Sequence record: OQ939939
DNA length: 64,000 nucleotides
Direction: 5' to 3' (one strand)
From: Escherichia phage SUT_E1620
Of the stretch, positions 1 through 64,000 are shown piece by piece (within the stretch, counting starts at the first letter, position 1; each line of letters starts with the position of its first letter). Both the position numbers and the translations under genes were made by a program. The notes beneath the pieces were generated by a model. That model saw nothing but the letters and a program-made list of their open reading frames with translations. It ran no database searches and was not told the origin of the DNA.

Positions 1-884
1 CTTCCGTTTCCATGTCTAGCGAAGCATACGAAACTATCTTCTCTACCCGTATTATCCGTGACCTGCAGAAGGAACTGGTAGTTGGTGCACTGTTCGATGA
101 ACTGCCAATGTCCAGCAAAATCCTTACTATGCTCGTTGAACCAGAAGCTGGTCGTGCTACTTGGGTAGATGCTTCCAAATTCGGTACTGACGAAACTGTT
201 GGTGACGAAGTTAAAGGTCAACTGACTGAAATCAGCTTCAAAACTTACAAGCTGGCTGCTAAGTCCTTCATCACTGATGAAACTGAAGAAGATGCAATCT
301 TCTCCCTGCTGCCTCTGCTGCGTAAGCGTCTGATCGAAGCACACGCTGTTTCTATCGAAGAAGCTTTCATGTCCGGTAATGGTACTGGTCAGCCTAAGGG
401 TCTGCTGAAACTGGCTGCTGATGATGGTGCTAAGGTTGTTACCGAAGCTAAAGCTGACGGTTCTGTTCTGGTAACTGCTAAAACTATCTCCAAGCTGCGT
501 CGTAAACTGGGCCGTCACGGTCTGAAACTGAGCAAACTGGTACTGATCGTATCTATGGATGCTTACTACGATCTGCTGGAAGATGAAGAATGGCAGGATG
601 TTGCCCAGGTTGGTAACGATGCTGTTAAACTGCAGGGTCAGGTTGGTCGTATTTACGGTCTGCCGGTTGTAGTTTCTGAGTACTTCCCAGCTAAAGCTGC
701 TTCCGCTGAATTCGCAGTTATTGTTTATAAAGATAACTTCGTAATGCCGCGTCAGCGTGCCGTTACTGTTGAACGTGAGCGCCAAGCTGGCAAACAGCGT
801 GACGCATACTACGTTACTCAGCGTGTTAACCTGCAACGTTACTTCGAAAACGGCGTTGTATCTGGTGCTTACGCTGCATCTTAA
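1..884 (+). CDS. major capsid protein (T5 pb8-like), C-terminal part; 5' end outside window
   Basis: ORF open to window edge; host-optimal codon usage typical of abundant virion proteins; strong terminator directly downstream; sits upstream of neck/tail genes. Confidence 0.55.
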   Translation, partial: SVSMSSEAYETIFSTRIIRDLQKELVVGALFDELPMSSKILTMLVEPEAGRATWVDASKFGTDETVGDEVKGQLTEISFKTYKLAAKSFITDETEEDAIFSLLPLLRKRLIEAHAVSIEEAFMSGNGTGQPKGLLKLAADDGAKVVTEAKADGSVLVTAKTISKLRRKLGRHGLKLSKLVLIVSMDAYYDLLEDEEWQDVAQVGNDAVKLQGQVGRIYGLPVVVSEYFPAKAASAEFAVIVYKDNFVMPRQRAVTVERERQAGKQRDAYYVTQRVNLQRYFENGVVSGAYAAS

Positions 885-903
885 TACAGGCTTTTCAGCC
901 GAT

Positions 904-929
904 AAGGAGAGCTTCGGCTCTCCTTTTTT
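904..929 (+). terminator. intrinsic terminator after capsid gene
   Basis: hairpin AAGGAGAGC-TTCG-GCTCTCCTT followed by T6. Confidence 0.75.
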
Positions 930-943
930 ATTGGGAAAAATAA

Positions 944-1456
944 ATGCAAATCATCACTGTTGAAGATTATAAACTATATGGGAACTTAAAACGTCCTGAT
1001 ATGGAAACTCAGGTTGAGATGATGATTAAAGCTGCCAATACGCTGATTACAAGCCTTCTAGGTATGGATGATGCAGACGCGGTAGATCAATTAATCACCA
1101 CAAAACCTAGCCGTAGGAAATATTTTCTGAGTTCCCCCTCAGCCACATCTATTACAAAGATGACTATTAACGAGAAAGAAATAGACCCGGAACAGTTTAA
1201 ACTGTATCCTGATGGTGTTATTCTTCTTAAGTTTAATCCTCCTGAAGGGTATATGGATGTAGAGTATACTCAAGGTGGTTTCAATCCAACGCCTGAAGAT
1301 CTTAAACTGGCAGCATGTCTGTTAGTAGACCACTGGCATAAGCAAGATTATCGTCAAGCCAAGACTATTGGTGGTGAGACAGTTACGTTTAACAATACTA
1401 AGTCTGGTATTCCAGAGCATATTCGTACAATCATCGAAGTCTACAGGAGAGTATAA
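944..1456 (+). CDS. head completion / head-tail adaptor protein (T5 p144-like)
   Basis: 170 aa; position between capsid and tail genes; size matches T5 synteny. Confidence 0.4.
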   Translation: MQIITVEDYKLYGNLKRPDMETQVEMMIKAANTLITSLLGMDDADAVDQLITTKPSRRKYFLSSPSATSITKMTINEKEIDPEQFKLYPDGVILLKFNPPEGYMDVEYTQGGFNPTPEDLKLAACLLVDHWHKQDYRQAKTIGGETVTFNNTKSGIPEHIRTIIEVYRRV

Positions 1457-2223
1457 TGGCTCTTTCTGATCTAGCTAGACAAATTATTAAAGAGCAGCTA
1501 GATACTGCAGGACGATCTGAGAATAATAAGAATACTGTTGTGTATACAGTTGAGACAGGTTTGAAAGATCCTACAAGAGATGGTACAGTTGCACAGGTAT
1601 CTTTCAAATTCTCAAAACCAGTATCTCAAGACTTATTAAATGTTAGGACAGCATCTATACTGAAGGCTGTTTCTTCTAATTTAGATCTTTCTGGTGATTT
1701 AGGCGCTCTAGAGAATTTAATTCAAGCAACAGCAGGTAAACGTTCTGCTGTTGGTAAAAAACGTTCTACCGGTAGAGTTCAGGTAAACTTTGGAGATCCT
1801 AGAGATACTGAAGATGGCTATTCTGGTGCAGTAACAGGTGCTTCCGGTCGTTTCGTATCGAATAGTAACATGCGTGCTATTCTTGAGATAGTAGCTAAGG
1901 AATACTTAATCAAGGATATGAAAAAAGCAGGGGCACCATTGAAGTTCAGAACTGGTCGCTTTGCTAACTCCTTAAAGATTAAAGACGTTATGCTACGTGA
2001 TGCAGAAACTAGTAAAGGTGCTCCAGAGCTGAATGTGACGTATAACTATATGGTTCGTCCTTACTCTGTGTTCAACCCCGCAGTTTCTACATATCGAAGA
2101 CTTTCTCTACGACCTTACCCTGGCGCTCGAAACCCTCAAAAACTTATTGGGGAAGCAATCGCAAAAGCTGCAAGAGACCTGATTCACTCTAGATATAAAA
2201 TCAAGGTTAATCAAGGAACCTAG
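1456..2223 (+). CDS. neck / tail completion protein (T5 p143-like)
   Basis: 255 aa; start overlaps previous stop (ATGA-type coupling); synteny. Confidence 0.4.
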   Translation: MALSDLARQIIKEQLDTAGRSENNKNTVVYTVETGLKDPTRDGTVAQVSFKFSKPVSQDLLNVRTASILKAVSSNLDLSGDLGALENLIQATAGKRSAVGKKRSTGRVQVNFGDPRDTEDGYSGAVTGASGRFVSNSNMRAILEIVAKEYLIKDMKKAGAPLKFRTGRFANSLKIKDVMLRDAETSKGAPELNVTYNYMVRPYSVFNPAVSTYRRLSLRPYPGARNPQKLIGEAIAKAARDLIHSRYKIKVNQGT

Positions 2224-2226
2224 TAA

Positions 2227-2712
2227 ATGGATCACAGAACAAGTATTGCACAAGCAGTGGTTGACCGAATCGCCACACAAATGGATGGTTCACAACCTGA
2301 CGAGTATTTCAATAACCTTTATGGAAACGTTTCTCGTCAAACTTATAAATTCGAGGAAATCCGAGAATTTCCTTATGTGGCAGTCCATATCGGAACTGAA
2401 ACTGGGCAGTATCTTCCCTCAGGCCAACAGTGGATGTTTTTAGAACTTCCAATCTTCGTGTATGACAAAGAGAAAACAGATATTCAAGAGCAACTTGAAA
2501 AACTCGTAGCTGACATAAAAACCGTCATTGACACAGGTGGAAATTTAGAATATACTGTTAGTAAACCTAATGGATCGACCTTCCCATGTGAGGCAACTGA
2601 TATGAGCATCACCTCAGTAGCTACAGATGAGGGTCTACTGGCCCCATATGGTTTAGCGGAAATAAATGTAACAGTGAGGTATCAGCCACCTCGTAGGGCA
2701 CTTCGCAGATAA
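2227..2712 (+). CDS. tail terminator protein (T5 p142-like)
   Basis: 161 aa; immediately upstream of tail tube gene; synteny. Confidence 0.45.
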   Translation: MDHRTSIAQAVVDRIATQMDGSQPDEYFNNLYGNVSRQTYKFEEIREFPYVAVHIGTETGQYLPSGQQWMFLELPIFVYDKEKTDIQEQLEKLVADIKTVIDTGGNLEYTVSKPNGSTFPCEATDMSITSVATDEGLLAPYGLAEINVTVRYQPPRRALRR

Positions 2713-2738
2713 GTTACAGATTAGGAGAATATAAATAA

Positions 2739-4148
2739 ATGTCTTTACAACTATTACGTAATACTCGAATCTTCGTGTCTACGGTTAAGACTGGTCACGA
2801 TAAGACCAACACGCAAGAGATTCTAGTTCAAGATGATATTTCTTGGGGTCAGGACAGTAACTCAACCGATATTACTGTTAACGAAGCTGGTCCGCGTCCA
2901 ACTCGTGGTTCAAAACGTTTCAACGACTCCCTGAACGCAGCTGAGTGGAGTTTCTCTACTTACATCCTGCCTTACTTAGATAAGACTACTAGTAAGCAGA
3001 TCGTTCCGGACTACATGCTGTGGCATGCTCTTTCTAGTGGTAAGCCTATCAACCTAGATGGTGATACAGGTGCTCACACTAACGAAACTAACTTCATGGT
3101 TAACTTTAAGGATAACGCATACCACGAGCTGGCAATGCTACATATTTACATCCTTACTGATAAAGCATGGAGCTACATCGATTCCTGTCAGATCAACCAG
3201 GCTGAAGTAAACGTTGATATCGAAGATATCGGTCGTGTAACTTGGTCAGGTAATGGTAACCAGCTGATCCCTCTGGACGCTGCTCCCTTTGATCCTGATA
3301 CTGTGGGTATTGATGATGAAACTTACATGACTATCCAGGGTTCTTACATCAAGAACAAACTGACTATCCTCAAAATTAAGGATATGGATACTGGTAAGGC
3401 ATATGACATTCCGATCACTGGTGGTAGCTTTACAATTAACAACAACATCACATATCTGACTCCTAACGTCATGTCCCGTGTTAACATCCCAATCGGTTCA
3501 TTTACTGGTGCATTCGAATTAACTGGTTCTCTGACCGCTTATCTTAACGATAAAGCTCTAGGTTCTATGGATCTGTATAAAGATCTGATTAAGACCCTGA
3601 AGGTAGTTAACCGTTTCGAAATCGCTCTAGTACTTGGCGGTGAATATGATGATGAGCGCCCAGCCGCTGTTCTAGTTGCTAAGCAAGCTCACGTTAACAT
3701 CCCAACTATTGAGACTGACGATGTACTTGGTACTTCTGTAGAGTTCAAAGCAATTCCTACTGATCTGGATACTGGTGATGAAGGTTATCTTGGTTTCTCT
3801 AATAAGTACACCAAAGCTACTATTGCAAATCTGATTGCAACTGGTGACGGTGGTAAAGCAGCTCCAGTAAAAGTAACAGGTATTACTGTTAAATCTGCGG
3901 GTGATGCAACTTCCGTCGAGAATAGTGCAACTCTTCAGATGACTGTAGATGTTTTACCTGCTGAAGCTACTAATAAGGAAGTAACTTGGTCTATTTCCTC
4001 TGGTACTGCTGCCACTATTGATGCAACTTCTGGGTTACTAACCGCTGATGCTTCTAAGACTGGTGCAGTTACTGTGAAAGCTGTAGCTAAAGATGGTTCT
4101 GGTGTAGAAGGTACTAAGAGCATTACAGTTACTGCTTCTGGTGGCTAA
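2739..4148 (+). CDS. tail tube protein pb6 with C-terminal Ig-like (Big_2-type) domain
   Basis: 469 aa; C-terminal Ser/Thr/Ala/Val-rich beta-sandwich-like segment (TWSISSGTAATIDATSG...); SD AGGAG upstream; synteny with T5 pb6. Confidence 0.75.
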   Translation: MSLQLLRNTRIFVSTVKTGHDKTNTQEILVQDDISWGQDSNSTDITVNEAGPRPTRGSKRFNDSLNAAEWSFSTYILPYLDKTTSKQIVPDYMLWHALSSGKPINLDGDTGAHTNETNFMVNFKDNAYHELAMLHIYILTDKAWSYIDSCQINQAEVNVDIEDIGRVTWSGNGNQLIPLDAAPFDPDTVGIDDETYMTIQGSYIKNKLTILKIKDMDTGKAYDIPITGGSFTINNNITYLTPNVMSRVNIPIGSFTGAFELTGSLTAYLNDKALGSMDLYKDLIKTLKVVNRFEIALVLGGEYDDERPAAVLVAKQAHVNIPTIETDDVLGTSVEFKAIPTDLDTGDEGYLGFSNKYTKATIANLIATGDGGKAAPVKVTGITVKSAGDATSVENSATLQMTVDVLPAEATNKEVTWSISSGTAATIDATSGLLTADASKTGAVTVKAVAKDGSGVEGTKSITVTASGG

Positions 4149-4152
4149 TTAA

Positions 4153-5052
4153 ATGTACTACTCTCTAATGAGGGAGTCAAAAGTTATAGTTGAGTACGAT
4201 GGCAGGGCTTATCATTTTGATGCCCTGTCAAATTACGATATCAATACGTCCTATGAGGAATTTAAAACTCTTCGTAGGACTATACATCGTAGAACCAACT
4301 ATGCTGACTCTATTATTAATGCACAAACTCCATCTTCAATATCACTGGCTATAAATTTTAGTAATACCCTTACTGAAGCTAACTTCTTTGAATGGATGGG
4401 CTTTGACCGAGAGGGTAACACATTCTTACTACCACTTTATAGTACAAATATTGAGCCAACAATGTTTAATATATACATAGTTAATAAAGATAATAACTGT
4501 GTATACTTTGAGAATTGCTATGTATCTACTGTAGACTTTTCTCTAGATAAAAGCGTTCCTATCCTAAACGTAGGAATTGAATCTGGTAAGTTCTCTGAGG
4601 TGTCTACTTTTACTCCTGCTGGTTCTATTGTTCAGGGTGAAGTTATGTCATATAGTCCTCCTAGAGTATCTACCAACAGTAATGTTTTACCAGCTCTTTT
4701 ATCCGCTTCTATGTCATTCCAGCAACAATGTTCTTGGAGAGAAGATAAAAGCGTATTTGACATAAACAAAATATATAATAATAAGAGAGCTTATGTTAAT
4801 GAAATGAATGCTTCGGCAACAATTGCATTTTACTACACCAAGCGATTTGCTGGTGATATATTTTATAATATTGAACCCGAAACTGACATACCATTAACCA
4901 TCAGAAATGAACATATTTCGATTGATTTTCCTTCAGCACGTATAACAAAACGCCTACAATTCTCGGATATATACAGAGTTGAATGGGATGTAATCCCTAC
5001 TGCAGACTCTGATCCGGTAAGAATCGACTTCTTTGGAGAAATAAAGAAATGA
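4153..5052 (+). CDS. tail protein p140-like
   Basis: 299 aa; AT-rich codon usage; position after tail tube gene as in T5. Confidence 0.45.
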   Translation: MYYSLMRESKVIVEYDGRAYHFDALSNYDINTSYEEFKTLRRTIHRRTNYADSIINAQTPSSISLAINFSNTLTEANFFEWMGFDREGNTFLLPLYSTNIEPTMFNIYIVNKDNNCVYFENCYVSTVDFSLDKSVPILNVGIESGKFSEVSTFTPAGSIVQGEVMSYSPPRVSTNSNVLPALLSASMSFQQQCSWREDKSVFDINKIYNNKRAYVNEMNASATIAFYYTKRFAGDIFYNIEPETDIPLTIRNEHISIDFPSARITKRLQFSDIYRVEWDVIPTADSDPVRIDFFGEIKK

Positions 5053-5453
5053 TCAATTTAAAAGATATTACCCTTGAAACTCGTACTATTGAGCTGGCTT
5101 ACCCAGGTATGCCTAACTTCAAGCTACAACTGAACTACATGTCTCGTGCTGCATCTAAGCGTGTTATCTCTTCCGCTAAGCGTGACGAGTGGGTTAACGG
5201 TACTATGATTCAGGTTCAGGATGATGATAAGTTTATTGAAGCTTTCGTTGATACTGCAATTGCTGGCTGGACTGGCTTGACGATTGGAGATGTTGAGAAG
5301 CTGATGCTTATCGAAACTGAGGCTGATCCTACTACTGAAGTTCCATTTAGTCGCGATAACGCTATCATGCTTATGCAGAACTCTGCTGCGTTTGATTCTT
5401 GGATCAACCAGACAGTGTTCCACTTAGACACTTTTCGTAGCTCAAAAGCGTAA
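5049..5453 (+). CDS. putative tail assembly chaperone
   Basis: 134 aa; located upstream of tape measure gene; start overlaps previous stop. Confidence 0.35.
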   Translation: MINLKDITLETRTIELAYPGMPNFKLQLNYMSRAASKRVISSAKRDEWVNGTMIQVQDDDKFIEAFVDTAIAGWTGLTIGDVEKLMLIETEADPTTEVPFSRDNAIMLMQNSAAFDSWINQTVFHLDTFRSSKA

Positions 5454-5514
5454 GCAGTTACTAGATGCTGTTGCCGATTTTGCAGATAAATGCATTAAAT
5501 CCTCAGCATCTAAA

Positions 5515-5883
5515 ATGACAAAACAACAATATTTAATGCTTTGTGAGTCTCTAGGTATTGAACCTGATCCTAAGGCAATGCCTGTTGAACTCGAAGATTT
5601 TCCACCTATTGTATCTACTAGTATGAATATTTATAACAGTCTTATTGACTGTTTCATACCAGGTGACTTTCCTATCTTTATAGGAAAAGACAAAAGTGCA
5701 TTAGGTGTTTTATTTGATATCTATGGGATTACTGATCCTATAGAGAAAGAGTTTGTTCTACACATCATCAATATATTTGATTCGAAAGCTGTAGATGCAG
5801 CTCGTAAGAGAGCCGAGAAGCATAGTAAACCTAATGGTCGTACCCCGAACATTAAGCCACATGCTAGATCTCGAGCTCAGTAA
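5515..5883 (+). CDS. putative tail assembly chaperone / hypothetical protein
   Basis: 122 aa; directly upstream of tape measure gene; followed by terminator. Confidence 0.3.
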   Translation: MTKQQYLMLCESLGIEPDPKAMPVELEDFPPIVSTSMNIYNSLIDCFIPGDFPIFIGKDKSALGVLFDIYGITDPIEKEFVLHIINIFDSKAVDAARKRAEKHSKPNGRTPNIKPHARSRAQ

Positions 5884-5919
5884 AAAGTTTCCTCCAATGG
5901 GCGTTCCACGATGAGGCTT

Positions 5920-5950
5920 GGCTCTGGGTGATTTGCCCAGAGCCTTTTTT
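5920..5950 (+). terminator. intrinsic terminator upstream of tape measure gene
   Basis: hairpin GGCTCTGGG-TGATTTG-CCCAGAGCC followed by T6. Confidence 0.7.
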
Positions 5951-5964
5951 ATTGGGAAAAATAA

Positions 5965-8900
5965 ATGACTGATAAGCTAATACGAGAACTACTTATAGAT
6001 GTAAAGCAGAAAGGGGCAACCCGTACTGCAAAATCTATTGAGAACGTTTCCGATGCGTTAGAAAATGCTGCTGCCGCTTCCGAACTGACTAATGAGCAGT
6101 TAGGAAAAATGCCCAAAACTCTTTACTCCATTGAGAGGGCGGCGGATAGAGCAGCTAAAAGTCTAACTAAAATGCAGGCTAGTAGAGGTATGGCTGGTAT
6201 CACTAAATCCATTGAAGGTATTGGTGATAAGCTAGATGATCTTGCCCTTGCTATGATCGAAGTATCTGAGAAGCTAGAGTCTGGATTTACACATGTGGGT
6301 AAATCTGTTAAGGCTATGGGTAACGATGTAGCTGCTGCAACCGAAAAAGTTCAAGATAGATTATATGATACTAACCGAGCACTAGGCAATACTGCTAGAG
6401 GCTTTAACGATACAACTACCTCCGCAGGACGTGCTAGTCGTGCAATTGGTAATACTTCTGGTTCAGCACGTGGTGCTACTCGTGACTTCGCAGCAATGGC
6501 TAAAGTGGGTGGTAGTTTACCTCTTATGTATGCTGCTATCGCGTCTAACGTGTTCGTTCTACAATCTGCATTCGAACAACTTAAGATGGGTGACCAGTTA
6601 AACCGTCTTGAGAAGTTTGGTACTATTGTTGGTACTCAAACAGGTACTCCTGTACAAACTCTAGCTAGATCTCTACAAGAGGCTGCTGGTTATGCAATCT
6701 CCTTCGAAGAAGCAATGAGACAGGCATCCTCTGCTTCTGCATATGGATTCGATGCTAAACAACTTAATAAATTTGGTCTAGTAGCTCGTCGTGCTGCTGC
6801 TGTTCTTGGTGTTGATATGACTGATGCACTTAACCGTGTAATCAAGGGCGTATCTAAACAAGAAATCGAACTTCTGGACGAACTTGGTGTTACTATTCGT
6901 CTTAACGATGCTTACGCAGACTATGTTAAACAGTTAAATGCTGCTAACACAGGTATTACATATAACGTTAATAGTCTCTCTACTTTCCAGAAGCAACAAG
7001 CATATGCTAACGCAGTTATCGCTGAATCTACTAAACGTTTCGGCTATCTTGATGATGTACTTCGTGCAACCCCCTGGGAACAGTTTGCTGCTAATGCTGA
7101 TGCTGCACTGAGAAAGGTTCAACAGGCTGCTGCTAAGTATTTAGGGCCAGTAATTGATTCTATCAACGCAGTGTTCTATACTTCTCAAGCATCTATCTCG
7201 GCCTCTGCTGCTAGAGCACAGGAAGAAACTAACCGCCAGATTGACCCAGCTAACGTTGGTGCTGTAGCTTTAAGTCTTTCCGCTTCTGAGGAAGGATATA
7301 ATAAAGCTCTTGATATGTACAAAGAATCTCTAGAAAAGCGTAATAAGTTAAAAGCTGATCTAGATAAGCGTATGGAACAGGCTGACTTCTTTACTGCAGG
7401 TGCAATTCGTTCTGTGGCTCAAGGTGTTCCGGTAAGTGCTGCGGCTCTTGGTGCTTCGGAGGAAAACAAGAAGTTCGTAGCTGAAACTGCTGCATTAGCT
7501 CTCCAGGTAGAGCGTCTTGATAAGGAAGTAGAGGATTCAACCGATAACTTAGGTGCATGGAAATCTGCATATCAAGCTGCTGGTGCTGCCGCAGCCAAAT
7601 CTAATACAGCATTCCAGAAGCAAATTAACCTACAGAAAGATGCAAATGACCCGGATGCGGTTTATGACTTTAACTCTGCAACTCTGAAAGGATTGACAGA
7701 ACAGCAGAAAGCGTATGACCAAGCTAAGAAAACTGCCAGTGACTTAGCTAACGATATCCAGAACATCGCTCAGAATACTAATACTGCGGCTAAAACTAGT
7801 GCATCCCTATCAGATACGATTAAGACTATTGAGTCTCTTTCTGCGGGTACTGGTAAAAATGCTGATGAGTATGTTAAGAGCCTGAACTTAGGGTATAATA
7901 CTCTTAGTGAGATGAAGACTGCTTCACAAGCTCTTGCTGGTTACGTAAAATTAACTGGTAATGAGACTAAGAATCAGTTAGAAGTTCAGCAGAAGATTGC
8001 AGAAGTATACAACCAGACTAAGGACAAAGAGAAAGCACAGGAAGCTGGTAGACGTCTGGAAATCCAACAGTTAGAAGAACAGGAAGCAGCTCTTAAGCGT
8101 GTCCTAGAAACTAACAAAGGTAACAAAGCAATCGAAGGTGAAATAGCTAAGATTCAGTTAGAACGTATCAAGATTACTAACCAGGGTATGGAAGCTCAGA
8201 AGAAGGTTAAGGACTATACCGATAAGATTCTTGGTGTTGATCGTGAAATTGCTCTCCTGAATAACCGTACTATGACAGATACTCAATATCGTTTAGCTCA
8301 GTTGAACCTTGAACTGACTGTCGAGAAAGAAAAGTATGAATGGTACTCCAAACAGGTTGATAAGCATAAGGAAGCTGAACAATCAAGACGTGCTCAGGCA
8401 CAAATTGAACGTGAAATCTGGAAATTCCGTCAGGATCAGCAAAGGGAAATGGCTGCTGGCAGGGAGGAGGAGCAACAAAGGAAGTTTACCGCAAATCCTT
8501 TAATGGGAGCTGCGGAACGTATCAAGGAGCAAATCCAGCTATTTGAAGACCTTAAGCAAAAAACTTTAGGGAATGCTGCTGCTCAGCTAGAGTATAACAA
8601 AAAACTGGCCGAAACTAGAGCCCAGCTCGCGGCTTTAAGAGTACAGCGCGATGCAGAAATGCAGTCTTCTGTAGGTGCGGCTGTAGGGGCTACGTATACT
8701 CCTACTACTGGATTAACTGGAGAAGATAAAAACTTCGCAGATATGCAGAATAGAATGGCATCCTACGACCAGGCTATTTCTAAGCTGTCTGAGCTGAACT
8801 CCGAAGCAACTGCTGTAGCACAAAGCATGGGTAACCTAACTAACGCTATGATCCAGTTCTCTCAAGGATCTCTGGATACCACTTCTCTAGTAGCGGCGGG

Positions 8901-9645
8901 TATGCAAACTGTATCTTCAATGATTCAGTATAGTGTTGGTCAACAGGTAAGTGCTATTGATGCAGCTATTGCAGCAGAACAGAAACGTGACGGTAAATCT
9001 GAGCAATCCAAAGCTAAGATCAAGAAGTTAGAGGCTGAAAAGCTCAAGATCCAGCAAGATGCAGCTAAGAAGCAAATCATTATCCAGACGGCAGTAGCGG
9101 TGATGCAAGCAGCAACAGCTGTTCCGTACCCATTCTCTATTCCTCTGATGGTTGCGGCTGGTTTAGCAGGTGCTATGGCTCTTGCTCAAGCATCCTCTGC
9201 ATCTGGTATGTCTTCTATTGGGGACTCTGGTGCTGAGACAGCTGGTTACTTAACTCTTGGAGAGCGCCAGAAGAACGTAGACGTTTCTATGTCGGCTAAC
9301 GCAGGTGAGCTTTCTTATATTCGAGGAGATCAAGGGATTGGTAATGCTAACTCTTTCGTACCCCGTGCAGAAGGTGGTAATATGTATCCTGGAGTTAGTT
9401 ACCAGATGGGTGAACATGGTACCGAAGTAATCACTCCTATGGTTCCGATGAAGGCTACTCCTACTGATGAACTCAAAGGATCTTCAAAGGGTACATCGGG
9501 TAGACCTATTGTGCTGAACATCAGTACGATGGATGCGGCTAGCTTCCGAGACTTTGCTTCGAGCAACAGTGCTGCTTTCAGGGATGCCGTAGAACAGGCT
9601 CTTAATGAGAATGGAACCACCCTGAAATCACTTGGTAATTCTTAA
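5965..9645 (+). CDS. tape measure protein (T5 pb2-like)
   Basis: 1226 aa; long Ala/Gln/Lys/Glu-rich coiled-coil segments; hydrophobic segment near C-terminus; size and position match T5 pb2. Confidence 0.85.
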   Translation: MTDKLIRELLIDVKQKGATRTAKSIENVSDALENAAAASELTNEQLGKMPKTLYSIERAADRAAKSLTKMQASRGMAGITKSIEGIGDKLDDLALAMIEVSEKLESGFTHVGKSVKAMGNDVAAATEKVQDRLYDTNRALGNTARGFNDTTTSAGRASRAIGNTSGSARGATRDFAAMAKVGGSLPLMYAAIASNVFVLQSAFEQLKMGDQLNRLEKFGTIVGTQTGTPVQTLARSLQEAAGYAISFEEAMRQASSASAYGFDAKQLNKFGLVARRAAAVLGVDMTDALNRVIKGVSKQEIELLDELGVTIRLNDAYADYVKQLNAANTGITYNVNSLSTFQKQQAYANAVIAESTKRFGYLDDVLRATPWEQFAANADAALRKVQQAAAKYLGPVIDSINAVFYTSQASISASAARAQEETNRQIDPANVGAVALSLSASEEGYNKALDMYKESLEKRNKLKADLDKRMEQADFFTAGAIRSVAQGVPVSAAALGASEENKKFVAETAALALQVERLDKEVEDSTDNLGAWKSAYQAAGAAAAKSNTAFQKQINLQKDANDPDAVYDFNSATLKGLTEQQKAYDQAKKTASDLANDIQNIAQNTNTAAKTSASLSDTIKTIESLSAGTGKNADEYVKSLNLGYNTLSEMKTASQALAGYVKLTGNETKNQLEVQQKIAEVYNQTKDKEKAQEAGRRLEIQQLEEQEAALKRVLETNKGNKAIEGEIAKIQLERIKITNQGMEAQKKVKDYTDKILGVDREIALLNNRTMTDTQYRLAQLNLELTVEKEKYEWYSKQVDKHKEAEQSRRAQAQIEREIWKFRQDQQREMAAGREEEQQRKFTANPLMGAAERIKEQIQLFEDLKQKTLGNAAAQLEYNKKLAETRAQLAALRVQRDAEMQSSVGAAVGATYTPTTGLTGEDKNFADMQNRMASYDQAISKLSELNSEATAVAQSMGNLTNAMIQFSQGSLDTTSLVAAGMQTVSSMIQYSVGQQVSAIDAAIAAEQKRDGKSEQSKAKIKKLEAEKLKIQQDAAKKQIIIQTAVAVMQAATAVPYPFSIPLMVAAGLAGAMALAQASSASGMSSIGDSGAETAGYLTLGERQKNVDVSMSANAGELSYIRGDQGIGNANSFVPRAEGGNMYPGVSYQMGEHGTEVITPMVPMKATPTDELKGSSKGTSGRPIVLNISTMDAASFRDFASSNSAAFRDAVEQALNENGTTLKSLGNS

Positions 9646-9652
9646 TACTGGA

Positions 9653-9679
9653 GGAGGACTTTATGTCCTCCTTTTCTTT
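9653..9679 (+). terminator. intrinsic terminator after tape measure gene
   Basis: hairpin GGAGGAC-TTTAT-GTCCTCC followed by TTTTCTTT. Confidence 0.7.
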
Positions 9680-9698
9680 ATGGAAAAATAAAAATTTC

Positions 9699-9727
9699 TT
9701 GATAAAATTTTCCAATCCTATTATAAT
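9699..9727 (+). promoter_or_regulatory. sigma70-type promoter inside late tail operon (upstream of pb9)
   Basis: TTGATA-17 bp-TATAAT, followed by strong SD. Confidence 0.5.
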
Positions 9728-9753
9728 ATTGTTATTAAGAGGAGAAATTAACT

Positions 9754-10368
9754 ATGAGACTACCAGACCCATACACGAACCCAGAGCTATCAGGGTTAGG
9801 TTTTGAAAGCGTTAACTTAGTAGACAATGACCCTATGATTCGTGATGAATTACCTAATGGTAAAGTTAGGGAGGTTAAGGTGTCTGCTCAATATTGGGGT
9901 ATTAATATCTCTTATCCAGAATTATTCCCAGATGAATTTGCTAAATTAGACTCATTCATTCTAGATTATAAAAGAACAGGTAGCTATATTGATGTGTTAT
10001 TACCACAATATGAAGCTTTCCGAGTTCGTGGTGATACTAGTGCTGTAAATATTCCTGCTGGACAAAAAGGTTCAACAGTTATTATGGACACTAAAGGTAC
10101 ACTTCGTGGACTGCCTAAACCAGGCGATTTATTTAAATTGTCCAACCATCCAAAAGTGTACAAAATCACTTCTATCAACACAGCAGGAAATACTTGGAAT
10201 ATAAGTGTTTATCCTGATCTATTCATTACTACTACGGGTAGTGAGAAACCGGTATTTAATGGTATTCTGTTTAGAACTAAATTAATGAACGGAGACAGTT
10301 TTGGCTCTACGTTAAATAGTAATGGTACATATACTGGTATTTCACTTTCCTTGAGGGAAAGTCTATGA
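9754..10368 (+). CDS. distal tail protein (T5 pb9-like)
   Basis: 204 aa; follows tape measure gene; own promoter and strong SD (AGAGGAGAAATTAACTATG). Confidence 0.6.
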   Translation: MRLPDPYTNPELSGLGFESVNLVDNDPMIRDELPNGKVREVKVSAQYWGINISYPELFPDEFAKLDSFILDYKRTGSYIDVLLPQYEAFRVRGDTSAVNIPAGQKGSTVIMDTKGTLRGLPKPGDLFKLSNHPKVYKITSINTAGNTWNISVYPDLFITTTGSEKPVFNGILFRTKLMNGDSFGSTLNSNGTYTGISLSLRESL

Positions 10369-13214
10369 AGAAAATTCTTGACAGTGCAAGAGAGTATCTA
10401 AGAACCAATAATAAAATAAAAACTGCATGCCTTATTACTCTTGAATTGCCAAGCTCTACTGGATCAAGTTCTGCGTACATTTATCTTACAGACTATTTTA
10501 GGGATGTAATTTATAATGGTATTCTTTACACATCCGGTAAAGTTAAGTCTATAACAACACATAAACAAAATAGAAAACTTTCCATCGGTAGCCTTTCTTT
10601 TACTATAACAGGTACTGCTGAGGATGAAGTATTAAAACTAGTCCAAAATGGTGTATCCTTCCTAGATAGATCCATCTCAATCCATCAAGCGGTTATTGAT
10701 GAAGAAGGTAACATTCTTCCTGTAGATCCAGACACTAATGGTCCTTTACTTTACTTCCGTGGTAAAATCACTGGTGGTGGTATTAAGGACAACATTGGTA
10801 CTTCTGGAGTTAGTACATCTATTATTACATGGAACTGTTCAAACCAATTCTATGACTTTGATAGAGTAAACGGACGTTTCACAGATGATGCTGACCATAG
10901 GGGGCTTGAGATTGTTGCTGGCCAATTAGTTCCCTCTAATGGTGCTAAGCGACCTGAATATCAAGAAGACTACGGGTTCTTCCACGCTAACAAGAGTATC
11001 TCTATTCTTGCTAAGTATCAGGTTCAGGAAGAACGTTATAAGTTACAATCTAAGAAAAAATTATTTGGTCTTTCTAGAAGCTATAGTCTAAAGAAATATT
11101 ATGAGACTGTAACTAAGGAAGTAGATCTTGATTTTAACTTAGCTGCTAAATTCCTGCCAGTAGTATATGGAGTTCAGAAAATTCCTGGAATCCCAGTATT
11201 TGCAGATACTGAACTGCATAATCCTAATATTGTATATGTAGTATACGCTTTCTGTGAGGGTGAGATTGATGGATTTCTAGATTTCTACTTTGGTGATGTA
11301 CCAATGATCTGTATTGATCCTAATGATAGTAAGTCTCGTACTTGCTTTGGTACTAAGAAAGTAGCTGGTGATACCATGCAACGTATTGCTTCTGGTCAAC
11401 CAAGCTCTGAACCTTCTGTTCATGGACAGGAATATAAGTATAATGATGGTAATGGCGATATCCGTATCTGGACTTATCATGGTAAGGCTGATCAATCTGC
11501 CGCTGATGTTCTAGTTAACATTGCAAAAGAGAAAGGTTTCTATCTACAGAACATGAATGAGAATGGACCGGAATACTGGGACTCTCGTTATAAACTGTTA
11601 GATACTGCTTATGCTATTGTTCGCTTTACTATTAATGAAAACAGAACAGAAATTCCAGAAGTTAGCGCTGAAGTTCAAGGTAAGAAGATTAAGATCTATC
11701 ATTCAGATGGTAGAGTAACTGCTGATAAGACTAGCTTAAATGGTATATGGCAAACTCTGGACTACCTAACCTCTGATCGCTACGGTGCTAATATCACTAT
11801 CGATCAGTTCCCACTCCAGCAACTTATTCAAGAAGCAGCTATTTTGGATATCATTGATGAATCCTATCAGGTTTCTTGGCAACCCTATTGGAGATACGTT
11901 GGATGGACTGATGCTGTAGGAGAGAATAGACAAATAGTTCAAATGAACACTATTCTCGATACCTCTGAGTCAGTATTTAAAAACGTGCAGGGATTAATAG
12001 AGTCTTATGGTGGTGCTATCAACAACTTATCTGGTCAATATAGAATAACTGTTGAGAAGTTCTCAAACACCCCATTAGAGATTGACTTCTTAGATACCTA
12101 TGGTGATCTGGAATTGTCAGATACTACTGGTAGAAATAAATTCAACTCAGTACAAGCCTCTATACTAGATCCTGCATTAAGCTGGAAAACTAACTCCATT
12201 ACATTCTTTAACTCTATATTTAAGGAACAAGATAAAGGGTTAGATAAAAAACTTCAACTTTCTTTTGCAAATATCACTAACTACTATACTGCGCGTAGCT
12301 TTGCAGATAGAGAACTGAAAAAGTCTCGTTACTCACGAACTCTTACGTTCTCGTTACCATATCATTTCATAGGTATTGAGCCTAACGATCCGATTGCTTT
12401 TACATATGGTCGTTATGGTTGGGATAAGAAATACTTCCTAGTTGATGAAGTTGAAAACTCTAGAGAAGGTAAGATTAATATTACACTGCAAGAGTATGGT
12501 GAGGATGTATTCATTAACTCCGAGCAGGTTGATAATAGTGGTAACGATATCCCTGATGTTAGTAATAACGTACTGCCTCCTAGAGACTTTATGTACACAC
12601 CAACACCGGGTGGACAAGTAGGATCTATTGGTAAGAATGGTGAGTTATCTTGGCTTCCTAGCTTAACTAATAACGTTGTTTATTACTCCATCGTTCATTC
12701 AGGGCATGCTGATCCTTATATCATACAGCAACTAGAAACTAATCCAAATCTACGAATGATCCAAGAAATTATTGGAGAACCTGCTGGTTTAGCAGTCTTT
12801 GAGATTAGAGCTGTAGATATTAATGGTAGACGAAGTTCTCCTGTAACATTATCGGTAGAACTTAACTCTGCTAAAAACTTAAGCGTCGTTAGTAATTTCA
12901 GGGTTACTAACACAGCTTCAGGAGATGCATCGGAGTTTGTAGGACCAGACGTTAAGTTGGCCTGGGATAGAATTCCAGAAGAAGATATCATTGATGGAAT
13001 CTTCTACACTCTCGAAATCTACGATAACCTAGATCGTTTATTAAGAAGTGTACGAATTGAAGATCAGTATGTCTACGATTATCTACTGATATACAATAAG
13101 GCAGACTATGCTCTTCATAACGAGGATGCTCTAGGTATTAATAGGAAGTTACGCTTCCGTATAAGAGCAGAAGGTGATAATGGCGAGCAATCTGTGGATT
13201 GGGCATCTATTTAA
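10365..13214 (+). CDS. baseplate hub protein (T5 pb3-like)
   Basis: 949 aa; start overlaps pb9 stop; size and synteny with T5 pb3. Confidence 0.7.
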   Translation: MKKILDSAREYLRTNNKIKTACLITLELPSSTGSSSAYIYLTDYFRDVIYNGILYTSGKVKSITTHKQNRKLSIGSLSFTITGTAEDEVLKLVQNGVSFLDRSISIHQAVIDEEGNILPVDPDTNGPLLYFRGKITGGGIKDNIGTSGVSTSIITWNCSNQFYDFDRVNGRFTDDADHRGLEIVAGQLVPSNGAKRPEYQEDYGFFHANKSISILAKYQVQEERYKLQSKKKLFGLSRSYSLKKYYETVTKEVDLDFNLAAKFLPVVYGVQKIPGIPVFADTELHNPNIVYVVYAFCEGEIDGFLDFYFGDVPMICIDPNDSKSRTCFGTKKVAGDTMQRIASGQPSSEPSVHGQEYKYNDGNGDIRIWTYHGKADQSAADVLVNIAKEKGFYLQNMNENGPEYWDSRYKLLDTAYAIVRFTINENRTEIPEVSAEVQGKKIKIYHSDGRVTADKTSLNGIWQTLDYLTSDRYGANITIDQFPLQQLIQEAAILDIIDESYQVSWQPYWRYVGWTDAVGENRQIVQMNTILDTSESVFKNVQGLIESYGGAINNLSGQYRITVEKFSNTPLEIDFLDTYGDLELSDTTGRNKFNSVQASILDPALSWKTNSITFFNSIFKEQDKGLDKKLQLSFANITNYYTARSFADRELKKSRYSRTLTFSLPYHFIGIEPNDPIAFTYGRYGWDKKYFLVDEVENSREGKINITLQEYGEDVFINSEQVDNSGNDIPDVSNNVLPPRDFMYTPTPGGQVGSIGKNGELSWLPSLTNNVVYYSIVHSGHADPYIIQQLETNPNLRMIQEIIGEPAGLAVFEIRAVDINGRRSSPVTLSVELNSAKNLSVVSNFRVTNTASGDASEFVGPDVKLAWDRIPEEDIIDGIFYTLEIYDNLDRLLRSVRIEDQYVYDYLLIYNKADYALHNEDALGINRKLRFRIRAEGDNGEQSVDWASI

Positions 13215-15272
13215 ATGATTTCGAATAATGCACCAGCCAAGATGGTCTTAAATAGTATTATGACTGGATATACTATGGCGTATATCCAGCATTCTATCTA
13301 TACCGACTACGATGTTATCGGTAGATCATTCTGGCTTAAACTTGGCGAAGAAGTGGATAGAAGAGATTTCACTGGAATCGACACTTTCTTTGTTATGATC
13401 AATAACTTAACTCCCTCAACTACCTACCAGGTTCAGGGAGCTTTTTATGACTCAATTATTGACTCAGAACTTTTAAATGCAAAAATTGGTATTAACCTCT
13501 CTAATGAAACTAACTTTAAAACAAAAGAGAAGCCAATAATTGTTGCAGCAAGATCTGAGTCAGAACCTGTGGATGTTGGGGTGGGCGCACCAATAGTTGT
13601 TGTGGAAACAACTGGTGAAGCAAGCTACTGTACTATTGAGTTAAAAAGTACAGCCACTGAAGACAGTCCATGGACTAAATATTATATTGGGGCTTTAGGT
13701 TCTACTATTAAATTTGGTGGAGTTCCTATCGGAGATTATAAGATCAGAATATCTGGTCAAGTAACTATGCCTGATGGTGTTACAGTTGATTCTTCTGGAT
13801 ACTATGAGTTCCCTAATATTCTAACTGTAGCCTATAACTTTGTTCCTCCTACGGCACCTATCGATATTGTTTTTAAAGCTGCACGAATTGCTGATGGTAA
13901 AGAACGATATGATGTTAGAATTGAGTGGGACTGGGAACGTGGTGCTGGTGCTAACGTTCGTGAGTTCTTGGTTACTTATATAAACTCCGAGGAATACGCT
14001 AAAACCGGATGGGCTAAAGCTCAAAAGATAAACGTGGGTGCTGCTAGAGCTGCTACGATTATATCATTCCCATGGAAAGTTGAGTATACTTTTAAGGTAT
14101 CATCAATTGCCTGGGGACCAAATAAGCAAGATATAACAGAATCAGCTCCTGTAACATTTATATTGAATGAAGATACTCCTCTAGACAACAGCTTTGTCAA
14201 TGAGACGGGTATTGATGTTAACTACGCCTTTATTAAGGGCAGCATGAAAGATGGGGAAATCTGGAGACAGACATTCTTAATTGATGCAGCTACTGGTGCT
14301 ATTAACATTGGTCTGCTCGATGAAGAAGGAAAAACACCTATTTCTTTCGACCCTATAAACCGTGTTGTTAACGTTGATGGTAAAGTAATTACTAGAGATA
14401 TTAATGCTGCGAACTTTATCATGACTAACTTATCAGATAAAGATAACCCAGCAATTTATACTCAAGGTAAATCTTGGGGAGATAATAACTCTGGTATTTG
14501 GATGGGTATGGATAATACCTCTGCCAAAGCTAAACTAGACATTGGTAATGCTACACAATGGATACGTTATGATGGTACTACTCTGCGTATTTCTAGTGGT
14601 GTAGTAATTGGAACACCAAATGGTGACGTAGATATTGGAACTGGTTTACAGGGTAAGCAAACAGTATTTGTTTATAAGTTAGCAACATCTTTACCGGCCA
14701 AACCGCTAGAACAAGATTATCCACCTCCTGGTTGGTCAAAAACTCCACCTAACCGTACAGATATGACACAAAATATCTATGCGACTACAGGTACACTTGA
14801 TCCAGTTACTAACAAACTTCTTGAAGGTACTAGCTGGTCTGATGTAGTTCAGTGGAGTGGTACTGAAGGTACTATAGGACATGATGGACAGCGTGGTCCT
14901 GGGATGTACTCCATGGGTATTCCTGGATTAGGTGGTTGGGATGATGGACAGGCTAACGCATTCTTCCAAAATAACTTTGGAAAACCCCCGGTTAAGTATG
15001 ATGTTCTAACACAATTTAACAGTAATGCTCCACAAACAGCATTTACCCGCCAATGGAACGGGGCTGGATGGATTAACCCTGCAATGGTTCTTCATGGAAA
15101 CATGATTGTCAATGGAACTGTAACTGCTGATAAGATTGTGGCAGGAAATGCCTTCTTATCACAAATCGGGGTTAATATAATCTACGATAGAAATGCTGCG
15201 TTATCAGGGAACCCTGAAGCATACTACAAGATGAAGATAGACCTAAATAGTGGGTATATCCATATAAGGTAA
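13215..15272 (+). CDS. tail tip protein (T5 pb4-like)
   Basis: 685 aa; immediately follows pb3; synteny. Confidence 0.6.
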
Positions 15273-15277
15273 TTATA

Positions 15278-15700
15278 ATGAGTACAGAAAACCGAGTTAT
15301 TGATATTGTTGTTGATGAAAAAGTACCTTATGGTCTTATCATGCAATTTATGGATGTTGATGATAGCGTATATCCACCAACAGAAGTTCCTGTTAACTTA
15401 ACCGGATATTCACTCCGAGGAACTATTAAATCTAGCTTAGACGAGAACGCCGAGGTTCTAGCTAACTTTAAAACTCGTGTTATTGATGCTGCTCAAGGTG
15501 CTGCTGCAATTAGTCTTTCTGTTGCAGACGTTACTAATATTGGTGAAAAAGCATCTAAAGAACGTGATAAGTATAACCCAAGACAACGTTTTGCTGGTTA
15601 TTATGATATCCTAATGACTCGTGATGTAATTGGCTCTGAAGTCAGTTCTTTCCGTATTATGGAAGGTAAAGTATACATCAGCGATGGAGTAACTCAATAA
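15278..15700 (+). CDS. collar protein (T5 p132-like)
   Basis: 140 aa; between pb4 and tail-fibre gene as in T5. Confidence 0.5.
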
Positions 15701-18700
15701 TGGCACTTAAAACTAAAATTATTGTACAGCAGATTCTGAACATAGATGACACTACAACTACTGCTAGTAAGTATCCTAAGTATACAGTAGTTTTAGGTAA
15801 TTCTATCAGTTCTATTACTGCTGGTGAACTAACAGCGGCTGTTGAAGCCGCTGCAGAGTCTGCTGCTGCTGCTAAAGATTCTGAAATAGCAGCTAAAGAC
15901 TCTGAAAATAAAGCTAAAGATTCGGAAATTCAAGCGGGTATTCATGCTGGTGCTTCTGAGGCTTCAGCAACCCAGTCTGCTGCTTCTGCTGCTGAATCTG
16001 AAAGACAAGCTAACTTATCTCAAGGTAGTGCGGAAAACTCTGCTGCTTCTGCTTTAGAATCTAAGAATTTTAAAGATGCTTCGGAACTTGCTGCTCAAAA
16101 TGCAGAGCAGAGTAAGATTTTAGCAGAGCAAGCTCAAAGAGCGGCAGAAGCTGCCCAGTCTGGTGCTCAAGCTTCTGAAAATAAAGCATCAGCATTTGCT
16201 ACACAAGCTGCTGCATCTTCAGCTTCCGCAGGAGATTTTGCTGCAGCCGCTAAACAATCTGAATTAAATGCTAAAACTTCTGAAACCAATGCCGCAACAT
16301 CAGAAGTGGAAGCGGAAACCCAAGCTGAAACTGCTACTACTGAGGCAAATCGTGCTAAGGCTGAAGCCGATCGCGCAGCTCAGATTGTAGATAGTAAGTT
16401 AGATAAAGAAGATATATCTGGCTTTATCAAAGTCTACAAGACTAAAGAAGAAGCGGACGCCGACGTTAGTAGCCGCGTACTAGGTGAAAAGATCCTAGTG
16501 TGGAACCAAACTGACTCAAAATATGGATGGTATAAAGTAGCTGGAACTGCTGAGGCTCCAGTATTAGAGTTAGTAGAGACAGAGCAAAAGCTAGTTTCTA
16601 TTAATAACGTTCGTGCAGATGACGCAGGTAACGTACAGATTACTCTTCCTGGTGGTAATCCTTCCTTATGGTTGGGTGAAGTTACTTGGTTCCCTTATGA
16701 CAAAGATTCAGGTGTTGGCTATCCTGGTGTTCTCCCTGCTGATGGCCGCGAAGTCCTTCGTGTAGACTATCCAGATACGTGGGAGGCTATCGAAGCCGGT
16801 CTGATTCCTTCTGTTACTGAAGAACAATGGCAAGCTGGTGCAACTCTCTATTTCTCCACTGGTAATGGTACTACTACTTTCCGTCTACCTGATATGATGC
16901 AGGGGCAGGCATTCCGTGCTGCTGCAAAAGGCGAGGAAAACGCTGGCAATATTAAAGAGCAAATTCCGTACATTACTATGATTAACGGTAAAGCTCCTGC
17001 TGACGATGGTACAATTACTTTAGGTAATGCTGCAGATAAAAACGTATGGAATGGTGTTGATGGTGAGGTATTACTAAGAGGTGCTTTTGGTCTTGGTGGT
17101 ACTGGTTTAATCCTTAATGAACCTGATGCCGTTTCCTTCTTTAAAGCAATGCGTGCTTTTGGTTCTGGATACTATAGAAATGACTCTGAAAGTAACCCAG
17201 TGATTCCTAAGTATTCTGCTGGATTCTACTCCAAAACTGCCGACACTCATACTTTTATCTGTTCTGCTTATGGTAATGGTGTTACTTTCGTAGCTACTAT
17301 AAATGATGCATTATTAGATGGAGAAAATCCTACTGTACATACAAATATTCTTTATGGTACAGCAAATAAACCTGATCTGAATACCGATACTCAAGGAGTT
17401 TTAGGAGTAGAGAAGGGCGGTACTGGTGCTACTACACAGAAAGGTGCTAGACTAAATCTGGATACTCCTGTAGGCAGCAGAGCTATTGGAATGCCTAATA
17501 ACTCTGATGTACTAGCTTTCATGAAATCTTCCGCAGAAAGCGGATATTATTCCTCTGGTAATATAGTTACTGGAGTTCCAGAAACTGCAGGATGGTATAT
17601 GTTCGATCTCCATGTACATGGTAAGAATGCTGCGGGAGAAATGGAGTATGGTAATGTATACTGTACAACAAGTGCTGGTGCTATTTGGTACACCTTAATG
17701 GAGGTTGGTGTATGGCAGCCATGGAGACGTTTGACCACAGAACATGGTATTATTCCTATTACTTCAGGGGGTACTGGTACAAATAATGCAAATGACGCAA
17801 GAATAAATCTAGGTCTTGGTCCTATAAATGCACCTACTTTTAGTGGTATGACTCTTCAGGGTACTAATGAAACTACTTCAGGTATAGCGGTTTTTAGTAA
17901 TAGAAATACGGAAGGGACTCAACTTTCCTATTCTAGAATGTACCATGAAATTCAGAGTGGTGTTGGTAAAACTACTATTCAGACTACAAGAGAGGGCGGG
18001 GCGACTAACTATTTCCAAATTGATGAGTATGGTAATATTGGGAATATTAACTCAATTATTGCATATGGATATATGGGATTAGGTGCTGCTAATGCTATGG
18101 GAAATGCCTCTATTGCGATTGGTGACTCTGACTCTGGGCTAAAATGGAATAGTGATGGTAACATAAGTACCATAGCAGATGGTGTAAAAATAGCCACATG
18201 GACACCTCATGGATTTTATACACATAAAATAATAAGCTCAGATGTTGCTAATACCGAAAGAGGGATGTATGTAAACGGGGTTAGGACTACCGGTGCCTCC
18301 GCTCTTGTAGCTGGGGTTGTAGAAGCTGGATCTCATGTTGGTTGGAGAGATAGAGCTTCAGGTATGCTTGTTGAATTGAATACTAGAGGAGCTGCTGCCA
18401 ATATCTGGAAAGCAACTAGATGGGGTGATCAACATGCTGGTGCATCTGACATCGTTATTTATGATGATGGATCTCCTTATTATAGAACTCTTGTAGGCGG
18501 TGGTGAATTTGGGTTCAATGGCCTTGGACAAGCTACCTGTACTTCTTGGATTAGTACATCTGATATTAGGCTTAAGGCACAGCTAAAAGAGATAGTATCT
18601 GCTAAAGATAAGGTAAAATCCCTACAGGGGTACACTTATTTTAAACGTAATAGTTTGGTTGAAGATGAGCATTCTTTTTATTGTGAAGAGGCAGGATTAA

Positions 18701-18915
18701 TCGCACAGGATGTTCAAACTGTACTACCGGAAGCTGTATATAAAATAGCTAACTCAGATCTTCTCGGTGTTAATTACTCTGGTGTTACCGCATTATTGGC
18801 TAACGCAGTAAAAGAGATGTTGGCGGATGCGGAGGCTCAGGAAGCTCGTATCAGTAATCTAGAGGAAGAACTGGCAGAGTTAAAAGCTCTAGTAGCCACT
18901 CTGGTAAATAAGTAA
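15700..18915 (+). CDS. ltfA: L-shaped tail fibre protein LtfA with C-terminal intramolecular chaperone (S74-type) domain
   Basis: 1071 aa; N-terminal Ala/Ser/Glu-rich helical repeats; GGTGA...AR(L/I)NL motifs; C-terminal TSDIRLK...GLIAQDVQ autoproteolytic chaperone signature. Confidence 0.8.
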   Translation: MALKTKIIVQQILNIDDTTTTASKYPKYTVVLGNSISSITAGELTAAVEAAAESAAAAKDSEIAAKDSENKAKDSEIQAGIHAGASEASATQSAASAAESERQANLSQGSAENSAASALESKNFKDASELAAQNAEQSKILAEQAQRAAEAAQSGAQASENKASAFATQAAASSASAGDFAAAAKQSELNAKTSETNAATSEVEAETQAETATTEANRAKAEADRAAQIVDSKLDKEDISGFIKVYKTKEEADADVSSRVLGEKILVWNQTDSKYGWYKVAGTAEAPVLELVETEQKLVSINNVRADDAGNVQITLPGGNPSLWLGEVTWFPYDKDSGVGYPGVLPADGREVLRVDYPDTWEAIEAGLIPSVTEEQWQAGATLYFSTGNGTTTFRLPDMMQGQAFRAAAKGEENAGNIKEQIPYITMINGKAPADDGTITLGNAADKNVWNGVDGEVLLRGAFGLGGTGLILNEPDAVSFFKAMRAFGSGYYRNDSESNPVIPKYSAGFYSKTADTHTFICSAYGNGVTFVATINDALLDGENPTVHTNILYGTANKPDLNTDTQGVLGVEKGGTGATTQKGARLNLDTPVGSRAIGMPNNSDVLAFMKSSAESGYYSSGNIVTGVPETAGWYMFDLHVHGKNAAGEMEYGNVYCTTSAGAIWYTLMEVGVWQPWRRLTTEHGIIPITSGGTGTNNANDARINLGLGPINAPTFSGMTLQGTNETTSGIAVFSNRNTEGTQLSYSRMYHEIQSGVGKTTIQTTREGGATNYFQIDEYGNIGNINSIIAYGYMGLGAANAMGNASIAIGDSDSGLKWNSDGNISTIADGVKIATWTPHGFYTHKIISSDVANTERGMYVNGVRTTGASALVAGVVEAGSHVGWRDRASGMLVELNTRGAAANIWKATRWGDQHAGASDIVIYDDGSPYYRTLVGGGEFGFNGLGQATCTSWISTSDIRLKAQLKEIVSAKDKVKSLQGYTYFKRNSLVEDEHSFYCEEAGLIAQDVQTVLPEAVYKIANSDLLGVNYSGVTALLANAVKEMLADAEAQEARISNLEEELAELKALVATLVNK

Positions 18916-18929
18916 GAGTATAGGGGAGT

Positions 18930-18953
18930 AATTCTCCCCTATTTACTAAGGAA
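18930..18953 (+). terminator. weak terminator/attenuator between ltfA and ltfB
   Basis: hairpin AGGGGAG-TAAT-TCTCCCCT with weak U tract (ATTTACT). Confidence 0.35.
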
Positions 18954-18958
18954 ATACT

Positions 18959-21253
18959 ATGTCACGTAATTTAATGCCTAAATCTGGCGCAATGGCGCCA
19001 TACATTGTAGTTAATAGAGACGCTGCTGTTGCTGGTGTTTTCTCTATTGACGGAGAAGCTGGCGCTGTTGTACTTACTTCTAAGTACTTACAAATCTCTA
19101 AATATAATTTAGATCAGCAAGCTCTAGCTACTCGTCTTACTGGAATAGATAGCTCTATTCAAAGTAATACTGAAGCTATTGGAAATATTAATACTGCAAT
19201 TGGTAGTATTAATAGTAGTCTAAGTGCCAAAGCGGCTAAGGGTGCTAATAATGATATTACAGAATTAAATGCACTTACTAAGGCTATTACTGTATCTCAA
19301 GGTGGTACAGGTGCTACTTCTCCAGATGGAGCACGTTTAGCACTAGAATTAAATCATCTCACTAAGTCAACAGATGTCTCATATATGGGATCTCCTGATG
19401 GTTCAAAGTTACTTTATATTAGTAATGAGGGGGCTTGGGGAGTTACTGCTGAGGGTGGTGGCACTAACTATGCACTACCTATTACTCAAGGTGGTACAGG
19501 TGCTTTAAGTGCAGCAGAGGCACTAGTTAAGCTAATGGATGGTAAACCATTACCATTAGCTGCAGATGGGCAAGCTCCTTATGATGCTGTAACTGTAAGG
19601 CAACTATCTAATATTTCTGGTGGCGGAAATGCTAGCATGAGTGGAGTTATGAATAACTTCATAGGTGCTGTTGAGTGGTTTAATGGTAACCGTACTAAGC
19701 TACCTGCCGGCTATATACCAGCAGACGGTCAATTAGAAAGCCGTACCGATCCTAAGACTAGGGATCTATGGGCGGCAGTTTCAGGTGGATTATTCGTAAG
19801 TGTTAGTGATACAGAGTGGATAACTAACTCCTACGGTCAGGATTACCAAAAAACAGGGAATAGAGGTGCATATTCTACAGGAGATGGCTCTACTAACTTC
19901 CGTGTACCTGATTTAAACGGCGTTAGAAGAAATGGGGATACTATGGATGGAATTCCTTTTGCAGGATATGATACCCCTTATGCAGCATTCCTTCGTGGTG
20001 ACGGTGGTGGTAGTATTAATGGAGTATTTGCCTCTGGGGCGCTAAATATGAGTGCTGCCCCTAATATAATAGGTAACTTTTCTGTAAGAGTACCAAATAA
20101 CCATGGAATGTACGCTACTGGTATTTTCTCGGGTATAAATCATACAGGATGGCCTGATGCTCCAGATGCTAGTTATTCTGGAGGAAGTGGAACAGCGGAT
20201 TTTGTAGATACTCAGAAGTATGGATATTCTCTAAATGCTGCAGCAGGTAGCCCAGTATATGGAAGAGATGGTACATCAGAGGTACGCCCTACTGCTGTTA
20301 CTGGTCTTTGGATTATCCGTGCTAACGGTTCTTTTAACGCTGCTGGTTCACAGTATCATGTTATTAATGGAGACTCTACACGCCCTGCTGATGGAACTAC
20401 TACTTATGGTGGCTTTGCGTATAGTGACTACAGAATAGGGGAAACAGTTAATCACTCAGCTTTAATAGTAAGTGCCAAAAGATTTGGTAATCCTTATAGT
20501 GTTGCTGTTCTTCAGTCCTATAATGATGAGACAGGGGATCTTGCCAACCTAGAGGTACAATCTAATGGTGTTGTTAACTTACCTACTTCGATTAATAATA
20601 AATCCTGGATACAAGCTTTTGGTGCCAACGGCCTGCATTTAGATGCTGCTACTACTGCTCAAGATCTACATACTATGCCTGGTGGAGGTTGTGGTGTATC
20701 TCAAGCAGAGAGAAATGCTATCGAGTTGAATAATAACCCAGGTGCTGTAGGTTCTGGTGGTTATGTTAACTGGCTGCAAGGATGGTGGTATGACGATAGG
20801 TTCCAGTTCGGTGCTATTCGTAGTGGTTCTACTGTATTGGATGCTGTAGCCTTATCTACATATTCTAATGCATTGGGGTTAAAACAGTGGTTCTTTAGGG
20901 CTAATGATGGTAGGATTGCTTCCACTGCAGGTACTATTGCTATTGAAGGTTCAGATATCAAACTTAAGGAGAATATAGTTAGAGCACCAGAAGGGGCCTT
21001 AGATAGAATAACTAAAATCACCCCTAGAGAGTTTGACTGGAAAGCTGGAGGTAGGCATGATAGAGGATATATTGCTCAGGAATTACGTGATGTAGATCCT
21101 ACCTATGTATATTCATCAACTGTTGGGGAAGGAGAAGAGGTATTAAACGTTAGTACATCTGCTTTGATTTCTGACTTAATAGCTGCTGTTACAACTCTTA
21201 AACAAGAGTTGGATTCTGCCAAATTAGAAATTAAAAAGCTAAAAGCTAAATAA
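18959..21253 (+). CDS. ltfB: second L-shaped tail fibre protein LtfB with C-terminal intramolecular chaperone domain
   Basis: 764 aa; QGGTGA...AR motifs (x2); C-terminal GSDIKLK...GYIAQELRDVD chaperone signature; SD AAGGA upstream. Confidence 0.75.
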   Translation: MSRNLMPKSGAMAPYIVVNRDAAVAGVFSIDGEAGAVVLTSKYLQISKYNLDQQALATRLTGIDSSIQSNTEAIGNINTAIGSINSSLSAKAAKGANNDITELNALTKAITVSQGGTGATSPDGARLALELNHLTKSTDVSYMGSPDGSKLLYISNEGAWGVTAEGGGTNYALPITQGGTGALSAAEALVKLMDGKPLPLAADGQAPYDAVTVRQLSNISGGGNASMSGVMNNFIGAVEWFNGNRTKLPAGYIPADGQLESRTDPKTRDLWAAVSGGLFVSVSDTEWITNSYGQDYQKTGNRGAYSTGDGSTNFRVPDLNGVRRNGDTMDGIPFAGYDTPYAAFLRGDGGGSINGVFASGALNMSAAPNIIGNFSVRVPNNHGMYATGIFSGINHTGWPDAPDASYSGGSGTADFVDTQKYGYSLNAAAGSPVYGRDGTSEVRPTAVTGLWIIRANGSFNAAGSQYHVINGDSTRPADGTTTYGGFAYSDYRIGETVNHSALIVSAKRFGNPYSVAVLQSYNDETGDLANLEVQSNGVVNLPTSINNKSWIQAFGANGLHLDAATTAQDLHTMPGGGCGVSQAERNAIELNNNPGAVGSGGYVNWLQGWWYDDRFQFGAIRSGSTVLDAVALSTYSNALGLKQWFFRANDGRIASTAGTIAIEGSDIKLKENIVRAPEGALDRITKITPREFDWKAGGRHDRGYIAQELRDVDPTYVYSSTVGEGEEVLNVSTSALISDLIAAVTTLKQELDSAKLEIKKLKAK

Positions 21254-21290
21254 AATAAAACCCCAGTGGACAATCCACTGGGGTTTTTTA
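21252..21290. terminator. bidirectional intrinsic terminator at the boundary of convergent late (+) and early (-) units
   Basis: A-rich tract, hairpin CCCCAGTGGA-CAA-TCCACTGGGG, then T6. Confidence 0.8.
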
Positions 21291-21563
21291 TTACTCTTTA
21301 CTGCCTGCGATAATACCTAAGTTATATACGGCAAGCATAGCCCTAAGGGTAGGATCTTGAGACTCAGAACACAGTTTAATAAAACCTTCTTCATCCCATT
21401 GCTCTACATTGCCAAACATATCCACTTTTAATACTACCTTATCAAGGGTAGGGGGTGCTACAATCACATCATAGAAATTCGGGTGTTGATTAACATCAAT
21501 CTCTATTTGATTAGGATCAGCAAAATTATTTACTTCCTGAGCTTCCAAAGCCGCCTTCTCCAC
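21291..21563 (-). CDS. hypothetical protein
   Basis: 90 aa ORF downstream of dut on - strand; annotated start overlaps dut 3' end, so real start is probably internal. Confidence 0.3.
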   Translation of the reverse strand: MEKAALEAQEVNNFADPNQIEIDVNQHPNFYDVIVAPPTLDKVVLKVDMFGNVEQWDEEGFIKLCSESQDPTLRAMLAVYNLGIIAGSKE

Positions 21564-21972
21564 GATTAGTCTCCTCTAGTTCGTCAACGATTTCAAAATG
21601 ATGAGTTGAGTAGTGTGGTAGTACCACTAACTGACAAAGTCTCTCGAAATTCTCCAGAGTTTGCATTTCAGAACCATAGTTATAAAGGTTCATCTTAATA
21701 GTACCACGGTAGTCTGAGTCGATCACTCCTGCGGTGTTTGCGATCATTAGTTTACGCTTACCTAAAGAGCTGCGAGGAACTACCAAACCAAACCAACCTC
21801 GCGGAATTTCCACCGCGACACCGGTGTCAATCATAAGGGATTTGCCTGGTGCAATAGCACGTAAATCTGCCGCAAGGTTAGTACCAAAGAATGCACGCAG
21901 ATCCATACCTGCGGCATCATCAGAACCAATCCTCGGCATGCAATCTGGATGAGTTAGTTTAATTTTAATCAT
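21526..21972 (-). CDS. dut: dUTP diphosphatase
   Basis: 148 aa; dUTPase motifs (AGMDLRA, GVIDSDYRG); coupled to upstream gene via ATGA overlap. Confidence 0.8.
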   Translation of the reverse strand: MIKIKLTHPDCMPRIGSDDAAGMDLRAFFGTNLAADLRAIAPGKSLMIDTGVAVEIPRGWFGLVVPRSSLGKRKLMIANTAGVIDSDYRGTIKMNLYNYGSEMQTLENFERLCQLVVLPHYSTHHFEIVDELEETNRGEGGFGSSGSK

Positions 21973-22844
21973 TGTCCTGCGATCTCCAAAATATCTTTCG
22001 TAAACTTATCTAATACGTCTTGACCCACAGCAGCAATAGCATCTACACAATAGGTCGGTAAATCAACCAGAATCAGATTTCGGAAAAGCAACTCCTCCGA
22101 TGCGTTCAGATTCTGTATATATTTCTGTTTCCCAGGCAGAGGGAGTTGATCAATAATATCCAGAACATTACCAAATTCACGGATAATATTATAACCACGT
22201 TTTGCACCGATGCCTTCAACACCACGGATGTTATCACCAAGATCTCCCATAATTGCTTTCAGAGAGATAAACTGATCTACATCGTCAACGTTATGATGTT
22301 CATACATATCACGAAGATGGTACTCACGACGTGTGGTGAAGGAGAAGCGAGAAACTCGATCAGTTAATAGAGTATCCCAGTCACCATCAGTAGAGATCAG
22401 CCAAACGTGATCATATAAATGACCAATGAGCTTAACAACATAAGCTGCCATATCGTCTGCTTCTACACCACGAATAGTGAAAGTTGGGAATGTGGTTTCA
22501 CACAACTCGAAAGCATCACGAAGATACTCGAAGAACTGTTCATCTAGTGCTTTCTCTTCTTCTGTACGTTGAGCATACTTTTCATCACGGTTGCCCTTAT
22601 AATCAGGAAGGTGCTCTAAACGGAATACAGACTTTCCTTTATCACCGAGAACGATTGTAGTTCTAGCTGAGTAGGATTTTGCGAGAGATTGAATTGTAGA
22701 AACATAACTTGAAGCGAAGGGTTTCTTACTATTATTATGTTTGAAGCGGAAGCCTAAGTTAGTTCCATCAACAATCATTAGGTTGCGACGAGAAGCCAGC
22801 TCAGCTTCTTCCTCTTCAATAAATTTTCCCCAGGATTTACTCAT
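21969..22844 (-). CDS. flap endonuclease / 5'-3' exonuclease (T5 D15)
   Basis: 291 aa; N-terminus MSKSWGKFIEEEE... and acidic metal-binding clusters match the T5 5'-exonuclease family as I recall it. Confidence 0.85.
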   Translation of the reverse strand: MSKSWGKFIEEEEAELASRRNLMIVDGTNLGFRFKHNNSKKPFASSYVSTIQSLAKSYSARTTIVLGDKGKSVFRLEHLPDYKGNRDEKYAQRTEEEKALDEQFFEYLRDAFELCETTFPTFTIRGVEADDMAAYVVKLIGHLYDHVWLISTDGDWDTLLTDRVSRFSFTTRREYHLRDMYEHHNVDDVDQFISLKAIMGDLGDNIRGVEGIGAKRGYNIIREFGNVLDIIDQLPLPGKQKYIQNLNASEELLFRNLILVDLPTYCVDAIAAVGQDVLDKFTKDILEIAGQ

Positions 22845-23326
22845 TATTTAATTAAGTCCTCAACAGATGCGTGATGTAACCACGGTTCGAATAACCCGAT
22901 TACGATTTCTATGTCTTTCTTATTTAACACCATATGGGTACGACTCATTAAGTTGTCGACCATAGGGTCTGAGCTATCCAAAGCAATTAACCACTGTCCT
23001 CTGTCTTTCTTGAATATTAAGGCTGGTTTGGAGTTCATCTGTTCACCTTCACGGGAACACTGCTGCCACCACTTCTCTAGAGTGGATTCACCAACGTTAA
23101 ATAAATTACTTGATATGTTATCATCTTTATACCACTTAACTTCGAAGCAGTATTTACTAATGTGTCCGCTTTGTGGTGGAAGGTAGATGTCACCCTTCAG
23201 TCCATGGCTCTGGCCAAAAGCACCAGAACCTGGAACACGTTCCCACTCAAGACCTGTACGTTCACGTAGTATATCTCTTACCTGATATTCCCCACGTTTA
23301 CCTTTCTCTCTACTATCTACGGCCAT
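22844..23326 (-). CDS. PD-(D/E)xK nuclease-like protein (Holliday-junction-resolvase-like)
   Basis: 160 aa; N-terminal GKRGEYQVRDIL...GSG...GDIYL...FEVKW pattern resembles Hjc-type resolvases. Confidence 0.4.
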   Translation of the reverse strand: MAVDSREKGKRGEYQVRDILRERTGLEWERVPGSGAFGQSHGLKGDIYLPPQSGHISKYCFEVKWYKDDNISSNLFNVGESTLEKWWQQCSREGEQMNSKPALIFKKDRGQWLIALDSSDPMVDNLMSRTHMVLNKKDIEIVIGLFEPWLHHASVEDLIK

Positions 23327-23329
23327 GTT

Positions 23330-25243
23330 TTATTCTAAGTAGGAAAATCCTTCTGCATCTTTTTTAACAGTAATCTTATGGGCTAATGGATGCGTATGCC
23401 CATGAGAAACAATGATAGAATTCAGACTATCTTCCTCATTTAATAATTCAACGAGAGTATCAAGTCCTTTCGTATCAATAAAGCTAATAACTTCGTCAAG
23501 GAACAGAAGATTAATATTAACTTTACTAATAGATGTTAACAGCATTCGAATAGCTAACAGAGTTGCTAGGTTAATTCTACTCTGCTGACCAGTAGAGCAG
23601 TTCTCCATACTGGTACGGTTTCCATCATTGAAGATTACTACTTGTAATTTAGTTTCATCAAGCTCAAATCCAAGTGCGAACTTACCACCAGTCATAATAG
23701 AAAGATATTTATTAATCAATTCCTCAAATACTTTCACACTATGTTCTAGTTTATATCCTACCAGATTTTTCAATGCAGCAATCAGAATATCAAGATCAGC
23801 AACAGCTTCTGATACTCCATCCAGTTTGGACGTTATCTCAGACATTTCTGCCTCAGCTTTTTCAATCTGTTCTAGTTTCGCTTTATACTTTGCATTGGCT
23901 AACTCGACATTTGCATTATGCTCTTTGGCAATTGCAACTTTAGAACGTCCATCAGCGATTTCCTGTTCTAATTGTCGGATTTGCACCTGTAGGATTTGCA
24001 CATTGAGTTCTTCAAAAGAAGCGTCACTCATTGAATTTTTGAACTCGTCTCTAGCTGCTACTGCCTTATCCAAAGCATCCTTAGCTCTAGTATACGCAGT
24101 GTACTCGACTTGTTCTTTCTTCAACTGCTCCAATGTAGCTTCAAGAGATTGTTTCTCTTTGAACAGAGGATCGTATTCTGTTCTAGCCATATCCATTGCT
24201 TTTTGAGCAGCAGTTGTATCAAGATGCGTACCACAAGTAGGACATTCAGTATTTGAAGCCTCTTGCTTAAACTTCTGATAACGTTTCTTGACTTCTCCCG
24301 CACGTGAGGTAACAATCGTTAAGTCACGCGTAACACTTGAGATCTCTTCAGATTGGTCAGTGGGCGCAGGGAAATTTTTGAAAGGCTCGAAAGATTGTTC
24401 GGCAACTTGTACAGCTTTGTCCAAATTACGGAGTTTAGTAATATTAGCCTCTTGTGACTTGGCTAATGCCGCCTTAATTTTCGATTCAGTAAGTTCTTGT
24501 GCTAACGGTTCTTCATCAAATTCTGGAACTTCAACTGGCTCCTGTAAACTTCCGAGATTACCTTTTCCATTGAGGATCTTCGTAATTACGGCCATCTGGC
24601 CTTGCAAGTTACTTAACGTACTTGCCACTTCTTTACGATCAGCCTTAATAGTTTCTGACATCTCTTTATACTGTTCCTGATTGAACAGATTAACAAGAAA
24701 AGCTTTACGTGTTGCATCAGTTGCTTTGAGGAAGTCTAGATTGGAACCAACAGATTGATAGATTAGTTTAGTGAATGTTTGGAAGTCACCACCCATAATC
24801 TCTTCAATCATCTTGTACGTTTGAGTTGCTGTGTGTCCACTGATATCTTCTCCATTCTTAATCAGTGTAACCTTAGCAGTTGATTTAACTACTTTATGCA
24901 ATTCATACTCATCTTCATCTTTCGAGAAGTAAGCATGCATATCATACTCTTTCTTCGGAGAACCCCAAGAGAATAGGGCGTCCTTCTTGATACCACGTGA
25001 GTTCTTGTTATAAAACAATTCCTCAATAACAGTAGCAATAGTGGACTTCCCTAGACCGTTTCCTCCGATTAACTGAGTAACTGGATTCTTATCGAAATGA
25101 ATTACGATATCCTTACCGTAAGACATAACGTTGCTGAATTTTAGTGTCTTAATTATAATCTTTGACATATTTAGCAGCTCTAGCCAAGATTCTATCAATG
25201 TCGTCTTGAGACAGCTTTTCAACTTCACGGAAGTAAAGCTCAA
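23330..25243 (-). CDS. SbcC/Rad50-like recombination ATPase
   Basis: Walker A GGNGLGKST near N-terminus, CPTCG zinc-hook-like motif mid-protein, coiled coil, C-terminal LLFLDEV; true start may be the internal MSKIIIKTLKF about 25 codons in. Confidence 0.75.
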   Translation of the reverse strand: MSFTSVKLKSCLKTTLIESWLELLNMSKIIIKTLKFSNVMSYGKDIVIHFDKNPVTQLIGGNGLGKSTIATVIEELFYNKNSRGIKKDALFSWGSPKKEYDMHAYFSKDEDEYELHKVVKSTAKVTLIKNGEDISGHTATQTYKMIEEIMGGDFQTFTKLIYQSVGSNLDFLKATDATRKAFLVNLFNQEQYKEMSETIKADRKEVASTLSNLQGQMAVITKILNGKGNLGSLQEPVEVPEFDEEPLAQELTESKIKAALAKSQEANITKLRNLDKAVQVAEQSFEPFKNFPAPTDQSEEISSVTRDLTIVTSRAGEVKKRYQKFKQEASNTECPTCGTHLDTTAAQKAMDMARTEYDPLFKEKQSLEATLEQLKKEQVEYTAYTRAKDALDKAVAARDEFKNSMSDASFEELNVQILQVQIRQLEQEIADGRSKVAIAKEHNANVELANAKYKAKLEQIEKAEAEMSEITSKLDGVSEAVADLDILIAALKNLVGYKLEHSVKVFEELINKYLSIMTGGKFALGFELDETKLQVVIFNDGNRTSMENCSTGQQSRINLATLLAIRMLLTSISKVNINLLFLDEVISFIDTKGLDTLVELLNEEDSLNSIIVSHGHTHPLAHKITVKKDAEGFSYLE

Positions 25244-26126
25244 GCTCGCCTAACATATCAAGATCAACAAGATTTAACTTAGCATCTTTAGTAACTCGAT
25301 GGTTAATCTTTTTATCTAAGAGATCAGAATCTTTAATAGACTTTAACTGAACGACGTCACCAGTGACTTCATAAATTACACGGTCATAGTCACTAGGCTC
25401 CATTTCCTCACCAACTCCGATTGTTTTACGAATCAGTTGTGGTAAGTCACCAAGTTCAATCCATTCTACTTTTAATGTGTCGGTATCAATGATAAAACAA
25501 CCATTTGTACCTTTTGTTCGTTCTCTATGGAACGATGTAGTTAATGGAGATCCTGGATAAAGAAGTCTAGTAGAACCAACAGTTTGACTATTAGTATAAG
25601 AATGTAAATCGCCAGCAATTACAGTGTCATAACAGTTATACCTCGTTAGATCAATCTCTGGTTTTACATGTGGAGGGATTTCACCACGAACATGCGTGAA
25701 ACATAGTTTTGATTCAGATGGTTTCCACTTTGGTTTGTGGATTTCATCATAAGGGATAATATCAAATTCAGGAGAACGATATGGTTTAGTAATGACTTCC
25801 CAATTTCCGTTTGTTACTTTATTAATAACTCCTGCATAATGATACAGACATGAAATAGTTTTAGTTAACATTTCATGGTTCCCAGTGAAGATCTTGCCTG
25901 AATGGTCAAGTCTTGACATGAACTGTTCAAGAAGTTCTATTTCTTCCGACGATGGGTCGGCAACATCAAGAATATCACCACCAGCAATATGCAGATCACA
26001 GTTATGATTATGGAATATGTCATTTAACCGTTCTCCTAGCATCAGGAAGCGACGCTTCTGCCATTCCTTTGGAACTTTATCTTGTCCTAATTTGATATGA
26101 TGATCAGCACTAAATAGTATTCTCAT
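25149..26126 (-). CDS. SbcD/Mre11-like nuclease
   Basis: 325 aa; calcineurin-like phosphoesterase motifs (DHH, GNHE); adjacent to SbcC-like gene. Confidence 0.75.
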   Translation of the reverse strand: MRILFSADHHIKLGQDKVPKEWQKRRFLMLGERLNDIFHNHNCDLHIAGGDILDVADPSSEEIELLEQFMSRLDHSGKIFTGNHEMLTKTISCLYHYAGVINKVTNGNWEVITKPYRSPEFDIIPYDEIHKPKWKPSESKLCFTHVRGEIPPHVKPEIDLTRYNCYDTVIAGDLHSYTNSQTVGSTRLLYPGSPLTTSFHRERTKGTNGCFIIDTDTLKVEWIELGDLPQLIRKTIGVGEEMEPSDYDRVIYEVTGDVVQLKSIKDSDLLDKKINHRVTKDAKLNLVDLDMLGELELYFREVEKLSQDDIDRILARAAKYVKDYN

Positions 26127-26129
26127 AAG

Positions 26130-26158
26130 TTAAAAAGAAAGGGAGCCGTAGCTCCCCT
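26130..26158 (-). terminator. intrinsic terminator after SSB-like gene
   Basis: GGGAGC-CGTA-GCTCCC hairpin with U tract on - strand. Confidence 0.6.
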
Positions 26159-26165
26159 TGGTTTA

Positions 26166-26939
26166 TTAGTCGTCCAGATCGCTAGCAGCTTCAGCGTCGA
26201 TGCCTTTCTGAGAACCAGCATCACCACCAGACTTAGCGTCACCGCCGTCTTGCTTCTCACGACCTTCCATGAAGGCGAGAATAGCTTCTTTCTGCTCTTC
26301 ATAGGACGGAACCGGGTAGGTTTCTTCCAGAGAAGGAACTTTTTCGAACTTGATGAACTCACCAGTATCATCACACATAGCTTCACCGAGGATATCAACA
26401 TCAGCGGCGTGCAGTTTAGACTCAGCACTGGTAGGATCTTTCAGTTTCATCTGGAACTGCATTGCTGCGATCTGCTGTACATCGTACTCAGTATCGAAGC
26501 CTTTACCTTTCTTCTCGATAGAAATATCGATATCGAATGGATCTGCCAGTTCAAGCTGCTTCATGATAGACTGGATGCCTTTCAGGATAGTAGCTTTAAC
26601 TTCCATAACTTTCAGTTTGTTATCGGAACGGTCGATAACGAAAGCAATGTAGTTTTTCTTCGGTTTCAGCGGAACACGATTACCATCTTTGTCCAGCTCT
26701 TTCTCGAAGAAGCCCATTTCGTGAATCGGGTCAGCTTTACCGCGAACGAAGCTCTCTTTAGTACGGTTGAAACGCAGACACTCAAACGGAGCTGCATTAC
26801 CATCTTTGTTAGTCAGCCAGTAGACATAACGTGGAAGAACACCAGAAACGATACGAACACGAGTTACACCGTTGTTGAATTTCAGGAAGTCGATTTTATC
26901 GTTAGAACCGCCAGTAGTTTCGCCCCAAGACTTAGCCAT
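26166..26939 (-). CDS. putative ssDNA-binding protein
   Basis: 257 aa; host-like codon usage; strongly acidic C-terminal tail (...AEAASDLDD) typical of SSBs; followed by terminator. Confidence 0.4.
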   Translation of the reverse strand: MAKSWGETTGGSNDKIDFLKFNNGVTRVRIVSGVLPRYVYWLTNKDGNAAPFECLRFNRTKESFVRGKADPIHEMGFFEKELDKDGNRVPLKPKKNYIAFVIDRSDNKLKVMEVKATILKGIQSIMKQLELADPFDIDISIEKKGKGFDTEYDVQQIAAMQFQMKLKDPTSAESKLHAADVDILGEAMCDDTGEFIKFEKVPSLEETYPVPSYEEQKEAILAFMEGREKQDGGDAKSGGDAGSQKGIDAEAASDLDD

Positions 26940-27294
26940 ATTTTATTTCCTCTTTAAAGATTATCTTCGATTTATTGATTGCAATTAGTGGGTTAGTGTC
27001 GATTACAGAACGTGGTATCCATATGGGGACATATTGCATGTCTAAACTCGGATCGTTTGTAAACTTATATTCGGCATAATTTCGTAGACTTAGAATTCCT
27101 AGATATTCTGCCAGTTGTCTATTAGACAATTTGTAAGGGTTATCAACAATAGTTGATTCATTCAAGATGAATGAAGAACCGACCAGTAACTGGTGAGCAT
27201 CAGGCTCTGCAAGCATTCTATTAAATAGCTTGACAATCAGGTCGGAGTTTCCTCTAGCTAAGAGGTAAATTCTCTCGTAATCAAAGAATTTCAT
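26932..27294 (-). CDS. hypothetical protein
   Basis: 120 aa; preceded by two tandem T5-type promoters. Confidence 0.4.
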   Translation of the reverse strand: MKFFDYERIYLLARGNSDLIVKLFNRMLAEPDAHQLLVGSSFILNESTIVDNPYKLSNRQLAEYLGILSLRNYAEYKFTNDPSLDMQYVPIWIPRSVIDTNPLIAINKSKIIFKEEIKYG

Positions 27295-27321
27295 TTTTGT
27301 CTCTCATCAATTTATGTATAT

Positions 27322-27350
27322 ATTATACATTAAATAGGGAGGATTTGACA
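27322..27350 (-). promoter_or_regulatory. promoter for 120-aa gene / SSB-like unit
   Basis: TTGTCA-17-TATAAT on - strand. Confidence 0.5.
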
Positions 27351-27434
27351 AGTACAATTTTTATTTTTCTGCTTCGGACTTTCTTATCAATCCGAAACTT
27401 TCTCTCTCAAATTTATGTGTATATTATACAATAA

Positions 27435-27463
27435 TTATGAGCAGTTGCCAAATGCAATTTTAG
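27435..27463 (-). promoter_or_regulatory. second tandem promoter, overlapping helicase gene 3' end
   Basis: TTGGCA-17-TATAAT followed by CATAAATTTGAGAGAG box. Confidence 0.5.
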
Positions 27464-28787
27464 CTAATTGTACTGCTTTCTCCGGAGTCATAGTAATAGT
27501 TTTCCATGCATTATTGCGATACACGGCCATACGTCCAGAAGCCTGTCTTAAACCAGTACCTCCTTTCATAATTAAATCTACAACAATCGGATCTAGCTTT
27601 CCGTCAACAATACGTTGAACGCGGCCTGCTAACTGTTCTATGAGAGATTCATTATTAATGAGACTTCCCATTATTAAACAAGACAGCTCGTTAAGAGAAA
27701 TACCTTCTGAGAAGATACTCTGAGCTGCTGCAAGCACACAGGGTCCGCCCTCCGCTACATCTTTCTGGATTCTCAATCGGTCATCCAAAGGAGTTGCACC
27801 TATAATCTCATAGGTTGTAACACCACGTTGAGCGAGAGCTTCTAGTATTGTTTGAATTAGTTCTGTTCTATCACTTACAAAGAGAACCTTATGCCCCATA
27901 GACACATATAAATGTGCTAAGTTTATAATAGTTTCCCGATATTCAGGATGATTATACACATCGTTAGCACGTAATGCCCACGGTACGTTCTGGTTTCCTG
28001 ATAATTCTACAGGCACGGAGTACCTATGGATTGTGGGTGGAACAGTATTATTAACCGGAGGACTAAAGATCTTATATCCAAAGAAGTCTTTGAACATAAC
28101 TTGTAGCCCATCTTTACGTTTTAATGTACCTGATAGACCGATCTTGTAGCGAGCACATGAGATCTCTAGGAAATTAGTGAAAGTTGTAGCTACACAGTGG
28201 TGAACTTCATCAACTATAACAGTACCGAATACCTTAGAAAGATTATTCGCATGTTTGTTCACTGTTTGTATATTACTGACCACGATTGGTGGATCAATGT
28301 TATACTTTCCAGAACCTATAATACCCGGCTCGAATCCAAACCATTTACGAACTTCTGCAGCCCACATTTCACGAATGGATGTGTTAGTGCAGATTACCAG
28401 AGTTTTCTGGCCAAACTTATATGCAAGAGCTAGAGCTAGGATAGTTTTACCAAATCCAGGCTTACCATTGATAATACAAGTATCATCGCACTCTTCATAT
28501 ATAGGAAGCTGATCTTCCTCACGTAGCTTGAACTGAGGTTCTGGTATTTCTACCGGAGCTAACGTGCGTTTGTCAACTAATTCGTATTTTACTCCCTTAG
28601 CATCTAGTAAATCTAGACGCGTAATGGGAATCCACTTAATCTCTTTAGCAACAACACCACTATTCTTATACATAATAGGGTATTTACTAGTCATTGTCTC
28701 GATGTGATAAGTGGTTTGTTTACTACAGTAATCCCAGAGTTCATCATCGGGCTTGAAATAGGCTTTATTAGATATAACAACCTTCAT
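27435..28787 (-). CDS. SF2 DNA helicase (T5 D10-like)
   Basis: 450 aa; Walker A GKPGFGKT, DEAH-like VIVDEVHH, C-terminal helicase domain. Confidence 0.7.
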   Translation of the reverse strand: MKVVISNKAYFKPDDELWDYCSKQTTYHIETMTSKYPIMYKNSGVVAKEIKWIPITRLDLLDAKGVKYELVDKRTLAPVEIPEPQFKLREEDQLPIYEECDDTCIINGKPGFGKTILALALAYKFGQKTLVICTNTSIREMWAAEVRKWFGFEPGIIGSGKYNIDPPIVVSNIQTVNKHANNLSKVFGTVIVDEVHHCVATTFTNFLEISCARYKIGLSGTLKRKDGLQVMFKDFFGYKIFSPPVNNTVPPTIHRYSVPVELSGNQNVPWALRANDVYNHPEYRETIINLAHLYVSMGHKVLFVSDRTELIQTILEALAQRGVTTYEIIGATPLDDRLRIQKDVAEGGPCVLAAAQSIFSEGISLNELSCLIMGSLINNESLIEQLAGRVQRIVDGKLDPIVVDLIMKGGTGLRQASGRMAVYRNNAWKTITMTPEKAVQLAKIAFGNCS

Positions 28788-29281
28788 AATTTTATTCTAA
28801 GTCTAGGAATTTCAGGCTCCTCTTGATGGACTTGATAAATAACAGGGCTATTATTTACCAGAATATAGCTTATATAAGCTGGAACATAGGATAGCACGAA
28901 TGGATACGGGACTTTAGCCACATAGCATTGATACTTTCCATTATAAATTCTTGCAGAATGCAGAACTTTAGATGTGCTAACATCATAGAACGTAGTTTTC
29001 TTCCAGTTAATGAGATTTCCATCAGAATCTATGAACTGGCTACGCTTTGACCCAACTAATTGGGACAACATTGATATTCTACCACGAATAGGATAGAGCT
29101 TATAAGGTAATTCTTTCCGCTTCTCAAATAAGGCTAACCTACGTTGAGAGAATGTGCCAGGCAACTCCCTGTTATCTAACACATATTTATTATATCTTGT
29201 TGTAATTATGGAATAATCACCTTCCTGCTCAATTGATACAAACGCCCGTAAAGCATATACGGGCAATTTGAAATCAAGCAC
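28784..29281 (-). CDS. hypothetical protein
   Basis: 165 aa; coupled between polymerase and helicase genes. Confidence 0.35.
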   Translation of the reverse strand: MLDFKLPVYALRAFVSIEQEGDYSIITTRYNKYVLDNRELPGTFSQRRLALFEKRKELPYKLYPIRGRISMLSQLVGSKRSQFIDSDGNLINWKKTTFYDVSTSKVLHSARIYNGKYQCYVAKVPYPFVLSYVPAYISYILVNNSPVIYQVHQEEPEIPRLRIKL

Positions 29282-31841
29282 CTAAAATCCTTTTCACATT
29301 ATCCAGATCTTTACATACAGCAATAAACTTATCATCCTTGTACTTGCTGTGGTCTGGATGCTCTTTATCCATTGCAGCTAACTTCTTATACTCGAAATCT
29401 GCATCGAGTAATACACCCTTAACATAACGAGTATACTCATCATCATCAATACAAGCGATTGATGGGTGCTGTTTCTTCATCTTACCACAAGAGTAGTCAC
29501 GAGAACCACCTTTCTCAGAATCAGAATCAATACCGATTGGGCAGCCAGGGATACTAATACCACGATCCTTCTGGATGTTACGAATCAGAATCTCGTTATA
29601 CTGATCGATCAGATCTTCACGTACAATGGCAACCACGGAGTCGTGAACCAACATGACGATCTTCATCTCTTTTCCTAGACCCAGGGACAGGATTTCTTCA
29701 TCAGCATCAATAGCCCCTAACAGGAGACTATCAGAAGATGCAGACTGAATGATTGCGTTAAATCCAGAACGGATTTCTTCACCCTGAACACCACGATCTT
29801 CGGAATGGATGTTATGCAGACGACGCTTACGACCAAAGTGACTATAGATGAATCCAAAGTTCTTGATCTGATCGTGGCACTTATCAATCCAACGCTTAAG
29901 CTGAGGGAACTGACCGAAGTAAGTTTCGATATAGTCCTTCGCATCTGCAACGGTACATTCAACAAACGGTTCGCCTGTCTTAGCGGCCTGTTCCAGAAGA
30001 GCTTCGTTAACAGAGTGAGCGACTTTAGCTGGGCCAGAACCATACAGAATACCGAAGGTAATTGCCTTAGCAGCCTGACGCAGAGCTGGGAACAACTTCT
30101 TAACATCACGCGGTTCACAGGTCAGTTTAAATACCATGTGTGCGATGTTTGAGTGGAAGTCAGGATATTTATCAGGTTCATTCTTCATGTTGATAAATAC
30201 TTGTTGCATATTTCTGTCACCAGACAGAACAGCAGCATAGTAAACTTCCGCAGTTGTTAAGTCCCATGCAATTACACGATATCCAGGAGGAGCTACTACA
30301 CAACCCTTGATAATAGATTCATCACGTGGTAACTGTTGTAGGTTCAGCTTACCAGAAGAACTCAGACGACCAGAAGTAGTCATATGTTCGTGGAAACCGG
30401 TACGAATACAACCATCTGCATCGATGCTCAGAAGAATCTTCTCAACATATGTAGAGATCAGCTTAGTCAGCTTACGAATCTCTAGCAGAGTTTTAGCAAT
30501 CGGATGCTGAGTAGCCAATTCATTCAGAGCTTCTGCGTTTGTAGAATCTGCACCTGTATCTGTCAGTTTACCAGTTGGAGTCAGACCAACATAATCAAAC
30601 AGAAGAACACGAAGTTGCTTAACAGAGTTCGGGTTAAATGCTTCGTTCTGATCTTTCTCTAGCTGAACGACTTCTGGATAAGTATACAGCTTTTCACGAG
30701 CCTTGTTCAGGTTGTGAGTTAACTGATACTGAGCTTCTTTCAAGCGATCAACAGAAATCGGTACACCTCGATCTTCAACACGTTGAAGGAATACACAACC
30801 AGGCATCAGAACGTCATAGTACAGACTGCAAAGCTTTTCATTCTTCTCAATTTTTGGTAAGAAGAAGTTATGCAGACGCAGAGTAGCATCGGTATCTTTT
30901 GCAGCATATGGCCACATAATATCAAATGGAATCAGATCATAGCTGAAATCCTCTTTTTTGATCTTATGTGCCTTGCAATAATCATCCTTGAACTTATCCA
31001 GTTCAAAGTCGTAATCGCCCATGTCAGTATACTTCATAGCCAGAGATTTCAGGCCGTGGGTACCACGACGTTCATCGAGAACATAGTGTTGTAACATGGT
31101 ATCGTGAAGTCTACGCTCTTTATGTGCTTTCTCGAAGGAAAGTCCTAGATGATAGGAATAAAAGTGCATATCGAACTTCAAGTTATGGAAAACGATCTGA
31201 TGATTCTTGCTATCCAGAATTTTCTGGAGATAATGTACAGCTACTTCGGTGATACTGTCAGAATCAATATAGACACCCTGATACTCTTGGTGAGACATAG
31301 AAACACCAAGTAGATAACCATCACGAGCGTACAGAGCTGAGGTTTCGGAGTCGAATGCGATAGGACCGATAACCATGTTATACACCATCTTGATGTATTC
31401 TTCAGCTTCATCTGGATCAGTAATAGGACGATAATCACCAGCTTTTGCAATCTTCTCACGACCATTAATAATATCGTGAATACTTTCTACAGTTGCATCG
31501 AAAACTGGTTTCATTTCAGGTTTAAAGTGTAACTGAGCTGGACTAATACTTGCAATCCAATTGGCATAGCCGCCATGCTCTACACGTTTACCAGTATAAT
31601 CACCGATACCTTTCTTACCTGCGAAATACAGGAAAGGTTCAGCACCAACTAGTACAACAAAATCGTAATCGTTCGGATCGAACGGGTTATCTGGAGTTCC
31701 GATTGTAATATGCTTTTTCAGCAAACGGCCAGATAACTTCTCGTTACACATATGGAATACATCAACTTCCTCACCATAAAGCTGGAAGTGTTTATCATAA
31801 CGAGTGTTATTTAGAGCTTTATCAACTACTGCAATTTTCAA
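29274..31841 (-). CDS. family A DNA polymerase with 3'-5' exonuclease domain (T5 polymerase-like)
   Basis: 855 aa; exo motif FDSETS; pol motif B RQAAKAITFGILYGSG; motif C VHDS. Confidence 0.85.
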   Translation of the reverse strand: MKIAVVDKALNNTRYDKHFQLYGEEVDVFHMCNEKLSGRLLKKHITIGTPDNPFDPNDYDFVVLVGAEPFLYFAGKKGIGDYTGKRVEHGGYANWIASISPAQLHFKPEMKPVFDATVESIHDIINGREKIAKAGDYRPITDPDEAEEYIKMVYNMVIGPIAFDSETSALYARDGYLLGVSMSHQEYQGVYIDSDSITEVAVHYLQKILDSKNHQIVFHNLKFDMHFYSYHLGLSFEKAHKERRLHDTMLQHYVLDERRGTHGLKSLAMKYTDMGDYDFELDKFKDDYCKAHKIKKEDFSYDLIPFDIMWPYAAKDTDATLRLHNFFLPKIEKNEKLCSLYYDVLMPGCVFLQRVEDRGVPISVDRLKEAQYQLTHNLNKAREKLYTYPEVVQLEKDQNEAFNPNSVKQLRVLLFDYVGLTPTGKLTDTGADSTNAEALNELATQHPIAKTLLEIRKLTKLISTYVEKILLSIDADGCIRTGFHEHMTTSGRLSSSGKLNLQQLPRDESIIKGCVVAPPGYRVIAWDLTTAEVYYAAVLSGDRNMQQVFINMKNEPDKYPDFHSNIAHMVFKLTCEPRDVKKLFPALRQAAKAITFGILYGSGPAKVAHSVNEALLEQAAKTGEPFVECTVADAKDYIETYFGQFPQLKRWIDKCHDQIKNFGFIYSHFGRKRRLHNIHSEDRGVQGEEIRSGFNAIIQSASSDSLLLGAIDADEEILSLGLGKEMKIVMLVHDSVVAIVREDLIDQYNEILIRNIQKDRGISIPGCPIGIDSDSEKGGSRDYSCGKMKKQHPSIACIDDDEYTRYVKGVLLDADFEYKKLAAMDKEHPDHSKYKDDKFIAVCKDLDNVKRILGA

Positions 31842-31902
31842 ATTTAGTCTCCTTTTGGTAAGTAAGTATAACTTCAGTGTTTCTTCTCTAACTTACCAAT
31901 AT

Positions 31903-31911
31903 ATTATACCA
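31903..31911 (-). promoter_or_regulatory. extended -10 promoter upstream of DNA polymerase gene
   Basis: TGGTATAAT on - strand, 60 nt upstream of polymerase start. Confidence 0.35.
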
Positions 31912-32794
31912 AATCTTTGAGCGATTCGGCAACTAAAATTTCAATACGTTGAGCCAACATATCGATCTCTTCTTTATTTAAGTCACCTGGGTCTTTGCCT
32001 TCTGGAAGAAGGAAGTTACCAACTACAGGTGTTAAACGTGTTTTTGTACGAATTAGCTTCGCTAGTGCTTGGGCAGCTTTATTACCAGAGGCATCATTAT
32101 CTAGCAAGATAACAACTACTCTTACTCCAGCAATAATGTAAGGACTGAACTTATCAGCAATGTTATCAGATGTAAACTGATGTGTACCAAAGCAGCAAGA
32201 AGCATAATCCACACCGTTATCTTCTAGATTTAACATATCAAAGATACCTTCAACTAGAACAAGAACTGGTGTATTATATCGTACAGGGAAAATCGGTGGT
32301 GAAACTTGTTTTGGTTTTACTAAGTATTTAGGAGGGGCAGAACTGTTTATAGAACGTCCCAGAAATAGGATATTGCGTCCAACAGCATCTGTTATTGGGA
32401 ATACAATTCTGCCTTCCCAGTCTGCTTGATGTTGGAAAGCAAAATATTTCTTCAAGGTCTTAGAACTGATACCTCGGAAATCACCTTCGAAAAGGTAAGC
32501 AGATTCAGGAATTGCAAGATTCGTAGATCCATTCCTAATCTCTGAAATCTTTTTACGTACTTGTGACAATCTTGGTGACTGTCTGTACTGAGTCTCATTA
32601 AAATAATGGTAAATGCTCGGTATTCCTCTACCGAAGCCACAACTCAAGCAGTGCATAATACCTGATTCAGGATCAATACGCAAACTTGGGTGTTTATCAT
32701 CATGATCTGGATTGAGACAACAGATGAGGATGTCCCCACCTGTGTCTTTGTATTCAATGCCTTTCAGATCAAGTAGTTCTGTTATTCTACTCAT
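31904..32794 (-). CDS. DNA primase (zinc finger + Toprim)
   Basis: 296 aa; CLNPDHDDKHPS...HCLSCG zinc-binding motif; acidic Toprim-like core. Confidence 0.65.
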   Translation of the reverse strand: MSRITELLDLKGIEYKDTGGDILICCLNPDHDDKHPSLRIDPESGIMHCLSCGFGRGIPSIYHYFNETQYRQSPRLSQVRKKISEIRNGSTNLAIPESAYLFEGDFRGISSKTLKKYFAFQHQADWEGRIVFPITDAVGRNILFLGRSINSSAPPKYLVKPKQVSPPIFPVRYNTPVLVLVEGIFDMLNLEDNGVDYASCCFGTHQFTSDNIADKFSPYIIAGVRVVVILLDNDASGNKAAQALAKLIRTKTRLTPVVGNFLLPEGKDPGDLNKEEIDMLAQRIEILVAESLKDLV

Positions 32795-34314
32795 ATATCG
32801 CTGGCCTGTTCACCTGTTGAATTTTCAGCTTTGTCTTTCTTAGCACGTTTAGGTTGAGCTGGTTTATCCTTTTCAATAGGAATAACGAACTCAGCTTCCA
32901 TTTGCGCAATATCTTCCATTGCTAGGTTGGTAGTGTTATCCATTCGTAGAGTTTCCCAGTTCATCTTAGGCATAAACTTCACACTATCAGAGGAACGAGT
33001 CTTAACGAAGTCAAACATAATAGCACCTTGACCGTTATCAGCTTTTGCAGCATTAAGATTAGCAGCCATATCTGCGGAATCAAGAATCCCTTTAGACATA
33101 CGCGTTCTACCATCTTGGTCAATCTGGTAAGGGGCAACACCAGCCACGTTATGTTTCTGGCAGATAGATTTGAAAGATGAACTAACAACCATCTGTTCTT
33201 TCCAGTCATACATATCAATGGTCTTTGAATCTGGAAGTCTTGTTTGGTTAATATAGTCTAGAAGAGCTACAGTAACCTTATCACCATACTTAGCAACTAG
33301 TTTATTTAATTCTACGTCAACCGTCGTAATAGACAGTTCAGGATCGTAAACGATGATCATAGGAGTGTGAAGCTCATAGCCTTCAAGGAGTTTACTTTCC
33401 ATATCATAGAAGTCACTCATTTTAGCCATAGTGTATTGCTTAACGAAGTTATCGAAAAGCTCTTCACCACCATTAAACATCCTAGCCCTAGTTCTGGCTA
33501 ATCTCAACAGAGCAGCACCTTCAAGAGTGTTGTTACGCATTGCTAATGCAGATACTCCAGCTAACATAGCCAGATTACGTCTAAACACTTCGTGCTCTTT
33601 CATCTCAATTGAGAAATATGGAGCAATGTCTCCATTCAAATATTGCTGAACCTGTATGTTTGAACAGATAATGGATTTACCAGTACCACGCCAACCACCA
33701 AGCAGTAACGTTTCTGTGCGAGCTAAACCAATTTGAGCGTCGAACTCATTACAAATACCAAGAGCGATCAAGTTCAGTTTGGTATCTTCTTCTCTCTGGA
33801 AAATACGCATTGTGTCTGCGTTGAATACCTTTCCAGTATTCGTTACTTTCTCTTCTAATTTTAAGTGAAGGGAGGCAACTCGGTTGAGAATTTCTCCCTG
33901 ATCCAGCATTGTTAAATCTTGAAGCACGTCTGTTTCTAGAAGCTTCAGGAATAGATCCTGTGTATATTCGGCTTCTAGGACTTCAAGCGCCTGTTCCATG
34001 CTCACTTCTGGAATTTGAGTGTTAGCTAAGACGACAAGAGCTTGAGAAAGGCGGGCGTTCCTATTGGCCTCAAGCATCAGTGCGTCAATGGACGGCATTG
34101 CGTTATATTTCTTATAATAATTCTGGACGGCTTGGTAAATTGAGGAGAAAGCGTCATTAAAATGATCTTTATGCAGTTTTGAGAATGTTTCCAATGCTAT
34201 TTGCTTCTGTTCAGAAGCGAGAAGCATCTTCAACACTACAGCTTGCACGTTAAACAAGGTCATTCTCCTTTGCACGCTTTCGTGCCTTCTAAATGCAAAA
34301 AGGGGAAGGAGCAT
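32791..34314 (-). CDS. DnaB-like replicative helicase
   Basis: 507 aa; RecA-like core with Walker A GGWRGTGKS; annotated N-terminus overlaps upstream terminator, so the true start is probably an internal Met. Confidence 0.6.
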   Translation of the reverse strand: MLLPLFAFRRHESVQRRMTLFNVQAVVLKMLLASEQKQIALETFSKLHKDHFNDAFSSIYQAVQNYYKKYNAMPSIDALMLEANRNARLSQALVVLANTQIPEVSMEQALEVLEAEYTQDLFLKLLETDVLQDLTMLDQGEILNRVASLHLKLEEKVTNTGKVFNADTMRIFQREEDTKLNLIALGICNEFDAQIGLARTETLLLGGWRGTGKSIICSNIQVQQYLNGDIAPYFSIEMKEHEVFRRNLAMLAGVSALAMRNNTLEGAALLRLARTRARMFNGGEELFDNFVKQYTMAKMSDFYDMESKLLEGYELHTPMIIVYDPELSITTVDVELNKLVAKYGDKVTVALLDYINQTRLPDSKTIDMYDWKEQMVVSSSFKSICQKHNVAGVAPYQIDQDGRTRMSKGILDSADMAANLNAAKADNGQGAIMFDFVKTRSSDSVKFMPKMNWETLRMDNTTNLAMEDIAQMEAEFVIPIEKDKPAQPKRAKKDKAENSTGEQASDI

Positions 34315-34340
34315 AGCCCCCTCCCCTTAGGTTTAATTTA
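34305..34340 (-). terminator. intrinsic terminator after D5-like gene
   Basis: G/C-rich hairpin (AAGGGGAGG...CCTTCCCCTT) followed by T5 on - strand. Confidence 0.55.
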
Positions 34341-34345
34341 CCAGA

Positions 34346-35113
34346 TTATTCAGCAGCCGCAGCTTTTGCATCCAGTTTAGCACGCTTAGCGGCACCATCA
34401 TAGTCCTTAGCAACCAGACCACGACGAGACAGCATAGATTTAACACCGCGCTCAGACTTACCAGTTTTCTCAGCGATCTCAGCAACAGTCATGTTAGCCA
34501 GATCCAGACCTTCTAACAGATCTTCACGAGTTTTAGCACTTGAAGTTTCCTGTACCGGCATAGCAGCGATACGACCTTCACGAAGCAGACTCAGAGCTTT
34601 ACCACGGATCTGCTTAATATTGCGACCGAAGTGAGCAGCGATAGCTTCAATAGTAGCACCAGCAACAACCTGATTAACGAAATCAGTTTCTTCGTCAGGA
34701 GTGAAGGAACGAACAGCAGCAGCTTTTTCGGTTGGCTTAACAGAAGCAGTCATTTCCAGACTCAGGATCTTACCCTGTACCTGCTTAGCACCGAACTGAC
34801 CACCAGCTACAGCAGCAGCGATTTCAGCGTAAGTATACTGACCAGCATGAGCGTTCAGGAAATCAACCAGTTCAGCTTCCTGCTCAGGAGTCCACGGGGA
34901 TTTCTGTACTTCGTTTGCTTTCTGTACTTCGAAACCTTCTTTACGCAGCTTAGAGCCAACAGAGCGAGCGGTAACGTCTTTACCAGTCTCGGTAGCCAGT
35001 TCAGCAGCGATAGCAGCTACTTGTTCTTGAGAGATTACAGCAACACCCAGAGCAGTGGCTTTTGCTTTCAGAGACTCGGTTACACCTTCTACGTTCCAGT
35101 TCAGTTTAGACAT
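34346..35113 (-). CDS. DNA-binding protein with four tandem HTH-like repeats (T5 D5-like)
   Basis: 255 aa; repeated about 38-aa module (xEIAxxxGKxxxxVRxKxLSL); host-like codon usage; terminator downstream. Confidence 0.5.
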   Translation of the reverse strand: MSKLNWNVEGVTESLKAKATALGVAVISQEQVAAIAAELATETGKDVTARSVGSKLRKEGFEVQKANEVQKSPWTPEQEAELVDFLNAHAGQYTYAEIAAAVAGGQFGAKQVQGKILSLEMTASVKPTEKAAAVRSFTPDEETDFVNQVVAGATIEAIAAHFGRNIKQIRGKALSLLREGRIAAMPVQETSSAKTREDLLEGLDLANMTVAEIAEKTGKSERGVKSMLSRRGLVAKDYDGAAKRAKLDAKAAAAE

Positions 35114-35888
35114 TATTATTTTTCTCCAATAGTTCTTTAATCGACAGGATTTCTATCCCATTCGTTTCGGCTTTCTTATAAGATGAGGAAGAACGTTTTG
35201 ATTCATCCTCACAGATTAGGTATTTGACGTCTTTGGTAACGGACTTCTTAACCGTATATCCTAGACTTTCTAAATAGTTTGTTGCATCCGTTCGATTTGC
35301 AAAATCTTGCAAAGATCCGGTAATACAGACCGTGATTCCATTTGGCTGGGCAACTAAATCATCTGTAATGATGATATCAGCTTTAGCACCTCGAATACCA
35401 GTTGAGAATTTCCACGGTAATTCAATAACATCCTTGCCTTGTGGGGAATTTAGCCAGGTTTTGTAATTTTCTCCAGCCTTGCCGTCAGCCTTCACATCGT
35501 GGAAGCTAGTGCAATTTTGGGACAGTTTCTTTGCTGCAACCTCTCCAATAAGAGGAATTCCTAAAGAACCGAGAACCGAACCAAAGTCAATGTCTCCGCG
35601 AACCTTAGTATTTAACTCGCTAATCAACTTAGCGGCAACCTTGCTACCCACAGCTCCGACCAAATCTTCTTCGGTCAGGTAAAACAGTTCTGAGATCTTA
35701 GTCAGTTCCAGCTTCTCAATAGTTTTCGGGCCAAAGCCCTTTAACTTCATTTTTGTGCAGAAGTTCTCGATTAACTTACTTGATTGCGCTGGACAGTTGG
35801 ACTTATTCCTACAGAATAATTGCCCGTTGACAAGATCTAGCTTAGAACCACAAGAGGGACATTGTGTTGGAATTTCGATTTTCATCAA
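35106..35888 (-). CDS. ligB: NAD+-dependent DNA ligase, C-terminal subunit (Zn finger, HhH, BRCT)
   Basis: 260 aa; CPSCGS...C Zn finger, HhH segment, C-terminal BRCT-like (VCITGSL...YLICE). Confidence 0.7.
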   Translation of the reverse strand: MMKIEIPTQCPSCGSKLDLVNGQLFCRNKSNCPAQSSKLIENFCTKMKLKGFGPKTIEKLELTKISELFYLTEEDLVGAVGSKVAAKLISELNTKVRGDIDFGSVLGSLGIPLIGEVAAKKLSQNCTSFHDVKADGKAGENYKTWLNSPQGKDVIELPWKFSTGIRGAKADIIITDDLVAQPNGITVCITGSLQDFANRTDATNYLESLGYTVKKSVTKDVKYLICEDESKRSSSSYKKAETNGIEILSIKELLEKNNNV

Positions 35889-35915
35889 ATTTCTTCCTTA
35901 TCAATTTATATAAAT

Positions 35916-35944
35916 ATTATAGCAAGTATTTAAGCATTTAGCAA
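35916..35944 (-). promoter_or_regulatory. promoter proximal to ligB
   Basis: TTGCTA-17-TATAAT on - strand in ligA-ligB spacer. Confidence 0.55.
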
Positions 35945-36008
35945 CTACAATTTTAACTAACTTTGCTTACCCTCGCCATAACTTTCTATCCCTCAACTGA
36001 ATGATAAT

Positions 36009-36037
36009 AGTATATACCTAAGCGGCGAAAATGTCAA
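36009..36037 (-). promoter_or_regulatory. second promoter in ligA-ligB spacer
   Basis: TTGACA-17-TATACT on - strand. Confidence 0.45.
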
Positions 36038-36087
36038 TAACCACTTTATAATTCCGACACGGTAAACGGGTAGCAAAGGGTTACGAA

Positions 36088-37059
36088 TTAGTCGTATACT
36101 CGCTCTACTATACAAGGGATTACACCACCAGCACGAATCACTCGAATCTGGCAACCGATCTCTAAATCGAGAGCGTTAATATAATCAACGTTATTAAGAG
36201 TTGCTTTAACGATTGTGGCATCATCAATAATCACCGGTTCGAAATAACCAACTGGAGTTACTTTACCAGAAGCCCCTACTTGCCATTCAACTTTAACAAG
36301 TGTGGTAATTTCGCCTTCTTCATCCTCTTTAATAGCAAATGCACCACGAGGAAATTTATTAGTCCAACCTTCACGGAAGAATTTATTGTTGTCGTTAATA
36401 CGAACAACTTTACCGTCCGTCGGAATCCATTTAAAAAAGGAACGAACATTAACAACTGTCAAGAAGTTCTCATTCTCTAGCCAAAGCATATCTTTTAAAT
36501 AGGCTTCTGTAATACCGACTGTTTCCGCTGAACACTGGATACCATATGCAACGAAGATTAAACCACCTTCACCAATACGTTGCATGAAATCATCACTATC
36601 TTTCAGGTTAATAGCACCCGAAGCGTAGTTACGTTTGTTCTCTACTTCTTTAGTAATGAGAACTTCACCAGTGATTTGAGTTGGTACTTTTTGGGAAATA
36701 GTTTTGGGGATGTTTAGCATTTTAACATTATGCGTTACATCATTCCCTAGAATACCGTTACCACGAGTTAACGCTTGAACAAATTCACCATTAATGTATA
36801 ATAGAGAAATCGCACAACCATCTAACTTATCAGTTTCAACCTGACCTAATGGATTAAACGGAGCTTTATCACCACGATCGTAATAGACTTTCTGTAAAGA
36901 ATACATACGATACAAATGAGGAATATCACCTTTCGGCCCGATTTCTTCCTCTAGCGGGAATCTTTTAATCAGACGATCATATTCTTCATCGGAAATAAGA
37001 CTCATTCCCTGGTAGTACGCTTCTTGACAACGTTTGATAAAGTCTTTTACATTATTCAT
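36088..37059 (-). CDS. ligA: NAD+-dependent DNA ligase, N-terminal adenylation/OB subunit
   Basis: 323 aa; adenylation motif KLDG; OB-fold region; separated from ligB by about 200 bp carrying promoters. Confidence 0.75.
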   Translation of the reverse strand: MNNVKDFIKRCQEAYYQGMSLISDEEYDRLIKRFPLEEEIGPKGDIPHLYRMYSLQKVYYDRGDKAPFNPLGQVETDKLDGCAISLLYINGEFVQALTRGNGILGNDVTHNVKMLNIPKTISQKVPTQITGEVLITKEVENKRNYASGAINLKDSDDFMQRIGEGGLIFVAYGIQCSAETVGITEAYLKDMLWLENENFLTVVNVRSFFKWIPTDGKVVRINDNNKFFREGWTNKFPRGAFAIKEDEEGEITTLVKVEWQVGASGKVTPVGYFEPVIIDDATIVKATLNNVDYINALDLEIGCQIRVIRAGGVIPCIVERVYD

Positions 37060-37270
37060 CGTCTGCGATTTCCATTTTGAGTTCTTTGTTATACTGAGCA
37101 GCCATACCAGCTAAATCAGCAGCTTCTTTCAACCACGCATCTTTGTACGCTTTCTGGTTTGGAGTGCCGATACTATCCTGGTAATTGATTCTTGCTATGG
37201 AGAGCAAATTAAGTTTTGCTTGAATCTTTGGAAGTGTTATTGTCATTGCCATAATTGATCCTCTCATCAA
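37052..37270 (-). CDS. hypothetical protein
   Basis: 72 aa; T5-type promoter upstream; overlaps ligA start. Confidence 0.35.
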   Translation of the reverse strand: MMRGSIMAMTITLPKIQAKLNLLSIARINYQDSIGTPNQKAYKDAWLKEAADLAGMAAQYNKELKMEIADDE

Positions 37271-37281
37271 TTTATATAAAT

Positions 37282-37310
37282 ATTATATATGAAAACTGAG
37301 TCGAAAGCAA
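37282..37310 (-). promoter_or_regulatory. T5-type early promoter
   Basis: TTGCTT-17-TATAAT followed by TATAAATTGATGAGAG. Confidence 0.55.
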
Positions 37311-37337
37311 GTACATTTATAAAGAAAAAGCCAAGAA

Positions 37338-37646
37338 CTAGGCATTCTTGGCTTTGAGTTCTTCAGCTCGTTTCTGTACTTCATGCAAGACCTCGGATTC
37401 ACTGAGGATTTGCGTAAAAGCGTAAAATAGCTGTGATGTAGTTTCTAGGGTATAAGGAAAAGAGAAGCCGGATTTCGTTGGAAACCACTCTCCAGTAATA
37501 TCTTGGAGCCAGTAACGAATTCCCATGTATAGATTCCCACGAAATTCAGATACGGTTAGTCTTACTTGTTCCCCCTCCTTCTCCCAAAGCATGATGGACT
37601 GGTCGTCAACGTGTCCTTCATAGTTTTGATTTACCTGATCACTCAT
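37338..37646 (-). CDS. PC4-like ssDNA-binding protein
   Basis: 102 aa; RLTVSEFRGNLYMGIRYW...GEWFPTKSGFSF resembles PC4/YdbC fold signature. Confidence 0.5.
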   Translation of the reverse strand: MSDQVNQNYEGHVDDQSIMLWEKEGEQVRLTVSEFRGNLYMGIRYWLQDITGEWFPTKSGFSFPYTLETTSQLFYAFTQILSESEVLHEVQKRAEELKAKNA

Positions 37647-37664
37647 TTACATATCCCAAATACA

Positions 37665-37686
37665 CAAAAAGCCCCATATAGGGGCT
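37665..37686 (-). terminator. intrinsic terminator after 98-aa gene
   Basis: GCCCC-ATATA-GGGGC hairpin followed by T5 on - strand. Confidence 0.55.
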
Positions 37687-37696
37687 AATTGGTTTC

Positions 37697-37993
37697 TTAT
37701 CGGCCTACTGGAGAAGCACGATCTAACTCTGACTGGAGGCTCGTCACACGGCGAACTTTCGCAACAGGAATGAAACGGAAGCTATCATTAGTACGAGAGA
37801 AAACGAGGATTTCATCTTCTTTCGGCTTACGGATGTGCTCACGTTTAATACGCTCAGCCAGGTATTTATCCTGAGCTGGATCAAATTCCATCGTACCCTG
37901 AAGGTACGTGGTTCCTTTCTGACGAAGTTTTTCGTAATGAAGATAAAACTCACCAAATTTTTCGCATTGAGCAATAATTTCAGCTTTATTCAT
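37697..37993 (-). CDS. hypothetical protein
   Basis: 98 aa; SD AAGGA; intrinsic terminator downstream; overlapping 76-aa alternative-frame ORF rejected. Confidence 0.4.
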   Translation of the reverse strand: MNKAEIIAQCEKFGEFYLHYEKLRQKGTTYLQGTMEFDPAQDKYLAERIKREHIRKPKEDEILVFSRTNDSFRFIPVAKVRRVTSLQSELDRASPVGR

Positions 37994-38029
37994 AACTGTA
38001 TTCCTTGTGTTGGTGGATTTATCTAAGAA

Positions 38030-38440
38030 TTACTTAGTGATAGCTCGGATAGCTTCTGCCAGATGAGCAGCTGCTTTACCGGTCAGCTTGTCGATGATTG
38101 CGTCGTCCAGGAAGTCCGGTGCTAAGCCAGCATCAGAGAATGCAGAGCGAAGATCGGAGTGAGCCTGAGCTTTGGAAGTACGAGAACCACCAGAAGCTTT
38201 TTCTCCAGTAGATACGCTTGATTTAGCAGTAGAGCCAGCAGCTTTCTTGATATACAGACCTGCTTTGGTCAGCTTCATACGGAAACCGTTCGGAGTTACA
38301 CCATTTTCCTGAGCAATTTCGCTAACAATTTCCATGCTAACGCCCGGACGCTCATCTTCTGGGAATTGCTCCATACGAGCAACGTAGTCGGAAGACATTT
38401 TTTCGAACAGTTCATCAGTCCACTGAGTTGGAGTAGTCAT
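38030..38440 (-). CDS. hypothetical protein sharing one HTH-like module with the D5-like protein
   Basis: 136 aa; SEIAQENGVTPNGFRMKLTKAGL resembles the D5-like repeat; own promoter. Confidence 0.4.
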   Translation of the reverse strand: MTTPTQWTDELFEKMSSDYVARMEQFPEDERPGVSMEIVSEIAQENGVTPNGFRMKLTKAGLYIKKAAGSTAKSSVSTGEKASGGSRTSKAQAHSDLRSAFSDAGLAPDFLDDAIIDKLTGKAAAHLAEAIRAITK

Positions 38441-38498
38441 ATTTTTCGATTTCCTTAATTAAGAATTAAACAGAATAGTTCTTTCAAACTATGAGAAT

Positions 38499-38527
38499 AT
38501 TATATCAAGAATTATAGGATTAAGCAA
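38499..38527 (-). promoter_or_regulatory. T5-type early promoter
   Basis: TTGCTT-17-TATAAT on - strand. Confidence 0.55.
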
Positions 38528-38547
38528 CTGAAATTTTTCAGTAACTG

Positions 38548-38802
38548 CTACACATCTAGTTCAACGATCTCCCAATCGTCGGCCAGAGCTTCGTCTAGAG
38601 TTAGCTCAGTGGTTTTCCACGATGCATCGTCTAGCGTGAGTTTAGTGCGTCCATCTTTAGACCACCACCAAGTAAATTCTATGATGTCATTATTATAAAC
38701 ATCTACTTTGATAATAGTGGTAGAATAGGTATTATTTTCCCAGCTATCTCGCTGGAGATATTTTACGTCTCCAGCTTTTAACAGATCAGTTAGTTTACTC
38801 AC
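38548..38802 (-). CDS. hypothetical protein
   Basis: 84 aa; overlaps upstream gene stop. Confidence 0.35.
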   Translation of the reverse strand: MSKLTDLLKAGDVKYLQRDSWENNTYSTTIIKVDVYNNDIIEFTWWWSKDGRTKLTLDDASWKTTELTLDEALADDWEIVELDV

Positions 38803-39499
38803 GGCGTTTTCCTTTCTCTTTATCGAGTTTCAAGGCAGCTTTAACAGCTTCATTAACCAATGTGATAACTTCTTCACGACTCCACTTAAAGCCTAGAGCT
38901 TTAACATCAACTCCCAGCTTTTCCAGATGTTTAACAGAAGCTAATTCGTAGTGCATATAGTGAACGTTCTGTTGTTTACCTTCTGATAACAACCAGACAC
39001 GATAACAACCAACTGGGTTAGTCATTGCTTTCTTGATTTCACCAATACACTGATAGCCAGGAACCCAAACAAGTTCACCAACTTCAAATTCTTCTGCCAT
39101 TGCATCATCAGGAATCAACGGAGGATTCAATGGATCAACAATATCGTTTAAACGAAGCAGAGCACCATAACGTTCCAGAACAGATTTAATCATCGCTACA
39201 GAACGATAGTTACGATCAGCAATTTCTTCAAAAGAATCACCAGAAAGATACTGTTCAATTACGTTTGCAAGCTCAACACCTTCAATCAGTGTTCCACGCT
39301 TCTTCTTTTTCATTTCCGCAACCTGAACCTGACGATCTCTCCATTCTTCAATCATTCGTTCCATAGTTGGGTTAGAAGAAACACCGAGCATTTCACATGC
39401 TGCTTTCTTAGTACCACCATTCTCCAAATGTTCAATAACCTTTTTAAAGGTTTCATCAGGGATTTCATGGATAAGTTTCTTTCTACGAGAACCAGCCAT
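38795..39499 (-). CDS. putative HTH DNA-binding protein
   Basis: 234 aa; N-terminal GTKKAACEMLGVSSNPTMERMIEEW helix-turn-helix-like segment; transcribed from the best T5-consensus promoter in the window. Confidence 0.4.
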   Translation of the reverse strand: MAGSRRKKLIHEIPDETFKKVIEHLENGGTKKAACEMLGVSSNPTMERMIEEWRDRQVQVAEMKKKKRGTLIEGVELANVIEQYLSGDSFEEIADRNYRSVAMIKSVLERYGALLRLNDIVDPLNPPLIPDDAMAEEFEVGELVWVPGYQCIGEIKKAMTNPVGCYRVWLLSEGKQQNVHYMHYELASVKHLEKLGVDVKALGFKWSREEVITLVNEAVKAALKLDKEKGKRRE

Positions 39500-39530
39500 A
39501 TTTAAACTCCTCTCTCAAATTTATGAATCT

Positions 39531-39559
39531 ATTATACAGAAAATTTTTGCATAAAGCAA
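39531..39559 (-). promoter_or_regulatory. T5-type early promoter closely resembling the classic T5 PN25 promoter
   Basis: TTGCTT-17-TATAAT followed by AGATTCATAAATTTGAGAGAGGAGTTT, matching the PN25 initial transcribed region as I recall it. Confidence 0.6.
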
Positions 39560-39567
39560 GAAAATTT

Positions 39568-40026
39568 TTAAACTGGATACAGTTCAGCTTTGAAAGCGGC
39601 TCTAACCTCTATGGCCTCTTCTAGAGAACTGCACTGTTGGTACTTACGAACACCATGCTTCTGCATCAACACACAGTATTTTTCACCGCGCATGTAGATA
39701 TTGGGTTCACCTAACTTATTATCTTTCCGCACGTCTATGTTGTGCATTTGATCAGATCTATTGGAATCTTCTAGGTTCTCAATAAAATTACAGTCTTTTA
39801 TTCTATTCTTGTGGTCTATTTCTTCGGGAATATAGCCCTTATGATATAGAAATACTAGCTGATGCTCTCCCCAATGACGACGTTTGAATCCAATTCTGAT
39901 ATACCCTTTGTGCTTACCGCCAGCAAATTGACCTATTAGTCTCTTCTGTGTGGTTTTCTTCCATTTAAGATGTCCGGTTTCAGGATCATACTCAAAGGCT
40001 TCTCTAACTTCCTCTTGAGTTATCAT
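39568..40026 (-). CDS. HNH homing endonuclease
   Basis: 152 aa; YIRIGFKRRHWGEHQLVFLYHKGYIPEEIDHKNRIKDCN HNH motif; AP2-like C-terminal segment. Confidence 0.65.
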   Translation of the reverse strand: MITQEEVREAFEYDPETGHLKWKKTTQKRLIGQFAGGKHKGYIRIGFKRRHWGEHQLVFLYHKGYIPEEIDHKNRIKDCNFIENLEDSNRSDQMHNIDVRKDNKLGEPNIYMRGEKYCVLMQKHGVRKYQQCSSLEEAIEVRAAFKAELYPV

Positions 40027-40288
40027 TTTCTTTAATAAGTTCCCCTAATTCTCTATAAACTTGGTCGAGTTCAAACCCTATTCGTAAGGATATCCGCACC
40101 TTCCGTTGTTTTAGTAACCAAATAGACACATTTGGGATACCTGCTAACCTCGGAGGAACTACACGACATAGTTTCTCCGCAGTATCGTAAACAGAAGTTT
40201 TACGTTCTTTTATGGGAAACTTCCTTGTTTCCCACTTTTTATTCTTCACTATCATTTCTAGCTCCCAATTCAGCAAGAGCTTCCTCAT
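40004..40288 (-). CDS. hypothetical small protein (doubtful)
   Basis: 94 aa ORF overlapping the 3' end of the large helicase gene and the 5' end of the HNH gene. Confidence 0.2.
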   Translation of the reverse strand: MRKLLLNWELEMIVKNKKWETRKFPIKERKTSVYDTAEKLCRVVPPRLAGIPNVSIWLLKQRKVRISLRIGFELDQVYRELGELIKENDNSRGS

Positions 40289-43151
40289 GCATCTGACGTT
40301 CTTCGTCTGTCATAAACTTAACTGGAATCGGCATACATTCGATCTTACAGTAAGTTCTGTACCAGTCCACAATCTTTTCCGTATCCAGATCTTTACCGAT
40401 ACCCATCATGCCAAGATACATACGAGCATATTTTGGGTTAGCACTCTGACCTGTCTTAAGGAAGAAATCCTTCTTCTTATTCTTAAGAGCTTCGATAAAC
40501 GGTTTGATTGTTACATTTGAACACTTCTTAATATCTTCCCAGAACATGTCGTGCATCTTATGGAAGAATGCAGCTCTATCGTTTGGTTTATCCTTGATAT
40601 ACTGTTCAACGTGTTCCACTGTTACATCTTTAATAGAATCCAGATGATAATAGCGAACCAGAAGTAACTTGGCTTCATAGGCATCTGCATGACGTGGTGC
40701 GCAATATTCAGGAGTTGAGTGCAAAATAGCTTTGATTCGCTCTTCTGTATACTCTTTGCCTGCACCTTCGATAGTCCCCCAGCTTTCACTGAAGATATCA
40801 ATAGTTGCACCTTGATCGAGAAGATAATAACGCAAAGTACTGGTATAGTTTCTAGATTCCAGCTCACGACGGCGTGCGTACAGTTGCTGAGCTAACTCAA
40901 TCCAACCCTCGTCAATATTATATTGCTCGGAACCCGCAGAGAATCCACTCGTAGATTTATCAATAAAATAATAAATGTTCTGAGCACCACGGTCGCGCCT
41001 GATTGCTTGAAAACGCATGTTTGGCGCTTGGTTTGAGGTTCTAGTGATTACGAATACGTTATCAAAATAGTTAAAGTCAACACCACTCGTTACAGATGGA
41101 CTACATAACAAACAATCAATCTGTTGATCAATTAGCTCATTAGTTGTATAATCCAGAATACGTCGGATATCTACATCAGACGTAGAGTTTGAGTGAATTT
41201 CTTTAACTAACGCACCAGTATTACGACGTAATGCCATTCCTTTTTCATTCAGTTCATCCGGTCCACAGTCAGATACTAGGATTGACTTCTCACCCATCTC
41301 TAGAGATGTTTGAAGTGCAACCCAAATACTGGATTCGTCAGGGAATTCATAAGCGTGAGCTTTCGCCAGCATTTTACGGTGATGATTATAGAATGCAACT
41401 GGTTTATCAAAATCAATCAAAGAACCATAGGCTTCAATCGTTTCTGCACTGATATCACCATCAGATAAGATAACAGTTTTAGCAGTAATAAGGATATCAC
41501 GAAGAACCTGAATACATTCACGACGGTTTTTAACAACCGGAGCGAATAACAGATCATTCATTACTGCGTCACATTCATCAATAAAGATCGTATCAATCTG
41601 ACCCACAAAGCTCTTGAACTTATGGATAGAGTGAATAGTTGAAGACATACGATCAATAGCACCACGTTTGAAGTTCAGCATATCAACTGACTTATCATAC
41701 TGGCCAGCACCGAATTTCTTCGCGTTAGAAGATACAAGTGCCCTAGTATTTGTGATTGCAATAAAGTTTCCTGGAAGAACACCTGCATCTAGCCACTTAG
41801 TTACTGCTGTAGTTTTACCCGTACCAAGACTTGCCTTAACAAATGTTAAATGTCCTTTTGGGGGTACAATGTTAATCTTCAGGTATGGAACTTCGGGAGG
41901 TGAATCTGTATCCAGACGTTTTAATGGTACGCCTTTTAAGTTGGGCGGAATCTCACGTTTGGAGTTATTTACAAATGCTTTGAGAGCCTGCTTACGACCG
42001 TTATTAAAGTAATCTTGAATATTACGACTATTATCTTTAGTTGCAATATATTCAGATAAAGCTGGTTTAATCTCACGTTCTAACCACGTAAAGTCAACAC
42101 CATCTTCTAACGCTCTGTGATAAAGTTTTGGGATAATACGCAGGTACACTCCATCCTCAGCTTCTTCTAGCTCGCTGATGGTTTCTTCCACTTTATCAGA
42201 TGCAGCCTTCTTGCCTTTAATTTGGTCAAGTAAGGAGTAGAATTCTTCTTTGAACTCACCTCTAGTTGTTTCAAAGTCAACTAGGTTATTAGGTAGATTC
42301 ACCTTCGAACCCTTAACATACACAAGACGTGGTTTATTCTCCGCTTTAAACGGATCGACTATACCATCATCAAATAGGGGATCTGCAAAATAGTGAAGCT
42401 GAACAGAAGAATAATAAGCTAAGTCAGCAATATCAAAGCCATACTTTTGCTTACTACTGTCATTTATAGATGTAAATAAGAACTTTAACTGTCCCTGCGT
42501 TACCTTGACATTAGATTCTAGCATTAAGTGCATTCGGATACCTGGTTTTAATCCAGCCGAAGACGATGCATGGGCAATAAACCCTGCATCAAGAGGAAAC
42601 ATATCCTCACTAATACTATTCAACATCTTAATAATATGACGTGCCATGCCAACAAGATTAAACTTGTCATAGCCCCCAGTATCTACAATACCATCCACGT
42701 CCATAGCAATAATATGACTAGGATTGGATACGTTAAAGTTTCCTCTGGTACGACGCACATTATCTTTTGGAGCTAAACATTTACCACGAATAGCTACAAT
42801 ATGCGGGTCTTTGGTAAGACGACGCATGATAGGTAACATTTCAGCAAGGTTTTGCGGGTCAAGTTCTTCAAGTACATCAAATTTGAAGGGCATGGAAGCT
42901 GGTTTACCTTCTGGATGCTCTTTAGAGAATCGCTTTGCAAAGGTGTAATCTTCCACTTTGATCTCTTTCCAGATGCCAGTGGCTTTATCTCTGGAAAATC
43001 CTGCGTGACCTTGTAGGATTGAGAACACAACAATACTCCTATGTTGGTTATTCGGATATCTTTCTTTAGGACTATTCAAAAGAATAGAACAACTATTACT
43101 ACCATTTACACAAACATTAATCATCATCAAGCAGTATGAATAAGTTATCAT
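40239..43151 (-). CDS. origin-binding-protein-like SF2 helicase
   Basis: Walker A SLGTGKTT and Walker B IFIDECD; probable true start is a GTG about 41 codons into the track ORF (near 43028), preceded by AGGAG. Confidence 0.55.
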   Translation of the reverse strand: MITYSYCLMMINVCVNGSNSCSILLNSPKERYPNNQHRSIVVFSILQGHAGFSRDKATGIWKEIKVEDYTFAKRFSKEHPEGKPASMPFKFDVLEELDPQNLAEMLPIMRRLTKDPHIVAIRGKCLAPKDNVRRTRGNFNVSNPSHIIAMDVDGIVDTGGYDKFNLVGMARHIIKMLNSISEDMFPLDAGFIAHASSSAGLKPGIRMHLMLESNVKVTQGQLKFLFTSINDSSKQKYGFDIADLAYYSSVQLHYFADPLFDDGIVDPFKAENKPRLVYVKGSKVNLPNNLVDFETTRGEFKEEFYSLLDQIKGKKAASDKVEETISELEEAEDGVYLRIIPKLYHRALEDGVDFTWLEREIKPALSEYIATKDNSRNIQDYFNNGRKQALKAFVNNSKREIPPNLKGVPLKRLDTDSPPEVPYLKINIVPPKGHLTFVKASLGTGKTTAVTKWLDAGVLPGNFIAITNTRALVSSNAKKFGAGQYDKSVDMLNFKRGAIDRMSSTIHSIHKFKSFVGQIDTIFIDECDAVMNDLLFAPVVKNRRECIQVLRDILITAKTVILSDGDISAETIEAYGSLIDFDKPVAFYNHHRKMLAKAHAYEFPDESSIWVALQTSLEMGEKSILVSDCGPDELNEKGMALRRNTGALVKEIHSNSTSDVDIRRILDYTTNELIDQQIDCLLCSPSVTSGVDFNYFDNVFVITRTSNQAPNMRFQAIRRDRGAQNIYYFIDKSTSGFSAGSEQYNIDEGWIELAQQLYARRRELESRNYTSTLRYYLLDQGATIDIFSESWGTIEGAGKEYTEERIKAILHSTPEYCAPRHADAYEAKLLLVRYYHLDSIKDVTVEHVEQYIKDKPNDRAAFFHKMHDMFWEDIKKCSNVTIKPFIEALKNKKKDFFLKTGQSANPKYARMYLGMMGIGKDLDTEKIVDWYRTYCKIECMPIPVKFMTDEERQMHEEALAELGARNDSEE

Positions 43152-43522
43152 ACCTCAGTGCTGCGCTCTCTTAACTCTTATCCAGATCAGAACCTAGGTC
43201 ATTGGCCGCTAAGCCGATTCTGATTGCCCTCACTATCCTATTGGTAGGTGGCTACTGGACGTGTCACCATTCGCTGCTCTTTTCGTTCGCACCCCCATAT
43301 AAAGCTCTGCCTATATAACGAGCTAAATATGCACGGTTTGGATTTACCTTTCCGAATTCAGGGTACGCAGATCACTTAATTGATAATTAACTAATGCAGT
43401 ATAAACACTAGTAATAGTTAAAACAACCCTTAATGGGGCAGCCTAACTGTTCCGTATTGCGGATTGTAAACAAGAAAAATTAGCAAAATCAATTTTTACT
43501 AATGTCTCTCATTTATGGGAAT

Positions 43523-43552
43523 ATTATACTATAAAATAATACTCCCTTGCAA
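43523..43552 (-). promoter_or_regulatory. promoter directed into ORF-free region upstream of origin-binding-helicase-like gene
   Basis: TTGCAA-18-TATAAT on - strand. Confidence 0.45.
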
Positions 43553-43560
43553 ATGAAATT

Positions 43561-44067
43561 TTACTGGATTGATTCCCTACCGTATAATTGACCTCTAAAC
43601 ATCTTGGCCATAGAACATGCAACCTCATAGTTGTCATATGTTCCTTTAACTATACGTTTACGGTTAATAGTAAATACTACTTGCCAATTCTTACTACCAG
43701 AAGGGTAAACATGCATTCCTTTCTTATATTTGATATTTCTTAGATTACCGGATACTGTTTGCTCTCTAAGATTTTCAATACGATCATCACCTTTTATAGT
43801 ATTCACATGATCTACTAAATCAGGTAAGTATCCATGATGCATTAAAAATATTGCTCTATGCCGAAGCATAGTCCTATTCCCTAGAGATATACGATAATAT
43901 CCGTTACCCGTAGAAACACAACATTCTTTCCCTGCATTTCTTCCTGTAGTTCTAAATAACTTACCATCTTCATATCGGAAGTTATCTAAAAGTTCTTGCT
44001 GTGTGAATGACATCCTCACCTCCAATACATATATTATTACATAATCCATCCAAATTGTCAACGACAA
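43561..44067 (-). CDS. HNH homing endonuclease
   Basis: HNH motif (HRAIFLMHHGYLPDLVDHVNTIKGDDRIENL); probable start at internal Met (MSFTQQ, about 44013) preceded by GGAGG. Confidence 0.6.
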   Translation of the reverse strand: MSLTIWMDYVIIYVLEVRMSFTQQELLDNFRYEDGKLFRTTGRNAGKECCVSTGNGYYRISLGNRTMLRHRAIFLMHHGYLPDLVDHVNTIKGDDRIENLREQTVSGNLRNIKYKKGMHVYPSGSKNWQVVFTINRKRIVKGTYDNYEVACSMAKMFRGQLYGRESIQ

Positions 44068-44070
44068 TTT
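44052..44070. promoter_or_regulatory. perfect 19-bp palindrome, candidate protein-binding site
   Basis: AAATTGTC-AAC-GACAATTT in the intergenic region upstream of the HNH gene. Confidence 0.3.
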
Positions 44071-44152
44071 ATTTTGACTGTCAATCGACTGGAAAGATTA
44101 CGTAATAATCCGAGCACTAATAGCCCGGATTACAAATTTCAGCTAATAAAAA

Positions 44153-44548
44153 TCATTCATCATTTAAGCCCGAAACATAAATCCCAACACGATTTAATTG
44201 TTCTTTAGCTTCTGCGAGAATATTTGGAGTGTACTCCCAAATATCATCTTCCACCTGTAAAAGATGGGGCGAACAACCGTCATCAGGCACACGACATATG
44301 GCCAAACCACGTGGATGGAATATAGAGAAGTTTAGGGCAACAATCAAGCCCATGCTGGACAATTCATTCCAGTCAGCTTCCCAACCATCATCTTCATTTT
44401 CGTCCACAAAGACACCTACACTAGGGTCTGTTACAGAAGTAAACGGAAATGTTACACTAACCTTGTCAACCCCCCACCAACGTGCAAGGAGCCCCTCAGC
44501 ACGCTCTACCAAACTAGGATCTATCTGACGCCAAAATACTTGTTCCAT
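44153..44548 (-). CDS. hypothetical protein, paralog A of a tandem pair
   Basis: 131 aa; about 35 percent identity by eye to the adjacent 142-aa ORF (shared W..ELxxMGL..ALN...P...SP...G). Confidence 0.45.
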   Translation of the reverse strand: MEQVFWRQIDPSLVERAEGLLARWWGVDKVSVTFPFTSVTDPSVGVFVDENEDDGWEADWNELSSMGLIVALNFSIFHPRGLAICRVPDDGCSPHLLQVEDDIWEYTPNILAEAKEQLNRVGIYVSGLNDE

Positions 44549-44557
44549 TCTGCCTCC

Positions 44558-44986
44558 TTAAGCAGTTAAACCTGGGATCATATACCCGAAACGACGAAGT
44601 TTCTGAATTCCCTCATTTACTTCCTCGGGCGAATATGACCAGCCCTCACGTTCATTTACCTGGAAAGCAGGAGCTTCACCAGTGCGATAATTTACAATAA
44701 GACGGTGATTTGCAGGCATAAACAGCTTATGGTTCAAGGCAAAAACCAGACCCATTTCATCGAGTTCTTTCCAGTCTACAATCTCTTCTACTCCCTCCCC
44801 TAAATCCACGCTAACTCCAATACACGGAGCTTCCTCTAGCGGGCCTTTAAAGGATAAGAAGATATCGTTATTCTCACACCAAATCTTGAGCAGATTGATG
44901 GTTTCATTATACATACCATTAGGGAGAGAGCGCCAGAAGTTGAGAAGCATAGGATTTACCTCTTTCATGAAAATATTATTGAACAT
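44558..44986 (-). CDS. hypothetical protein, paralog B of a tandem pair
   Basis: 142 aa; homologous to adjacent 131-aa ORF. Confidence 0.45.
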   Translation of the reverse strand: MFNNIFMKEVNPMLLNFWRSLPNGMYNETINLLKIWCENNDIFLSFKGPLEEAPCIGVSVDLGEGVEEIVDWKELDEMGLVFALNHKLFMPANHRLIVNYRTGEAPAFQVNEREGWSYSPEEVNEGIQKLRRFGYMIPGLTA

Positions 44987-44988
44987 GC

Positions 44989-45528
44989 TTATACCTTAAG
45001 TTTCTGAAGAGCCTTACACATTTCAAGATCTGGACTAAATTCCAGCATATAGCTGATAGCATTTAAATCTTGAAGGTTTATTCCAGTCCTACCATTTACA
45101 ATAACAGTAGGAAATTGGTACATCATAGCACCAGCATCATCTAGGACGCACCAATGCTTGAGCTTATGTTTTTCTACGAAACGTAAGACAGAATTACCTC
45201 GAGATAAACCACCTCCAGTAAAATCTGTTGTACCAAGGAAACGATCGATCAAACCGAGCCCGGTCATAATCTGAACGTTCTCCATCTCGTTTCGTACAGA
45301 AAACCATGAAGATACCCCAACAATCATTATTGGAGAAGGTTTAAGGAAGTTCTGAAAAGCCTGGAGTAATGGCTTATAAACCCAATCACTACCAAAGAAT
45401 AGCTTTTCACTATCTGGAGCATGATGGTGAGAGATGCTCGAATTGAGCACCCCATCAATATCCAGGAAAATTATAGGAGTATTACTTATTTCCACCAGTA
45501 GCATCCCACGTCCAGACTTTAACTTCAT
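44989..45528 (-). CDS. HAD-superfamily phosphatase-like protein
   Basis: 179 aa; motif I FLDIDGVLN near N-terminus; probable start at internal Met (MLLVEISN...). Confidence 0.4.
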   Translation of the reverse strand: MKLKSGRGMLLVEISNTPIIFLDIDGVLNSSISHHHAPDSEKLFFGSDWVYKPLLQAFQNFLKPSPIMIVGVSSWFSVRNEMENVQIMTGLGLIDRFLGTTDFTGGGLSRGNSVLRFVEKHKLKHWCVLDDAGAMMYQFPTVIVNGRTGINLQDLNAISYMLEFSPDLEMCKALQKLKV

Positions 45529-45667
45529 CAGTAAAAGGAACTGGAACCTTCAGCTCACCTTTACCCCACATAACAGATAGGAACAGAGAATAAATGGTAA
45601 TCATACCGATTAGGTTGACAAACCATACTAGACCTTTCCAGATACCCTTAAAAATCTTCTTTATCAT
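45482..45667 (-). CDS. small membrane protein
   Basis: 61 aa with one hydrophobic helix (WFVNLIGMITIYSLFLSVMW). Confidence 0.3.
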   Translation of the reverse strand: MIKKIFKGIWKGLVWFVNLIGMITIYSLFLSVMWGKGELKVPVPFTDEVKVWTWDATGGNK

Positions 45668-45879
45668 TCGTTCTCCTCTAGGAACGCTTTATGTTCCGGT
45701 GTGTCGATATAGATTACACAGAAATCATCTGACATATAATCCATTTCCCACAACTCTTCACGATAGCACCATGTTTTATCTGGCCATACAATTATATCAT
45801 CAGGGTGTCTTTTAGGTGATTTGTAAAATCGGGGATCTGATCCCATATCTCCCATTTTACCCTTATTAGGATGCGACAT
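45664..45879 (-). CDS. hypothetical protein
   Basis: 71 aa; coupled to flanking genes by 4-nt overlaps. Confidence 0.3.
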   Translation of the reverse strand: MSHPNKGKMGDMGSDPRFYKSPKRHPDDIIVWPDKTWCYREELWEMDYMSDDFCVIYIDTPEHKAFLEENE

Positions 45880-46708
45880 AAATAGTTCCTTCCATAAAGG
45901 CTTCTACTTGACCAATGAAATGCTTGTTACCAAAAACTTCGGCAGCTCCAGCACGCCATACAGTAACACCACGTTTCTCATACTCAAGCTGTTCGTCATA
46001 ACGAACTTGTGGGTTAACAACCATCATCTTAGTTCCACGACATACAGCAGGAAATAGCTCCCAGTTGAAGTCGATTACTTGGTTGCTACAACCTACTACA
46101 ATAACCATATCATTGCTAGTAAGTGTATCAAACAGGTTAATCTGACCCATATACCACGGAGCCGTCTCACCAAAGAATGTTACGTTTGGTTTTACCCATT
46201 CGTAATCCTCAGGGGCAATCGCAGTATACCCAACATCTTCGATGATTTGGTTGCGACCCTGACGATAGATCACCTCTTTCAAGTACCCGTGAGCGTGAAT
46301 GATTTCATCACGAGGGATACCAGCACGTTCCAGAAGGTCATCAACGTTAGTAGTGAAGTTCTTCACGCTATCCGCACCATAACGCTGGAACCATTCTGCA
46401 ATTCGCAGATGGGCAATGTTAGGCTCAACAGTCTGTAATTCCTGACGACGCATATTGTAGAACTCATGAGTCTTGAGATACAGATCGTTACCATCTTCAT
46501 CAATGCCATGGAAACGAGCACTGAAGTAGTTAGGGTCATCTTCACCACAGAAGCGACGGAAGCCAGCTTCAAAGTTAGGCAAGCTACATACTTCCTCTAG
46601 ATCGTACTCATCCCACAAGGATTTCCCACTAGCAGTATCAGTACGGAAAGCACGAACACCACTATCTACACTCAAACCTGCACCACTAACAACGATTAGT
46701 CTACGCAT
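45866..46708 (-). CDS. Sir2-family (sirtuin-like) NAD+-binding protein lacking the Zn-ribbon
   Basis: 280 aa; sirtuin motifs in order: GAGLSVDSGVRAFR, NIAHLRIAEW, TTNVDDL, HG, FFGE, VVGCS, VVN; no Cys pairs between HG and FGE. Confidence 0.65.
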   Translation of the reverse strand: MRRLIVVSGAGLSVDSGVRAFRTDTASGKSLWDEYDLEEVCSLPNFEAGFRRFCGEDDPNYFSARFHGIDEDGNDLYLKTHEFYNMRRQELQTVEPNIAHLRIAEWFQRYGADSVKNFTTNVDDLLERAGIPRDEIIHAHGYLKEVIYRQGRNQIIEDVGYTAIAPEDYEWVKPNVTFFGETAPWYMGQINLFDTLTSNDMVIVVGCSNQVIDFNWELFPAVCRGTKMMVVNPQVRYDEQLEYEKRGVTVWRAGAAEVFGNKHFIGQVEAFMEGTIYVAS

Positions 46709-46986
46709 TATACGATTCCTTGCTTGAATCCTTCGATGATATTTTGGAGCAGAATTGCTTCTTCTGGGCGAACCTTCTCTTGCTTAATAAGCATATCCAA
46801 ACCAGCAATACAAGTAGCTACCCCAGCATTATATCCAGCATTCCACTGCTCCATGAGCATATTTTCTAAATTACTTTTTAGATTCTGATTCAAGAAGTCC
46901 ATAAAGTTTTTCCTCCAATTCCATAATACGATTTTCGTAAGAAGCACGCAGCTTCTCGATGGACAAAGCACGAACTGTAACTTCAT
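46708..46986 (-). CDS. hypothetical protein
   Basis: 92-aa ORF; probable start at internal Met because the 5' part overlaps the upstream ORF. Confidence 0.3.
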   Translation of the reverse strand: MKLQFVLCPSRSCVLLTKIVLWNWRKNFMDFLNQNLKSNLENMLMEQWNAGYNAGVATCIAGLDMLIKQEKVRPEEAILLQNIIEGFKQGIV

Positions 46987-47089
46987 CTGAATTGATCGCT
47001 AGCTGAGCTAGATCTTCTGTTTCCATACGTCCGTTGTAAATTAAGCGATACTTAAGATGTTTTACGTTTTTCATATTTTCTCCTCTCAA
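46871..47089 (-). CDS. hypothetical protein
   Basis: 72 aa; first gene behind promoter at about 47091-47119; SD GGAGAA. Confidence 0.3.
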   Translation of the reverse strand: MRGENMKNVKHLKYRLIYNGRMETEDLAQLAINSDEVTVRALSIEKLRASYENRIMELEEKLYGLLESESKK

Positions 47090-47090
47090 A

Positions 47091-47119
47091 TTTATGAGAA
47101 TATAATATCAAATAAAAGC
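47091..47119 (-). promoter_or_regulatory. promoter of the Sir2-containing accessory operon
   Basis: TTGCTT-17-TATTAT followed by TCATAAATTTGAGAGGAGAAAATATG. Confidence 0.5.
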
Positions 47120-47139
47120 GATATAAGCAAGTACTTTAT

Positions 47140-47826
47140 TTATTTTTCTACCTTCACACACCCATTATTAATTAAATACTCTTCCGCGACTGTAGCAGAT
47201 ATATCGAAGAATTCAGTACATCCAGCAAATCCTGTATACTTTAACCTATATCCTGAAAAGTATTCATGAGCCTGCTTCTCAATAGCTCTACTTTTAGACT
47301 TGGTACCTATATCTACTGAATAGACACCAAAAATATACAAATCCATTATATTGGAACTTTTAACTATCTCTTTCCTTCGTCTTTCAGGAGAGACACTAAT
47401 TCCTATTTTAGTTCCCATATTACTACACATAATGTATATAAAACCAGGAACACTCCAATCAGTATCACATACAGGACATCCAGAATTCTTATTCTTTACA
47501 TTACCTACTGTAGCTTCCCACGTATGCCCATACTCACATTCAAAAAGGGTTTTAGTAGCATTATTTTTATACTCTCCAATAAGGGTTATACCTCTGCCAC
47601 GTAACTCTTCGTTCACCGAATCTTTGGTAAGCTTTAAAGTACCTGAGCATATTGGACAGCCAGATTTGCTGTTCCTTACATTATTAACCGTAGCTTCCCA
47701 CGTATGACCTATATTACATCTGAACGTACCCTTACTAAGGATTCCTGAATACTCGCTTACTAGCTTAATTCTTCTAGGCTCTAAATCTTTATTGATAGTA
47801 TCTTTATCTAACTTCCTTCGTACCAT
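47140..47826 (-). CDS. T5orf172/GIY-YIG-like putative homing endonuclease with duplicated Zn-binding module
   Basis: 228 aa; two repeats of C.IGHTWEATV.NV.N..SGCP.C; C-terminal GFIYIMC....KIGIS core; sits beside nrdD. Confidence 0.5.
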   Translation of the reverse strand: MVRRKLDKDTINKDLEPRRIKLVSEYSGILSKGTFRCNIGHTWEATVNNVRNSKSGCPICSGTLKLTKDSVNEELRGRGITLIGEYKNNATKTLFECEYGHTWEATVGNVKNKNSGCPVCDTDWSVPGFIYIMCSNMGTKIGISVSPERRRKEIVKSSNIMDLYIFGVYSVDIGTKSKSRAIEKQAHEYFSGYRLKYTGFAGCTEFFDISATVAEEYLINNGCVKVEK

Positions 47827-47843
47827 TTAGTCCTCCTTATACT

Positions 47844-47873
47844 ATTATACACAAATTTTTAGCTCGAAAGCAA
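47844..47873 (-). promoter_or_regulatory. promoter upstream of T5orf172-like endonuclease gene
   Basis: TTGCTT-18-TATAAT on - strand. Confidence 0.4.
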
Positions 47874-47880
47874 ATAAAAT

Positions 47881-47908
47881 AAAAGCCAGGTCGACTAGCA
47901 ACCTGGCT
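47881..47908 (-). terminator. intrinsic terminator after nrdD
   Basis: GCCAGGT-loop-ACCTGGC hairpin followed by TTTTATTTTATTT on - strand. Confidence 0.6.
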
Positions 47909-47914
47909 GATTCA

Positions 47915-49789
47915 TTATTTAGCGCGAATGTCCTGATGTTTCACTCGACCCATAACCTCATGTTGTTTACCTGGGTTAAACGGACGAGCACCTGGATTTC
48001 CAAGATATCCACAAACTCGACGAGTTACCTCAAGAGTCTCAGGATCATGATTGCCACAAATTGGGCATTTGAAACCATCCTCAGAAGCTATAGTTTCACC
48101 CAAGAACCCACATTCCCCACAAGAGTCTACTGGAGTATTAATACCGAAGTAATGAACTTTACTTGCAGCATAGTTAATAACCCATTCCAGTGCATCAGGG
48201 AATCGTTTCATATCCGGTAATTCCACATAGGAAATGCACCCACCAGAAGCAATAGGAGTAAAGTTAGACTCATAATCAAACTTCACATTTGGAGCAACCT
48301 TACGTTCTACATCAAGGTGATGGGAATTAGTGTAATATCCTTTAGCCAGAATATCTTCATGCTCTGGGAAATACTCACGGTCTAGGCGACAGAAGCGATC
48401 ACATAGAGATTCAGATGGTGTAGCATACAGACTATACCCTAATTGAGTCTCTTCCTTCTTCTGATCAGCACGATCACGCATGTATTGTAGCACACGTTGA
48501 ACGAACTTGATACAAGACTCAGACATTGTATCTACATCTTTACCAAACATGAGTTGCAACATTTCGTGGCAGCCAATATATCCTAGGGATACAGAAGCAC
48601 GCTTGTAGAAATGATCAAATACATATTCATCTGGCCCCAGACGTAATCCAAAGGCTCCTGACATATAGAGGATGGGCGCAGCTTTAGCTTGAATGTATTT
48701 TAAGCGATCAACCCTCCACTCCAATGCTTTTAACGCGGTATCCACACGCAGCTCAAGCAGATCGAAGAATAGATCAATATTTCCTTCCGCTTCGATAGCG
48801 ATTCGAGGAAGGTTTACGGAAACAACGCCTAAGTTGTTACGACCAGAAGTTTCACCATCTTCCGCAGCAGCCAGGAATGAACGACAGCCCATAGAGACTT
48901 TGTAGTCCCCCGTAACTTCTACAACCTTATCATAACTGATGTAGTCAGGATACATACGTTCAGCAGTACATTTCATAGCTAACTTCTTGATATCATAGTT
49001 AACATCACCAGGTTTCATGTTTACGCCCTCACGCAAAACAAATACCAGTTTAGGGAAGATAGCTGTACGTTTATTGATACCCAAACCATCCATACGTACT
49101 TCTAGTATTGCTTTCTGTACAAGACGTGCTTCCCAAGAAGTTCCTAGACCAAAACCAAAGGTAATAAACGGACTTTGACCATTAGAGTTGAACATCGTAT
49201 TGATTTCATACTCCAGGCCCTGACAGGCATCGTAAACTTCTTTCTCAGTCATTTCCGTAGCCATTACAGATGCTTTAGCTTCATCCTTAGTCCAACGCTT
49301 TGCAAACGCATGATTCTTATCATAAGACTTACGAACATAAGGAGCCAATACTTCATCTAATCGGTCTACAGAAGTACCCCCATATTGATGTGAACTAACC
49401 TGAGTGATAATCTGAGCTGTGATAGCAGCCGCAGTAGTAATAGAGTTTGGTGTACTGATTTCAGCATTACCAACCTTCATACCATTCTTCAACATATCTT
49501 CCAAAGCAACCAGGCAACAGTTAGTCATACCTAACGCAGCGTAATCAGCATCATGGAAGTGAATATCACCAATCATGTGAGCATTTCGAATCTGGATTGG
49601 CATTTCTTCCAGAATCAGATATTTACTCAATTCCCCTGCAAGCATATCCCTTTGTGTAGGGAAACGTTCTGAGGGCTTATTGGCATTATTAAACAGCAGC
49701 TCTTCATCTGCTGAACCTTCGATAATTTCTTTGCAGTTTCGAATCAAGGACTGCATTCCTTTATACTTTAGTTCTTCATTGCGATTCAT
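47915..49789 (-). CDS. nrdD: anaerobic ribonucleoside-triphosphate reductase (class III)
   Basis: 624 aa; C-terminal glycyl-radical motif RVCGYLG; CPICG Zn site; consensus sigma70 promoter upstream. Confidence 0.85.
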   Translation of the reverse strand: MNRNEELKYKGMQSLIRNCKEIIEGSADEELLFNNANKPSERFPTQRDMLAGELSKYLILEEMPIQIRNAHMIGDIHFHDADYAALGMTNCCLVALEDMLKNGMKVGNAEISTPNSITTAAAITAQIITQVSSHQYGGTSVDRLDEVLAPYVRKSYDKNHAFAKRWTKDEAKASVMATEMTEKEVYDACQGLEYEINTMFNSNGQSPFITFGFGLGTSWEARLVQKAILEVRMDGLGINKRTAIFPKLVFVLREGVNMKPGDVNYDIKKLAMKCTAERMYPDYISYDKVVEVTGDYKVSMGCRSFLAAAEDGETSGRNNLGVVSVNLPRIAIEAEGNIDLFFDLLELRVDTALKALEWRVDRLKYIQAKAAPILYMSGAFGLRLGPDEYVFDHFYKRASVSLGYIGCHEMLQLMFGKDVDTMSESCIKFVQRVLQYMRDRADQKKEETQLGYSLYATPSESLCDRFCRLDREYFPEHEDILAKGYYTNSHHLDVERKVAPNVKFDYESNFTPIASGGCISYVELPDMKRFPDALEWVINYAASKVHYFGINTPVDSCGECGFLGETIASEDGFKCPICGNHDPETLEVTRRVCGYLGNPGARPFNPGKQHEVMGRVKHQDIRAK

Positions 49790-49818
49790 TATACCCTCCT
49801 TCTCTAACTAAGACTACT

Positions 49819-49847
49819 ATTATAACTCATTCGAAGGCGGATGTCAA
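49819..49847 (-). promoter_or_regulatory. consensus sigma70 promoter for nrdD
   Basis: TTGACA-17-TATAAT (both hexamers perfect) then GAAGGAGGG SD. Confidence 0.6.
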
Positions 49848-49898
49848 CAATATTTTACTATAAAGTTCTGTAACATGATCTGAGTCAAAAAATTTTAT

Positions 49899-49927
49899 TT
49901 GCCAACCTCTACTAAAAATAGTATAAT
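49899..49927 (+). promoter_or_regulatory. promoter in divergent nrdD/phoH control region
   Basis: TTGCCA-17-TATAAT. Confidence 0.45.
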
Positions 49928-50039
49928 CACGCATCCGTGTACGCGATATAAAATGATTATCTAGTACCATACATCTCCCAATAAAAGCAAGCAAATTTTT
50001 TATTTAAATGCAATATCATAGGCTTATTTAAAATTGTAG

Positions 50040-50068
50040 TTGCTTTCTCCCGTATATATTGGTATAAT
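50040..50068 (+). promoter_or_regulatory. T5-type promoter for phoH
   Basis: TTGCTT-17-TATAAT. Confidence 0.5.
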
Positions 50069-50141
50069 ATATTTGTAAGTTGATAAACAAGATCTTTTTG
50101 TTGATCCTCTGTTAGCGAAGTACACTATAGGAGTGTTATTT

Positions 50142-50894
50142 ATGGGAAAAGCACGTCAAAAAAGAGAGAACCGCAATGGTTCAAGAAAGCGTGGCAACAA
50201 GTATGAGAGTAACGTAATTCAAGCAGATTTCTCTGGTGATTACGCCAATCCAGTTGCTAAATCCCTAGTTGGTAAAAACCGTGAGCAAAAATCATATATC
50301 AATATGATCAAGAACAACACAGTGACTGTGGGTATTGGTGAACCAGGTACTGGTAAAACCTTTATTCCGTCCGTTCTTGCAGCTCAGGAACTCGTAGACA
50401 TTCACTCAGATATTGAGCAAGTGATCCTCGTGCGTCCGAACGAACCTCTAGGTAAATCTCTTGGTATGCTCCCAGGTGATCTGGCAGAAAAGCTAGAGCC
50501 TTGGTTGGAACCAATAGCCGATGGCATGAAATGGGCAATCGGTGATCACGCCTACAAAGGATATGTCGAACGTCAGAAAATTAAATTCCTGGCTATCGAA
50601 CATGCCCGTGGCCGAACTTTCAACAACTCCTATGTAATTGTCGATGAAGCTCAGAATATCTCCGTTGAAGCAATGATCTGTCTTTTGACTCGTGTAGGAC
50701 AAGATTGTCGTTTAATTATCTGTGGAGATATAGCTCAGAAAGACATCAAGGGTGATTCAGGTCTAGCACTTCTTATGGAAGTCTATGAGAAGTACGAAAA
50801 CTCTCCTTTCTCTATGATCGAACTGATCGACAACGTTCGCTCACCAGAGTCTAAAGCATTCTACGATATCTTTAAGGATATGGGGAAGGTGTAA
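50142..50894 (+). CDS. phoH: PhoH-like ATPase
   Basis: Walker A GEPGTGKTF, Walker B VIVDEAQN; start set at ATG 9 nt after AGGAG (track ORF begins 3 codons earlier at GTG). Confidence 0.8.
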   Translation: MGKARQKRENRNGSRKRGNKYESNVIQADFSGDYANPVAKSLVGKNREQKSYINMIKNNTVTVGIGEPGTGKTFIPSVLAAQELVDIHSDIEQVILVRPNEPLGKSLGMLPGDLAEKLEPWLEPIADGMKWAIGDHAYKGYVERQKIKFLAIEHARGRTFNNSYVIVDEAQNISVEAMICLLTRVGQDCRLIICGDIAQKDIKGDSGLALLMEVYEKYENSPFSMIELIDNVRSPESKAFYDIFKDMGKV

Positions 50895-50895
50895 T

Positions 50896-51138
50896 ATGGG
50901 AAACGTCGTACATCTGCACCGCAAAACTAAGATCCACCGTACTTCATTGAGTGCTGCTAATATGATTACACGTAAGGAAGGGGAAGAAAGTCCTAAGACT
51001 ACCCTAGCGTGGAAAATTGTAGCCTCTAATCCAAATCGGCCTTTCAACTATAATGAACTGAGTACTTCTATAGACATTCTTATGGCTAAGGAAATACGAC
51101 AGAAACTAACTGATATGACCGATAAACTTAAATGGTAA
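50896..51138 (+). CDS. hypothetical protein
   Basis: 80 aa; start overlaps phoH stop; terminator downstream. Confidence 0.35.
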   Translation: MGNVVHLHRKTKIHRTSLSAANMITRKEGEESPKTTLAWKIVASNPNRPFNYNELSTSIDILMAKEIRQKLTDMTDKLKW

Positions 51139-51145
51139 GACAGAC

Positions 51146-51178
51146 GAGCCTGGGTATGAAAATATCCGGGCTCTTTTT
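51146..51178 (+). terminator. intrinsic terminator before nrdA promoter
   Basis: GAGCCTGG-loop-CCGGGCTC hairpin followed by T5. Confidence 0.6.
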
Positions 51179-51194
51179 ATCTGTAAAATTGTAC

Positions 51195-51223
51195 TTGCAA
51201 AATGACTCAAAACAAAGTAGAAT
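51195..51223 (+). promoter_or_regulatory. promoter for nrdA
   Basis: TTGCAA-17-TAGAAT. Confidence 0.5.
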
Positions 51224-51261
51224 ATCTCCTAAATCCTGATAACTACAAAAAGGAAAGCCAA

Positions 51262-53592
51262 ATGAGCCATCGTATAGAAAAAGTAATTAAACGTGACGGT
51301 ACTGTTCAGGACTTTGCTCCTGAAAAACTCAATGATTGGGCTGCATGGGCATGTAAAGATACTGACGTAAGTTGGTCTGCCGTAGTTATGGCTGCCCTGA
51401 AAAATCTACCCAAAGGTGTTGTAGACTCCGATACACTCCAAGATGTGTTAATTAAAGCCGCTGAAGGTCTTATCAAAGACAACCCAGCATATGATACTGT
51501 AGCAAAGGAATTACGTCTTGCGCAGATGCGTAAACGCCTATACGATTCCTTTGAACCTCCTTCTCTGCGTTTCTTCCACGATCATATGGTTCGTGTTGGC
51601 GCCTGGGAAGACATGAGTGCATGGATTAGCGATGATCAGTTTGATGCTCTGAATCAAGTTATTGATCATGATCGCGATCGTTTATTCACCAGTGGTGGGC
51701 TGAAACAGTTCTTCGACAAGTATTCCCGTCGTAATATTGCAACTGGTGAAATTTATGAAACCCCGCAGTTTGCTTACATGGGTATGGCAATGGCGATGTT
51801 ATCTCAACCTAACTGGACAATTCTAGATGCAATCGACCTCTACAATGCAATGTCGCTCCACAAAATCAACGTTCCTACGCCGCCACTGGTTGGCCTGCGC
51901 TCTAGTGACCGTGGATTTGCTAGTTGCTGTCTCGTGGATTCCACTGACACGCTGGATTCAATCGACACAGCCGAGCACATCGTCTTCAAAATGGTCGCAG
52001 CCAGAGCGGGAATCGGGTATCATCTTGAAAGCCGATCAATTGCTGATCCGGTGCGAAATGGGGCATTCCCGCATTCCGGAAAACTGCCATATTATCGACA
52101 CATTGACCGATCAGTAAAAGCTAACACTCAGCAAACCCGTGGCGGTTCTGCTACTGTGTCTTATCCATACTTCGATCCTGAAATCATTCAGTTGATGCAG
52201 GTTAAGCAGCAACGTGCTACAGACGAGAATAAAATCGATAAGATGGATTACTCTCTGAGCTTTAACAACCTTCTATTAAAACGTTACCTGAAAAACGAAG
52301 ATATTACGCTAATGTCCTACTTCTACGCACCAGAAGTTCATGAAGCGTTTTATGGCGAAGATGAGGCTAAGTTTGAAGAAATCTACGTGGCAGCGGAGAA
52401 ACGTGTGGCTTCTCTTACAAAGATCGACCACGAAGGAAAAACAATTCCAGCAGCTCCTAGAATCTCTGCAAAAGAAATCCTAGATACTTGGTTACGTATC
52501 CGTATGGAAACAGGGCGTATGTATGCTCATCACATTGGTGAATCTAACCGTCATGGTAACTTCCTTGACCCGATTCGTATGACCAACCTTTGTGTTGAAA
52601 TTACTCAGCCAACCCGTCCATTCCATCACATTACGGAGCTGTATAAGACCCAAGATCAGTTAGACGATATGCGTCCAGAAGATATTGGTGAAGTATCTCT
52701 GTGTAACTTAGGTGGTGTTGTACTAGGTCGTATGGAATCTCTGGCTGAATGGGAGAAAACTTGCTACATTCTTCTGAAATTCGTTGATACAATCATCGAG
52801 ATTCAGGATTACCCATTCCCAACTATGGAGTACACGGCTAAGAAACGTCGTAACGTTGGTATTGGTCTGATGAACGCAGCAGGTGCAATGGCAGCAGAAG
52901 GTTTGGCTTACGAAGGTGTTGAAGCCCGTAACTGGATTCACCGTGAAGCTGAAAAGCTGTCCTACTTCCTACATAAAGCCTCTGTACGTCTGGCTAAAGA
53001 ACAAGGTGCATGTGACTGGTTTAATCGTACTAAGCCTTCGCAAGGAACTCTGGTAATCGACACGTACAAGAAAACTGTTGATGAACTGGTAACTGTAGGT
53101 CTAGAAATGGATTGGGAATCTCTGCGTGCAGATATTCTGAAATATGGTATGCGCAACTCTGTTCTTACTGCTCAGATGCCAGGTGAAAGTTCCTCTGTAC
53201 TGCTAGGTGTTACTAACTCTATCGAACCGCCCCGTAAGATCGTATCTATCAAGGGTAGTGCAGTGAATAAAGTAATTGCAATTGCTCCAGGTGCAACTGA
53301 TTGGGATACATTAATGAGCTATAAACTGGCTTATGATGTAGATCGTATCGAGTGGATCAAATGGGTAGCAACCATGCAGAAATTCTTCAGCCAGTCTATC
53401 AGTACGAATATGTACTATGACTACACCAAGTTCGAGAATGAAATCATTCCCGGCCCAGTAGTAGTTCGTGACTTTATGACTGCTGTTAAGTACGGTTGGA
53501 AAACTTGGTACTACGCTAACTTCAACACTGAAAATGGTGGTGGAGCTGGTGAAGAAGCAGCAGGTTGTGCATCAGGTGGTTGTAACCTATAA
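51262..53592 (+). CDS. nrdA: ribonucleoside-diphosphate reductase large subunit (class Ia) with ATP cone
   Basis: ATP-cone N-terminus; start set at internal ATG after AAGGAAA because the track start at 51202 lies inside the promoter spacer. Confidence 0.85.
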   Translation: MSHRIEKVIKRDGTVQDFAPEKLNDWAAWACKDTDVSWSAVVMAALKNLPKGVVDSDTLQDVLIKAAEGLIKDNPAYDTVAKELRLAQMRKRLYDSFEPPSLRFFHDHMVRVGAWEDMSAWISDDQFDALNQVIDHDRDRLFTSGGLKQFFDKYSRRNIATGEIYETPQFAYMGMAMAMLSQPNWTILDAIDLYNAMSLHKINVPTPPLVGLRSSDRGFASCCLVDSTDTLDSIDTAEHIVFKMVAARAGIGYHLESRSIADPVRNGAFPHSGKLPYYRHIDRSVKANTQQTRGGSATVSYPYFDPEIIQLMQVKQQRATDENKIDKMDYSLSFNNLLLKRYLKNEDITLMSYFYAPEVHEAFYGEDEAKFEEIYVAAEKRVASLTKIDHEGKTIPAAPRISAKEILDTWLRIRMETGRMYAHHIGESNRHGNFLDPIRMTNLCVEITQPTRPFHHITELYKTQDQLDDMRPEDIGEVSLCNLGGVVLGRMESLAEWEKTCYILLKFVDTIIEIQDYPFPTMEYTAKKRRNVGIGLMNAAGAMAAEGLAYEGVEARNWIHREAEKLSYFLHKASVRLAKEQGACDWFNRTKPSQGTLVIDTYKKTVDELVTVGLEMDWESLRADILKYGMRNSVLTAQMPGESSSVLLGVTNSIEPPRKIVSIKGSAVNKVIAIAPGATDWDTLMSYKLAYDVDRIEWIKWVATMQKFFSQSISTNMYYDYTKFENEIIPGPVVVRDFMTAVKYGWKTWYYANFNTENGGGAGEEAAGCASGGCNL

Positions 53593-53600
53593 TAAAAACA

Positions 53601-53626
53601 AGGAGATCTTCGGGTCTCCTTTTTTC
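53601..53626 (+). terminator. intrinsic terminator after nrdA
   Basis: AGGAGATC-TTCG-GGTCTCCT hairpin followed by T6. Confidence 0.7.
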
Positions 53627-53630
53627 TTTG

Positions 53631-53659
53631 AAATTTTACTTGCTAATCGCTACCAGATT
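53631..53659 (+). promoter_or_regulatory. T5-type promoter for nrdB-frd-thyA
   Basis: TTGCTA-17-TATAAT. Confidence 0.55.
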
Positions 53660-53699
53660 TGCTATAATATTCCTGAAATAGTGAGAAAGAGGAAAATCA

Positions 53700-54845
53700 A
53701 TGACTACTTTACTAAACCTGAATTGGGATCATACTAACGCTGACCTTTTCCTGGGCGATTCTCTTGGTATCGCAGATTACGTTCGTGTAGCACATCCTGA
53801 ACTTGAGCGTCTAGCACTTCTGCAACGTTCTCAATTTTGGACTGAAACTGAAATCAGTCTGGAAGCCGATAAGAAACAATGGCCAAACCTTCCGCGTGAT
53901 ATTCAGGAAATTACTCTCCTGAACTTAGCATGGCAGACCCAAACAGATTCTTTCATTAGCCGTGCTCCTGAAGCAGCTATTATGCCGCTTGTAAGCCGTC
54001 CTGAATTGGAGGGTATGCTCAAGCAGTGGAGCTACTTCGAAGATCTGCACAGCCGTGCGTATAGTAATATTATTCGTAACGTTCTGACTGATCCAGCAGA
54101 ATTTATTGATTCTGTAACTAAAAACCAAGAAGCATTTGCACGTATCGCAGATTCTGTTGAACTGTTTGATGAATTGTATCTGTTAGGTCAGTATTTCCTT
54201 GCAGTACGTAATCATCGTGGTGATAATACTTATCCAGAAACTGAGTTCCCTGAAGTTAAACGTGAAACTCAGGCTAAGCTGTTAGATGCTTACTTTGCAA
54301 TCTACGGTCTGGAAGCAATGCAGTTCTACGCATCCTTTGCATGTACCTTTGCTCTAGCAGAGAACGATATTCTGCAAGGTATTGCTAAGAACCTGCAATT
54401 AATCGCTAAAGATGAAGCTCTACATACTCAAATGTCTAAAGCTATCATCCAGATTATGTTCCAGCAGTTTGATAAAGATCTGGTAGACGAAGCATTAGCT
54501 AAAGCACCAGCACAACTCCTAAAAACTCTGAAAACTGAGATTGAATGGGGCCACTTTATCTTTAAAGGCCGCAGTCTGATTGGTTTGAACGCAGAATTGC
54601 TTGAAGAATACCTTTACTTTGTAGGACGTAACGCATTTATGCACATTGGTGTAGAATGGCCAAACCACTTACCTGTAATTACTAAGAATCCGATTCCGTG
54701 GATCATGAACTGGTTGGATACTACTTCTCTACAACCTGCTCCGCAAGAGATTCAGATTGGTGCAGCCTACCGCGTAGGTCAAGTCACAGAAACCTCTGCT
54801 GATACTCTGAAAGATCTTGGCAACGAATTTGAGGGTATGTTCTAA
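53700..54845 (+). CDS. nrdB: ribonucleoside-diphosphate reductase small subunit
   Basis: 381 aa; ferritin-like di-iron ligands (E..H pairs); own promoter. Confidence 0.85.
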   Translation: MTTLLNLNWDHTNADLFLGDSLGIADYVRVAHPELERLALLQRSQFWTETEISLEADKKQWPNLPRDIQEITLLNLAWQTQTDSFISRAPEAAIMPLVSRPELEGMLKQWSYFEDLHSRAYSNIIRNVLTDPAEFIDSVTKNQEAFARIADSVELFDELYLLGQYFLAVRNHRGDNTYPETEFPEVKRETQAKLLDAYFAIYGLEAMQFYASFACTFALAENDILQGIAKNLQLIAKDEALHTQMSKAIIQIMFQQFDKDLVDEALAKAPAQLLKTLKTEIEWGHFIFKGRSLIGLNAELLEEYLYFVGRNAFMHIGVEWPNHLPVITKNPIPWIMNWLDTTSLQPAPQEIQIGAAYRVGQVTETSADTLKDLGNEFEGMF

Positions 54846-55375
54846 TGATAGCAGCAATCTATGCAACTGGGCCGAATGGGGAGTTCGGCCTCAATGGTAA
54901 ACTCCCTTGGGGTTCTTTCAAAGAAGAACTAAATACTTTTTATGCTACTTTGGATTCTCTAGCACCTGATAATATTATTGTAGGAGCAGGAACTTGGTTA
55001 GCCTTCCCTGAGACTCTGCAAAAAAGAATACTAGGAGATTCTGACCTATTTATTTATGCAAATAGACCACTACCTAACTCTGTAGGATCAGCTACACGCA
55101 TAAGCAACATTGGATACCGTCTGCCTGATTTTCTCAAGGAAGAGGTAACTGTAGTATTAGGGGGAGCAACTCTGCTTCTTGAAATGTATGTCAAAAATCA
55201 TCTAGATATGGCGTATATCTCTACTATTACTTCAGCCACACCATTATCTGCTGATGTACATCTACATCATCATATTACTTTAACTAATTCAATGGCAACT
55301 AGAATGGACTATGTGGCAGGACAGAATGCAGATAAAACGCTTTCATTCTTACAAGAATTGGTGATATTTAAATGA
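54845..55375 (+). CDS. frd: dihydrofolate reductase
   Basis: 176 aa; N-terminal [21 protein letters not shown]; coupled to nrdB and thyA. Confidence 0.7.
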
Positions 55376-56226
55376 AGCAATATATTGAAACTGGAAAACG
55401 TATTCTTGAAGAGGGTGTATGGGTAACGAATCCTAGAACAGGGGTTCGTTGCCTAACCATTATTGATGCAGACTTTACCTTTAACGTAGGAGCAGGAGAA
55501 CTGCCGCTAGTAACTACTCGTAAAGCATTTGCTAAACAAGCAATAATGGAAATGATCGGATATCTCCGTGGGTACGACTCAGCAGCACAATTCCGCGCTA
55601 TTGGTGTTAATACATGGAATGCTAATGCAAATGAAAATATTGCTTGGCTAGGTAATCCATTCCGTAAAGGCGAGGATGATATGGGACGAGTCTATGGTGT
55701 TCAAGGACGTCATTGGACTAATTCTGATGGTATGGTATTTGATCAGTTAGCCAAAGTCTATCATAATTTGAAAAGAGGGATTGACGATCGTGGAGAAATT
55801 TTAACTTTTTGGAACCCTGGGGAATTTCGTAAAGGATGCCTACGTCCGTGTATGCATACCCATCAATTCTCTATTTTAGGTGATACACTATACCTAAACT
55901 CTTTCCAGAGGTCTAATGATTTCTTGCTGGGCCAAGTATTTAATATGGTGCAATGCTATGCACTTCTAGCTATTATGGCACAGATTACAGGTCTTAAGCC
56001 AGGTATTGCTCGTCAAAAGATTATTAATCTTCATATCTATGAAGATCAGTATAATGTTCTGATGGAGCACAAGCAATTCGATCGTGAACCTTTTGCATCT
56101 CCTACTTTAGAAATCAATCCAAATATTAGAACTTTGGATGATGTATTAACGTGGGTAAGTAAGGATGATTTTACTGTTCGTGGCTATGAACACCATCCTG
56201 CTATTGCATATCCATTTACGGTGTAA
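55372..56226 (+). CDS. thyA: thymidylate synthase
   Basis: 284 aa; catalytic Cys in [10 protein letters not shown]; TS fold motifs. Confidence 0.8.
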
Positions 56227-56229
56227 CAT

Positions 56230-56583
56230 ATGTTAATTATACTATTATTTGTCATATTCTTTCTAAAACATTTTATGGCCGATTATCCACTCCAAACACC
56301 ATATATGCTAGGAAAGACGCATAAAATAGGGTGGAAACTTCCATTATTAACCCATTCGCTAGTACATGCTGGATTAACATTTGCAATTCTAATCCTATTC
56401 ACATCACCAGGAATGTCTATAGCTTTAGCTATTATGGAATTAATTCTACACTTTATTATAGATTATTGGAAAGCACAACGCTGCAAATACGCTATAAGCG
56501 ATGCTAAGTTTTGGATAGCTTTAGGATTTGATCAGTTACTGCATTATCTGACATACGCCCTAATAATCTTGATTATAATCTAA
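56230..56583 (+). CDS. small integral membrane protein
   Basis: 117 aa; three to four hydrophobic helices; terminator downstream. Confidence 0.45.
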   Translation: MLIILLFVIFFLKHFMADYPLQTPYMLGKTHKIGWKLPLLTHSLVHAGLTFAILILFTSPGMSIALAIMELILHFIIDYWKAQRCKYAISDAKFWIALGFDQLLHYLTYALIILIII

Positions 56584-56588
56584 TTCAA

Positions 56589-56613
56589 ATAGCCCTTCGG
56601 GGCTATTATATTT
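56589..56613 (+). terminator. intrinsic terminator after membrane-protein gene
   Basis: ATAGCCC-TTCG-GGGCTAT hairpin followed by TATATTT. Confidence 0.55.
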
Positions 56614-56632
56614 AAATTTCATTTGCTTACTG

Positions 56633-56661
56633 AGTGAAATTCAAATATAATATACTTCTAA
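56633..56661 (+). promoter_or_regulatory. T5-type promoter for HslV-like gene
   Basis: TTGCTT-17-TATAAT. Confidence 0.5.
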
Positions 56662-56681
56662 TTTGACAGAAGGATTTAATA

Positions 56682-57260
56682 ATGACAGCCATAGTAGCAT
56701 TTAAATATAAAGATAAAGTATACTTAGCTGGTGATCGTATGGGTTCTAATGGCTATACGAAACTGCTGGTTAAAAATCCGAAAGTATTCAAAATCTCTGA
56801 TGATTTGTACTTCGGATACACTAGTTCCTTCTACATGGGACAATTACTAGAGCATAGCTTTACTGTACCACCACGTTTAGCAGATATTTCCGATGATAAA
56901 TATTTATATACGGAAATAGTACCTAAATTACGTGATATGTTTAACCAGAAAGATTTTGGCGAAAAGAAAAATGAAAAATATGCTGAACCTAATCTGGGAC
57001 AATTTATTATGCTCTACAAAGGAAGAATCTTTATTTTCCAATCTAATGCTTCTATTCTAGAAGTTGAACATGCCGGTGTAGGCTGTGGAGGAGAAGATGT
57101 ACTTTCCAGTATTCGTACAGGTTTAGCTATTGCGGATTGTCGAGCCACAGATTTAGATGTAGATGATATATTTGAAATCATTGATCTGGCTTTTACGCAT
57201 TGTGCAGATTATATGTGTGGTGTATCTTCTCAACATGATGTTTTAGTAATTGGAGAATAA
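56682..57260 (+). CDS. HslV/proteasome-beta-like Ntn-hydrolase protein
   Basis: 192 aa; Thr at position 2 (MTAIVAF...VYLAGD) and later GVGCGGE align by eye with HslV TTIVSV...VIAGD and GSGG. Confidence 0.5.
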   Translation: MTAIVAFKYKDKVYLAGDRMGSNGYTKLLVKNPKVFKISDDLYFGYTSSFYMGQLLEHSFTVPPRLADISDDKYLYTEIVPKLRDMFNQKDFGEKKNEKYAEPNLGQFIMLYKGRIFIFQSNASILEVEHAGVGCGGEDVLSSIRTGLAIADCRATDLDVDDIFEIIDLAFTHCADYMCGVSSQHDVLVIGE

Positions 57261-57262
57261 AT

Positions 57263-57532
57263 ATGTCTATTCTTTTATCTGCTTTAGAAGCAAAACAAAA
57301 TACTATTGCTAGCATTAAAAAGGAAGTAATTGACCTAGAATCACTTATTGCCGTAGAGATTGACAAAGCTATTAAAGATAAAGAATTTAATTGTCACATC
57401 CAGGGATTAACTGAATACTCAGAAAACGCTAGAAATAGCGTCATGCAAAAACTTAGCAAACTAGGTTATGTTGTAGAAGCTAAGTATGAACAGCGTGAAG
57501 GTTTTTGGCTTGAAATTGATTGGAGCAAATAA
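57263..57532 (+). CDS. hypothetical protein
   Basis: 89 aa; coupled between HslV-like and RNase H genes. Confidence 0.4.
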   Translation: MSILLSALEAKQNTIASIKKEVIDLESLIAVEIDKAIKDKEFNCHIQGLTEYSENARNSVMQKLSKLGYVVEAKYEQREGFWLEIDWSK

Positions 57533-58008
57533 TGTCGGTTTTCCACATATATACAGATGGTGCATGTAAAGGCAATCCTGGTTTAGGTGCGTGGGGATTC
57601 GTTGTCTATAATGATAATGATGATCGTATTGGCTCTAAATCTGGCTTCAGCCCTAAAACTACTAATAACGAAATGGAACTTACTGCAATTGTAGAAGTTC
57701 TTCGTTGGTCTACTAAGAAAGATAATCGTCCAGTAATTATCTACACTGATTCTGCTTACTGCAAAAATGGTATGGAAAGCTGGATGTGGTCTTGGCAGAA
57801 GAAAGGCTGGAAGAAGGGAGATGGTGAAACTCCTCTTAATCTAGAACTCTGGCAAGAAGCATTTAAACTAACTCAACAGTATATTAACTTCCATGATACC
57901 AATCCAACCTTTGTTAAGGTTAAAGGTCACTCAGGTATTCGTGGTAATGAAGAAGTTGATGCTCTATGCAATACTGTAATTACTGAGCAAGAACTTGCTG
58001 AGATGTAA
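57520..58008 (+). CDS. rnhA: ribonuclease H
   Basis: 162 aa; RNase HI motifs (YTDGACKGNPG, TNNEMEL, YTDS, C-terminal D). Confidence 0.8.
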   Translation: MEQIMSVFHIYTDGACKGNPGLGAWGFVVYNDNDDRIGSKSGFSPKTTNNEMELTAIVEVLRWSTKKDNRPVIIYTDSAYCKNGMESWMWSWQKKGWKKGDGETPLNLELWQEAFKLTQQYINFHDTNPTFVKVKGHSGIRGNEEVDALCNTVITEQELAEM

Positions 58009-58028
58009 TAAATAATTTAAAAATTCAC

Positions 58029-58057
58029 TTGCTTAAAGCCCTCGAATTTAGTATAAT
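58029..58057 (+). promoter_or_regulatory. T5-type early promoter
   Basis: TTGCTT-17-TATAAT. Confidence 0.55.
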
Positions 58058-58084
58058 ATTCGTATTGAAAGTGAGGAGGGCTTT

Positions 58085-58363
58085 ATGCGAATTTACAACT
58101 CAAATTCATTAGGATTTAAACCTTTGAGAAAACGCGCACAATCTCCGCGTCAGATCAGAAAGGCAAATATTGGTGAGCCAGAAACTAGGCTTCCACCACC
58201 TCCGGAGCAGCGTCTAGTTTATCTAGATGAAGAATTAGCCGAAAGGGAACGCAAAGCTCAAGAAGAAATTGAGCGCAAGAAACTGTGTACTGCTCCTGCA
58301 TATAACAAGGGTGGTTATCAGTACGTTTCCAGTGAGGAACAAGCTAAGATGATCGGCAGATAA
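58085..58363 (+). CDS. hypothetical protein
   Basis: 92 aa; own promoter and SD (GAGGAGGG). Confidence 0.4.
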   Translation: MRIYNSNSLGFKPLRKRAQSPRQIRKANIGEPETRLPPPPEQRLVYLDEELAERERKAQEEIERKKLCTAPAYNKGGYQYVSSEEQAKMIGR

Positions 58364-58379
58364 TTTTTAAAAAATTCAT

Positions 58380-58408
58380 TTGCTAAACGCTTCAAAATTT
58401 CGTATAAT
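58380..58408 (+). promoter_or_regulatory. T5-type early promoter
   Basis: TTGCTA-17-TATAAT followed by CTCATAAATTGATCAACAAAAAGGAAAACAA leader. Confidence 0.55.
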
Positions 58409-58446
58409 ATATCTCATAAATTGATCAACAAAAAGGAAAACAAATA

Positions 58447-58962
58447 ATGGCTAAGCAGAAAAACGCAAAAACTCAGGCAGCTCCGGCAGTTAAAACTTTC
58501 GCTCAGACCGAAGCCAATCGTAAGGCTCGTCTGGAACGTCATCTGCGTAAGCATCCTACTGATGCTCAGGCTCAGACTGCCCTGAAGTCTGCGGCTCCGG
58601 TTCGCCAGAAGCCGAAGGCCAAGAACTCTACTCGCGCAACTGCTAAGCAGGTTGTGTTCATCAAGGGTGAAGGTCATAAGTCTGTACCGGTAACTCTGAG
58701 CTTTAACGGCGGTGCTGAGATGTTCGCCCGCAACGGTATGGCTCTGAAAGACTACGAAAAAGCAGTCAATCAGAAGCGTAAGCCAATGGCTGACGTAATG
58801 CGTGAATCCCGTGGACAGTTTGGCTCCGTTAAACCGAATATCTTCGGTGTAGAGTACAGCCGTGACAACGTTCGCGCTCTGTGCTATGGTATCGGTATTA
58901 AGTTTACTGGTGCTTCTGATCGTAAATCCGCTAAACCTGCTCGTAAGCGTAAAGCGAAGTAA
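58447..58962 (+). CDS. basic Lys/Ala-rich protein, possible nucleic-acid binding
   Basis: 171 aa; highly basic termini; host-optimal codon usage; terminator hairpin with GAAA loop downstream. Confidence 0.4.
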   Translation: MAKQKNAKTQAAPAVKTFAQTEANRKARLERHLRKHPTDAQAQTALKSAAPVRQKPKAKNSTRATAKQVVFIKGEGHKSVPVTLSFNGGAEMFARNGMALKDYEKAVNQKRKPMADVMRESRGQFGSVKPNIFGVEYSRDNVRALCYGIGIKFTGASDRKSAKPARKRKAK

Positions 58963-58968
58963 TGATTG

Positions 58969-58990
58969 ATGGGGCGAAAGCCCCATATAT
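58969..58990 (+). terminator. terminator-like hairpin with GAAA tetraloop
   Basis: ATGGGGC-GAAA-GCCCCAT followed by AT-rich tract; a similar GGC-GAAA-GCC hairpin near 59248-59262. Confidence 0.4.
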
Positions 58991-59023
58991 TAACTCTTTC
59001 TCTGACTAATTAAGGATATTTTT

Positions 59024-59239
59024 ATGTTCTCTAAGAAACCACGTTCCGTTACTGAAATCGTTGCTTCCTTTACCACTATTACTGATGAACTTCAAGCTCG
59101 TATTGAAGCTGACCAGAAAACTGCTGCTGATATTCAGAAACAGCAAGAAGAACTCGCTCTGAAACTGGCTGAAACCAATAAGAGTGAAAAATCTGCTCAA
59201 ACTATTAAGGAAAATATCCTTAAACTGCTGGGCAAGTAA
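59024..59239 (+). CDS. hypothetical protein
   Basis: 71 aa, helical, host-like codon usage. Confidence 0.4.
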   Translation: MFSKKPRSVTEIVASFTTITDELQARIEADQKTAADIQKQQEELALKLAETNKSEKSAQTIKENILKLLGK

Positions 59240-59280
59240 TTTAAATCAGGGGGCGAAAGCCACTCTTATTTGGAGAAACT

Positions 59281-59493
59281 ATGCGTAACTTCGTTGCAAA
59301 GAATGATTTTAACCGTGCTAGCACTCACAAGTCTGCTAGAGACTACACTCGTCTTTCTAAACATGAGCTTCTAGAAGAAATCATGGAAGAAAACTGGGAT
59401 GTTAGTGAAAATGGAACAGACCTGTTTGAAGAAGAGGAACTTCCTCTGAAAGACCCCAAACAGTGGGAGTCTATTAAAGAGACAGCTCTTTAA
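59281..59493 (+). CDS. hypothetical protein
   Basis: 70 aa. Confidence 0.4.
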   Translation: MRNFVAKNDFNRASTHKSARDYTRLSKHELLEEIMEENWDVSENGTDLFEEEELPLKDPKQWESIKETAL

Positions 59494-59523
59494 TAGTTTT
59501 CTACAACAATAAAGGACATAATT

Positions 59524-60225
59524 ATGAAATTCAAGCCCTTTGGTATGCTGGACATTGAATCTCTAGGTACTCCAGGAAATTGCGGTACTACTCATATTGC
59601 AATGCCTTCTTTCGCTTTTGTAGCGATGCACGGAATTGATAAAGATCCTGATCTGGTATTCGTTACTCTAGACGTTCAAGATCAGCTTAATGCGGGTGCT
59701 AAGGTAACTGCCTCTACTATTGCATTCTGGATGGATCAAGCTAAAAACAGTCCATCTGCGCTCCATATTATGGAGGCTCTAAATGGTCGTAATCCTAAAC
59801 TGATTGCCTTCCGTGATGGTAAGCATCACTGCACTAATGACGTAGGCTCTAATTATGCTGCCTTCTCTATGGCTCAGAACATTATGGAATTGTCTCTAGG
59901 AGATAATGCTCTGTATTACGGCAATGGCCCAGAGTTTGATATGACAATCTACTCTGCAAATACGTTCCATGCCGGAACCAATGAAGAAATAGTTCCGTGG
60001 AAATTCTGGAACTTAGGTAACGTTCGATCTTTCCGTAATCAGTGGATGCAAGCTGGTTATAGCTATAAAGATCTAGAAGCCGAAGGTGCTAGCTGGGCAA
60101 AAGCTAAAATGGAAAAAATGGACACCATTCGTTATGGAATCTACCCTGTGAAGCATGATCCAGCATTCGATGCTTTAGTTGAAAGTTATTGTGTAGCCGT
60201 CATGATCGAAAAAATCAAAATTTGA
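59524..60225 (+). CDS. putative DEDDh-family 3'-5' exonuclease
   Basis: 233 aa; N-terminal MLDIESLG (Exo I D-x-E) and C-terminal HDPAFDA (Exo III H-x4-D). Confidence 0.45.
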   Translation: MKFKPFGMLDIESLGTPGNCGTTHIAMPSFAFVAMHGIDKDPDLVFVTLDVQDQLNAGAKVTASTIAFWMDQAKNSPSALHIMEALNGRNPKLIAFRDGKHHCTNDVGSNYAAFSMAQNIMELSLGDNALYYGNGPEFDMTIYSANTFHAGTNEEIVPWKFWNLGNVRSFRNQWMQAGYSYKDLEAEGASWAKAKMEKMDTIRYGIYPVKHDPAFDALVESYCVAVMIEKIKI

Positions 60226-60226
60226 T

Positions 60227-60255
60227 TTGCTTTCAGCTCCAAAATTCTGTATAAT
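60227..60255 (+). promoter_or_regulatory. T5-type early promoter
   Basis: TTGCTTTCAG...-17-TATAAT followed by TTCATAAATTTGAGAGAACAACAAAAGGAAAACAA leader. Confidence 0.55.
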
Positions 60256-60295
60256 ATATTCATAAATTTGAGAGAACAACAAAAGGAAAACAATT

Positions 60296-60478
60296 ATGCC
60301 AGTATCTAAAAACGTCCGTAAAAATGGTAAAGTAGCAAAACGTAACCTGGGTCTACGTCGTATGGCTGAACGTCAGTCCGGCATCCAGAAAATCTTTAAC
60401 GTACTGAATCGCGCCAATCCGAATATTGATAACAGTTCTGATACTGTTCTGCGCACTCTGCTCGCAATCGGTCTGTAA
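60296..60478 (+). CDS. small basic protein
   Basis: 60 aa; stop codon sits in the loop of a terminator hairpin. Confidence 0.35.
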   Translation: MPVSKNVRKNGKVAKRNLGLRRMAERQSGIQKIFNVLNRANPNIDNSSDTVLRTLLAIGL

Positions 60479-60489
60479 TAGACCGTTTT
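60468..60489 (+). terminator. intrinsic terminator overlapping stop codon of 60-aa gene
   Basis: CGGTCT-GTAAT-AGACCG hairpin followed by T5. Confidence 0.6.
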
Positions 60490-60529
60490 TAAAACAAATT
60501 CAAATCTCAAACTTCATATAAGGAAGCAA

Positions 60530-61171
60530 ATGATGACTACTCGTATCTCTAAAACTCGTGCTCTGGCAACTATCAAGTCTCTGGAAGCTAAAATCCGTAA
60601 AGCTACTGAACAACAGCTTTTGATTGCTGTTGGTGAAGGTAAAGACAAGAATCAAGTTGTCGTTGGTGCTGCAATCGAAGTAGATGCTCTGTCTACTCGT
60701 ATTAAAACTGATTTCCAGTCTCTGCTGGATATGATGACCCAGCGTGATCATCTGAAAGCAGCGCTGATCAAGAGCAATGCTGAAACTGTTGTAGAGATCG
60801 GTTCCCGCTCTATGACTGTTGCGGAAGCAATCGAAGCTAAGCGTTCTATGGAACTCAAAGCTCAGTTGCTGGCTAACATGCGTAAGCAGTTCCATGCTGC
60901 TACTGTTAAGTTTAACACTCAGAAGGCTCAGTTTGATGCCAAGTATGAGCGTTTGCAGGATACCATGGCTACCCGCGATAAGAAGACTTCCGAGGATGAA
61001 GTTAAGATGCAGCTTAACCTGCTGGAACTCAAGAACACTCCGTTCCTGATCGATCCGCTGGAGCTGGAAAAGCTGATCAAGCAACACGACGAAGAATACC
61101 AGGACTTTGCAACCAACGTTGACTTTGTTCTGTCTGAGTCCAACGCCTCTACTTTTATCGAAGTAGAGTAA
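60530..61171 (+). CDS. hypothetical coiled-coil protein
   Basis: 213 aa; host-like codon usage. Confidence 0.45.
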   Translation: MMTTRISKTRALATIKSLEAKIRKATEQQLLIAVGEGKDKNQVVVGAAIEVDALSTRIKTDFQSLLDMMTQRDHLKAALIKSNAETVVEIGSRSMTVAEAIEAKRSMELKAQLLANMRKQFHAATVKFNTQKAQFDAKYERLQDTMATRDKKTSEDEVKMQLNLLELKNTPFLIDPLELEKLIKQHDEEYQDFATNVDFVLSESNASTFIEVE

Positions 61172-61180
61172 TAATTTAAA

Positions 61181-61198
61181 AGACTAGTAAATCGGTAG
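61181..61198 (+). repeat. left arm of 17-bp inverted repeat bounding an ORF-free element
   Basis: AGACTAGTAAATCGGTA; reverse complement of right arm is AGACTAGTAAACCGATA (15/17). Confidence 0.6.
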
Positions 61199-61520
61199 AC
61201 GAAAGCCCAAGCATCTTACCTCGCAGCAGCGGTTGAAATACGAGGTTAAATAAGACCGCTGACCATACTATAAGGTATAATCTATTGGAGATTATGTTTA
61301 TTACATCAGACATTTAATCTGACACGTAAAAACAAAAGGTCGTTGGTAGTACCAACACAACTTCAAAGATCAACGCTCAAGTATGAAAGCTGAAAAGTTA
61401 AAAGCACTCAAACTTCTAACCTTCTAAAGCTAAAAGATGCAAAGTATTCGTTGATGATTCAAACCCTAGATCAAAGGTACATGGCTCATAAGATATGGCC
61501 TGTGGCGCCTCTAGGCTGTT

Positions 61521-61537
61521 TATCGGTTTACTAGTCT
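61521..61537 (+). repeat. right arm of 17-bp inverted repeat
   Basis: TATCGGTTTACTAGTCT. Confidence 0.6.
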
Positions 61538-61555
61538 CTCAATTTAAAAATGTAT

Positions 61556-61584
61556 TTGCTAATTAGTTTAGTTTTCTGTATAAT
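61556..61584 (+). promoter_or_regulatory. T5-type early promoter
   Basis: TTGCTA-17-TATAAT. Confidence 0.55.
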
Positions 61585-61614
61585 ATATTTTTAAATTGAT
61601 GAGACGAGGCTCCT

Positions 61615-61932
61615 ATGACTTTACATATTTTGTTTGATGATGTACGTGACTTAAATGGAATGGATATCATCATCAGAAACCCTGATGTAGCGTACGAAAT
61701 GCTCTATCAGTTACAACTCCAGGGTAATTATCTTTATTTAGATAATGACATGGGTAGTAAAGTAGAAGGCCACCATTTGTTAAGTCGTATCCTAGAAGAT
61801 AAAGATTTGTACCCTAAAAAGGTGGTTTTAGTCACCAGCAATTCTGTTGCTGCAGAAAATATGCGCCAACAGTTAAAAACAGCTGGTTATCAAGAAAACC
61901 CCAATCGTATTGAGTACGATTGGCAGGAGTAA
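61615..61932 (+). CDS. hypothetical protein with receiver-domain-like pattern
   Basis: 105 aa; ILFDDVRD ... YLDNDMG ... VVLVTSNS ... K pattern loosely resembles CheY-like receiver fold; own promoter. Confidence 0.3.
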   Translation: MTLHILFDDVRDLNGMDIIIRNPDVAYEMLYQLQLQGNYLYLDNDMGSKVEGHHLLSRILEDKDLYPKKVVLVTSNSVAAENMRQQLKTAGYQENPNRIEYDWQE

Positions 61933-61936
61933 ATAA

Positions 61937-62461
61937 ATGGAAATAACCCAGGAAAACCTATTATCCTTATTTCACTACAATAGTGAGGAAGGTAGATTGT
62001 ACTGGAAAGCTAATCCCAATAAAGCCCCTGCATGGAATGCCAAATGGGCGGATAAGCCTGCTGGGGCTAAAGATGGGAAATCAATAGTAGTGTCCATTGA
62101 TAATAAATCATACAGACACCATAGATTAGTATTTTTATATCATAAAGGATACTTACCAGTACAAGTTGATCATAAAGATAGGACTAGGCATGACACTAAT
62201 CCTTTCTGCGATAAAATAGAAAATCTCAGAGACGCCACTCATTCACAAAATAATGCTAATAAAGATATTGGGAAGGCCAATACTTCTGGCTATAAAAATG
62301 TGTATAAAACACATCAAGGGTGGAGGGTTATTGTAAAGAAAGATAAAAAGCCTATAGAGGGCGGAACCTTTCTTAGTCTAAAAGAAGCGGTAGATGTAGC
62401 AAATGATTTAAGGTTTGACCTATTCGGTGAATTTGCACTATACCAGCCGTATAAGGAGTGA
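61937..62461 (+). CDS. HNH homing endonuclease with AP2-like domain
   Basis: 174 aa; SYRHHRLVFLYHKGYLPVQVDHKDRTRHDTN HNH motif; C-terminal YKNVYKTHQGWRV AP2-like. Confidence 0.65.
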   Translation: MEITQENLLSLFHYNSEEGRLYWKANPNKAPAWNAKWADKPAGAKDGKSIVVSIDNKSYRHHRLVFLYHKGYLPVQVDHKDRTRHDTNPFCDKIENLRDATHSQNNANKDIGKANTSGYKNVYKTHQGWRVIVKKDKKPIEGGTFLSLKEAVDVANDLRFDLFGEFALYQPYKE

Positions 62462-62465
62462 TACT

Positions 62466-62915
62466 ATGTTGAAAGTATTACTCCTGCTGGCCACTACTAT
62501 AAGTAGCTTACCTGCTTATGCCACACATGATGCTAAAGAGATAGACTGTATTGCAAAAAACATCTATTTTGAGAGTCGTGGTGAGGGCACTAAAGGAATG
62601 ATCGCAGTTGCACAGGTTACTAAAAACCGTGTTAACTCTGGTACTTTTCCTGATTCTTACTGTAAAGTAGTATATCAGTCTAACCAGTTCTCTTGGGTGG
62701 CCAAGAGACCAAAAGTTGATAAAACCGATGAGGCTTGGCAAGTTGCTAAGAATTTAGCTAGAGTGATATACTACGTTGATTTACCACAAGATCCAACACA
62801 TGGAGCGTTATACTTCCATAGTGGTAAAGATAAACCGTACTGGACAAAGAAGTTTAAGAAAACAACGAAGATTCAAGGCCATACGTTCTACAAGCCTGTG
62901 GTTAAGAAAACTTAA
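62466..62915 (+). CDS. secreted SleB-family cell-wall hydrolase
   Basis: signal peptide MLKVLLLLATTISSLPAYA; CIAKNIYFESRGEG...VAQVTKNR...YCKVVYQSNQFSW signature; start set at ATG after AGGAGTG (track ORF begins 17 codons earlier). Confidence 0.6.
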   Translation: MLKVLLLLATTISSLPAYATHDAKEIDCIAKNIYFESRGEGTKGMIAVAQVTKNRVNSGTFPDSYCKVVYQSNQFSWVAKRPKVDKTDEAWQVAKNLARVIYYVDLPQDPTHGALYFHSGKDKPYWTKKFKKTTKIQGHTFYKPVVKKT

Positions 62916-62924
62916 AAATTCGAT

Positions 62925-62953
62925 TGCTTAAAGCCTTAAATTTCTGTATAATA
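62925..62953 (+). promoter_or_regulatory. T5-type early promoter
   Basis: TTGCTT-17-TATAAT followed by TTCATAAATTAATGAGAGG. Confidence 0.55.
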
Positions 62954-62984
62954 CTTTCATAAATTAATGAGAGGAAGCGAAATA

Positions 62985-63155
62985 TGAAATCAGTTGTAAT
63001 TATTGGTGTTAATACTCGTGGTATCCGTACTACGAAAACAGTTAAAACTACTAACGTTGCTGAAATTACTACAAACCCTAAGAAGTTTGATTTCGCTAAA
63101 GTCTCGGCAGTTATGACAGAACAATCTTTTAACCAAGCACTGGGAATTAAATAAT
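62985..63155 (+). CDS. small hypothetical protein (about 56 aa), absent from ORF track
   Basis: ATG preceded by GAGAGGAAG and a T5-type promoter; below the 60-aa track cutoff; coordinates approximate. Confidence 0.3.
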
Positions 63156-63597
63156 GGAAGAGAATATTCTAGATGTTTTGCGTAGGGCTTTGCAGGAATC
63201 TAAGGTTGATGGTTCTGATAAAGAAGTAGCTAAAAGCTACCAGACCATAATCGGAGATCTTCAGCGTGTTGATAAAGACTTCATTACTTCTGAACAGTTT
63301 GTATCTTATCTAAAAGCTCAACTGAAAAGCATTAATCAGACGAAAGCTAAACTTCACGGTCAAGACCTTGATAATTATAGCTTGCAGTCTGCTCAGTATG
63401 AGTATATACTGAACAAATGGCTACAACAGTATCTGCCGCCTCAGTTATCTGATTCTGAGATTCGCAAATACTTTGCAGAATTAGTTAAGTTGAACCCTGG
63501 GATTACAAAAGGTATGCTGATGAAAGCGATTAAGGAAGAGTTTCCTGGTCGTTACGACGGTGGCATTGCTGCTCAGGTTGCTGGCGAATTTAATTAA
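63154..63597 (+). CDS. GatB/YqeY-domain protein
   Basis: 147 aa; C-terminal GITKGMLMKAIKEEFPGRYDGGIAAQVAGEF resembles YqeY/GatB C-terminal domain. Confidence 0.45.
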   Translation: MEENILDVLRRALQESKVDGSDKEVAKSYQTIIGDLQRVDKDFITSEQFVSYLKAQLKSINQTKAKLHGQDLDNYSLQSAQYEYILNKWLQQYLPPQLSDSEIRKYFAELVKLNPGITKGMLMKAIKEEFPGRYDGGIAAQVAGEFN

Positions 63598-63605
63598 AAA
63601 TTGAT

Positions 63606-63634
63606 TTGCTAAACGCCTCAAAATTCTGTATAAT
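63606..63634 (+). promoter_or_regulatory. T5-type early promoter directed into an ORF-free region
   Basis: TTGCTA-17-TATAAT followed by AGATTCATAAATTAGAG. Confidence 0.55.
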
Positions 63635-63889
63635 AGATTCATAAATTAGAGAACAGCGAGCCGATTACGCTGAGTGAGTTTAGTGATTCCTACTAGGATA
63701 GCTATTCCACTGAATAGAGTCGGTGAGTTGGAGACTAGTAAGTACTCTGAGAGAGGCTACGAGCTAACGCTTATTGCTATTGATAGGGAACTGAAAATCT
63801 GCGGAAAACTCGGGAGCTGTCCCGAAATCTCGTAAACTCTTCTCTAGTTTATGTTAGTGGGGTGTCGAACTGACTTATGTGATAACACT

Positions 63890-63961
63890 GCCGTCCTAGT
63901 ATAAACGGTAATATCAAACCGTAACTGGTGGAAGATGCAGGTTCGAATCCTGCGGTCGGAA
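63890..63961 (+). ncRNA. tRNA-like element (canonical T-arm, incomplete cloverleaf)
   Basis: GCAGG-TTCGAAT-CCTGC T-arm, U8-like and GG D-loop-like positions; acceptor pairs only 5 of 7; no canonical anticodon arm found by hand. Confidence 0.25.
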
Positions 63962-64000
63962 AGAATCAGATAACTCGGGCTTATACCGGATAAGCATTCG

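What the first reader, a model, noticed from the sequence alone, without database searches (positions are those of the whole stretch)
904..5967. Exact 25-nt terminator-to-start cassette repeated upstream of two late genes
The string CCTTTTTTATTGGGAAAAATAAATG occurs identically at about 922-946 and 5943-5967, each time fusing the U tract of an intrinsic terminator to the ATG of the next late gene (head completion gene and tape measure gene). A diverged copy (TTTTCTTTATGGAAAAATAAAAAT) follows the tape-measure terminator near 9672-9695. Neither ATG has a canonical AGGAG Shine-Dalgarno. Perfect conservation over 25 nt in an otherwise diverged intergenic context suggests a functional unit: a late promoter or restart element coupled to termination, or a translation-initiation element.
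Basis: seen in the sequence. Interest (0 to 1): 0.5.

Follow-up and report, generated by a model that had tools for sequence, protein, structure and literature searches.

The report
Leaky terminator fused to ribosome site
The repeated 25-base string is real, but it is the U-rich tail of an ordinary transcription terminator running straight into a weak ribosome-binding site and start codon, a compact junction conserved at two places in all T5-like phages, and it is not a promoter.

Summary
CCTTTTTTATTGGGAAAAATAAATG occurs exactly at 922-946 and 5943-5967, with none expected by chance. The window is a T5-like phage (Epseptimavirus, about 99.6% identical to Salmonella phage bux).

Each copy has four parts:
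- the last two stem bases of an intrinsic terminator;
- its U-tract, TTTTTTATT;
- a weak Shine-Dalgarno, GGGA, 7 nt before the ATG;
- an A/T-rich spacer and the ATG.

In 17 Demerecviridae lineages, with capsid identity down to 37%, both junctions keep the same plan. The hairpins differ, the U-tract-to-ATG distance is 16-23 nt, and the purine block is often a canonical GGAG or GGAGG.

The string shared across the family is 23 nt. The exact 25-mer at both sites is specific to the Epseptimavirus lineage. Both whole intergenic regions are more conserved than the flanking coding DNA.

It is not a promoter. It has no -35/-10 boxes, the ATG lies inside it, and the mapped T5 late promoters PJ5 and PG25 lie elsewhere. 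The third, diverged copy is a terminator tail plus the AT-rich upstream block of PG25.

Tests for concerted evolution, a homing-endonuclease target, a dispersed motif and long-range SD sequestration were all negative or inconclusive.

Verdict: an ordinary junction, already annotated as terminators in T5, under unusually strong constraint.

The parts
1..884 (+). 3' part of the major capsid protein gene; its stop codon ends at 884
   Evidence: ORF 12..884. Homologous to T5.149 and bux_26.
889..900 (+). Small hairpin GGCU-UUUC-AGCC ahead of terminator 1
   Evidence: MFE fold. Other lineages have GGCU-AAU-AGCC or GGCA-AUA-UGCC at the same place. This segment is invariant among 26 close relatives.
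904..925 (+). Terminator 1 hairpin AAGGAGAGC-UUCG-GCUCUCCUU
   Evidence: Terminator scan. Hairpin energy -14.5 kcal/mol. Annotated as a rho-independent terminator at the same place in T5, NC_005859.
922..946 (+). Copy 1 of the 25-mer: stem end CC (922-923), U-tract TTTTTTATT (924-932), weak SD GGGA (933-936), spacer AAAATAA (937-943), ATG (944-946)
944..1456 (+). Head completion / head-tail adaptor gene
   Evidence: Pfam HCP PF24163, E=2.5e-78, covering the full length from residue 2.
2528..2556 (+). Late promoter PJ5 equivalent (TTGACA-17-TATACT), the true late promoter between the two cassettes
   Evidence: Best promoter hit. Maps onto the T5 feature 'promoter P-J 5'. Late 5' ends shown by primer extension in PMC7472727.
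5515..5883 (+). Second tail-assembly chaperone ORF; its stop codon ends at 5883
   Evidence: ORF list. Homologous to T5.142 and bux_33.
5886..5919 (+). Conserved non-coding element upstream of terminator 2 (UUUCCUCC at 5888-5895, GGGCGUUCCACGA at 5899-5911, GAGG at 5913-5916)
   Evidence: Conserved at 0.81 identity to five distant lineages, against 0.31-0.33 for the adjacent coding blocks. Invariant in 26 close relatives. Recognisable as far out as Vibrio phage Cody.
5920..5944 (+). Terminator 2 hairpin GGCUCUGGGUGAUUUGCCCAGAGCC
   Evidence: Hairpin energy -19.1 kcal/mol. RNAalifold finds 9 pairs, 6 with compensatory changes, across 17 lineages. Annotated as a terminator in T5.
5943..5967 (+). 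Copy 2 of the 25-mer: CC (5943-5944), U-tract (5945-5953), GGGA (5954-5957), spacer (5958-5964), ATG (5965-5967)
5965..9645 (+). Tape measure / pore-forming tail tip protein gene (pb2 homologue)
   Evidence: Pfam TMP_N matches residues 1-82 and TMP_C matches 1189-1224.
9650..9674 (+). Terminator 3 hairpin, after the tape measure gene
   Evidence: Annotated as a terminator in T5.
9672..9698 (+). The diverged third copy: terminator tail TTTTCTTTAT followed by the A/T block GGAAAAATAAAAATTTC, which lies just upstream of the -35 box of PG25
   Evidence: T5-type promoters have an AT-rich block (AAAAATT) around -43 (PMC3326045). Similar terminator-to-A/T-block-to-TTGCT junctions occur at 51174, 53620 and 37329(-).
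9699..9727 (+). Late promoter PG25 equivalent (TTGATA-17-TATAAT). It drives the distal tail protein gene at 9754, which has a strong SD, AAGAGGAG
   Evidence: Late transcripts from PG25 shown in PMC7472727.

Best explanation
Each 25-mer is the 3' half of a compact terminator-plus-ribosome-binding-site junction inside a late operon. The upstream gene is needed in large amounts: the major capsid protein at site 1, and the tail tube and chaperone genes at site 2. That gene ends and a strong GC-rich hairpin plus the U-tract UUUUUUAUU terminates most transcripts. The polymerases that read through produce an mRNA in which the next gene starts only 20 nt after the U-tract begins. That gene uses a weak Shine-Dalgarno (GGGA, 7-nt spacer) in an A/U-rich context. 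The next gene is the head completion protein at site 1 and the tape measure protein at site 2, both needed in few copies, and neither has a promoter of its own. The junction therefore lowers expression at two levels, through less mRNA and a weak ribosome site. The two copies are alike because both follow one template that is old and family-wide: U6-AUU, a purine block, an A/U spacer, then AUG. In the common ancestor of the T5, Klebsiella and Proteus phage groups the two sites already differed by only one or two bases. Their exact identity in this lineage is a small further step on sequences that are otherwise nearly frozen by selection. Shown here: the hairpins, U-tracts, true start codons, weak SD, conserved spacing, replacement by a canonical SD in orthologues, the strong constraint, and the absence of promoter features. 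Inferred: partial read-through, the dosage role, and any enhancer role of the U/A tracts through ribosomal protein S1.
For: Hairpins plus U-tracts are found at 904-932 and 5920-5953, and the same three terminators are annotated in T5. The terminator 2 stem has compensatory changes in 6 of 9 pairs across 17 lineages. At site 1, many unrelated stems are followed by the same kind of tail. The start codons are confirmed by full-length Pfam matches. GGGA gives -4.2 kcal/mol against the anti-SD, in the weakest quartile of 70 genes, and the ...AAATAAATG spacer is common at gene starts in this phage. In 34 cassettes from 17 lineages the U-tract-to-ATG distance is 16-23 nt (median 20), and 18 of them carry an SD of -6 kcal/mol or stronger at the position of GGGA. 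The genes after terminators 1 and 2 have only about 20 nt between hairpin and ATG, with no -35/-10. The known late promoters are PJ5 and PG25. The junction blocks are 0.75-0.87 identical to five distant lineages, against 0.31-0.82 for coding blocks. Among 26 close relatives, pi is 0.000-0.014 in the junctions against 0.13-0.27 at third codon positions. The same TTTTTTATT tail follows another terminator at 21284, and another terminator-to-RBS junction lies at 37670(-).
Against: No transcript 3' or 5' ends were available for these junctions, so termination and read-through are inferred from sequence. The conservation exceeds what a generic terminator and RBS need: lineage L096/L116, whose capsid protein is only 61% identical, has a 45-46-nt stretch identical to the window. 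The pre-hairpin segments are also invariant, which this model does not explain. Predicted unpaired probability of the GGG is only about 0.3 at both sites, so free accessibility of the ribosome site is not demonstrated.
Confidence: 0.77

Rival explanations
1. The 25-mer is a late promoter or a re-initiation element, from which RNA polymerase restarts after terminating.
For: The diverged third copy lies directly upstream of a real late promoter, PG25. How T5 switches to late transcription is not understood (PMC7472727).
Against: No -35/-10 pair is found in or near either copy. The hexamer at -12 to -7 relative to the ATG is TGGGAA. The ATG lies within the string, so a transcript starting there would lack the SD. 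The window's promoters are a distinct family of 7-8 copies, TTGCTw-17-TATAATA. T5 late promoters are sigma-70 type, and the mapped late 5' ends are at PJ5 and PG25. In other lineages the GGGAAAA block is replaced by GGAGG-type SDs, not by promoter boxes. At the third copy, the promoter boxes lie downstream of the part that resembles the 25-mer.
Confidence: 0.03
2. The exact identity is a historical accident of copying, through gene conversion or illegitimate recombination between the two junctions, and has no meaning of its own beyond what each junction does.
For: Exact identity over 23-25 nt is limited to the T5/Epseptimavirus group. Other lineages show only partial similarity between their two sites. 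Within-genome similarity of the post-U-tract parts exceeds between-genome similarity when the T5 group is included (p=0.025).
Against: Without the T5 group the excess is not significant (p=0.09-0.22). Variants arise at one site only and never in parallel, for example L003, L009, L012, L010, L017 and L026. The inferred ancestral states were already about one or two bases apart, ATTGGGWAAAAT against ATTGGAAAAAT, so no copying event is required. This rival concerns only the cause of the identity and is compatible with the best explanation.
Confidence: 0.12
3. The shared string is the recognition or insertion site of a family of mobile endonuclease genes that home into these two junctions.
For: In T5 the gene T5.141 is inserted at site 2 exactly between TTTTTTATT and the purine block. 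HildyBeyeler-type phages carry a homologous gene at site 1, with 36-40% identity and both proteins matching Pfam CapR PF21817 plus DUF4379.
Against: The site-1 insertions lie between the capsid stop codon and the terminator, about 40 nt upstream of the 25-mer, which stays intact downstream. So the insertion point is not the same relative to the string. The string is conserved in many lineages that lack the inserted gene. Cleavage specificity was not testable here.
Confidence: 0.03
4. The junctions are sequence-specific RNA operators. A trans-acting factor, either a phage RNA-binding protein or host Hfq or S1, recognises the hairpin, U-tract and A-rich (ARN-like) AAAAAUAAA. Alternatively, the upstream pyrimidine element UUUCCUCC pairs with the SD. 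Either way, read-through or translation of low-copy virion proteins would be co-regulated.
For: Constraint exceeds generic needs: pi is 0.000 in the pre-hairpin segments, and a 45-46-nt stretch is identical in a lineage with 61% capsid identity. The MFE fold of site 2 pairs UUCC-A-CGAUGAGG with UUUUAUUG-GGAA. The upstream segment is more complementary to the SD region than shuffled versions are (z=-2.8).
Against: There is no covariation. Own-genome pairing is no better than cross-genome pairing (p=0.89 at site 2, p=0.73 at site 1). RNAalifold supports only the terminator stem. No Rfam family matches. There are no parallel changes at the two sites. No candidate factor is known.
Confidence: 0.08

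Closest known systems
Rho-independent terminators annotated in phage T5 (NC_005859: after D20-21/major head protein, after T5.142, after D18-19/pb2)
   Same: They sit at the same three positions and have the same hairpins. At site 1 the T5 sequence is identical to the window through the ATG.
   Different: The T5 record marks only the terminators. It does not note that the tail plus ribosome site is the same string at two junctions. In T5 itself, site 2 is split by the inserted gene T5.141.
Leaky terminators placed after highly expressed structural genes, such as T7 T-phi after capsid gene 10 and the partial terminators between phiX174 structural genes (from my own knowledge, not tested here)
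   Same: A terminator follows the most abundant structural gene. Downstream low-copy structural genes have no promoter and must be expressed by read-through.
   Different: Here the polymerase is the host sigma-70 enzyme, and read-through efficiency is unmeasured. The start of the next gene is fused to within 20 nt of the U-tract, with family-wide fixed spacing.
Weak-SD, A/U-rich translation initiation regions that rely on ribosomal protein S1 (from my own knowledge)
   Same: A short purine block sits at the correct distance from the start, flanked by U-rich and A-rich single-stranded tracts.
   Different: S1 dependence is only inferred. The U-rich tract here is primarily a terminator tail.
T5-type sigma-70 promoters with an AT-rich block around -43 (PMC3326045; PG25 and PJ5 in PMC7472727)
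   Same: This applies only to the third, diverged copy. Its A-rich half lies where the upstream AT block of PG25 is expected.
   Different: Copies 1 and 2 have no -35 or -10 boxes and are followed at once by coding sequence.
PeSL-type repeated promoter/stem-loop modules of T4-like phages (from my own knowledge)
   Same: Short conserved non-coding strings containing a stem-loop recur at gene boundaries.
   Different: PeSLs are numerous, contain promoters and flank variable gene cassettes. Here there are only two copies per genome, at fixed orthologous junctions, with no promoter.

Membership tests
Intrinsic (rho-independent) terminator | GC-rich hairpin immediately followed by a U-tract, on the same strand as and downstream of a stop codon | tested here: met
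   Hairpins at 904-925 (-14.5 kcal/mol) and 5920-5944 (-19.1 kcal/mol), each followed by TTTTTTATT. They begin 20 and 37 nt after the stop codons.
Intrinsic (rho-independent) terminator | The stem is kept by compensatory changes in relatives | tested here: met
   Site 2: 6 of 9 pairs have changes on both sides. Site 1: unrelated stems in distant lineages are followed by the same kind of tail.
Intrinsic (rho-independent) terminator | RNA 3' ends in the U-tract in vivo or in vitro | not testable with these tools
   No transcript 3'-end data for T5-like phages were found.
Shine-Dalgarno-led translation initiation region | Purine-rich anti-SD complement 5-10 nt upstream of a genuine start codon | tested here: met
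   GGGA with a 7-nt spacer, -4.2 kcal/mol, which is weak (bottom quartile). The starts are confirmed by full-length Pfam matches.
Shine-Dalgarno-led translation initiation region | The orthologous position is occupied by a recognisable SD in relatives | tested here: met
   GGAG, GGAGG, GAGG or AAGGAG at the same distance. 18 of 34 cassettes score -6 kcal/mol or stronger.
Shine-Dalgarno-led translation initiation region | Ribosome binding and initiation at this site | not testable with these tools
   This needs toeprinting, ribosome profiling or reporter fusions.
T5-type sigma-70 (late) promoter | -35 and -10 hexamers 16-18 nt apart | tested here: not met
   The scan gives no site at 900-1000 or 5920-6030 on the + strand. 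The window's promoter family, TTGCTw-17-TATAATA, does not include the 25-mer.
T5-type sigma-70 (late) promoter | The transcript start lies upstream of the ribosome site of the gene served | tested here: not met
   The ATG is inside the string. Only 11 nt separate the end of the U-tract from the ATG.
T5-type sigma-70 (late) promoter | Mapped primary 5' ends | not testable with these tools
   Published primer extension maps late 5' ends at PJ5 and PG25 only, among the promoters tested (PMC7472727). No genome-wide map was found.
Homing-endonuclease target or insertion site | Related mobile genes inserted at the same point of the motif | tested here: not met
   T5.141 splits the string at ATT|GGG. 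The homologous HildyBeyeler-type gene sits upstream of the whole terminator.
Dispersed regulatory repeat | Many copies per genome at varied gene boundaries | tested here: not met
   There are two copies in the window. All 48 matches in IMG/VR are at the two orthologous junctions of T5-like contigs, with at most 2 per genome.
Structured cis-regulatory RNA (Rfam family, or SD-sequestering helix) | Match to a curated family, or covariation supporting a helix beyond the terminator | tested here: not met
   No relevant Rfam match at E<=1. RNAalifold finds only the terminator. The own-genome versus cross-genome duplex test gives p=0.89.

The most novel reading that the evidence does not exclude
The two junctions, including the invariant pre-hairpin segments and the UUUCCUCC...GGGCGUUCCACGA element before terminator 2, could be sequence-specific RNA control modules. 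They might be read by a shared trans-acting factor, or they might switch between alternative pairings. Either would set terminator read-through or translation of the low-copy virion proteins (head completion protein and tape measure) in step with the abundant ones.
Probability: 0.08. Interest if true: 0.5.

Novelty: already known. Interest (0 to 1): 0.2.

Why it matters
The finding explains how a T5-like late operon can make hundreds of capsid and tail-tube subunits but only a few adaptor and tape-measure molecules from one direction of transcription. It does this with a strong but leaky terminator followed at once by a weak ribosome site. For annotation, it shows that these two genes have no promoter and that the repeated string should not be labelled a promoter. 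For phage engineering, it marks two short junctions that are almost frozen across the family and that tolerate gene insertion only at specific points. The unusually strong constraint on the whole intergenic regions is the one feature that may hide further regulation.

Tried and rejected
1. Promoter reading. Rejected on the consensus scan, on position relative to the ATG, on comparison with the window's own promoter family, and on published late 5' ends.

2. Family-wide concerted evolution of the two sites. A permutation test of within-genome against between-genome similarity gave p=0.025-0.07 with the T5 group and p=0.09-0.22 without it, so this is not supported.

3. Long-range anti-SD:SD helix, either UUUCCUCC or UUCC.CGAUGAGG pairing with the cassette. 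The MFE fold suggests it and the complementarity exceeds shuffles (z=-2.8). But there is no lineage-specific covariation (p=0.89), and RNAalifold keeps only the terminator stem.

4. Homing-endonuclease target. The inserted genes are homologous, but their insertion points differ.

5. Dispersed motif. The string occurs only at the two orthologous junctions.

6. Rfam. Nothing relevant matched.

7. Minus-strand TTTTATTGGG at 49986. This is an unrelated GGGAG ribosome site.

8. Coding explanation for the conserved stretch after 5883. T5 and the window differ there by two offsetting indels, and there is no conserved ORF (reading), so coding is unlikely.

9. T5 nick site. The BF23 paper gives no nick consensus. 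From my own knowledge the major T5 nicks lie at other map positions. This was not tested.

10. A protein alignment of the chaperone was too divergent to drive a locus search, so the capsid alignment was used instead.

11. The BF23 late-gene transcript paper (PMC197117) is not held, and no T5 transcriptome paper was found.

Full report
**Observation.** The string CCTTTTTTATTGGGAAAAATAAATG is present exactly at 922-946 and 5943-5967 on the + strand. No other site matches with up to 5 mismatches. None of 100 dinucleotide-preserving shuffles gave a match. It is the longest exact direct repeat in the window (family D9).

**Context.** The window is a T5-like phage of the genus Epseptimavirus, 99.6% identical over the test stretch to Salmonella phage bux. 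Gene order matches T5.
- Site 1 lies between the major capsid gene (stop at 884) and the head completion/adaptor gene (944-1456).
- Site 2 lies between the second tail-assembly chaperone ORF (stop at 5883) and the tape measure gene (5965-9645).
- Both ATGs are true starts. The Pfam HCP profile matches from residue 2 and TMP_N from residue 1, each from profile position 1.

**Anatomy.** Each copy starts with the last two bases of a terminator stem. The site-1 hairpin is 904-925, AAGGAGAGC-UUCG-GCUCUCCUU, at -14.5 kcal/mol. The site-2 hairpin is 5920-5944, at -19.1 kcal/mol. After the stem come the U-tract TTTTTTATT, GGGA, a 7-nt A/T spacer and the ATG. The two hairpins are unrelated in sequence. 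T5's RefSeq record annotates rho-independent terminators at exactly these places, plus a third after the tape measure gene. GGGA pairs with the anti-SD at -4.2 kcal/mol. That is in the weakest quartile of 70 genes in the window (median -5.95), so it is weak but not absent. A spacer of the form ...AAATAAATG is common at gene starts in this phage.

**Close relatives.** I compared 33 T5-like loci.
- The whole 59-nt site-1 spacer is nearly invariant.
- At site 2 most Tequintaviruses read ...GGGAAAAATAAAACATG or ...AAAATATG, three bases longer than the window.
- The string shared across the group is therefore the 23-mer CCTTTTTTATTGGGAAAAATAAA. The 25-mer including the ATG at both sites is limited to the window's own lineage, and bux itself has one extra A at site 2.
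- In IMG/VR all 48 matches to the 23-mer are at these two junctions of T5-like contigs, with at most two per genome.
- Among 26 close genomes, nucleotide diversity is 0.000-0.014 in the intergenic segments. It is 0.13-0.27 at third codon positions and 0.02-0.05 at first and second positions of the flanking genes.

**Distant relatives.** A capsid-protein alignment retrieved 80 more loci, with capsid identity from 37% to 100%.
- In 17 representative lineages both junctions keep the same plan: stop codon, strong hairpin (many different stems), T5-7, usually ATT, a purine block, an A/T spacer, then ATG.
- The distance from U-tract start to ATG is 16-23 nt (median 20) in all 34 cassettes.
- In 18 of them the purine block is an SD of -6 kcal/mol or stronger (GGAG, GGAGG, GAGG, AAGGAG). 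This identifies GGGA as the ribosome site.
- Terminator 2 has compensatory changes in 6 of 9 pairs.
- Against five distant lineages, the junction blocks are the best-conserved 30-nt blocks in their neighbourhoods, at 0.75-0.87 against 0.31-0.82 for coding DNA.
- Lineage L096/L116, whose capsid protein is 61% identical, carries a 45-46-nt stretch identical to the window at site 1. Proteus phage Stubb differs by one base in the cassette.

**Not a promoter.** No -35/-10 pair is found at either copy. The ATG lies inside the string. The hexamer at -12 to -7 relative to the ATG is TGGGAA, so a leaderless start is not plausible either. The window's real T5-type promoters form a separate repeat family of 7-8 copies, TTGCTw-17-TATAATA with an upstream A/T block, as described for T5-like phages (PMC3326045). 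[quoted passage not shown] These correspond to window 2528-2556 and 9699-9727, the two best promoter matches in the region. The genes directly after terminators 1 and 2 have only about 20 nt between hairpin and ATG. They must therefore be expressed by read-through. This last step is inference.

**The third copy.** At 9672-9698 the terminator-3 tail TTTTCTTTAT is followed by GGAAAAATAAAAATTTC. That sequence abuts the -35 box of PG25 and lies where T5-type promoters have their AT-rich upstream block. Similar terminator-to-A/T-block-to-TTGCT junctions occur at 51174, 53620 and 37329(-). Its likeness to the 25-mer comes from composition and from a shared terminator tail.

**Why the two copies are identical.** Within-genome similarity of the two cassettes exceeds between-genome similarity only when the T5 group is included (p=0.025-0.07). 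Without that group, p=0.09-0.22. Variants occur at one site only and never in parallel. In the Klebsiella, Pectobacterium, L096 and Proteus groups, site 1 reads ATTGGG(A/T)AAAAT and site 2 usually reads ATTGGAAAAA(A)T. So the two were already one or two bases apart long ago. Exact identity needs no special mechanism, although a small conversion event cannot be excluded.

**Mobile genes.** In T5, the gene T5.141 is inserted at site 2 between TTTTTTATT and the purine block, and it ends in ATGA overlapping the tape measure start. HildyBeyeler-type phages carry a homologous gene at site 1, with 36-40% identity and Pfam CapR plus DUF4379 matches. There it lies upstream of the whole terminator. The differing insertion points argue against the string being a homing target.

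**Structure beyond the terminator.** The segment 5886-5919 (UUUCCUCC, GGGCGUUCCACGA, GAGG) is conserved as far out as Vibrio phages. The MFE fold pairs part of it with the U-tract and GGGAA, and complementarity to the SD region exceeds shuffles (z=-2.8). But own-genome pairing is no better than cross-genome pairing (p=0.89). RNAalifold keeps only the terminator, and Rfam has no relevant match. This element remains unexplained.

**Mechanism and verdict.**
- The best-supported reading is a compact leaky-terminator plus weak-ribosome-site junction. It lowers expression from an abundant structural gene to a low-copy one (confidence about 0.77).
- The parts and their conservation are shown. Read-through and the dosage role are inferred.
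- It works like the terminators that follow capsid genes in T7 and phiX174 (my own knowledge), and it coincides with terminators already annotated in T5.
- The only unusual aspect is the strength of the constraint on the whole intergenic regions. That leaves a small chance (about 0.08) of a sequence-specific RNA control module.
- Interest is low, at 0.2.

Noticed in passing
window 5886-5919: The non-coding stretch between the chaperone stop codon and terminator 2 (UUUCCUCC, GGGCGUUCCACGA, GAGG) is conserved at nucleotide level from T5 to Proteus and partly to Vibrio phages. It is more conserved than the adjacent coding DNA. It contains an anti-SD-like CCUCC. No covariation, Rfam match or ORF explains it.
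   Followed up: partly
L001 15864-16616 (T5.141) and L003 6148-6441 (HildyBeyeler bas33_0008): Homologous CapR-domain/treble-clef genes (36-40% identity) are inserted at site 2 in T5 and at site 1 in HildyBeyeler-type phages. The site-1 copy is short and is followed by two tiny ORFs, as if decaying. T5.141 ends in ATGA overlapping the tape measure start.
   Followed up: partly
L096 and L116 (IMG/VR contigs 2974638963 and 2974770163), about 160 nt after the capsid stop: This lineage's capsid protein is only about 61% identical to the window's, yet it has a 45-46-nt stretch at site 1 (hairpin, tail and ATG) identical to the window. The flanking coding DNA on both sides is strongly diverged. The cause is either extreme constraint or exchange of the junction.
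   Followed up: no
window about 53600-53621 (+): A terminator hairpin AAGGAGATC-UUCG-GGUCUCCUU resembles the site-1 hairpin but has two compensatory changes. It is followed by an A/T block and a TTGCTA -35 box.
   Followed up: no
window about 37646-37690 (-): Another terminator-to-start junction: AGCCCCTATATGGGGCT TTTTTGTGTATTTGGGATATGTAAATG. The next gene again uses a GGGA-type weak SD.
   Followed up: no
window 50025-63652 (+) and 27301-47122 (reverse-complement family): Two repeat families of 7-8 copies are the phage's sigma-70 promoters: an A/T block, TTGCTw, 17 nt, then TATAATA. They served here as an internal comparator.
   Followed up: partly
window 5049-5453 and 5515-5883; L004 10206-10628 and 10600-11028: The two tail-assembly chaperone ORFs are 61 nt apart and in different frames in the window and in T5, but they overlap in the Klebsiella phage. 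The usual frameshift arrangement may differ between lineages.
   Followed up: no
public records MG065642.1 and PQ773600.1: Records named 'Campylobacter phage A148' and 'Corynebacterium phage CPphiVTCCBPA_418' carry T5-like sequence, at 97.7% DNA identity and 92.9% protein identity to the window respectively. This suggests host misassignment or contamination.
   Followed up: no
window 19296-19315 and 19485-19504: An exact 20-nt direct repeat, CTCAAGGTGGTACAGGTGCT, lies 189 nt apart inside a tail gene.
   Followed up: no

What the first reader, a model, noticed from the sequence alone, without database searches (positions are those of the whole stretch)
15700..21253. Two tandem tail-fibre genes, each with its own C-terminal intramolecular chaperone
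T5 itself, as I recall, has one long ltf gene. Here there are a 1071-aa and a 764-aa fibre gene in tandem, both ending in an S74-type autoproteolytic chaperone module (SDIRLK / SDIKLK ... GxIAQ). Both carry repeated (Q/S)GGTG(A/T)...AR(L/I)NL motifs: at least three in the first and two in the second. This fits a branched fibre architecture. The distal receptor-binding parts (about residues 300-880 of the first, 200-640 of the second) are the likely host-range determinants, and the GGTGA-type motifs may mark attachment or branching points.
Basis: partly seen in the sequence, partly recalled or inferred. Interest (0 to 1): 0.45.

Follow-up and report, generated by a model that had tools for sequence, protein, structure and literature searches.

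The report
T5-like LtfA/LtfB branched tail-fibre locus
These are the two lateral tail-fibre genes (ltfA and ltfB) of a Salmonella phage related to T5, an arrangement already described for phage DT57C, so the finding is real but ordinary.

Summary
Window 15700-18915 (1071 aa) and 18959-21253 (764 aa) are intact tandem genes, and both end in a Peptidase_S74 intramolecular chaperone with a Ser-x4-Lys dyad (S954/K959 and S665/K670).

The window is 100% identical to phage vB_SabS_Sds2 / PYC03 (Epseptimavirus). The locus is the known ltfC-ltfA-ltfB cassette of T5-like phages such as DT57C:
- LtfC is 95% identical to DT57C LtfC.
- LtfA 1-433 is 80% identical to DT57C LtfA. This stretch holds the collar-insertion N-terminus, the coiled coil and the phiEco32-gp14/SU10-gp12-like domain proposed to hold LtfB.
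- LtfB is a full-length homologue (36% identity). Its N-terminal 45 residues are conserved and phiEco32-gp15-like.

The branched-fibre reading is therefore supported by homology to a genetically characterised system.

The GGTG motifs are real and non-random. There are two canonical copies in each protein, and the third copy in LtfA is a look-alike. They do not mark branching points. They sit at the recurrent breakpoints of homology, in both protein and DNA comparisons, where fibre modules are exchanged, including exchange between the LtfA and LtfB scaffolds.

The variable, probably receptor-binding, parts are LtfA 436-953 and LtfB 197-664, with a hot spot at LtfB 280-448.

Novelty is low.

The parts
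15278..15700 (+). ltfC, the collar protein that anchors the lateral fibres (140 aa). Its stop codon overlaps the ltfA start (TAATG).
   Evidence: PF23926 LtfC, E 1.9e-15. 95% identical to DT57C LtfC. The sequence at the junction is shown.
15700..18915 (+). ltfA, lateral tail fibre protein A (1071 aa precursor; predicted mature form 1-953).
   Evidence: ORF. Residues 1-433 are 80% identical to DT57C LtfA / PDB 8hqz. PHROG tail-fibre families match.
15700..16392 (+). LtfA aa 1-231. Residues 1-50 are identical to the DT57C strands that insert into the LtfC ring. They are followed by an Ala/Ser/Glu-rich trimeric coiled coil with 21-nt (heptad) periodic DNA repeats.
   Evidence: 46.5% identical to T5 pb1 1-215. 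Repeat family D1. The structural role is taken from PMC10713586.
16393..17022 (+). LtfA aa 232-441, the proposed LtfB-docking (branch) domain. It is like phiEco32 gp14 / SU10 gp12 and contains a collar-like segment at 342-398.
   Evidence: SU10 gp12 (7z47) residues 248-460, E 6e-39. Absent from T5 pb1. Co-occurs with the LtfB N-terminus. The docking role was proposed in PMC4728585.
17023..17394 (+). LtfA aa 442-565, knob module 1. It contains the GAFGLGGTG look-alike at residue 466.
   Evidence: 40% identical to T5 pb1 386-487. phrog_10316 matches 439-559. AF2 gives a helix plus 5 strands at pLDDT about 60-76.
17395..17463 (+). LtfA aa 566-588, GGTG junction 1 (GVLGVEKGGTGATTQKGARLNLD).
   Evidence: 50 of 177 protein HSPs start at 561-570. 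A DNA homology breakpoint falls at locus nt 1730-1737 in 8 of 11 relatives.
17464..17751 (+). LtfA aa 589-684, knob module 2. It ends in GVWQPWRRL.
   Evidence: The module 568-678 is shared as a unit by 30 homologues. The AF2 model is poor here.
17752..17817 (+). LtfA aa 685-706, GGTG junction 2 (IPITSGGTGTNNANDARINLGL).
   Evidence: HSP starts at 685 and ends at 701-706. phrog_14572 begins at 688.
17818..18558 (+). LtfA aa 707-953, the distal tip and probable receptor-binding part.
   Evidence: AF2 pLDDT 85-93 for residues 726-947. Foldseek hits are Mu gpS fibre 5yvq, S16 gp37 tip 6f45 (33% identity, TM 0.66) and R2 pyocin fibre. Homologous to the LtfB of phages S124, GSP044 and Spc35 and to a Tlsvirus protein.
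18559..18915 (+). LtfA aa 954-1071 plus stop, the intramolecular chaperone. Predicted cleavage is T953|S954, with the S954/K959 dyad.
   Evidence: PF13884. S16 gp37 6f45, E 1e-12. Aligns with T5 pb1 S1264-K1269. S, D and K are at least 90% conserved among 71 homologues.
18920..18942 (.). Conserved stem-loop in the 43-nt ltfA-ltfB spacer (ATAGGGGAG-TAATT-CTCCCCTAT), followed by the RBS AAGGAAA.
   Evidence: RNA fold -17.2 kcal/mol, z -2.7. Nearly invariant in 10 phages, and DT57C has a different hairpin at the same place. Scored only as a weak terminator.
18959..21253 (+). ltfB, lateral tail fibre protein B (764 aa precursor; predicted mature form 1-664). Annotated 'hypothetical protein' in the RefSeq record.
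   Evidence: ORF. Annotation. 36% identical over its full length to DT57C LtfB, E 3e-110. phrog_6921 tail fibre matches 1-764, E 6e-136.
18959..19093 (+). LtfB aa 1-45, the conserved N-terminal peptide proposed to dock on LtfA.
   Evidence: About 91% identical to DT57C. 67-73% identical to phiEco32 and other Kuravirus distal fibre proteins over residues 1-45. AF2 pLDDT is below 50, as expected for a segment that orders only on a partner.
19286..19546 (+). LtfB aa 110-196: GGTG junction (110-130), a 5-stranded bead (131-172), then a second GGTG junction (173-196). The two motifs are encoded by an exact 20-nt repeat spaced 189 nt apart.
   Evidence: AF2 gives a loop plus short helix at 122-128 and 185-192, and strands at 134-176 with pLDDT 75-79. 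Repeat D14 at 19296-19315 / 19485-19504. DNA breakpoint at locus nt 3619-3633 in DT57C, S124, GSP044 and Spc35. 57 of 167 HSPs start at residue 197.
19547..20950 (+). LtfB aa 197-664, the distal part that probably binds the receptor. It includes a tail-collar-like domain at about 231-325.
   Evidence: Weak PF07484 Collar hit. Homologous to DT57C LtfA 445-824, E 1.8e-35. AF2 beta domains.
19796..20302 (+). LtfB aa 280-448, a replaceable hypervariable segment.
   Evidence: In PRF-SP13, NBEco001, DaisyDussoix and HZ_ZJUN2, DNA homology stops at locus nt 4095 and resumes at 4601-4604. AF2 confidence is low for 325-340 and 382-420.
20951..21253 (+). LtfB aa 665-764 plus stop, the intramolecular chaperone. 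Predicted cleavage is G664|S665, with the S665/K670 dyad.
21257..21287 (.). Bidirectional intrinsic terminator that closes the late tail operon, facing the convergent dut operon.
   Evidence: 14-bp stem with T-runs on both strands. Annotated as a terminator on both strands in phage Sepoy.

Best explanation
This is the ltfC-ltfA-ltfB lateral (L-shaped) tail-fibre cassette of a T5-like Salmonella phage (Epseptimavirus Sds2/PYC03). It is a member of the two-protein fibre type characterised in coliphage DT57C.

Inferred mechanism, by homology:
1. Trimers of LtfA insert their N-terminal strands into the dodecameric LtfC collar at the tail tip, giving three fibres per virion.
2. LtfA extends as a coiled coil (about aa 40-230).
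3. LtfA presents a globular domain (aa 232-441) onto which the N-terminal roughly 45 residues of an LtfB trimer dock. This produces a fibre with two arms.
4. Each arm continues through small knob or bead modules joined by GGTG-x6-AR-x-NL-x-L junctions (a loop plus a short helix) to its own receptor-binding tip.
5. Each arm is folded by its own C-terminal S74 intramolecular chaperone, which then removes itself. Predicted cuts are T953|S954 in LtfA and G664|S665 in LtfB.
6. The two tips probably recognise two different surface glycans, most likely O-antigens, which widens the range of hosts the phage can adsorb to.

The GGTG junctions are module boundaries at which fibre cassettes have repeatedly been exchanged, even between the LtfA and LtfB positions. 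They are not the branch point.
For: Shown here:
- Identity and synteny. The window is 100% identical to Sds2/PYC03. The gene order pb3-pb4-ltfC-ltfA-ltfB-terminator-dut matches DT57C and 10 other T5-like phages.
- Conservation. LtfC is 95% identical, LtfA 1-433 is 80% identical (residues 1-50 identical), and LtfB is 36% identical over its full length with about 91% over the first 47 residues.
- Docking domain. It matches SU10 gp12 at E 6e-39 and is missing from single-fibre T5 pb1.
- Co-occurrence. The docking domain is found in 246 phage records and the LtfB N-terminus in 235, with near-identical genus profiles. In IMG/VR loci the pair co-occurs in 11 of 11 and 10 of 11 cases. One of these is an 82-kb metagenomic phage that lacks LtfC.
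- Fibre-like distal LtfA. Hits to Mu gpS, S16 gp37 and pyocin fibres.
- Junction role of GGTG. Protein HSP ends pile up at LtfA 568, 588, 678, 685 and 706 and at LtfB 181-200. DNA breakpoints fall at the GGTG573 codons in 8 of 11 relatives and at the GGTG115 codons in 4 of 11.
- Cross-scaffold exchange. Sds2 LtfA 531-1071 is 44.6% identical to S124 LtfB 67-598 (E 8e-140). Sds2 LtfB 105-764 matches DT57C LtfA 445-1075 (E 3e-45).
- Independent assortment. LtfA is 99.3% but LtfB 81.5% identical to PRF-SP13. LtfB is 98.7% identical to SpoonbillGilly, while LtfA is only 81% and 62% identical over its two aligned stretches.

From the literature:
- Genetics in DT57C and DT571/2 show that both proteins carry receptor specificity and that LtfB depends on LtfA (PMC4728585).
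- Cryo-EM shows LtfA in the LtfC collar and no separate LtfB site on the tail (PMC10713586).
Against: - Nothing here shows physically that LtfB binds LtfA. The interface has never been resolved, even in DT57C.
- The SU10 paper describes the homologous pair as proximal and distal halves of one kinked fibre, not as a branch (PMC9509320).
- One T5-like phage (locus L029) keeps the docking domain but has no ltfB. The domain can therefore exist without a partner.
- The AF2 models are monomers of obligate trimers and have only moderate overall confidence (pLDDT 68 and 71).
- The receptors of this phage are unknown, and no paper on Sds2 was found.
Confidence: 0.85

Rival explanations
1. Serial rather than branched fibre. 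LtfB would be the distal half-fibre that continues LtfA end to end through an elbow, as gp12 and gp13 are described for podovirus SU10. There would then be one arm and one effective tip.
For: LtfA 232-440 is homologous to SU10 gp12 and LtfB is homologous to the SU7/SU10 distal protein. The SU10 paper calls them proximal and distal and saw a single elbow (PMC9509320).
Against: LtfA continues for about 510 residues beyond the docking domain, with knobs, a confidently modelled fibre tip and its own chaperone. The same LtfA distal module serves as the distal part of LtfB in phage S124, so it is a complete tip in its own right. In DT57C and DT571/2 the LtfA C-terminal region determines O-antigen specificity independently of LtfB (PMC4728585).
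Confidence: 0.08
2. One reading: the GGTG(A)...AR.NL motifs are the sites where the second fibre attaches or branches off.
For: In DT57C LtfA, L029, L026 and SU7 gp11, a canonical motif sits immediately after the docking domain at about aa 431-492. Unbranched T5 pb1 has no motif at all.
Against: In this phage the position right after the docking domain is not a canonical motif, and the canonical copies lie 130-250 residues further out. LtfB, the attached partner, carries two copies of its own. 88 of 120 LtfB homologues have none, though many of those share only the distal part of LtfB. The number of copies varies from 1 to 4 or more between orthologues, with a 63-68-aa period, like beads on a shaft. 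Homology breakpoints fall on the motifs.
Confidence: 0.05
3. LtfB attaches to the tail independently of LtfA, or is an alternative fibre used in place of LtfA in part of the virion population.
For: Weak low-contour densities near the DT57C tail tip were tentatively assigned to LtfB folded back on the tail (PMC10713586).
Against: LtfB has no similarity to the LtfC-binding N-terminus. Its N-terminus co-occurs with the LtfA docking domain even in phages with entirely different tails, namely Kuravirus relatives and L026, which lacks LtfC. No robust LtfB density was found on the DT57C tail core (PMC10713586).
Confidence: 0.02

Closest known systems
LtfA/LtfB branched L-shaped tail fibres of coliphages DT57C and DT571/2 (Golomidova et al. 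2016, PMC4728585; Ayala et al. 2023, PMC10713586, PDB 8hqz)
   Same: Same gene order (pb4-ltfC-ltfA-ltfB-dut). LtfC is 95% identical. LtfA 1-433 is 80% identical, covering the collar-insertion strands, the coiled coil and the gp14-like docking domain. The LtfB N-terminus is about 91% identical and the protein is homologous over its full length. Both proteins end in PF13884 chaperones.
   Different: The distal 60% of LtfA is unrelated to that of DT57C. Here it is two knobs and a gp37/Mu-S-like tip, and there are no 19-aa tandem repeats. In module terms the arms are swapped: this LtfB's distal part resembles the DT57C LtfA distal part. There are no long DNA repeats between ltfA and ltfB, so the A-B fusion deletions seen in DT57C relatives are less likely here. 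The host is Salmonella and the receptors are unknown.
Single Ltf (pb1) of phage T5, with its C-terminal intramolecular chaperone (PDB 4uw7/4uw8)
   Different: T5 has one fibre gene, no docking domain, no GGTG motifs and no second arm.
Kuravirus (phiEco32 gp14/gp15; SU10 gp12/gp13; SU7 gp11/gp12) long tail fibre pair
   Same: The docking domain matches at 42-44% identity and E about 1e-40. The partner N-terminal 45 residues match at 67-73%. The two genes are adjacent in the same order, and the GGTG junctions are present (4 in SU7 gp11).
   Different: These are podoviruses. The proximal protein's N-terminus binds a T7-like adaptor rather than an LtfC collar. The fibre is described as proximal plus distal with an elbow (PMC9509320). 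SU7 gp11, the LtfA-like partner, shows no chaperone-type Ser-x4-Lys segment in my alignment.
Peptidase S74 / intramolecular chaperone domains (K1F endosialidase 3gw6, GA-1 gp12 3gud, S16 gp37 6f45, MyRF ICA 7dc3)
   Same: Pfam membership, the Ser-x4-Lys dyad, and the predicted fold.
   Different: Cleavage has not been demonstrated for these two proteins.

Membership tests
DT57C-type two-protein (LtfA/LtfB) lateral tail fibre | Gene order: straight-fibre pb4, ltfC, ltfA, ltfB, then a terminator facing the dut operon. | tested here: met
   compared with DT57C and 10 other T5-like phages.
DT57C-type two-protein (LtfA/LtfB) lateral tail fibre | An LtfC collar protein, and an LtfA N-terminus that inserts into it. 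| tested here: met
   LtfC is 95% identical and hits PF23926. LtfA residues 1-50 are identical to the DT57C chain modelled in 8hqz.
DT57C-type two-protein (LtfA/LtfB) lateral tail fibre | A phiEco32-gp14-like region in LtfA (DT57C aa 223-471), proposed to hold LtfB. | tested here: met
   80% identical to DT57C. Matches SU10 gp12 248-460 at E 6e-39. Absent from T5 pb1.
DT57C-type two-protein (LtfA/LtfB) lateral tail fibre | An LtfB N-terminal stretch of about 45 residues like phiEco32 gp15, with no similarity to T5 tail-binding sequences. | tested here: met
   phiEco32 matches residues 1-45 at 66.7% identity. LtfB has no match to T5 pb1.
DT57C-type two-protein (LtfA/LtfB) lateral tail fibre | LtfB is physically carried on LtfA, giving a branched morphology. 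| not testable with these tools
   Only indirect evidence is available: co-occurrence of the two elements and a disordered LtfB N-terminus in the monomer model.
DT57C-type two-protein (LtfA/LtfB) lateral tail fibre | Each protein has its own receptor specificity (two O-antigen types). | not testable with these tools
   The distal parts are unrelated to each other and assort independently among phages. This is consistent with the feature but is not a functional test.
Peptidase S74 intramolecular chaperone (PF13884) | Profile match above Pfam's gathering score at the C-terminus. | tested here: met
   42 and 43.8 bits against a 22-bit cutoff.
Peptidase S74 intramolecular chaperone (PF13884) | A Ser nucleophile at the cleavage site and a Lys five residues downstream. 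| tested here: met
   S954/K959 and S665/K670 align with T5 pb1 S1264/K1269. The Ser is at least 90% conserved among homologues.
Peptidase S74 intramolecular chaperone (PF13884) | The chaperone fold. | tested here: met
Peptidase S74 intramolecular chaperone (PF13884) | Autoproteolytic release after trimer folding. | not testable with these tools
   Needs SDS-PAGE or mass spectrometry of virion proteins or recombinant protein.

The most novel reading that the evidence does not exclude
The GGTG-x6-AR-x-NL-x-L element, with its 60-120-aa bead, may be a portable splice junction for tail fibres. As a short loop-plus-helix trimer joint, it would be structurally neutral enough that any module placed after it folds correctly. 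Its constrained codons (GGN GGN ACN GGN GCN; an exact 20-nt repeat in ltfB) would supply microhomology for recombination. A second conserved island would act with it: the last 17 codons of ltfA, the spacer hairpin and ltfB codons 1-120. Together these would explain how receptor-binding cassettes move between the LtfA and LtfB positions and between siphovirus, podovirus and T1-like fibres. They would also give defined cut-points for engineering host range.
Probability: 0.4. Interest if true: 0.35.

Novelty: already known. Interest (0 to 1): 0.17.

Why it matters
The lateral fibres decide which O-antigen-shielded strains a T5-like phage can adsorb to. Recognising that this Salmonella phage has a two-armed LtfA/LtfB fibre corrects the 'hypothetical protein' label on ltfB in the reference record. 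It also points to the segments to compare or swap when predicting or engineering host range: LtfA 436-953 and LtfB 197-664, especially LtfB 280-448. The architecture itself has been known since 2016. The only modest addition here is the mapping of exchange breakpoints onto the GGTG junctions, together with the evidence that distal cassettes move between the A and B scaffolds.

Tried and rejected
- Pfam on the isolated motif, bead, tip, docking and LtfB N-terminal segments at E up to 5 gave nothing meaningful. The hits were a weak Collar match and chance PD40 and YadA_stalk matches.
- NCBIfam returned no relevant family.
- Literature searches found no description of the motif. 'NLGL' plus 'tail fiber' returned irrelevant hits. 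'Sds2' plus 'Epseptimavirus' found no paper. The phiM1 paper behind PDB 8vbx says nothing about the motif region.
- Foldseek on the monomer LtfB model recognised only the chaperone. The trimeric shaft and tip domains have no significant PDB match as monomers.
- IMG/VR scans with single-protein queries returned almost only already-sequenced isolates, 11 loci each. The independent co-occurrence test is therefore small.
- I looked for long direct repeats between ltfA and ltfB, which cause A-B fusion deletions in DT57C relatives. None exceeds about 27 nt, so I dropped that idea for this phage.
- I considered that ltfB might be a decaying duplicate of ltfA and rejected it. The two share only a collar-like stretch (30% identity over 126 aa) and the chaperone. 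ltfB is intact, has an RBS, and is 98-99% conserved in phages Sepoy and SpoonbillGilly.
- The promoter scan found no more sites than shuffled sequence gives (27 against 23.8), so no internal promoter is claimed.
Full report
**What is there**

The two ORFs are exactly as reported: 15700-18915 (+, 1071 aa) and 18959-21253 (+, 764 aa). They are separated by 43 nt and preceded by a 140-aa ORF (15278-15700) whose stop codon overlaps the first start. The 5.55-kb stretch is 100% identical to Phage vB_SabS_Sds2 and Salmonella phage vB_SenS_PYC03 (Demerecviridae, Epseptimavirus). In that record the first gene is annotated 'L-shaped tail fiber' and the second 'hypothetical protein'. 301 phage records match at the DNA level, mostly Salmonella and Escherichia T5-like phages.

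**Check of the observation**

Both proteins hit Pfam Peptidase_S74 (PF13884) at the C-terminus, well above the gathering score (42 and 43.8 bits against 22). Both contain the quoted strings: STSDIRLK...AGLIAQ in the first and EGSDIKLK...GYIAQ in the second.

- A local alignment places S954/K959 and S665/K670 on T5 pb1 S1264/K1269, the known cleavage dyad.
- The Ser is at least 90% conserved among 121 and 71 homologues.
- GGTG occurs 3 and 2 times against 0.08 and 0.10 expected. The extended motif occurs 2 and 2 times against about 0.004 expected.
- The copy at LtfA 466 (GAFGLGGTGLILNEPDAVSFF) is a look-alike inside a different knob motif. LtfA therefore has two canonical copies (573, 690), not three. 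LtfB has two (115, 178), and the second is degenerate in its helix half.
- T5 does have a single 1396-aa ltf gene.

**What it is**

The preceding ORF is LtfC (PF23926; 95% identical to DT57C LtfC). DT57C has the same gene order: pb3, pb4, ltfC, ltfA (1076 aa), ltfB (788 aa), then the convergent dut operon.

- Protein 1 is 80% identical to DT57C LtfA over residues 1-433, with residues 1-50 identical. After that it is unrelated.
- Protein 2 aligns with DT57C LtfB over its full length (36%, E 3e-110), with about 91% identity over the first 47 residues.
- PHROGs places both in tail-fibre families.
- Ten further T5-like phages have the same cassette.

The literature describes this arrangement. Golomidova et al. 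2016 showed genetically that DT57C and DT571/2 lateral fibres consist of LtfA and LtfB, each with a receptor-recognition region and a pfam13884 chaperone. LtfB depends on LtfA, probably through the phiEco32 gp14-like region of LtfA and the gp15-like N-terminus of LtfB (PMC4728585). Ayala et al. 2023 resolved the LtfA N-terminus threaded into a dodecameric LtfC collar and found no separate LtfB site on the tail core (PMC10713586). The BASEL paper notes that Markadamsvirinae lateral fibres are made of one large polypeptide or of two or more proteins (PMC8594841).

**Anatomy of LtfA**

- Residues 1-231: collar-insertion strands and coiled coil. They are homologous to T5 pb1 1-215 and have 21-nt periodic DNA repeats.
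- Residues 232-441: docking domain. It matches SU10 gp12 248-460 at E 6e-39, is absent from T5 pb1, and contains a collar-like stretch that is a paralogue of LtfB 222-334.
- Residues 442-565: knob 1, which matches T5 pb1 386-487.
- Residues 566-588: GGTG junction.
- Residues 589-684: knob 2.
- Residues 685-706: GGTG junction.
- Residues 707-953: tip.
- Residues 954-1071: chaperone.

The AF2 model of residues 435-1071 has a mean pLDDT of 70.6. It is confident for the tip (85-93) and the chaperone (80-90). Foldseek finds Mu gpS fibre 5yvq (E 5.5e-5), S16 gp37 tip 6f45 (33% identity, TM 0.66), R2 pyocin fibre and T4 gp34. The chaperone region matches S16 gp37 by sequence at E 1e-12.

**Anatomy of LtfB**

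- Residues 1-45: conserved peptide, with pLDDT below 50 in the monomer model.
- Residues 53-91: helix.
- Residues 110-130: GGTG junction, modelled as a loop plus a helix at 122-128.
- Residues 131-172: five-stranded bead (pLDDT 75-79).
- Residues 173-196: second junction, with a helix at 185-192.
- Residues 197-664: distal beta-rich part with a tail-collar-like domain.
- Residues 665-764: chaperone (pLDDT 85-92).

**Where the branch probably is**

tblastn with the docking domain alone finds 246 phage records. The first 60 residues of LtfB find 235. The genus profiles are almost identical: Escherichia 112 and 111, Salmonella 95 and 91, Shigella 5 and 5, Klebsiella 3 and 3. Both sets include the unrelated Kuravirus-type podoviruses.

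In IMG/VR loci, 11 of 11 found through the LtfB N-terminus have the docking domain about 2 kb upstream. One of these is an 82-kb metagenomic phage (L026) that lacks LtfC and the T5-type LtfA N-terminus. Ten of 11 found through the docking domain have the LtfB N-terminus downstream. The exception, L029, has a single 1083-aa Ltf with the docking domain and no ltfB.

This co-inheritance across different tail types supports the published docking-pair model. It is inference, not a demonstration of binding.

**What the GGTG motifs are**

They coincide with the boundaries of exchangeable modules.

- Protein HSP ends against 120 LtfB homologues cluster at starts of 191-200 (57 of 167) and ends of 181-200 (21), then at about 493 and at the chaperone start.
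- Against 97 LtfA-distal homologues, starts cluster at 561-570 (50 of 177) and 681-690, and ends at 671-680, 581-590 and 701-706. Another boundary at 796 is not linked to a motif.
- At the DNA level, homology to 8 of 11 relatives stops at locus nt 1730-1737, which are the GGTG573 codons. Homology to DT57C, S124, GSP044 and Spc35 stops at nt 3619-3633, the GGTG115 codons.
- Modules cross scaffolds. Sds2 LtfA 531-1071 is 44.6% identical to the LtfB of phage S124 (E 8e-140). Sds2 LtfB 105-764 matches DT57C LtfA 445-1075. Part of the LtfA tip occurs in a Tlsvirus (T1-like) protein.
- Copy number and spacing vary between orthologues, from 1 to 4 copies or more with a 63-68-aa period.
- 88 of 120 LtfB homologues have none. 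Many of these share only the distal part of LtfB.
- The motif also occurs four times in SU7 gp11 and in the phiM1 podovirus fibre gp47.
- The two LtfB copies are encoded by an exact 20-nt repeat 189 nt apart.

I conclude that the motifs are inter-module joints and recombination junctions, not branch points. In DT57C, L029, L026 and SU7 one canonical copy does sit just after the docking domain, which is probably why the association looked plausible.

**Host-range determinants**

The ltfA and ltfB alleles assort independently. LtfA is 99.3% identical to PRF-SP13 while LtfB is only 81.5% identical. LtfB is 98.7% identical to SpoonbillGilly, while LtfA is only 81% and 62% identical over its two aligned stretches.

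Variability in LtfA begins at about residue 436, not 300. In LtfB it begins at about 197. A cleanly replaced segment at 280-448 (locus nt 4096-4603) is seen in four phages.

**Other conserved features**

A conserved island runs from the last 17 codons of ltfA through the spacer to ltfB codon 120 (locus nt 3164-3619). The spacer holds a stable hairpin (-17.2 kcal/mol, z -2.7) that is nearly invariant in ten phages. DTT57C has a different hairpin in the same place. A strong bidirectional terminator follows ltfB.

**Verdict**

The finding is real and correctly recognised as a two-fibre locus with two chaperones. It is the known LtfA/LtfB system in an already deposited genome. The branch-point idea for the GGTG motifs is not supported. 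The junction reading is the only mildly new point. Physical branching, cleavage and receptor specificity remain untested for this phage.

Noticed in passing
window 18920-18942 (spacer 18916-18958): A stable hairpin between ltfA and ltfB is nearly invariant across 10 T5-like phages, even where the flanking chaperone and LtfB alleles differ. DT57C has a different hairpin at the same spot. It could be an attenuator, an RNA-stability element, or part of a conserved recombination linker that runs from ltfA codon 1055 to ltfB codon 120.
   Followed up: partly
L029 6305-9556 (IMGVR_UViG_2974606035_000001, 109 kb T5-like contig): A T5-like phage with a single 1083-aa Ltf that keeps the LtfB-docking domain (86% identical) but has no ltfB. 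About 490 nt of non-coding DNA lies before the terminator. It looks like a recent loss of ltfB, or an A-B fusion like the DT530(1) and DT571/2-ABF mutants.
   Followed up: partly
L026 4092-8650 (IMGVR_UViG_3300013307_000002, 82 kb metagenomic contig): A phage that is neither T5-like nor Kuravirus-like carries the docking-domain protein (687 aa), a 265-aa ORF and an LtfB-like protein (549 aa, no chaperone), but has no LtfC. This is a third genomic context for the docking pair.
   Followed up: partly
One search hit H29, PQ773600.1 23468-27190: A 41-kb record named 'Corynebacterium phage CPphiVTCCBPA_418' contains a T5-like ltfC-ltfA-ltfB region at 79% DNA identity. This is implausible for a Corynebacterium phage and suggests contamination or a mislabelled host.
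   Followed up: no
One search hit H111, OL539462.1 23227-24282: The region of Citrobacter phage BlueShadow that is homologous to the LtfA tip and chaperone (49% identity over residues 696-1051) is annotated 'putative DNA primase'. This is probably a mis-annotation.
   Followed up: no
window 15846-16286: The LtfA coiled-coil region is encoded by degenerate 21-nt (7-codon) tandem repeats of the type AAKDSE(I/N). This is a heptad-periodic DNA repeat that could allow the shaft length to vary.
   Followed up: no
window 19547-19600 (LtfB aa 197-214): The segment PLPLAADGQAPYDAVTVRQL resembles the 'DAVNxxQL' neck motif of trimeric autotransporter adhesins (weak YadA_stalk hit, E 0.1). It is the most frequent start point of homology among LtfB relatives. 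Many of those relatives precede it with a different junction, GxNxDITxLxxLxGPLxLGGD.
   Followed up: partly
window 21257-21287 and the strand switch at about 21.3 kb: A perfect 14-bp bidirectional terminator separates the late tail operon (+ strand) from the convergent dut / flap-endonuclease / D14 / SbcCD operon (- strand). The sign of the GC skew flips at the same place.
   Followed up: no

What the first reader, a model, noticed from the sequence alone, without database searches (positions are those of the whole stretch)
43029..43560. About 500-bp ORF-free, GC-richer leader between a strong promoter and the origin-binding-helicase-like gene
A promoter (TTGCAA-18-TATAAT, - strand, about 43523-43552) fires into a region with no ORF of 60 aa or more. 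The first plausible start of the 970-aa helicase gene is a GTG near 43028 preceded by AGGAG; the track ATG at 43151 has no SD and an odd Cys/Ile-rich N-terminus. The intervening sequence is GC-richer than typical intergenic DNA here and has several potential stems. Candidates are a structured leader or sRNA regulating the replication gene, or a replication origin placed next to its binding protein.
Basis: partly seen in the sequence, partly recalled or inferred. Interest (0 to 1): 0.5.

Follow-up and report, generated by a model that had tools for sequence, protein, structure and literature searches.

The report
Large folded leader RNA before T5 helicase gene
The 490 bases between a strong promoter and the replication-initiator helicase gene of this T5-like phage encode a large, evolutionarily conserved, intricately folded RNA that no database or paper I could search describes, and it may control the helicase gene or mark the phage's still unmapped replication origin.

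Summary
The window is a T5-like Salmonella phage. A sigma-70 promoter (43552-43523, - strand) fires into about 488 nt with no conserved ORF. These end at AGGAG-GTG (43028), the conserved start of the D2/origin-binding helicase.

The stretch is a structured RNA. The sense strand folds at -143.7 kcal/mol (z about -5), the antisense at -106 (z -2.1). In 17 relatives, 153 consensus pairs stay 99.8% paired, and 12 pairs show compensatory double changes (0-1 in controls). One-sided changes give G·U in 29 pairs and A·C in 4, so the transcribed strand is the selected one.

No Rfam family, tRNA, E. coli or plasmid sequence matches, and no searchable paper mentions it.

The RNA has two versions. Their ends are near-identical and their 300-nt cores are unalignable, yet the helix layout is the same. 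Each version travels with its own form of the helicase's first 433 residues.

Promoter plus long leader precedes this gene across Demerecviridae. A hairpin loop CUUAGCGG is invariant in the enterobacterial and Aeromonas lineages.

The function is untested. I favour cis control of D2 expression with type-specific recognition. A primer or origin RNA is the main rival.

The parts
43523..43552 (-). sigma-70 promoter: -35 TTGCAA 43547-43552, 18-nt spacer, -10 TATAAT 43523-43528. This is the version carried by the homing-endonuclease cassette.
   Evidence: 10/12 matches. Conserved in relatives. T5 annotates a promoter here. HEG-less phages have TTGCAG-17-TGATATAAT instead.
43029..43516 (-). Whole leader RNA, about 488 nt, from the predicted transcription start (about 43516-43510) to the base before the GTG.
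   Evidence: MFE -143.7 kcal/mol, z -4.7. Sense versus antisense asymmetry. 153 consensus pairs with covariation. Same length in all 441 T5-like records.
43472..43510 (-). P1: 16-bp AU-rich hairpin starting about 6 nt after the transcription start, followed by UUUUUCUU. Invariant in both alleles.
   Evidence: Annotated as a 'terminator' in phage Stitch. It is the site of the optional 97-nt insertion.
43435..43455 (-). Conserved 5' motif ACGGAACAGUUAGGCUGCCCC.
   Evidence: Invariant in alleles A and B. Present in My1. Partly conserved in Sugarland (ACAGAACAGUCCGGCUGC) and Aeromonas phage TS3.
43380..43420 (-). P2 rod, 5' arm.
   Evidence: It pairs with 43090-43130. The rod has 35 bp in allele A and 38 bp in allele B, with different sequence beyond the first 8 bp. 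Inverted repeat I1.
43090..43130 (-). P2 rod, 3' arm.
43157..43376 (-). Variable core closed by P3 (GAUCUGCG / CGCAGC). It is a multibranch domain holding P4a, P4b, P5, P5a and P5b.
   Evidence: A versus B divergence is 0.52, against 0.03-0.085 within alleles. 9 of the 12 compensatory pairs lie here; the other three are one in the P2 rod and two in P6.
43186..43224 (-). P5b hairpin. The 9-bp stem AUCAGAAUC/GGUUCUGAU carries a 21-nt loop.
   Evidence: 4 compensatory pairs within allele A. The stem sequence differs in every lineage while the loop motif is kept.
43206..43213 (-). Loop motif CUUAGCGG, invariant across T5 A and B, Sugarland, My1, PSTCR5, the L073 lineage and Aeromonas phage TS3.
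   Evidence: these are the only invariant columns in that alignment.
43133..43154 (-). P6 hairpin GGUAUGA-UAACUUAU-UCAUACU. It contains the mechanical 'ATG 43151'.
   Evidence: 2 compensatory pairs. Allele B has GAGUGG/CCACUU at the same place, with U-A to G-C changes.
43072..43087 (-). P7 hairpin CUAUUC-UUUU-GAAUAG in the invariant 3' segment.
   Evidence: Sugarland has CUAUC/GAUAG at the same place.
43026..43043 (-). Translation initiation region: small hairpin with AGGAG (43036-43040) in the loop, and the GTG start at 43026-43028.
40239..43028 (-). D2 / 'replication origin binding' bipolar SF2 helicase, 929 aa. Residues 1-433 co-segregate with the RNA allele.
   Evidence: PF02399 at residues 391-533. 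PHROG 3712. Wong et al. 2013, PMC3632103. Fixed A/B differences.

Best explanation
Shown: the region is the template of a roughly 488-nt, highly structured RNA. It is transcribed from the promoter at 43552-43523 as the 5' leader of the D2 (origin-binding-type, bipolar SF2) helicase mRNA. Its fold is under purifying selection on the transcribed strand. The fold consists of a 5' hairpin P1, a conserved single-stranded or hairpin motif, a 35-38-bp rod P2, a closing helix P3, a multibranch core with the CUUAGCGG loop hairpin, then P6 and P7, and finally the Shine-Dalgarno sequence in a small hairpin loop.

Inferred: the leader acts in cis on D2 expression. The invariant 5' and 3' segments set transcript fate. 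The P2 rod is the kind of long dsRNA that host RNase III cuts. Cutting there would free the core and leave D2 mRNA with a short 75-nt leader. The fast-diverging core is recognised type-specifically by the N-terminal part of D2 itself. This would give feedback control of the initiator helicase, in the manner of phage translational operators but on a far larger RNA.
For: Transcription unit:
- A promoter lies directly in front of the region, there is no intrinsic terminator before the GTG, and the conserved, folded sequence starts at the predicted +1.
- T5 annotates a promoter followed by a 470-nt unannotated gap before the CDS.

Structure:
- MFE has z -4.7 to -5.0 on the sense strand and -2.1 on the antisense.
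- Allele A has 153 pairs, 99.8% of cells paired, and 12 pairs with double changes. Shuffles give 4.9±1.2 (0 of 500 reach 12), and slid partners give 0-1.
- Allele B has 7 such pairs against 0-1 in controls.
- One-sided changes give G·U in 29 variable pairs and A·C in 4.
- Both alleles keep the same order and size of helices despite 52% core divergence.

Constraint:
- Allele A is 96-99% identical between two genera whose flanking genes are 60-88% identical.

Link to D2:
- A strong promoter 474-1063 nt upstream, followed by a long leader, precedes the OBP gene in every Demerecviridae lineage examined except Aeromonas phage TS3, where only a weak promoter-like site 195 nt upstream was found.
- Fixed A/B differences occur only from the RNA core to D2 codon about 433. 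None occur in the 2.1 kb upstream or the 2.4 kb downstream.
- Counts over the whole phage collection agree: 274 records carry the A-type RNA and 275 carry the A-type D2 patch.

Non-coding:
- No conserved ORF. The upstream ATG extension is lineage-specific.
Against: - There is no expression, processing or binding data.
- The predicted pairing of the leader with the ribosome-binding region is not conserved in Sugarland or My1 (by inspection).
- The predicted helix-turn-helix of D2 (residues 308-329; Wong 2013) shows no fixed A/B difference. Specific recognition, if real, must use other residues.
- The co-segregation of core and D2 N-terminus could be plain physical linkage of adjacent DNA.
- One lineage (L073/L074) has a consensus promoter 36 nt before the OBP start that bypasses the RNA. 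This argues that the RNA has a role beyond being a leader.
- A 0.5-1 kb leader is far larger than any known translational operator.
Confidence: 0.45

Rival explanations
1. Primer or origin RNA. The transcript from this strong early promoter folds and then forms a persistent RNA-DNA hybrid next to the initiator gene. D2 is loaded there in a type-specific way and the RNA, or a processed end of it, primes leading-strand synthesis. This would be analogous to ColE1 RNA II, the T4 R-loop origins and the promoter-dependent primary origin of T7. The region would then be the primary replication origin of T5.
For: - The RNA is always adjacent to the gene of the only origin-binding-type protein of the phage.
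- The size (about 490 nt) and promoter-driven structured transcript resemble ColE1 RNA II (my knowledge).
- The RNA core and the D2 N-terminal 433 residues form one exchange module, as origins and initiator specificity domains do in lambdoid phages (the analogy is from my knowledge).
- The sense strand is G-rich over C, which favours RNA-DNA hybrids.
- In T5 the site lies at 48.5% of the genome. From memory, Bourguignon et al. 1976 (cited; paper not held) saw early replication eyes near the middle. That is unverified.
- In Vibrio and Aeromonas relatives the region is a 1.1-1.6-kb divergent intergenic spacer.
Against: - No iterons or direct repeats.
- GC skew does not switch here.
- There is no antisense promoter inside the RNA for an RNA I-like regulator.
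- Transcription continues into D2, so the RNA is also an mRNA.
- There is no replication data of any kind.
Confidence: 0.25
2. Independent stable non-coding RNA. The P2 rod is a processing stalk, as for rRNA. The roughly 300-nt core is excised and acts in trans, for example as a scaffold of a ribonucleoprotein, or as a decoy or inhibitor of a host defence or nuclease. Its linkage to D2 is only transcriptional.
For: - A 35-38-bp rod flanks a compact multibranch core in both alleles.
- The L073/L074 lineage gives the OBP gene its own consensus promoter downstream of the RNA.
- There are two sharply different cores inside otherwise near-identical genomes. Flanking genes are 84-100% identical while the core is 34-49% identical. 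This resembles diversifying or arms-race replacement.
- An optional 97-nt expansion segment is present in 51 genomes, as seen in large stable RNAs.
- The size and complexity are comparable to large ornate ncRNAs, some of which are phage-borne (PMC12286853, listed).
Against: - There is no terminator or defined 3' end.
- It is always upstream of the same gene across the family.
- It co-segregates with the D2 N-terminus.
- There is no match to any described large ncRNA.
Confidence: 0.17
3. DNA-level element. The pairings are used in single-stranded DNA or a cruciform, as a hairpin origin recognised by the helicase. The activated hairpin form of herpesvirus oriS and the stem-loop origin of pRN1 are precedents. 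The RNA itself would have no role.
For: - D2 is related to UL9-type origin-binding helicases.
- Covariation alone cannot tell RNA from the same-sense single DNA strand.
Against: - The fold begins exactly at the promoter's +1 and ends at the ribosome-binding site.
- There are 37 invariant G·U pairs and a 29:4 excess of G·U over A·C states, which fits RNA better than DNA.
- The antisense strand folds poorly, so a two-strand cruciform is not what is selected.
- A 490-nt multibranch single-stranded DNA fold has no precedent known to me.
Confidence: 0.06
4. Non-functional spacer or decayed gene whose apparent structure is chance.
For: No functional data exist. Annotators leave the region empty or place short hypothetical ORFs in it.
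Against: - It is more conserved than the neighbouring genes.
- Compensatory changes far exceed the controls.
- Length is constant in 441 genomes.
- The short ORFs are not conserved between alleles.
Confidence: 0.02

Closest known systems
ColE1/pMB1 RNA II pre-primer
   Same: It is a structured transcript of about 500-550 nt from a constitutive sigma-70 promoter, its folding decides its fate, and it lies next to the replication function. Related replicons carry divergent, type-specific versions.
   Different: No sequence or Rfam similarity. No antisense RNA I promoter was found. The T5 RNA runs on into a protein-coding gene. R-loop formation and RNase H cleavage are untested.
Phage translational operators and autoregulated leaders (T4 gene 32, gene 43, regA targets)
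   Same: These are 5' leaders of replication genes. The product of the gene binds its own leader, and the structure is conserved.
   Different: Those operators are 20-100 nt, whereas this leader is about 490 nt with at least 15 helices. Binding by D2 is untested.
RNase III processing stalks (rRNA precursors, T7 early mRNA sites, lambda N leader)
   Same: A long, nearly perfect double-stranded rod is formed by sequences that flank a folded domain. P2 has 35-38 bp.
   Different: Cleavage was not tested. The T7 sites are single hairpins of about 50 nt, not closures of a 300-nt domain.
Large ornate non-coding RNAs (OLE, GOLLD, ROOL, HEARO, raiA)
   Same: Similar size and structural complexity, islands of invariant nucleotides in loops, and, for GOLLD and ROOL, presence in phages.
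   Different: No match to any of them in Rfam 15. This RNA always sits as the leader of one particular gene and is restricted to one phage family.
HK022 put RNA (cis-acting antitermination RNA)
   Same: A folded RNA lies immediately downstream of an early promoter, its sequence is strongly conserved, and it acts on the transcribing host polymerase (my knowledge). This could explain the 100% identity of the first 130 nt.
   Different: put is about 70 nt with two hairpins. No terminators downstream were examined and no similarity was tested.

Membership tests
Any Rfam 15 family (4227 models, including riboswitches, RNase P, tmRNA, 6S, OLE, GOLLD, ROOL, HEARO, raiA, ribozymes) | Covariance-model match at or near the gathering score | tested here: not met
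   No sense-strand hit at E up to 10 in 43020-43530. Nothing at E up to 1 in 41000-46000 except a chance snoRNA hit inside the gene. Nothing in the leaders of six other lineages.
RNase P RNA | CR-I and CR-V sequences forming the P4 pseudoknot. By eye, CAGAAUCGGCUUAGCGGCCA resembles ACAGAAcccGGCUUAuCGGuCA. | tested here: not met
   No RNase P model matched. No AAGUCCG-type partner for a P4 helix is present in either allele (inspection). Only CUUAGCGG is conserved in other lineages.
tRNA / tmRNA | Cloverleaf or tmRNA detected by ARAGORN | tested here: not met
   0 genes in the whole window.
Terminator-based attenuator or riboswitch leader | Intrinsic terminator, or a helix that sequesters the Shine-Dalgarno sequence, that can alternate with an antiterminator | tested here: inconclusive
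   No GC-rich terminator between the promoter and the GTG. P1 is an AU-rich hairpin followed by UUUUUCUU and was annotated as a terminator in phage Stitch. No conserved anti-SD pairing was seen.
ColE1-type primer RNA II | Structured pre-primer of about 550 nt from its own promoter | tested here: met
   488-nt structured transcript unit. This is a resemblance of form only.
ColE1-type primer RNA II | Antisense RNA I promoter within the 5' part of the pre-primer | tested here: not met
   No + strand promoter-like site inside 43029-43516. The nearest is at 43560-43588, outside the RNA and only in the endonuclease cassette.
ColE1-type primer RNA II | Persistent R-loop at the origin and RNase H processing into a primer | not testable with these tools
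   This needs DRIP-seq, in vitro replication or origin mapping.
Iteron-type replication origin | Several direct repeats for the initiator plus an AT-rich unwinding element | tested here: not met
   Only two-copy chance-level direct repeats were found, and the one long inverted repeat is the P2 rod. The AT-rich segment 43400-43520 is the invariant 5' part of the RNA.
RNase III processing stalk | At least 20 bp of near-continuous dsRNA closing a domain | tested here: met
   P2 has 19+16 bp in allele A and 31+7 bp in allele B.
RNase III processing stalk | Cleavage by RNase III in vivo | not testable with these tools
   This needs an rnc mutant host or in vitro cleavage.
Autoregulatory translational operator | The gene product binds its own leader and represses translation | not testable with these tools
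   Only indirect evidence exists: the RNA core co-segregates with D2 residues 1-433.

The most novel reading that the evidence does not exclude
The leader is the RNA half of the long-sought primary replication origin of T5-like phages. The folded transcript forms an R-loop or ribonucleoprotein beside its template. The N-terminal domain of D2 recognises its own core type and loads the bipolar helicase there. That domain carries invariant DxD, SxxGxxxGxRxH and D..YY motifs that look like an archaeo-eukaryotic primase active site (by eye only). The two idiomorphic RNA-plus-D2 modules would then be replication-specificity types comparable to plasmid incompatibility groups.
Probability: 0.2. Interest if true: 0.85.

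Novelty: new variant of a known kind. Interest (0 to 1): 0.62.

Why it matters
T5 is a classical model phage, and its relatives are widely isolated as Salmonella and E. coli phages, yet its reference annotation leaves this 470-nt stretch empty. Several points make the stretch worth attention:

- An RNA of this size and conservation is rare in phages. It is more conserved than the genes around it.
- It sits in front of the only origin-binding-type protein of a phage whose replication origins have never been located at sequence level. This gives a concrete, testable candidate either for origin function or for control of replication initiation.
- The two exchangeable RNA-core-plus-helicase-N-terminus modules offer a natural swap experiment.
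- Practically, genome annotators currently call spurious short ORFs, or extend the helicase ORF, into this RNA.

Tried and rejected
- **Rfam.** Scans of the window and of six distant homologous leaders found nothing.
- **ARAGORN.** No tRNA or tmRNA.
- **RNase P idea.** It came from the CAGAAUCGGCUUA resemblance and is rejected.
- **Origin signatures.** No iterons. The GC skew follows gene orientation only.
- **Loop partner.** I searched all lineages for a conserved base-pairing partner of the CUUAGCGG loop. UGCUAA in P1 fits T5 and My1 but not Sugarland or PSTCR5, so no pseudoknot is claimed.
- **Leader pairing with the ribosome-binding region.** The MFE pairing of GCAAUAC with the SD-GUG spacer is not conserved outside T5-likes, so I dropped it.
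- **Covariance model.** MAFFT could not column-align the stems of the CUUAGCGG hairpin across lineages, so no model was built.
- **Wider sequence searches.** E. coli genomes and plasmids gave no match. The metagenome scan with the 5' motif found only seven allele-B copies.
- **D2 N-terminal domain.** There is no Pfam or PDB relative. A weak RNase H3 hit (E 0.0075) vanished with a profile. The single-sequence AlphaFold model had pLDDT 35.6 and was discarded. The search for homologous proteins returned one partial protein only, so no alignment-based model was possible.
- **Literature.** Seven searches, including the literal sequences, found no paper on this RNA. Bourguignon 1976 is not held.
- **Vibrio phage leaders.** They are conserved in islands, but homology with the T5 RNA was not established.
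Full report
**What the window is.** The stretch 42900-43700 is 99% identical to Salmonella phages of the T5 group (Epseptimavirus; bobsandoy, KFSSM, S132). It is found in 441 phage records, all T5-like. On the - strand the order of features is:

- two DUF7415 genes;
- an HNH_3 homing endonuclease (43561-44067);
- the region in question;
- a 929-aa protein with the herpes origin-binding-protein helicase signature, PHROG 'replication origin binding'.

That protein is the T5 D2 bipolar helicase studied by Wong et al. 2013 (PMC3632103).

- The promoter TTGCAA-18-TATAAT lies at 43552-43523.
- No ORF of 60 aa or more lies between it and 43151.
- The in-frame ATG at 43151 exists only in the Epseptimavirus branch. 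T5 and most relatives have a stop 16-30 codons before the GTG and no ATG. GTG 43028 with AGGAG at 43036-43040 is therefore the conserved start, and it is the start that nearly all annotated relatives use.
- T5's own record has a terminator, a promoter, then 470 unannotated bases before the CDS.
- GC content is 0.45 only in the central 300 bp. The first 120 bp are AT-rich.

**It is a folded RNA.** Three lines of evidence point to an RNA read from the promoter.

- *Folding energy.* The transcript from about 43516 to 43026 folds at -143.7 kcal/mol, with z -4.7 and none of 100 shuffles as stable. In T5-type A, T5-type B, My1, PSTCR5 and the L073 lineage the sense strand folds with a more negative z-score than the antisense, markedly so in T5 and L073 (for T5, z -5.0 and -4.4 against -2.1). 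Sugarland shows no difference and Vibrio phage Athena the reverse.
- *Covariation.* For 17 distinct allele-A sequences, RNAalifold gives 153 pairs. On that structure 99.8% of cells are standard pairs. Twelve pairs carry changes on both sides. Column shuffles give 4.9±1.2, with 0 of 500 reaching 12, and sliding the 3' partner by 1-3 columns gives 0-1. Thirteen allele-B sequences give 7 such pairs against 0-1 in controls.
- *Strand asymmetry.* A transition at a paired site gives G·U or A·C with equal prior chance. Here 29 variable pairs include a G·U state and only 4 include an A·C state. A further 37 G·U pairs are invariant. The strand under selection is therefore the one read from the promoter.

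One caveat applies. The structures were predicted on these same alignments with RNA energy rules, which favours them in such counts. The size of the effect and the slid controls make chance an unlikely explanation.

**Anatomy in window coordinates, - strand.**

- P1 (43472-43510): a 16-bp AU-rich hairpin that starts about 6 nt after +1 and is followed by UUUUUCUU.
- Conserved motif ACGGAACAGUUAGGCUGCCCC (43435-43455).
- P2: a 35-bp rod with arms at 43380-43420 and 43090-43130.
- P3: the closing helix GAUCUGCG/CGCAGC.
- A multibranch core (43157-43376) holding P4a, P4b, P5, P5a and P5b.
- P5b (43186-43224): its 21-nt loop carries CUUAGCGG (43206-43213).
- P6 (43133-43154): it holds the mechanical ATG.
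- P7 (43072-43087).
- A small hairpin with the Shine-Dalgarno sequence in its loop, followed by the GTG.
- No intrinsic terminator lies before the gene, so as far as sequence can tell the RNA is the leader of the D2 mRNA.

**Two versions.** T5-like phages carry one of two alleles.

- The first 130 nt or so and the last 80 nt or so are identical or nearly so between them. The 300-nt core is 52% divergent between alleles and 3-8% divergent within alleles. Length stays at 491-495 nt and the same helices occur in the same order.
- Two Tequintavirus genomes whose upstream genes are 84-100% identical differ completely in the core (34-49% identity). Conversely, allele A is 96-99% identical between Tequintavirus and Epseptimavirus, whose flanking genes are 60-88% identical.
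- In 28 genomes, fixed A/B differences occur only from the RNA core to D2 codon about 433. There are 117 in the RNA and 57 in the D2 N-terminus, with a second peak at residues 362-418 around the Walker A motif. None occur in 2.1 kb upstream or 2.4 kb downstream, although those flanks are highly polymorphic.
- Over the whole collection, 274 records carry the A-type RNA over at least 80% of its length, and 275 carry the A-type D2 patch.
- The RNA core and the first 433 residues of D2 therefore behave as one exchangeable module. Co-adaptation and plain linkage both fit this pattern.

**The family.** The arrangement extends across Demerecviridae.

- A strong promoter followed by a leader of 474-1063 nt precedes the OBP gene in Sugarland, My1, PSTCR5, L077, L073/L074 and the Vibrio phages Athena and JSF10. 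In Aeromonas phage TS3 only a weak site 195 nt upstream of the gene was found.
- In the Vibrio and Aeromonas phages the region is a divergent spacer of 1.1-1.6 kb next to nrdD.
- All the enterobacterial lineages begin with a hairpin at +1 and have a long-range-closed multibranch domain.
- CUUAGCGG sits in a large hairpin loop in seven lineages. Its stem has a different sequence in each: AUCAGAAUC/GGUUCUGAU, GCAAAUC/GAUUUGUGC, AUACGGG/CUCGUAU, CCACAUG/CAUG, CCACCU/AGGUGG, CCACGUAU/AUAUCGUGG and CCCGAAAA/UUUUUCGGG. These eight bases are the only invariant columns.
- Vibrio leaders are conserved in islands, but I could not show that they are homologous to the T5 RNA.
- The L073/L074 lineage adds a consensus promoter 36 nt before the OBP start.

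**What it is not.**

- It matches no Rfam family and contains no tRNA or tmRNA.
- It has no iterons and no GC-skew switch.
- It has no relative in E. coli genomes or plasmids.
- It has no conserved ORF.
- The resemblance of the loop region to RNase P CR-V is superficial.

**How it may work.** The shown part is a conserved, folded, sense-strand RNA element that forms the D2 leader. The rest is inference.

- *Favoured reading (0.45): cis control of D2.* The invariant ends fix transcript fate. The first bases also resemble the initial transcribed sequence of other T5 early promoters such as PN25, which from my knowledge contributes to promoter strength. The P2 rod is a plausible RNase III stalk. 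The core may be an operator that the D2 N-terminus recognises type-specifically.
- *Main rival (0.25): a primer or origin RNA* of the ColE1 RNA II, T4 R-loop or T7 kind. It explains the module with the initiator equally well and would locate the T5 origin.
- *Trans-acting excised RNA (0.17).* The bypass promoter in L073 and the arms-race-like core replacement favour this.
- *Purely DNA-level hairpin origin (0.06).* The G·U statistics and the coincidence of the fold with the transcription unit disfavour this.

**Novelty.** I found no description of this RNA in Rfam 15, in the annotation of any of the relatives inspected, or in seven full-text searches that included the literal sequences. The library lacks most subscription-journal papers, so earlier mention cannot be excluded. 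Structured leaders and large non-coding RNAs are known kinds. This one is a new family with unusual features: its size, its two idiomorphic cores, and its coupling to the initiator helicase.

**Limits.**

- All functional statements are inferences from sequence.
- The 28-genome association test uses related genomes.
- The consensus structures come from energy-based prediction.
- Distant homology rests on motifs and architecture, not on a covariance model.

Noticed in passing
Inserted at the equivalent of window 43479/43480 (after GCUAA of P1); seen in L004:1558-1654, L009, L025, L039: A 97-nt insertion flanked by an 8-bp direct repeat TTTTTCTT sits in the 3' strand of hairpin P1 of the leader RNA. 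It is present in 51 of about 441 T5-like genomes, one copy each and 94-100% identical, in both RNA alleles and both genera. It folds on its own (-22 kcal/mol). It is either an optional expansion segment or a site-specific mini-insertion.
   Followed up: partly
window 43561-44067 (- strand) and promoter 43523-43552; L016 (Shivani/SHSML-45 type): The HNH_3 homing-endonuclease cassette brings its own version of the leader promoter. That version is TTGCAAGGGAGTATTATTTTATAGTATAAT, whereas the native one is TTGCAGGATGCCCAAAATCTTGATATAAT. In L016 the cassette promoter plus the first 44 nt of the RNA (P1) are followed by the native promoter and a complete RNA, giving a partial duplication. The cassette occurs with both RNA alleles, so its homing site appears to be the promoter and start of the RNA.
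   Followed up: partly
window 41769-43028 (D2 residues 1-420), especially residues 105-210: The N-terminal domain of D2 has no Pfam or PDB relative. It does carry family-invariant motifs IIAMDVDG (DxD), SSSAGxKxGIRxH and D..YY, which by eye resemble motifs I-III of archaeo-eukaryotic primases. Some records call the protein 'DNA primase C'. This is not confirmed: Pfam primase models did not match and the single-sequence AlphaFold model was unusable (pLDDT 35.6).
   Followed up: partly
window 41775-41945 (D2 residues 362-418): This is a second peak of allele-specific divergence just before and around the Walker A motif. It differs by 31% between the A and B groups, against 8% within groups. It co-segregates with the RNA core, although the stretch between them shares many polymorphisms.
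   Followed up: yes
window 44153-44548 and 44558-44986 (- strand): Two tandem paralogous genes with DUF7415 domains lie directly upstream. Some records annotate them as 'phage exonuclease'.
   Followed up: no
L073:2386-2415 and L074 (Demerecviridae with OBP 64% identical): A perfect consensus promoter TTGACA-18-TATAAT lies 36 nt before the OBP start, in addition to the far promoter 767 nt upstream. In this lineage the gene can be transcribed without the RNA.
   Followed up: partly
L044:1331-2431 (Vibrio phage JSF10), L045:719-2308 (Aeromonas phage TS3), L087: These non-coding spacers of 1.1-1.6 kb lie between divergent nrdD and the OBP gene. JSF10 has 49% GC. TS3 contains two CUUAGCGG copies and a copy of the ACGGAAC...GUUAGGCUCC motif. 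One Vibrio phage (L087) has an extra insertion of about 90 nt in its leader.
   Followed up: partly
window 43560-43588 (+ strand): A promoter-like site TTTACT-17-TATAAT (10/12 matches) points away from the RNA, antisense to the end of the endonuclease gene. It is present only with the cassette.
   Followed up: no
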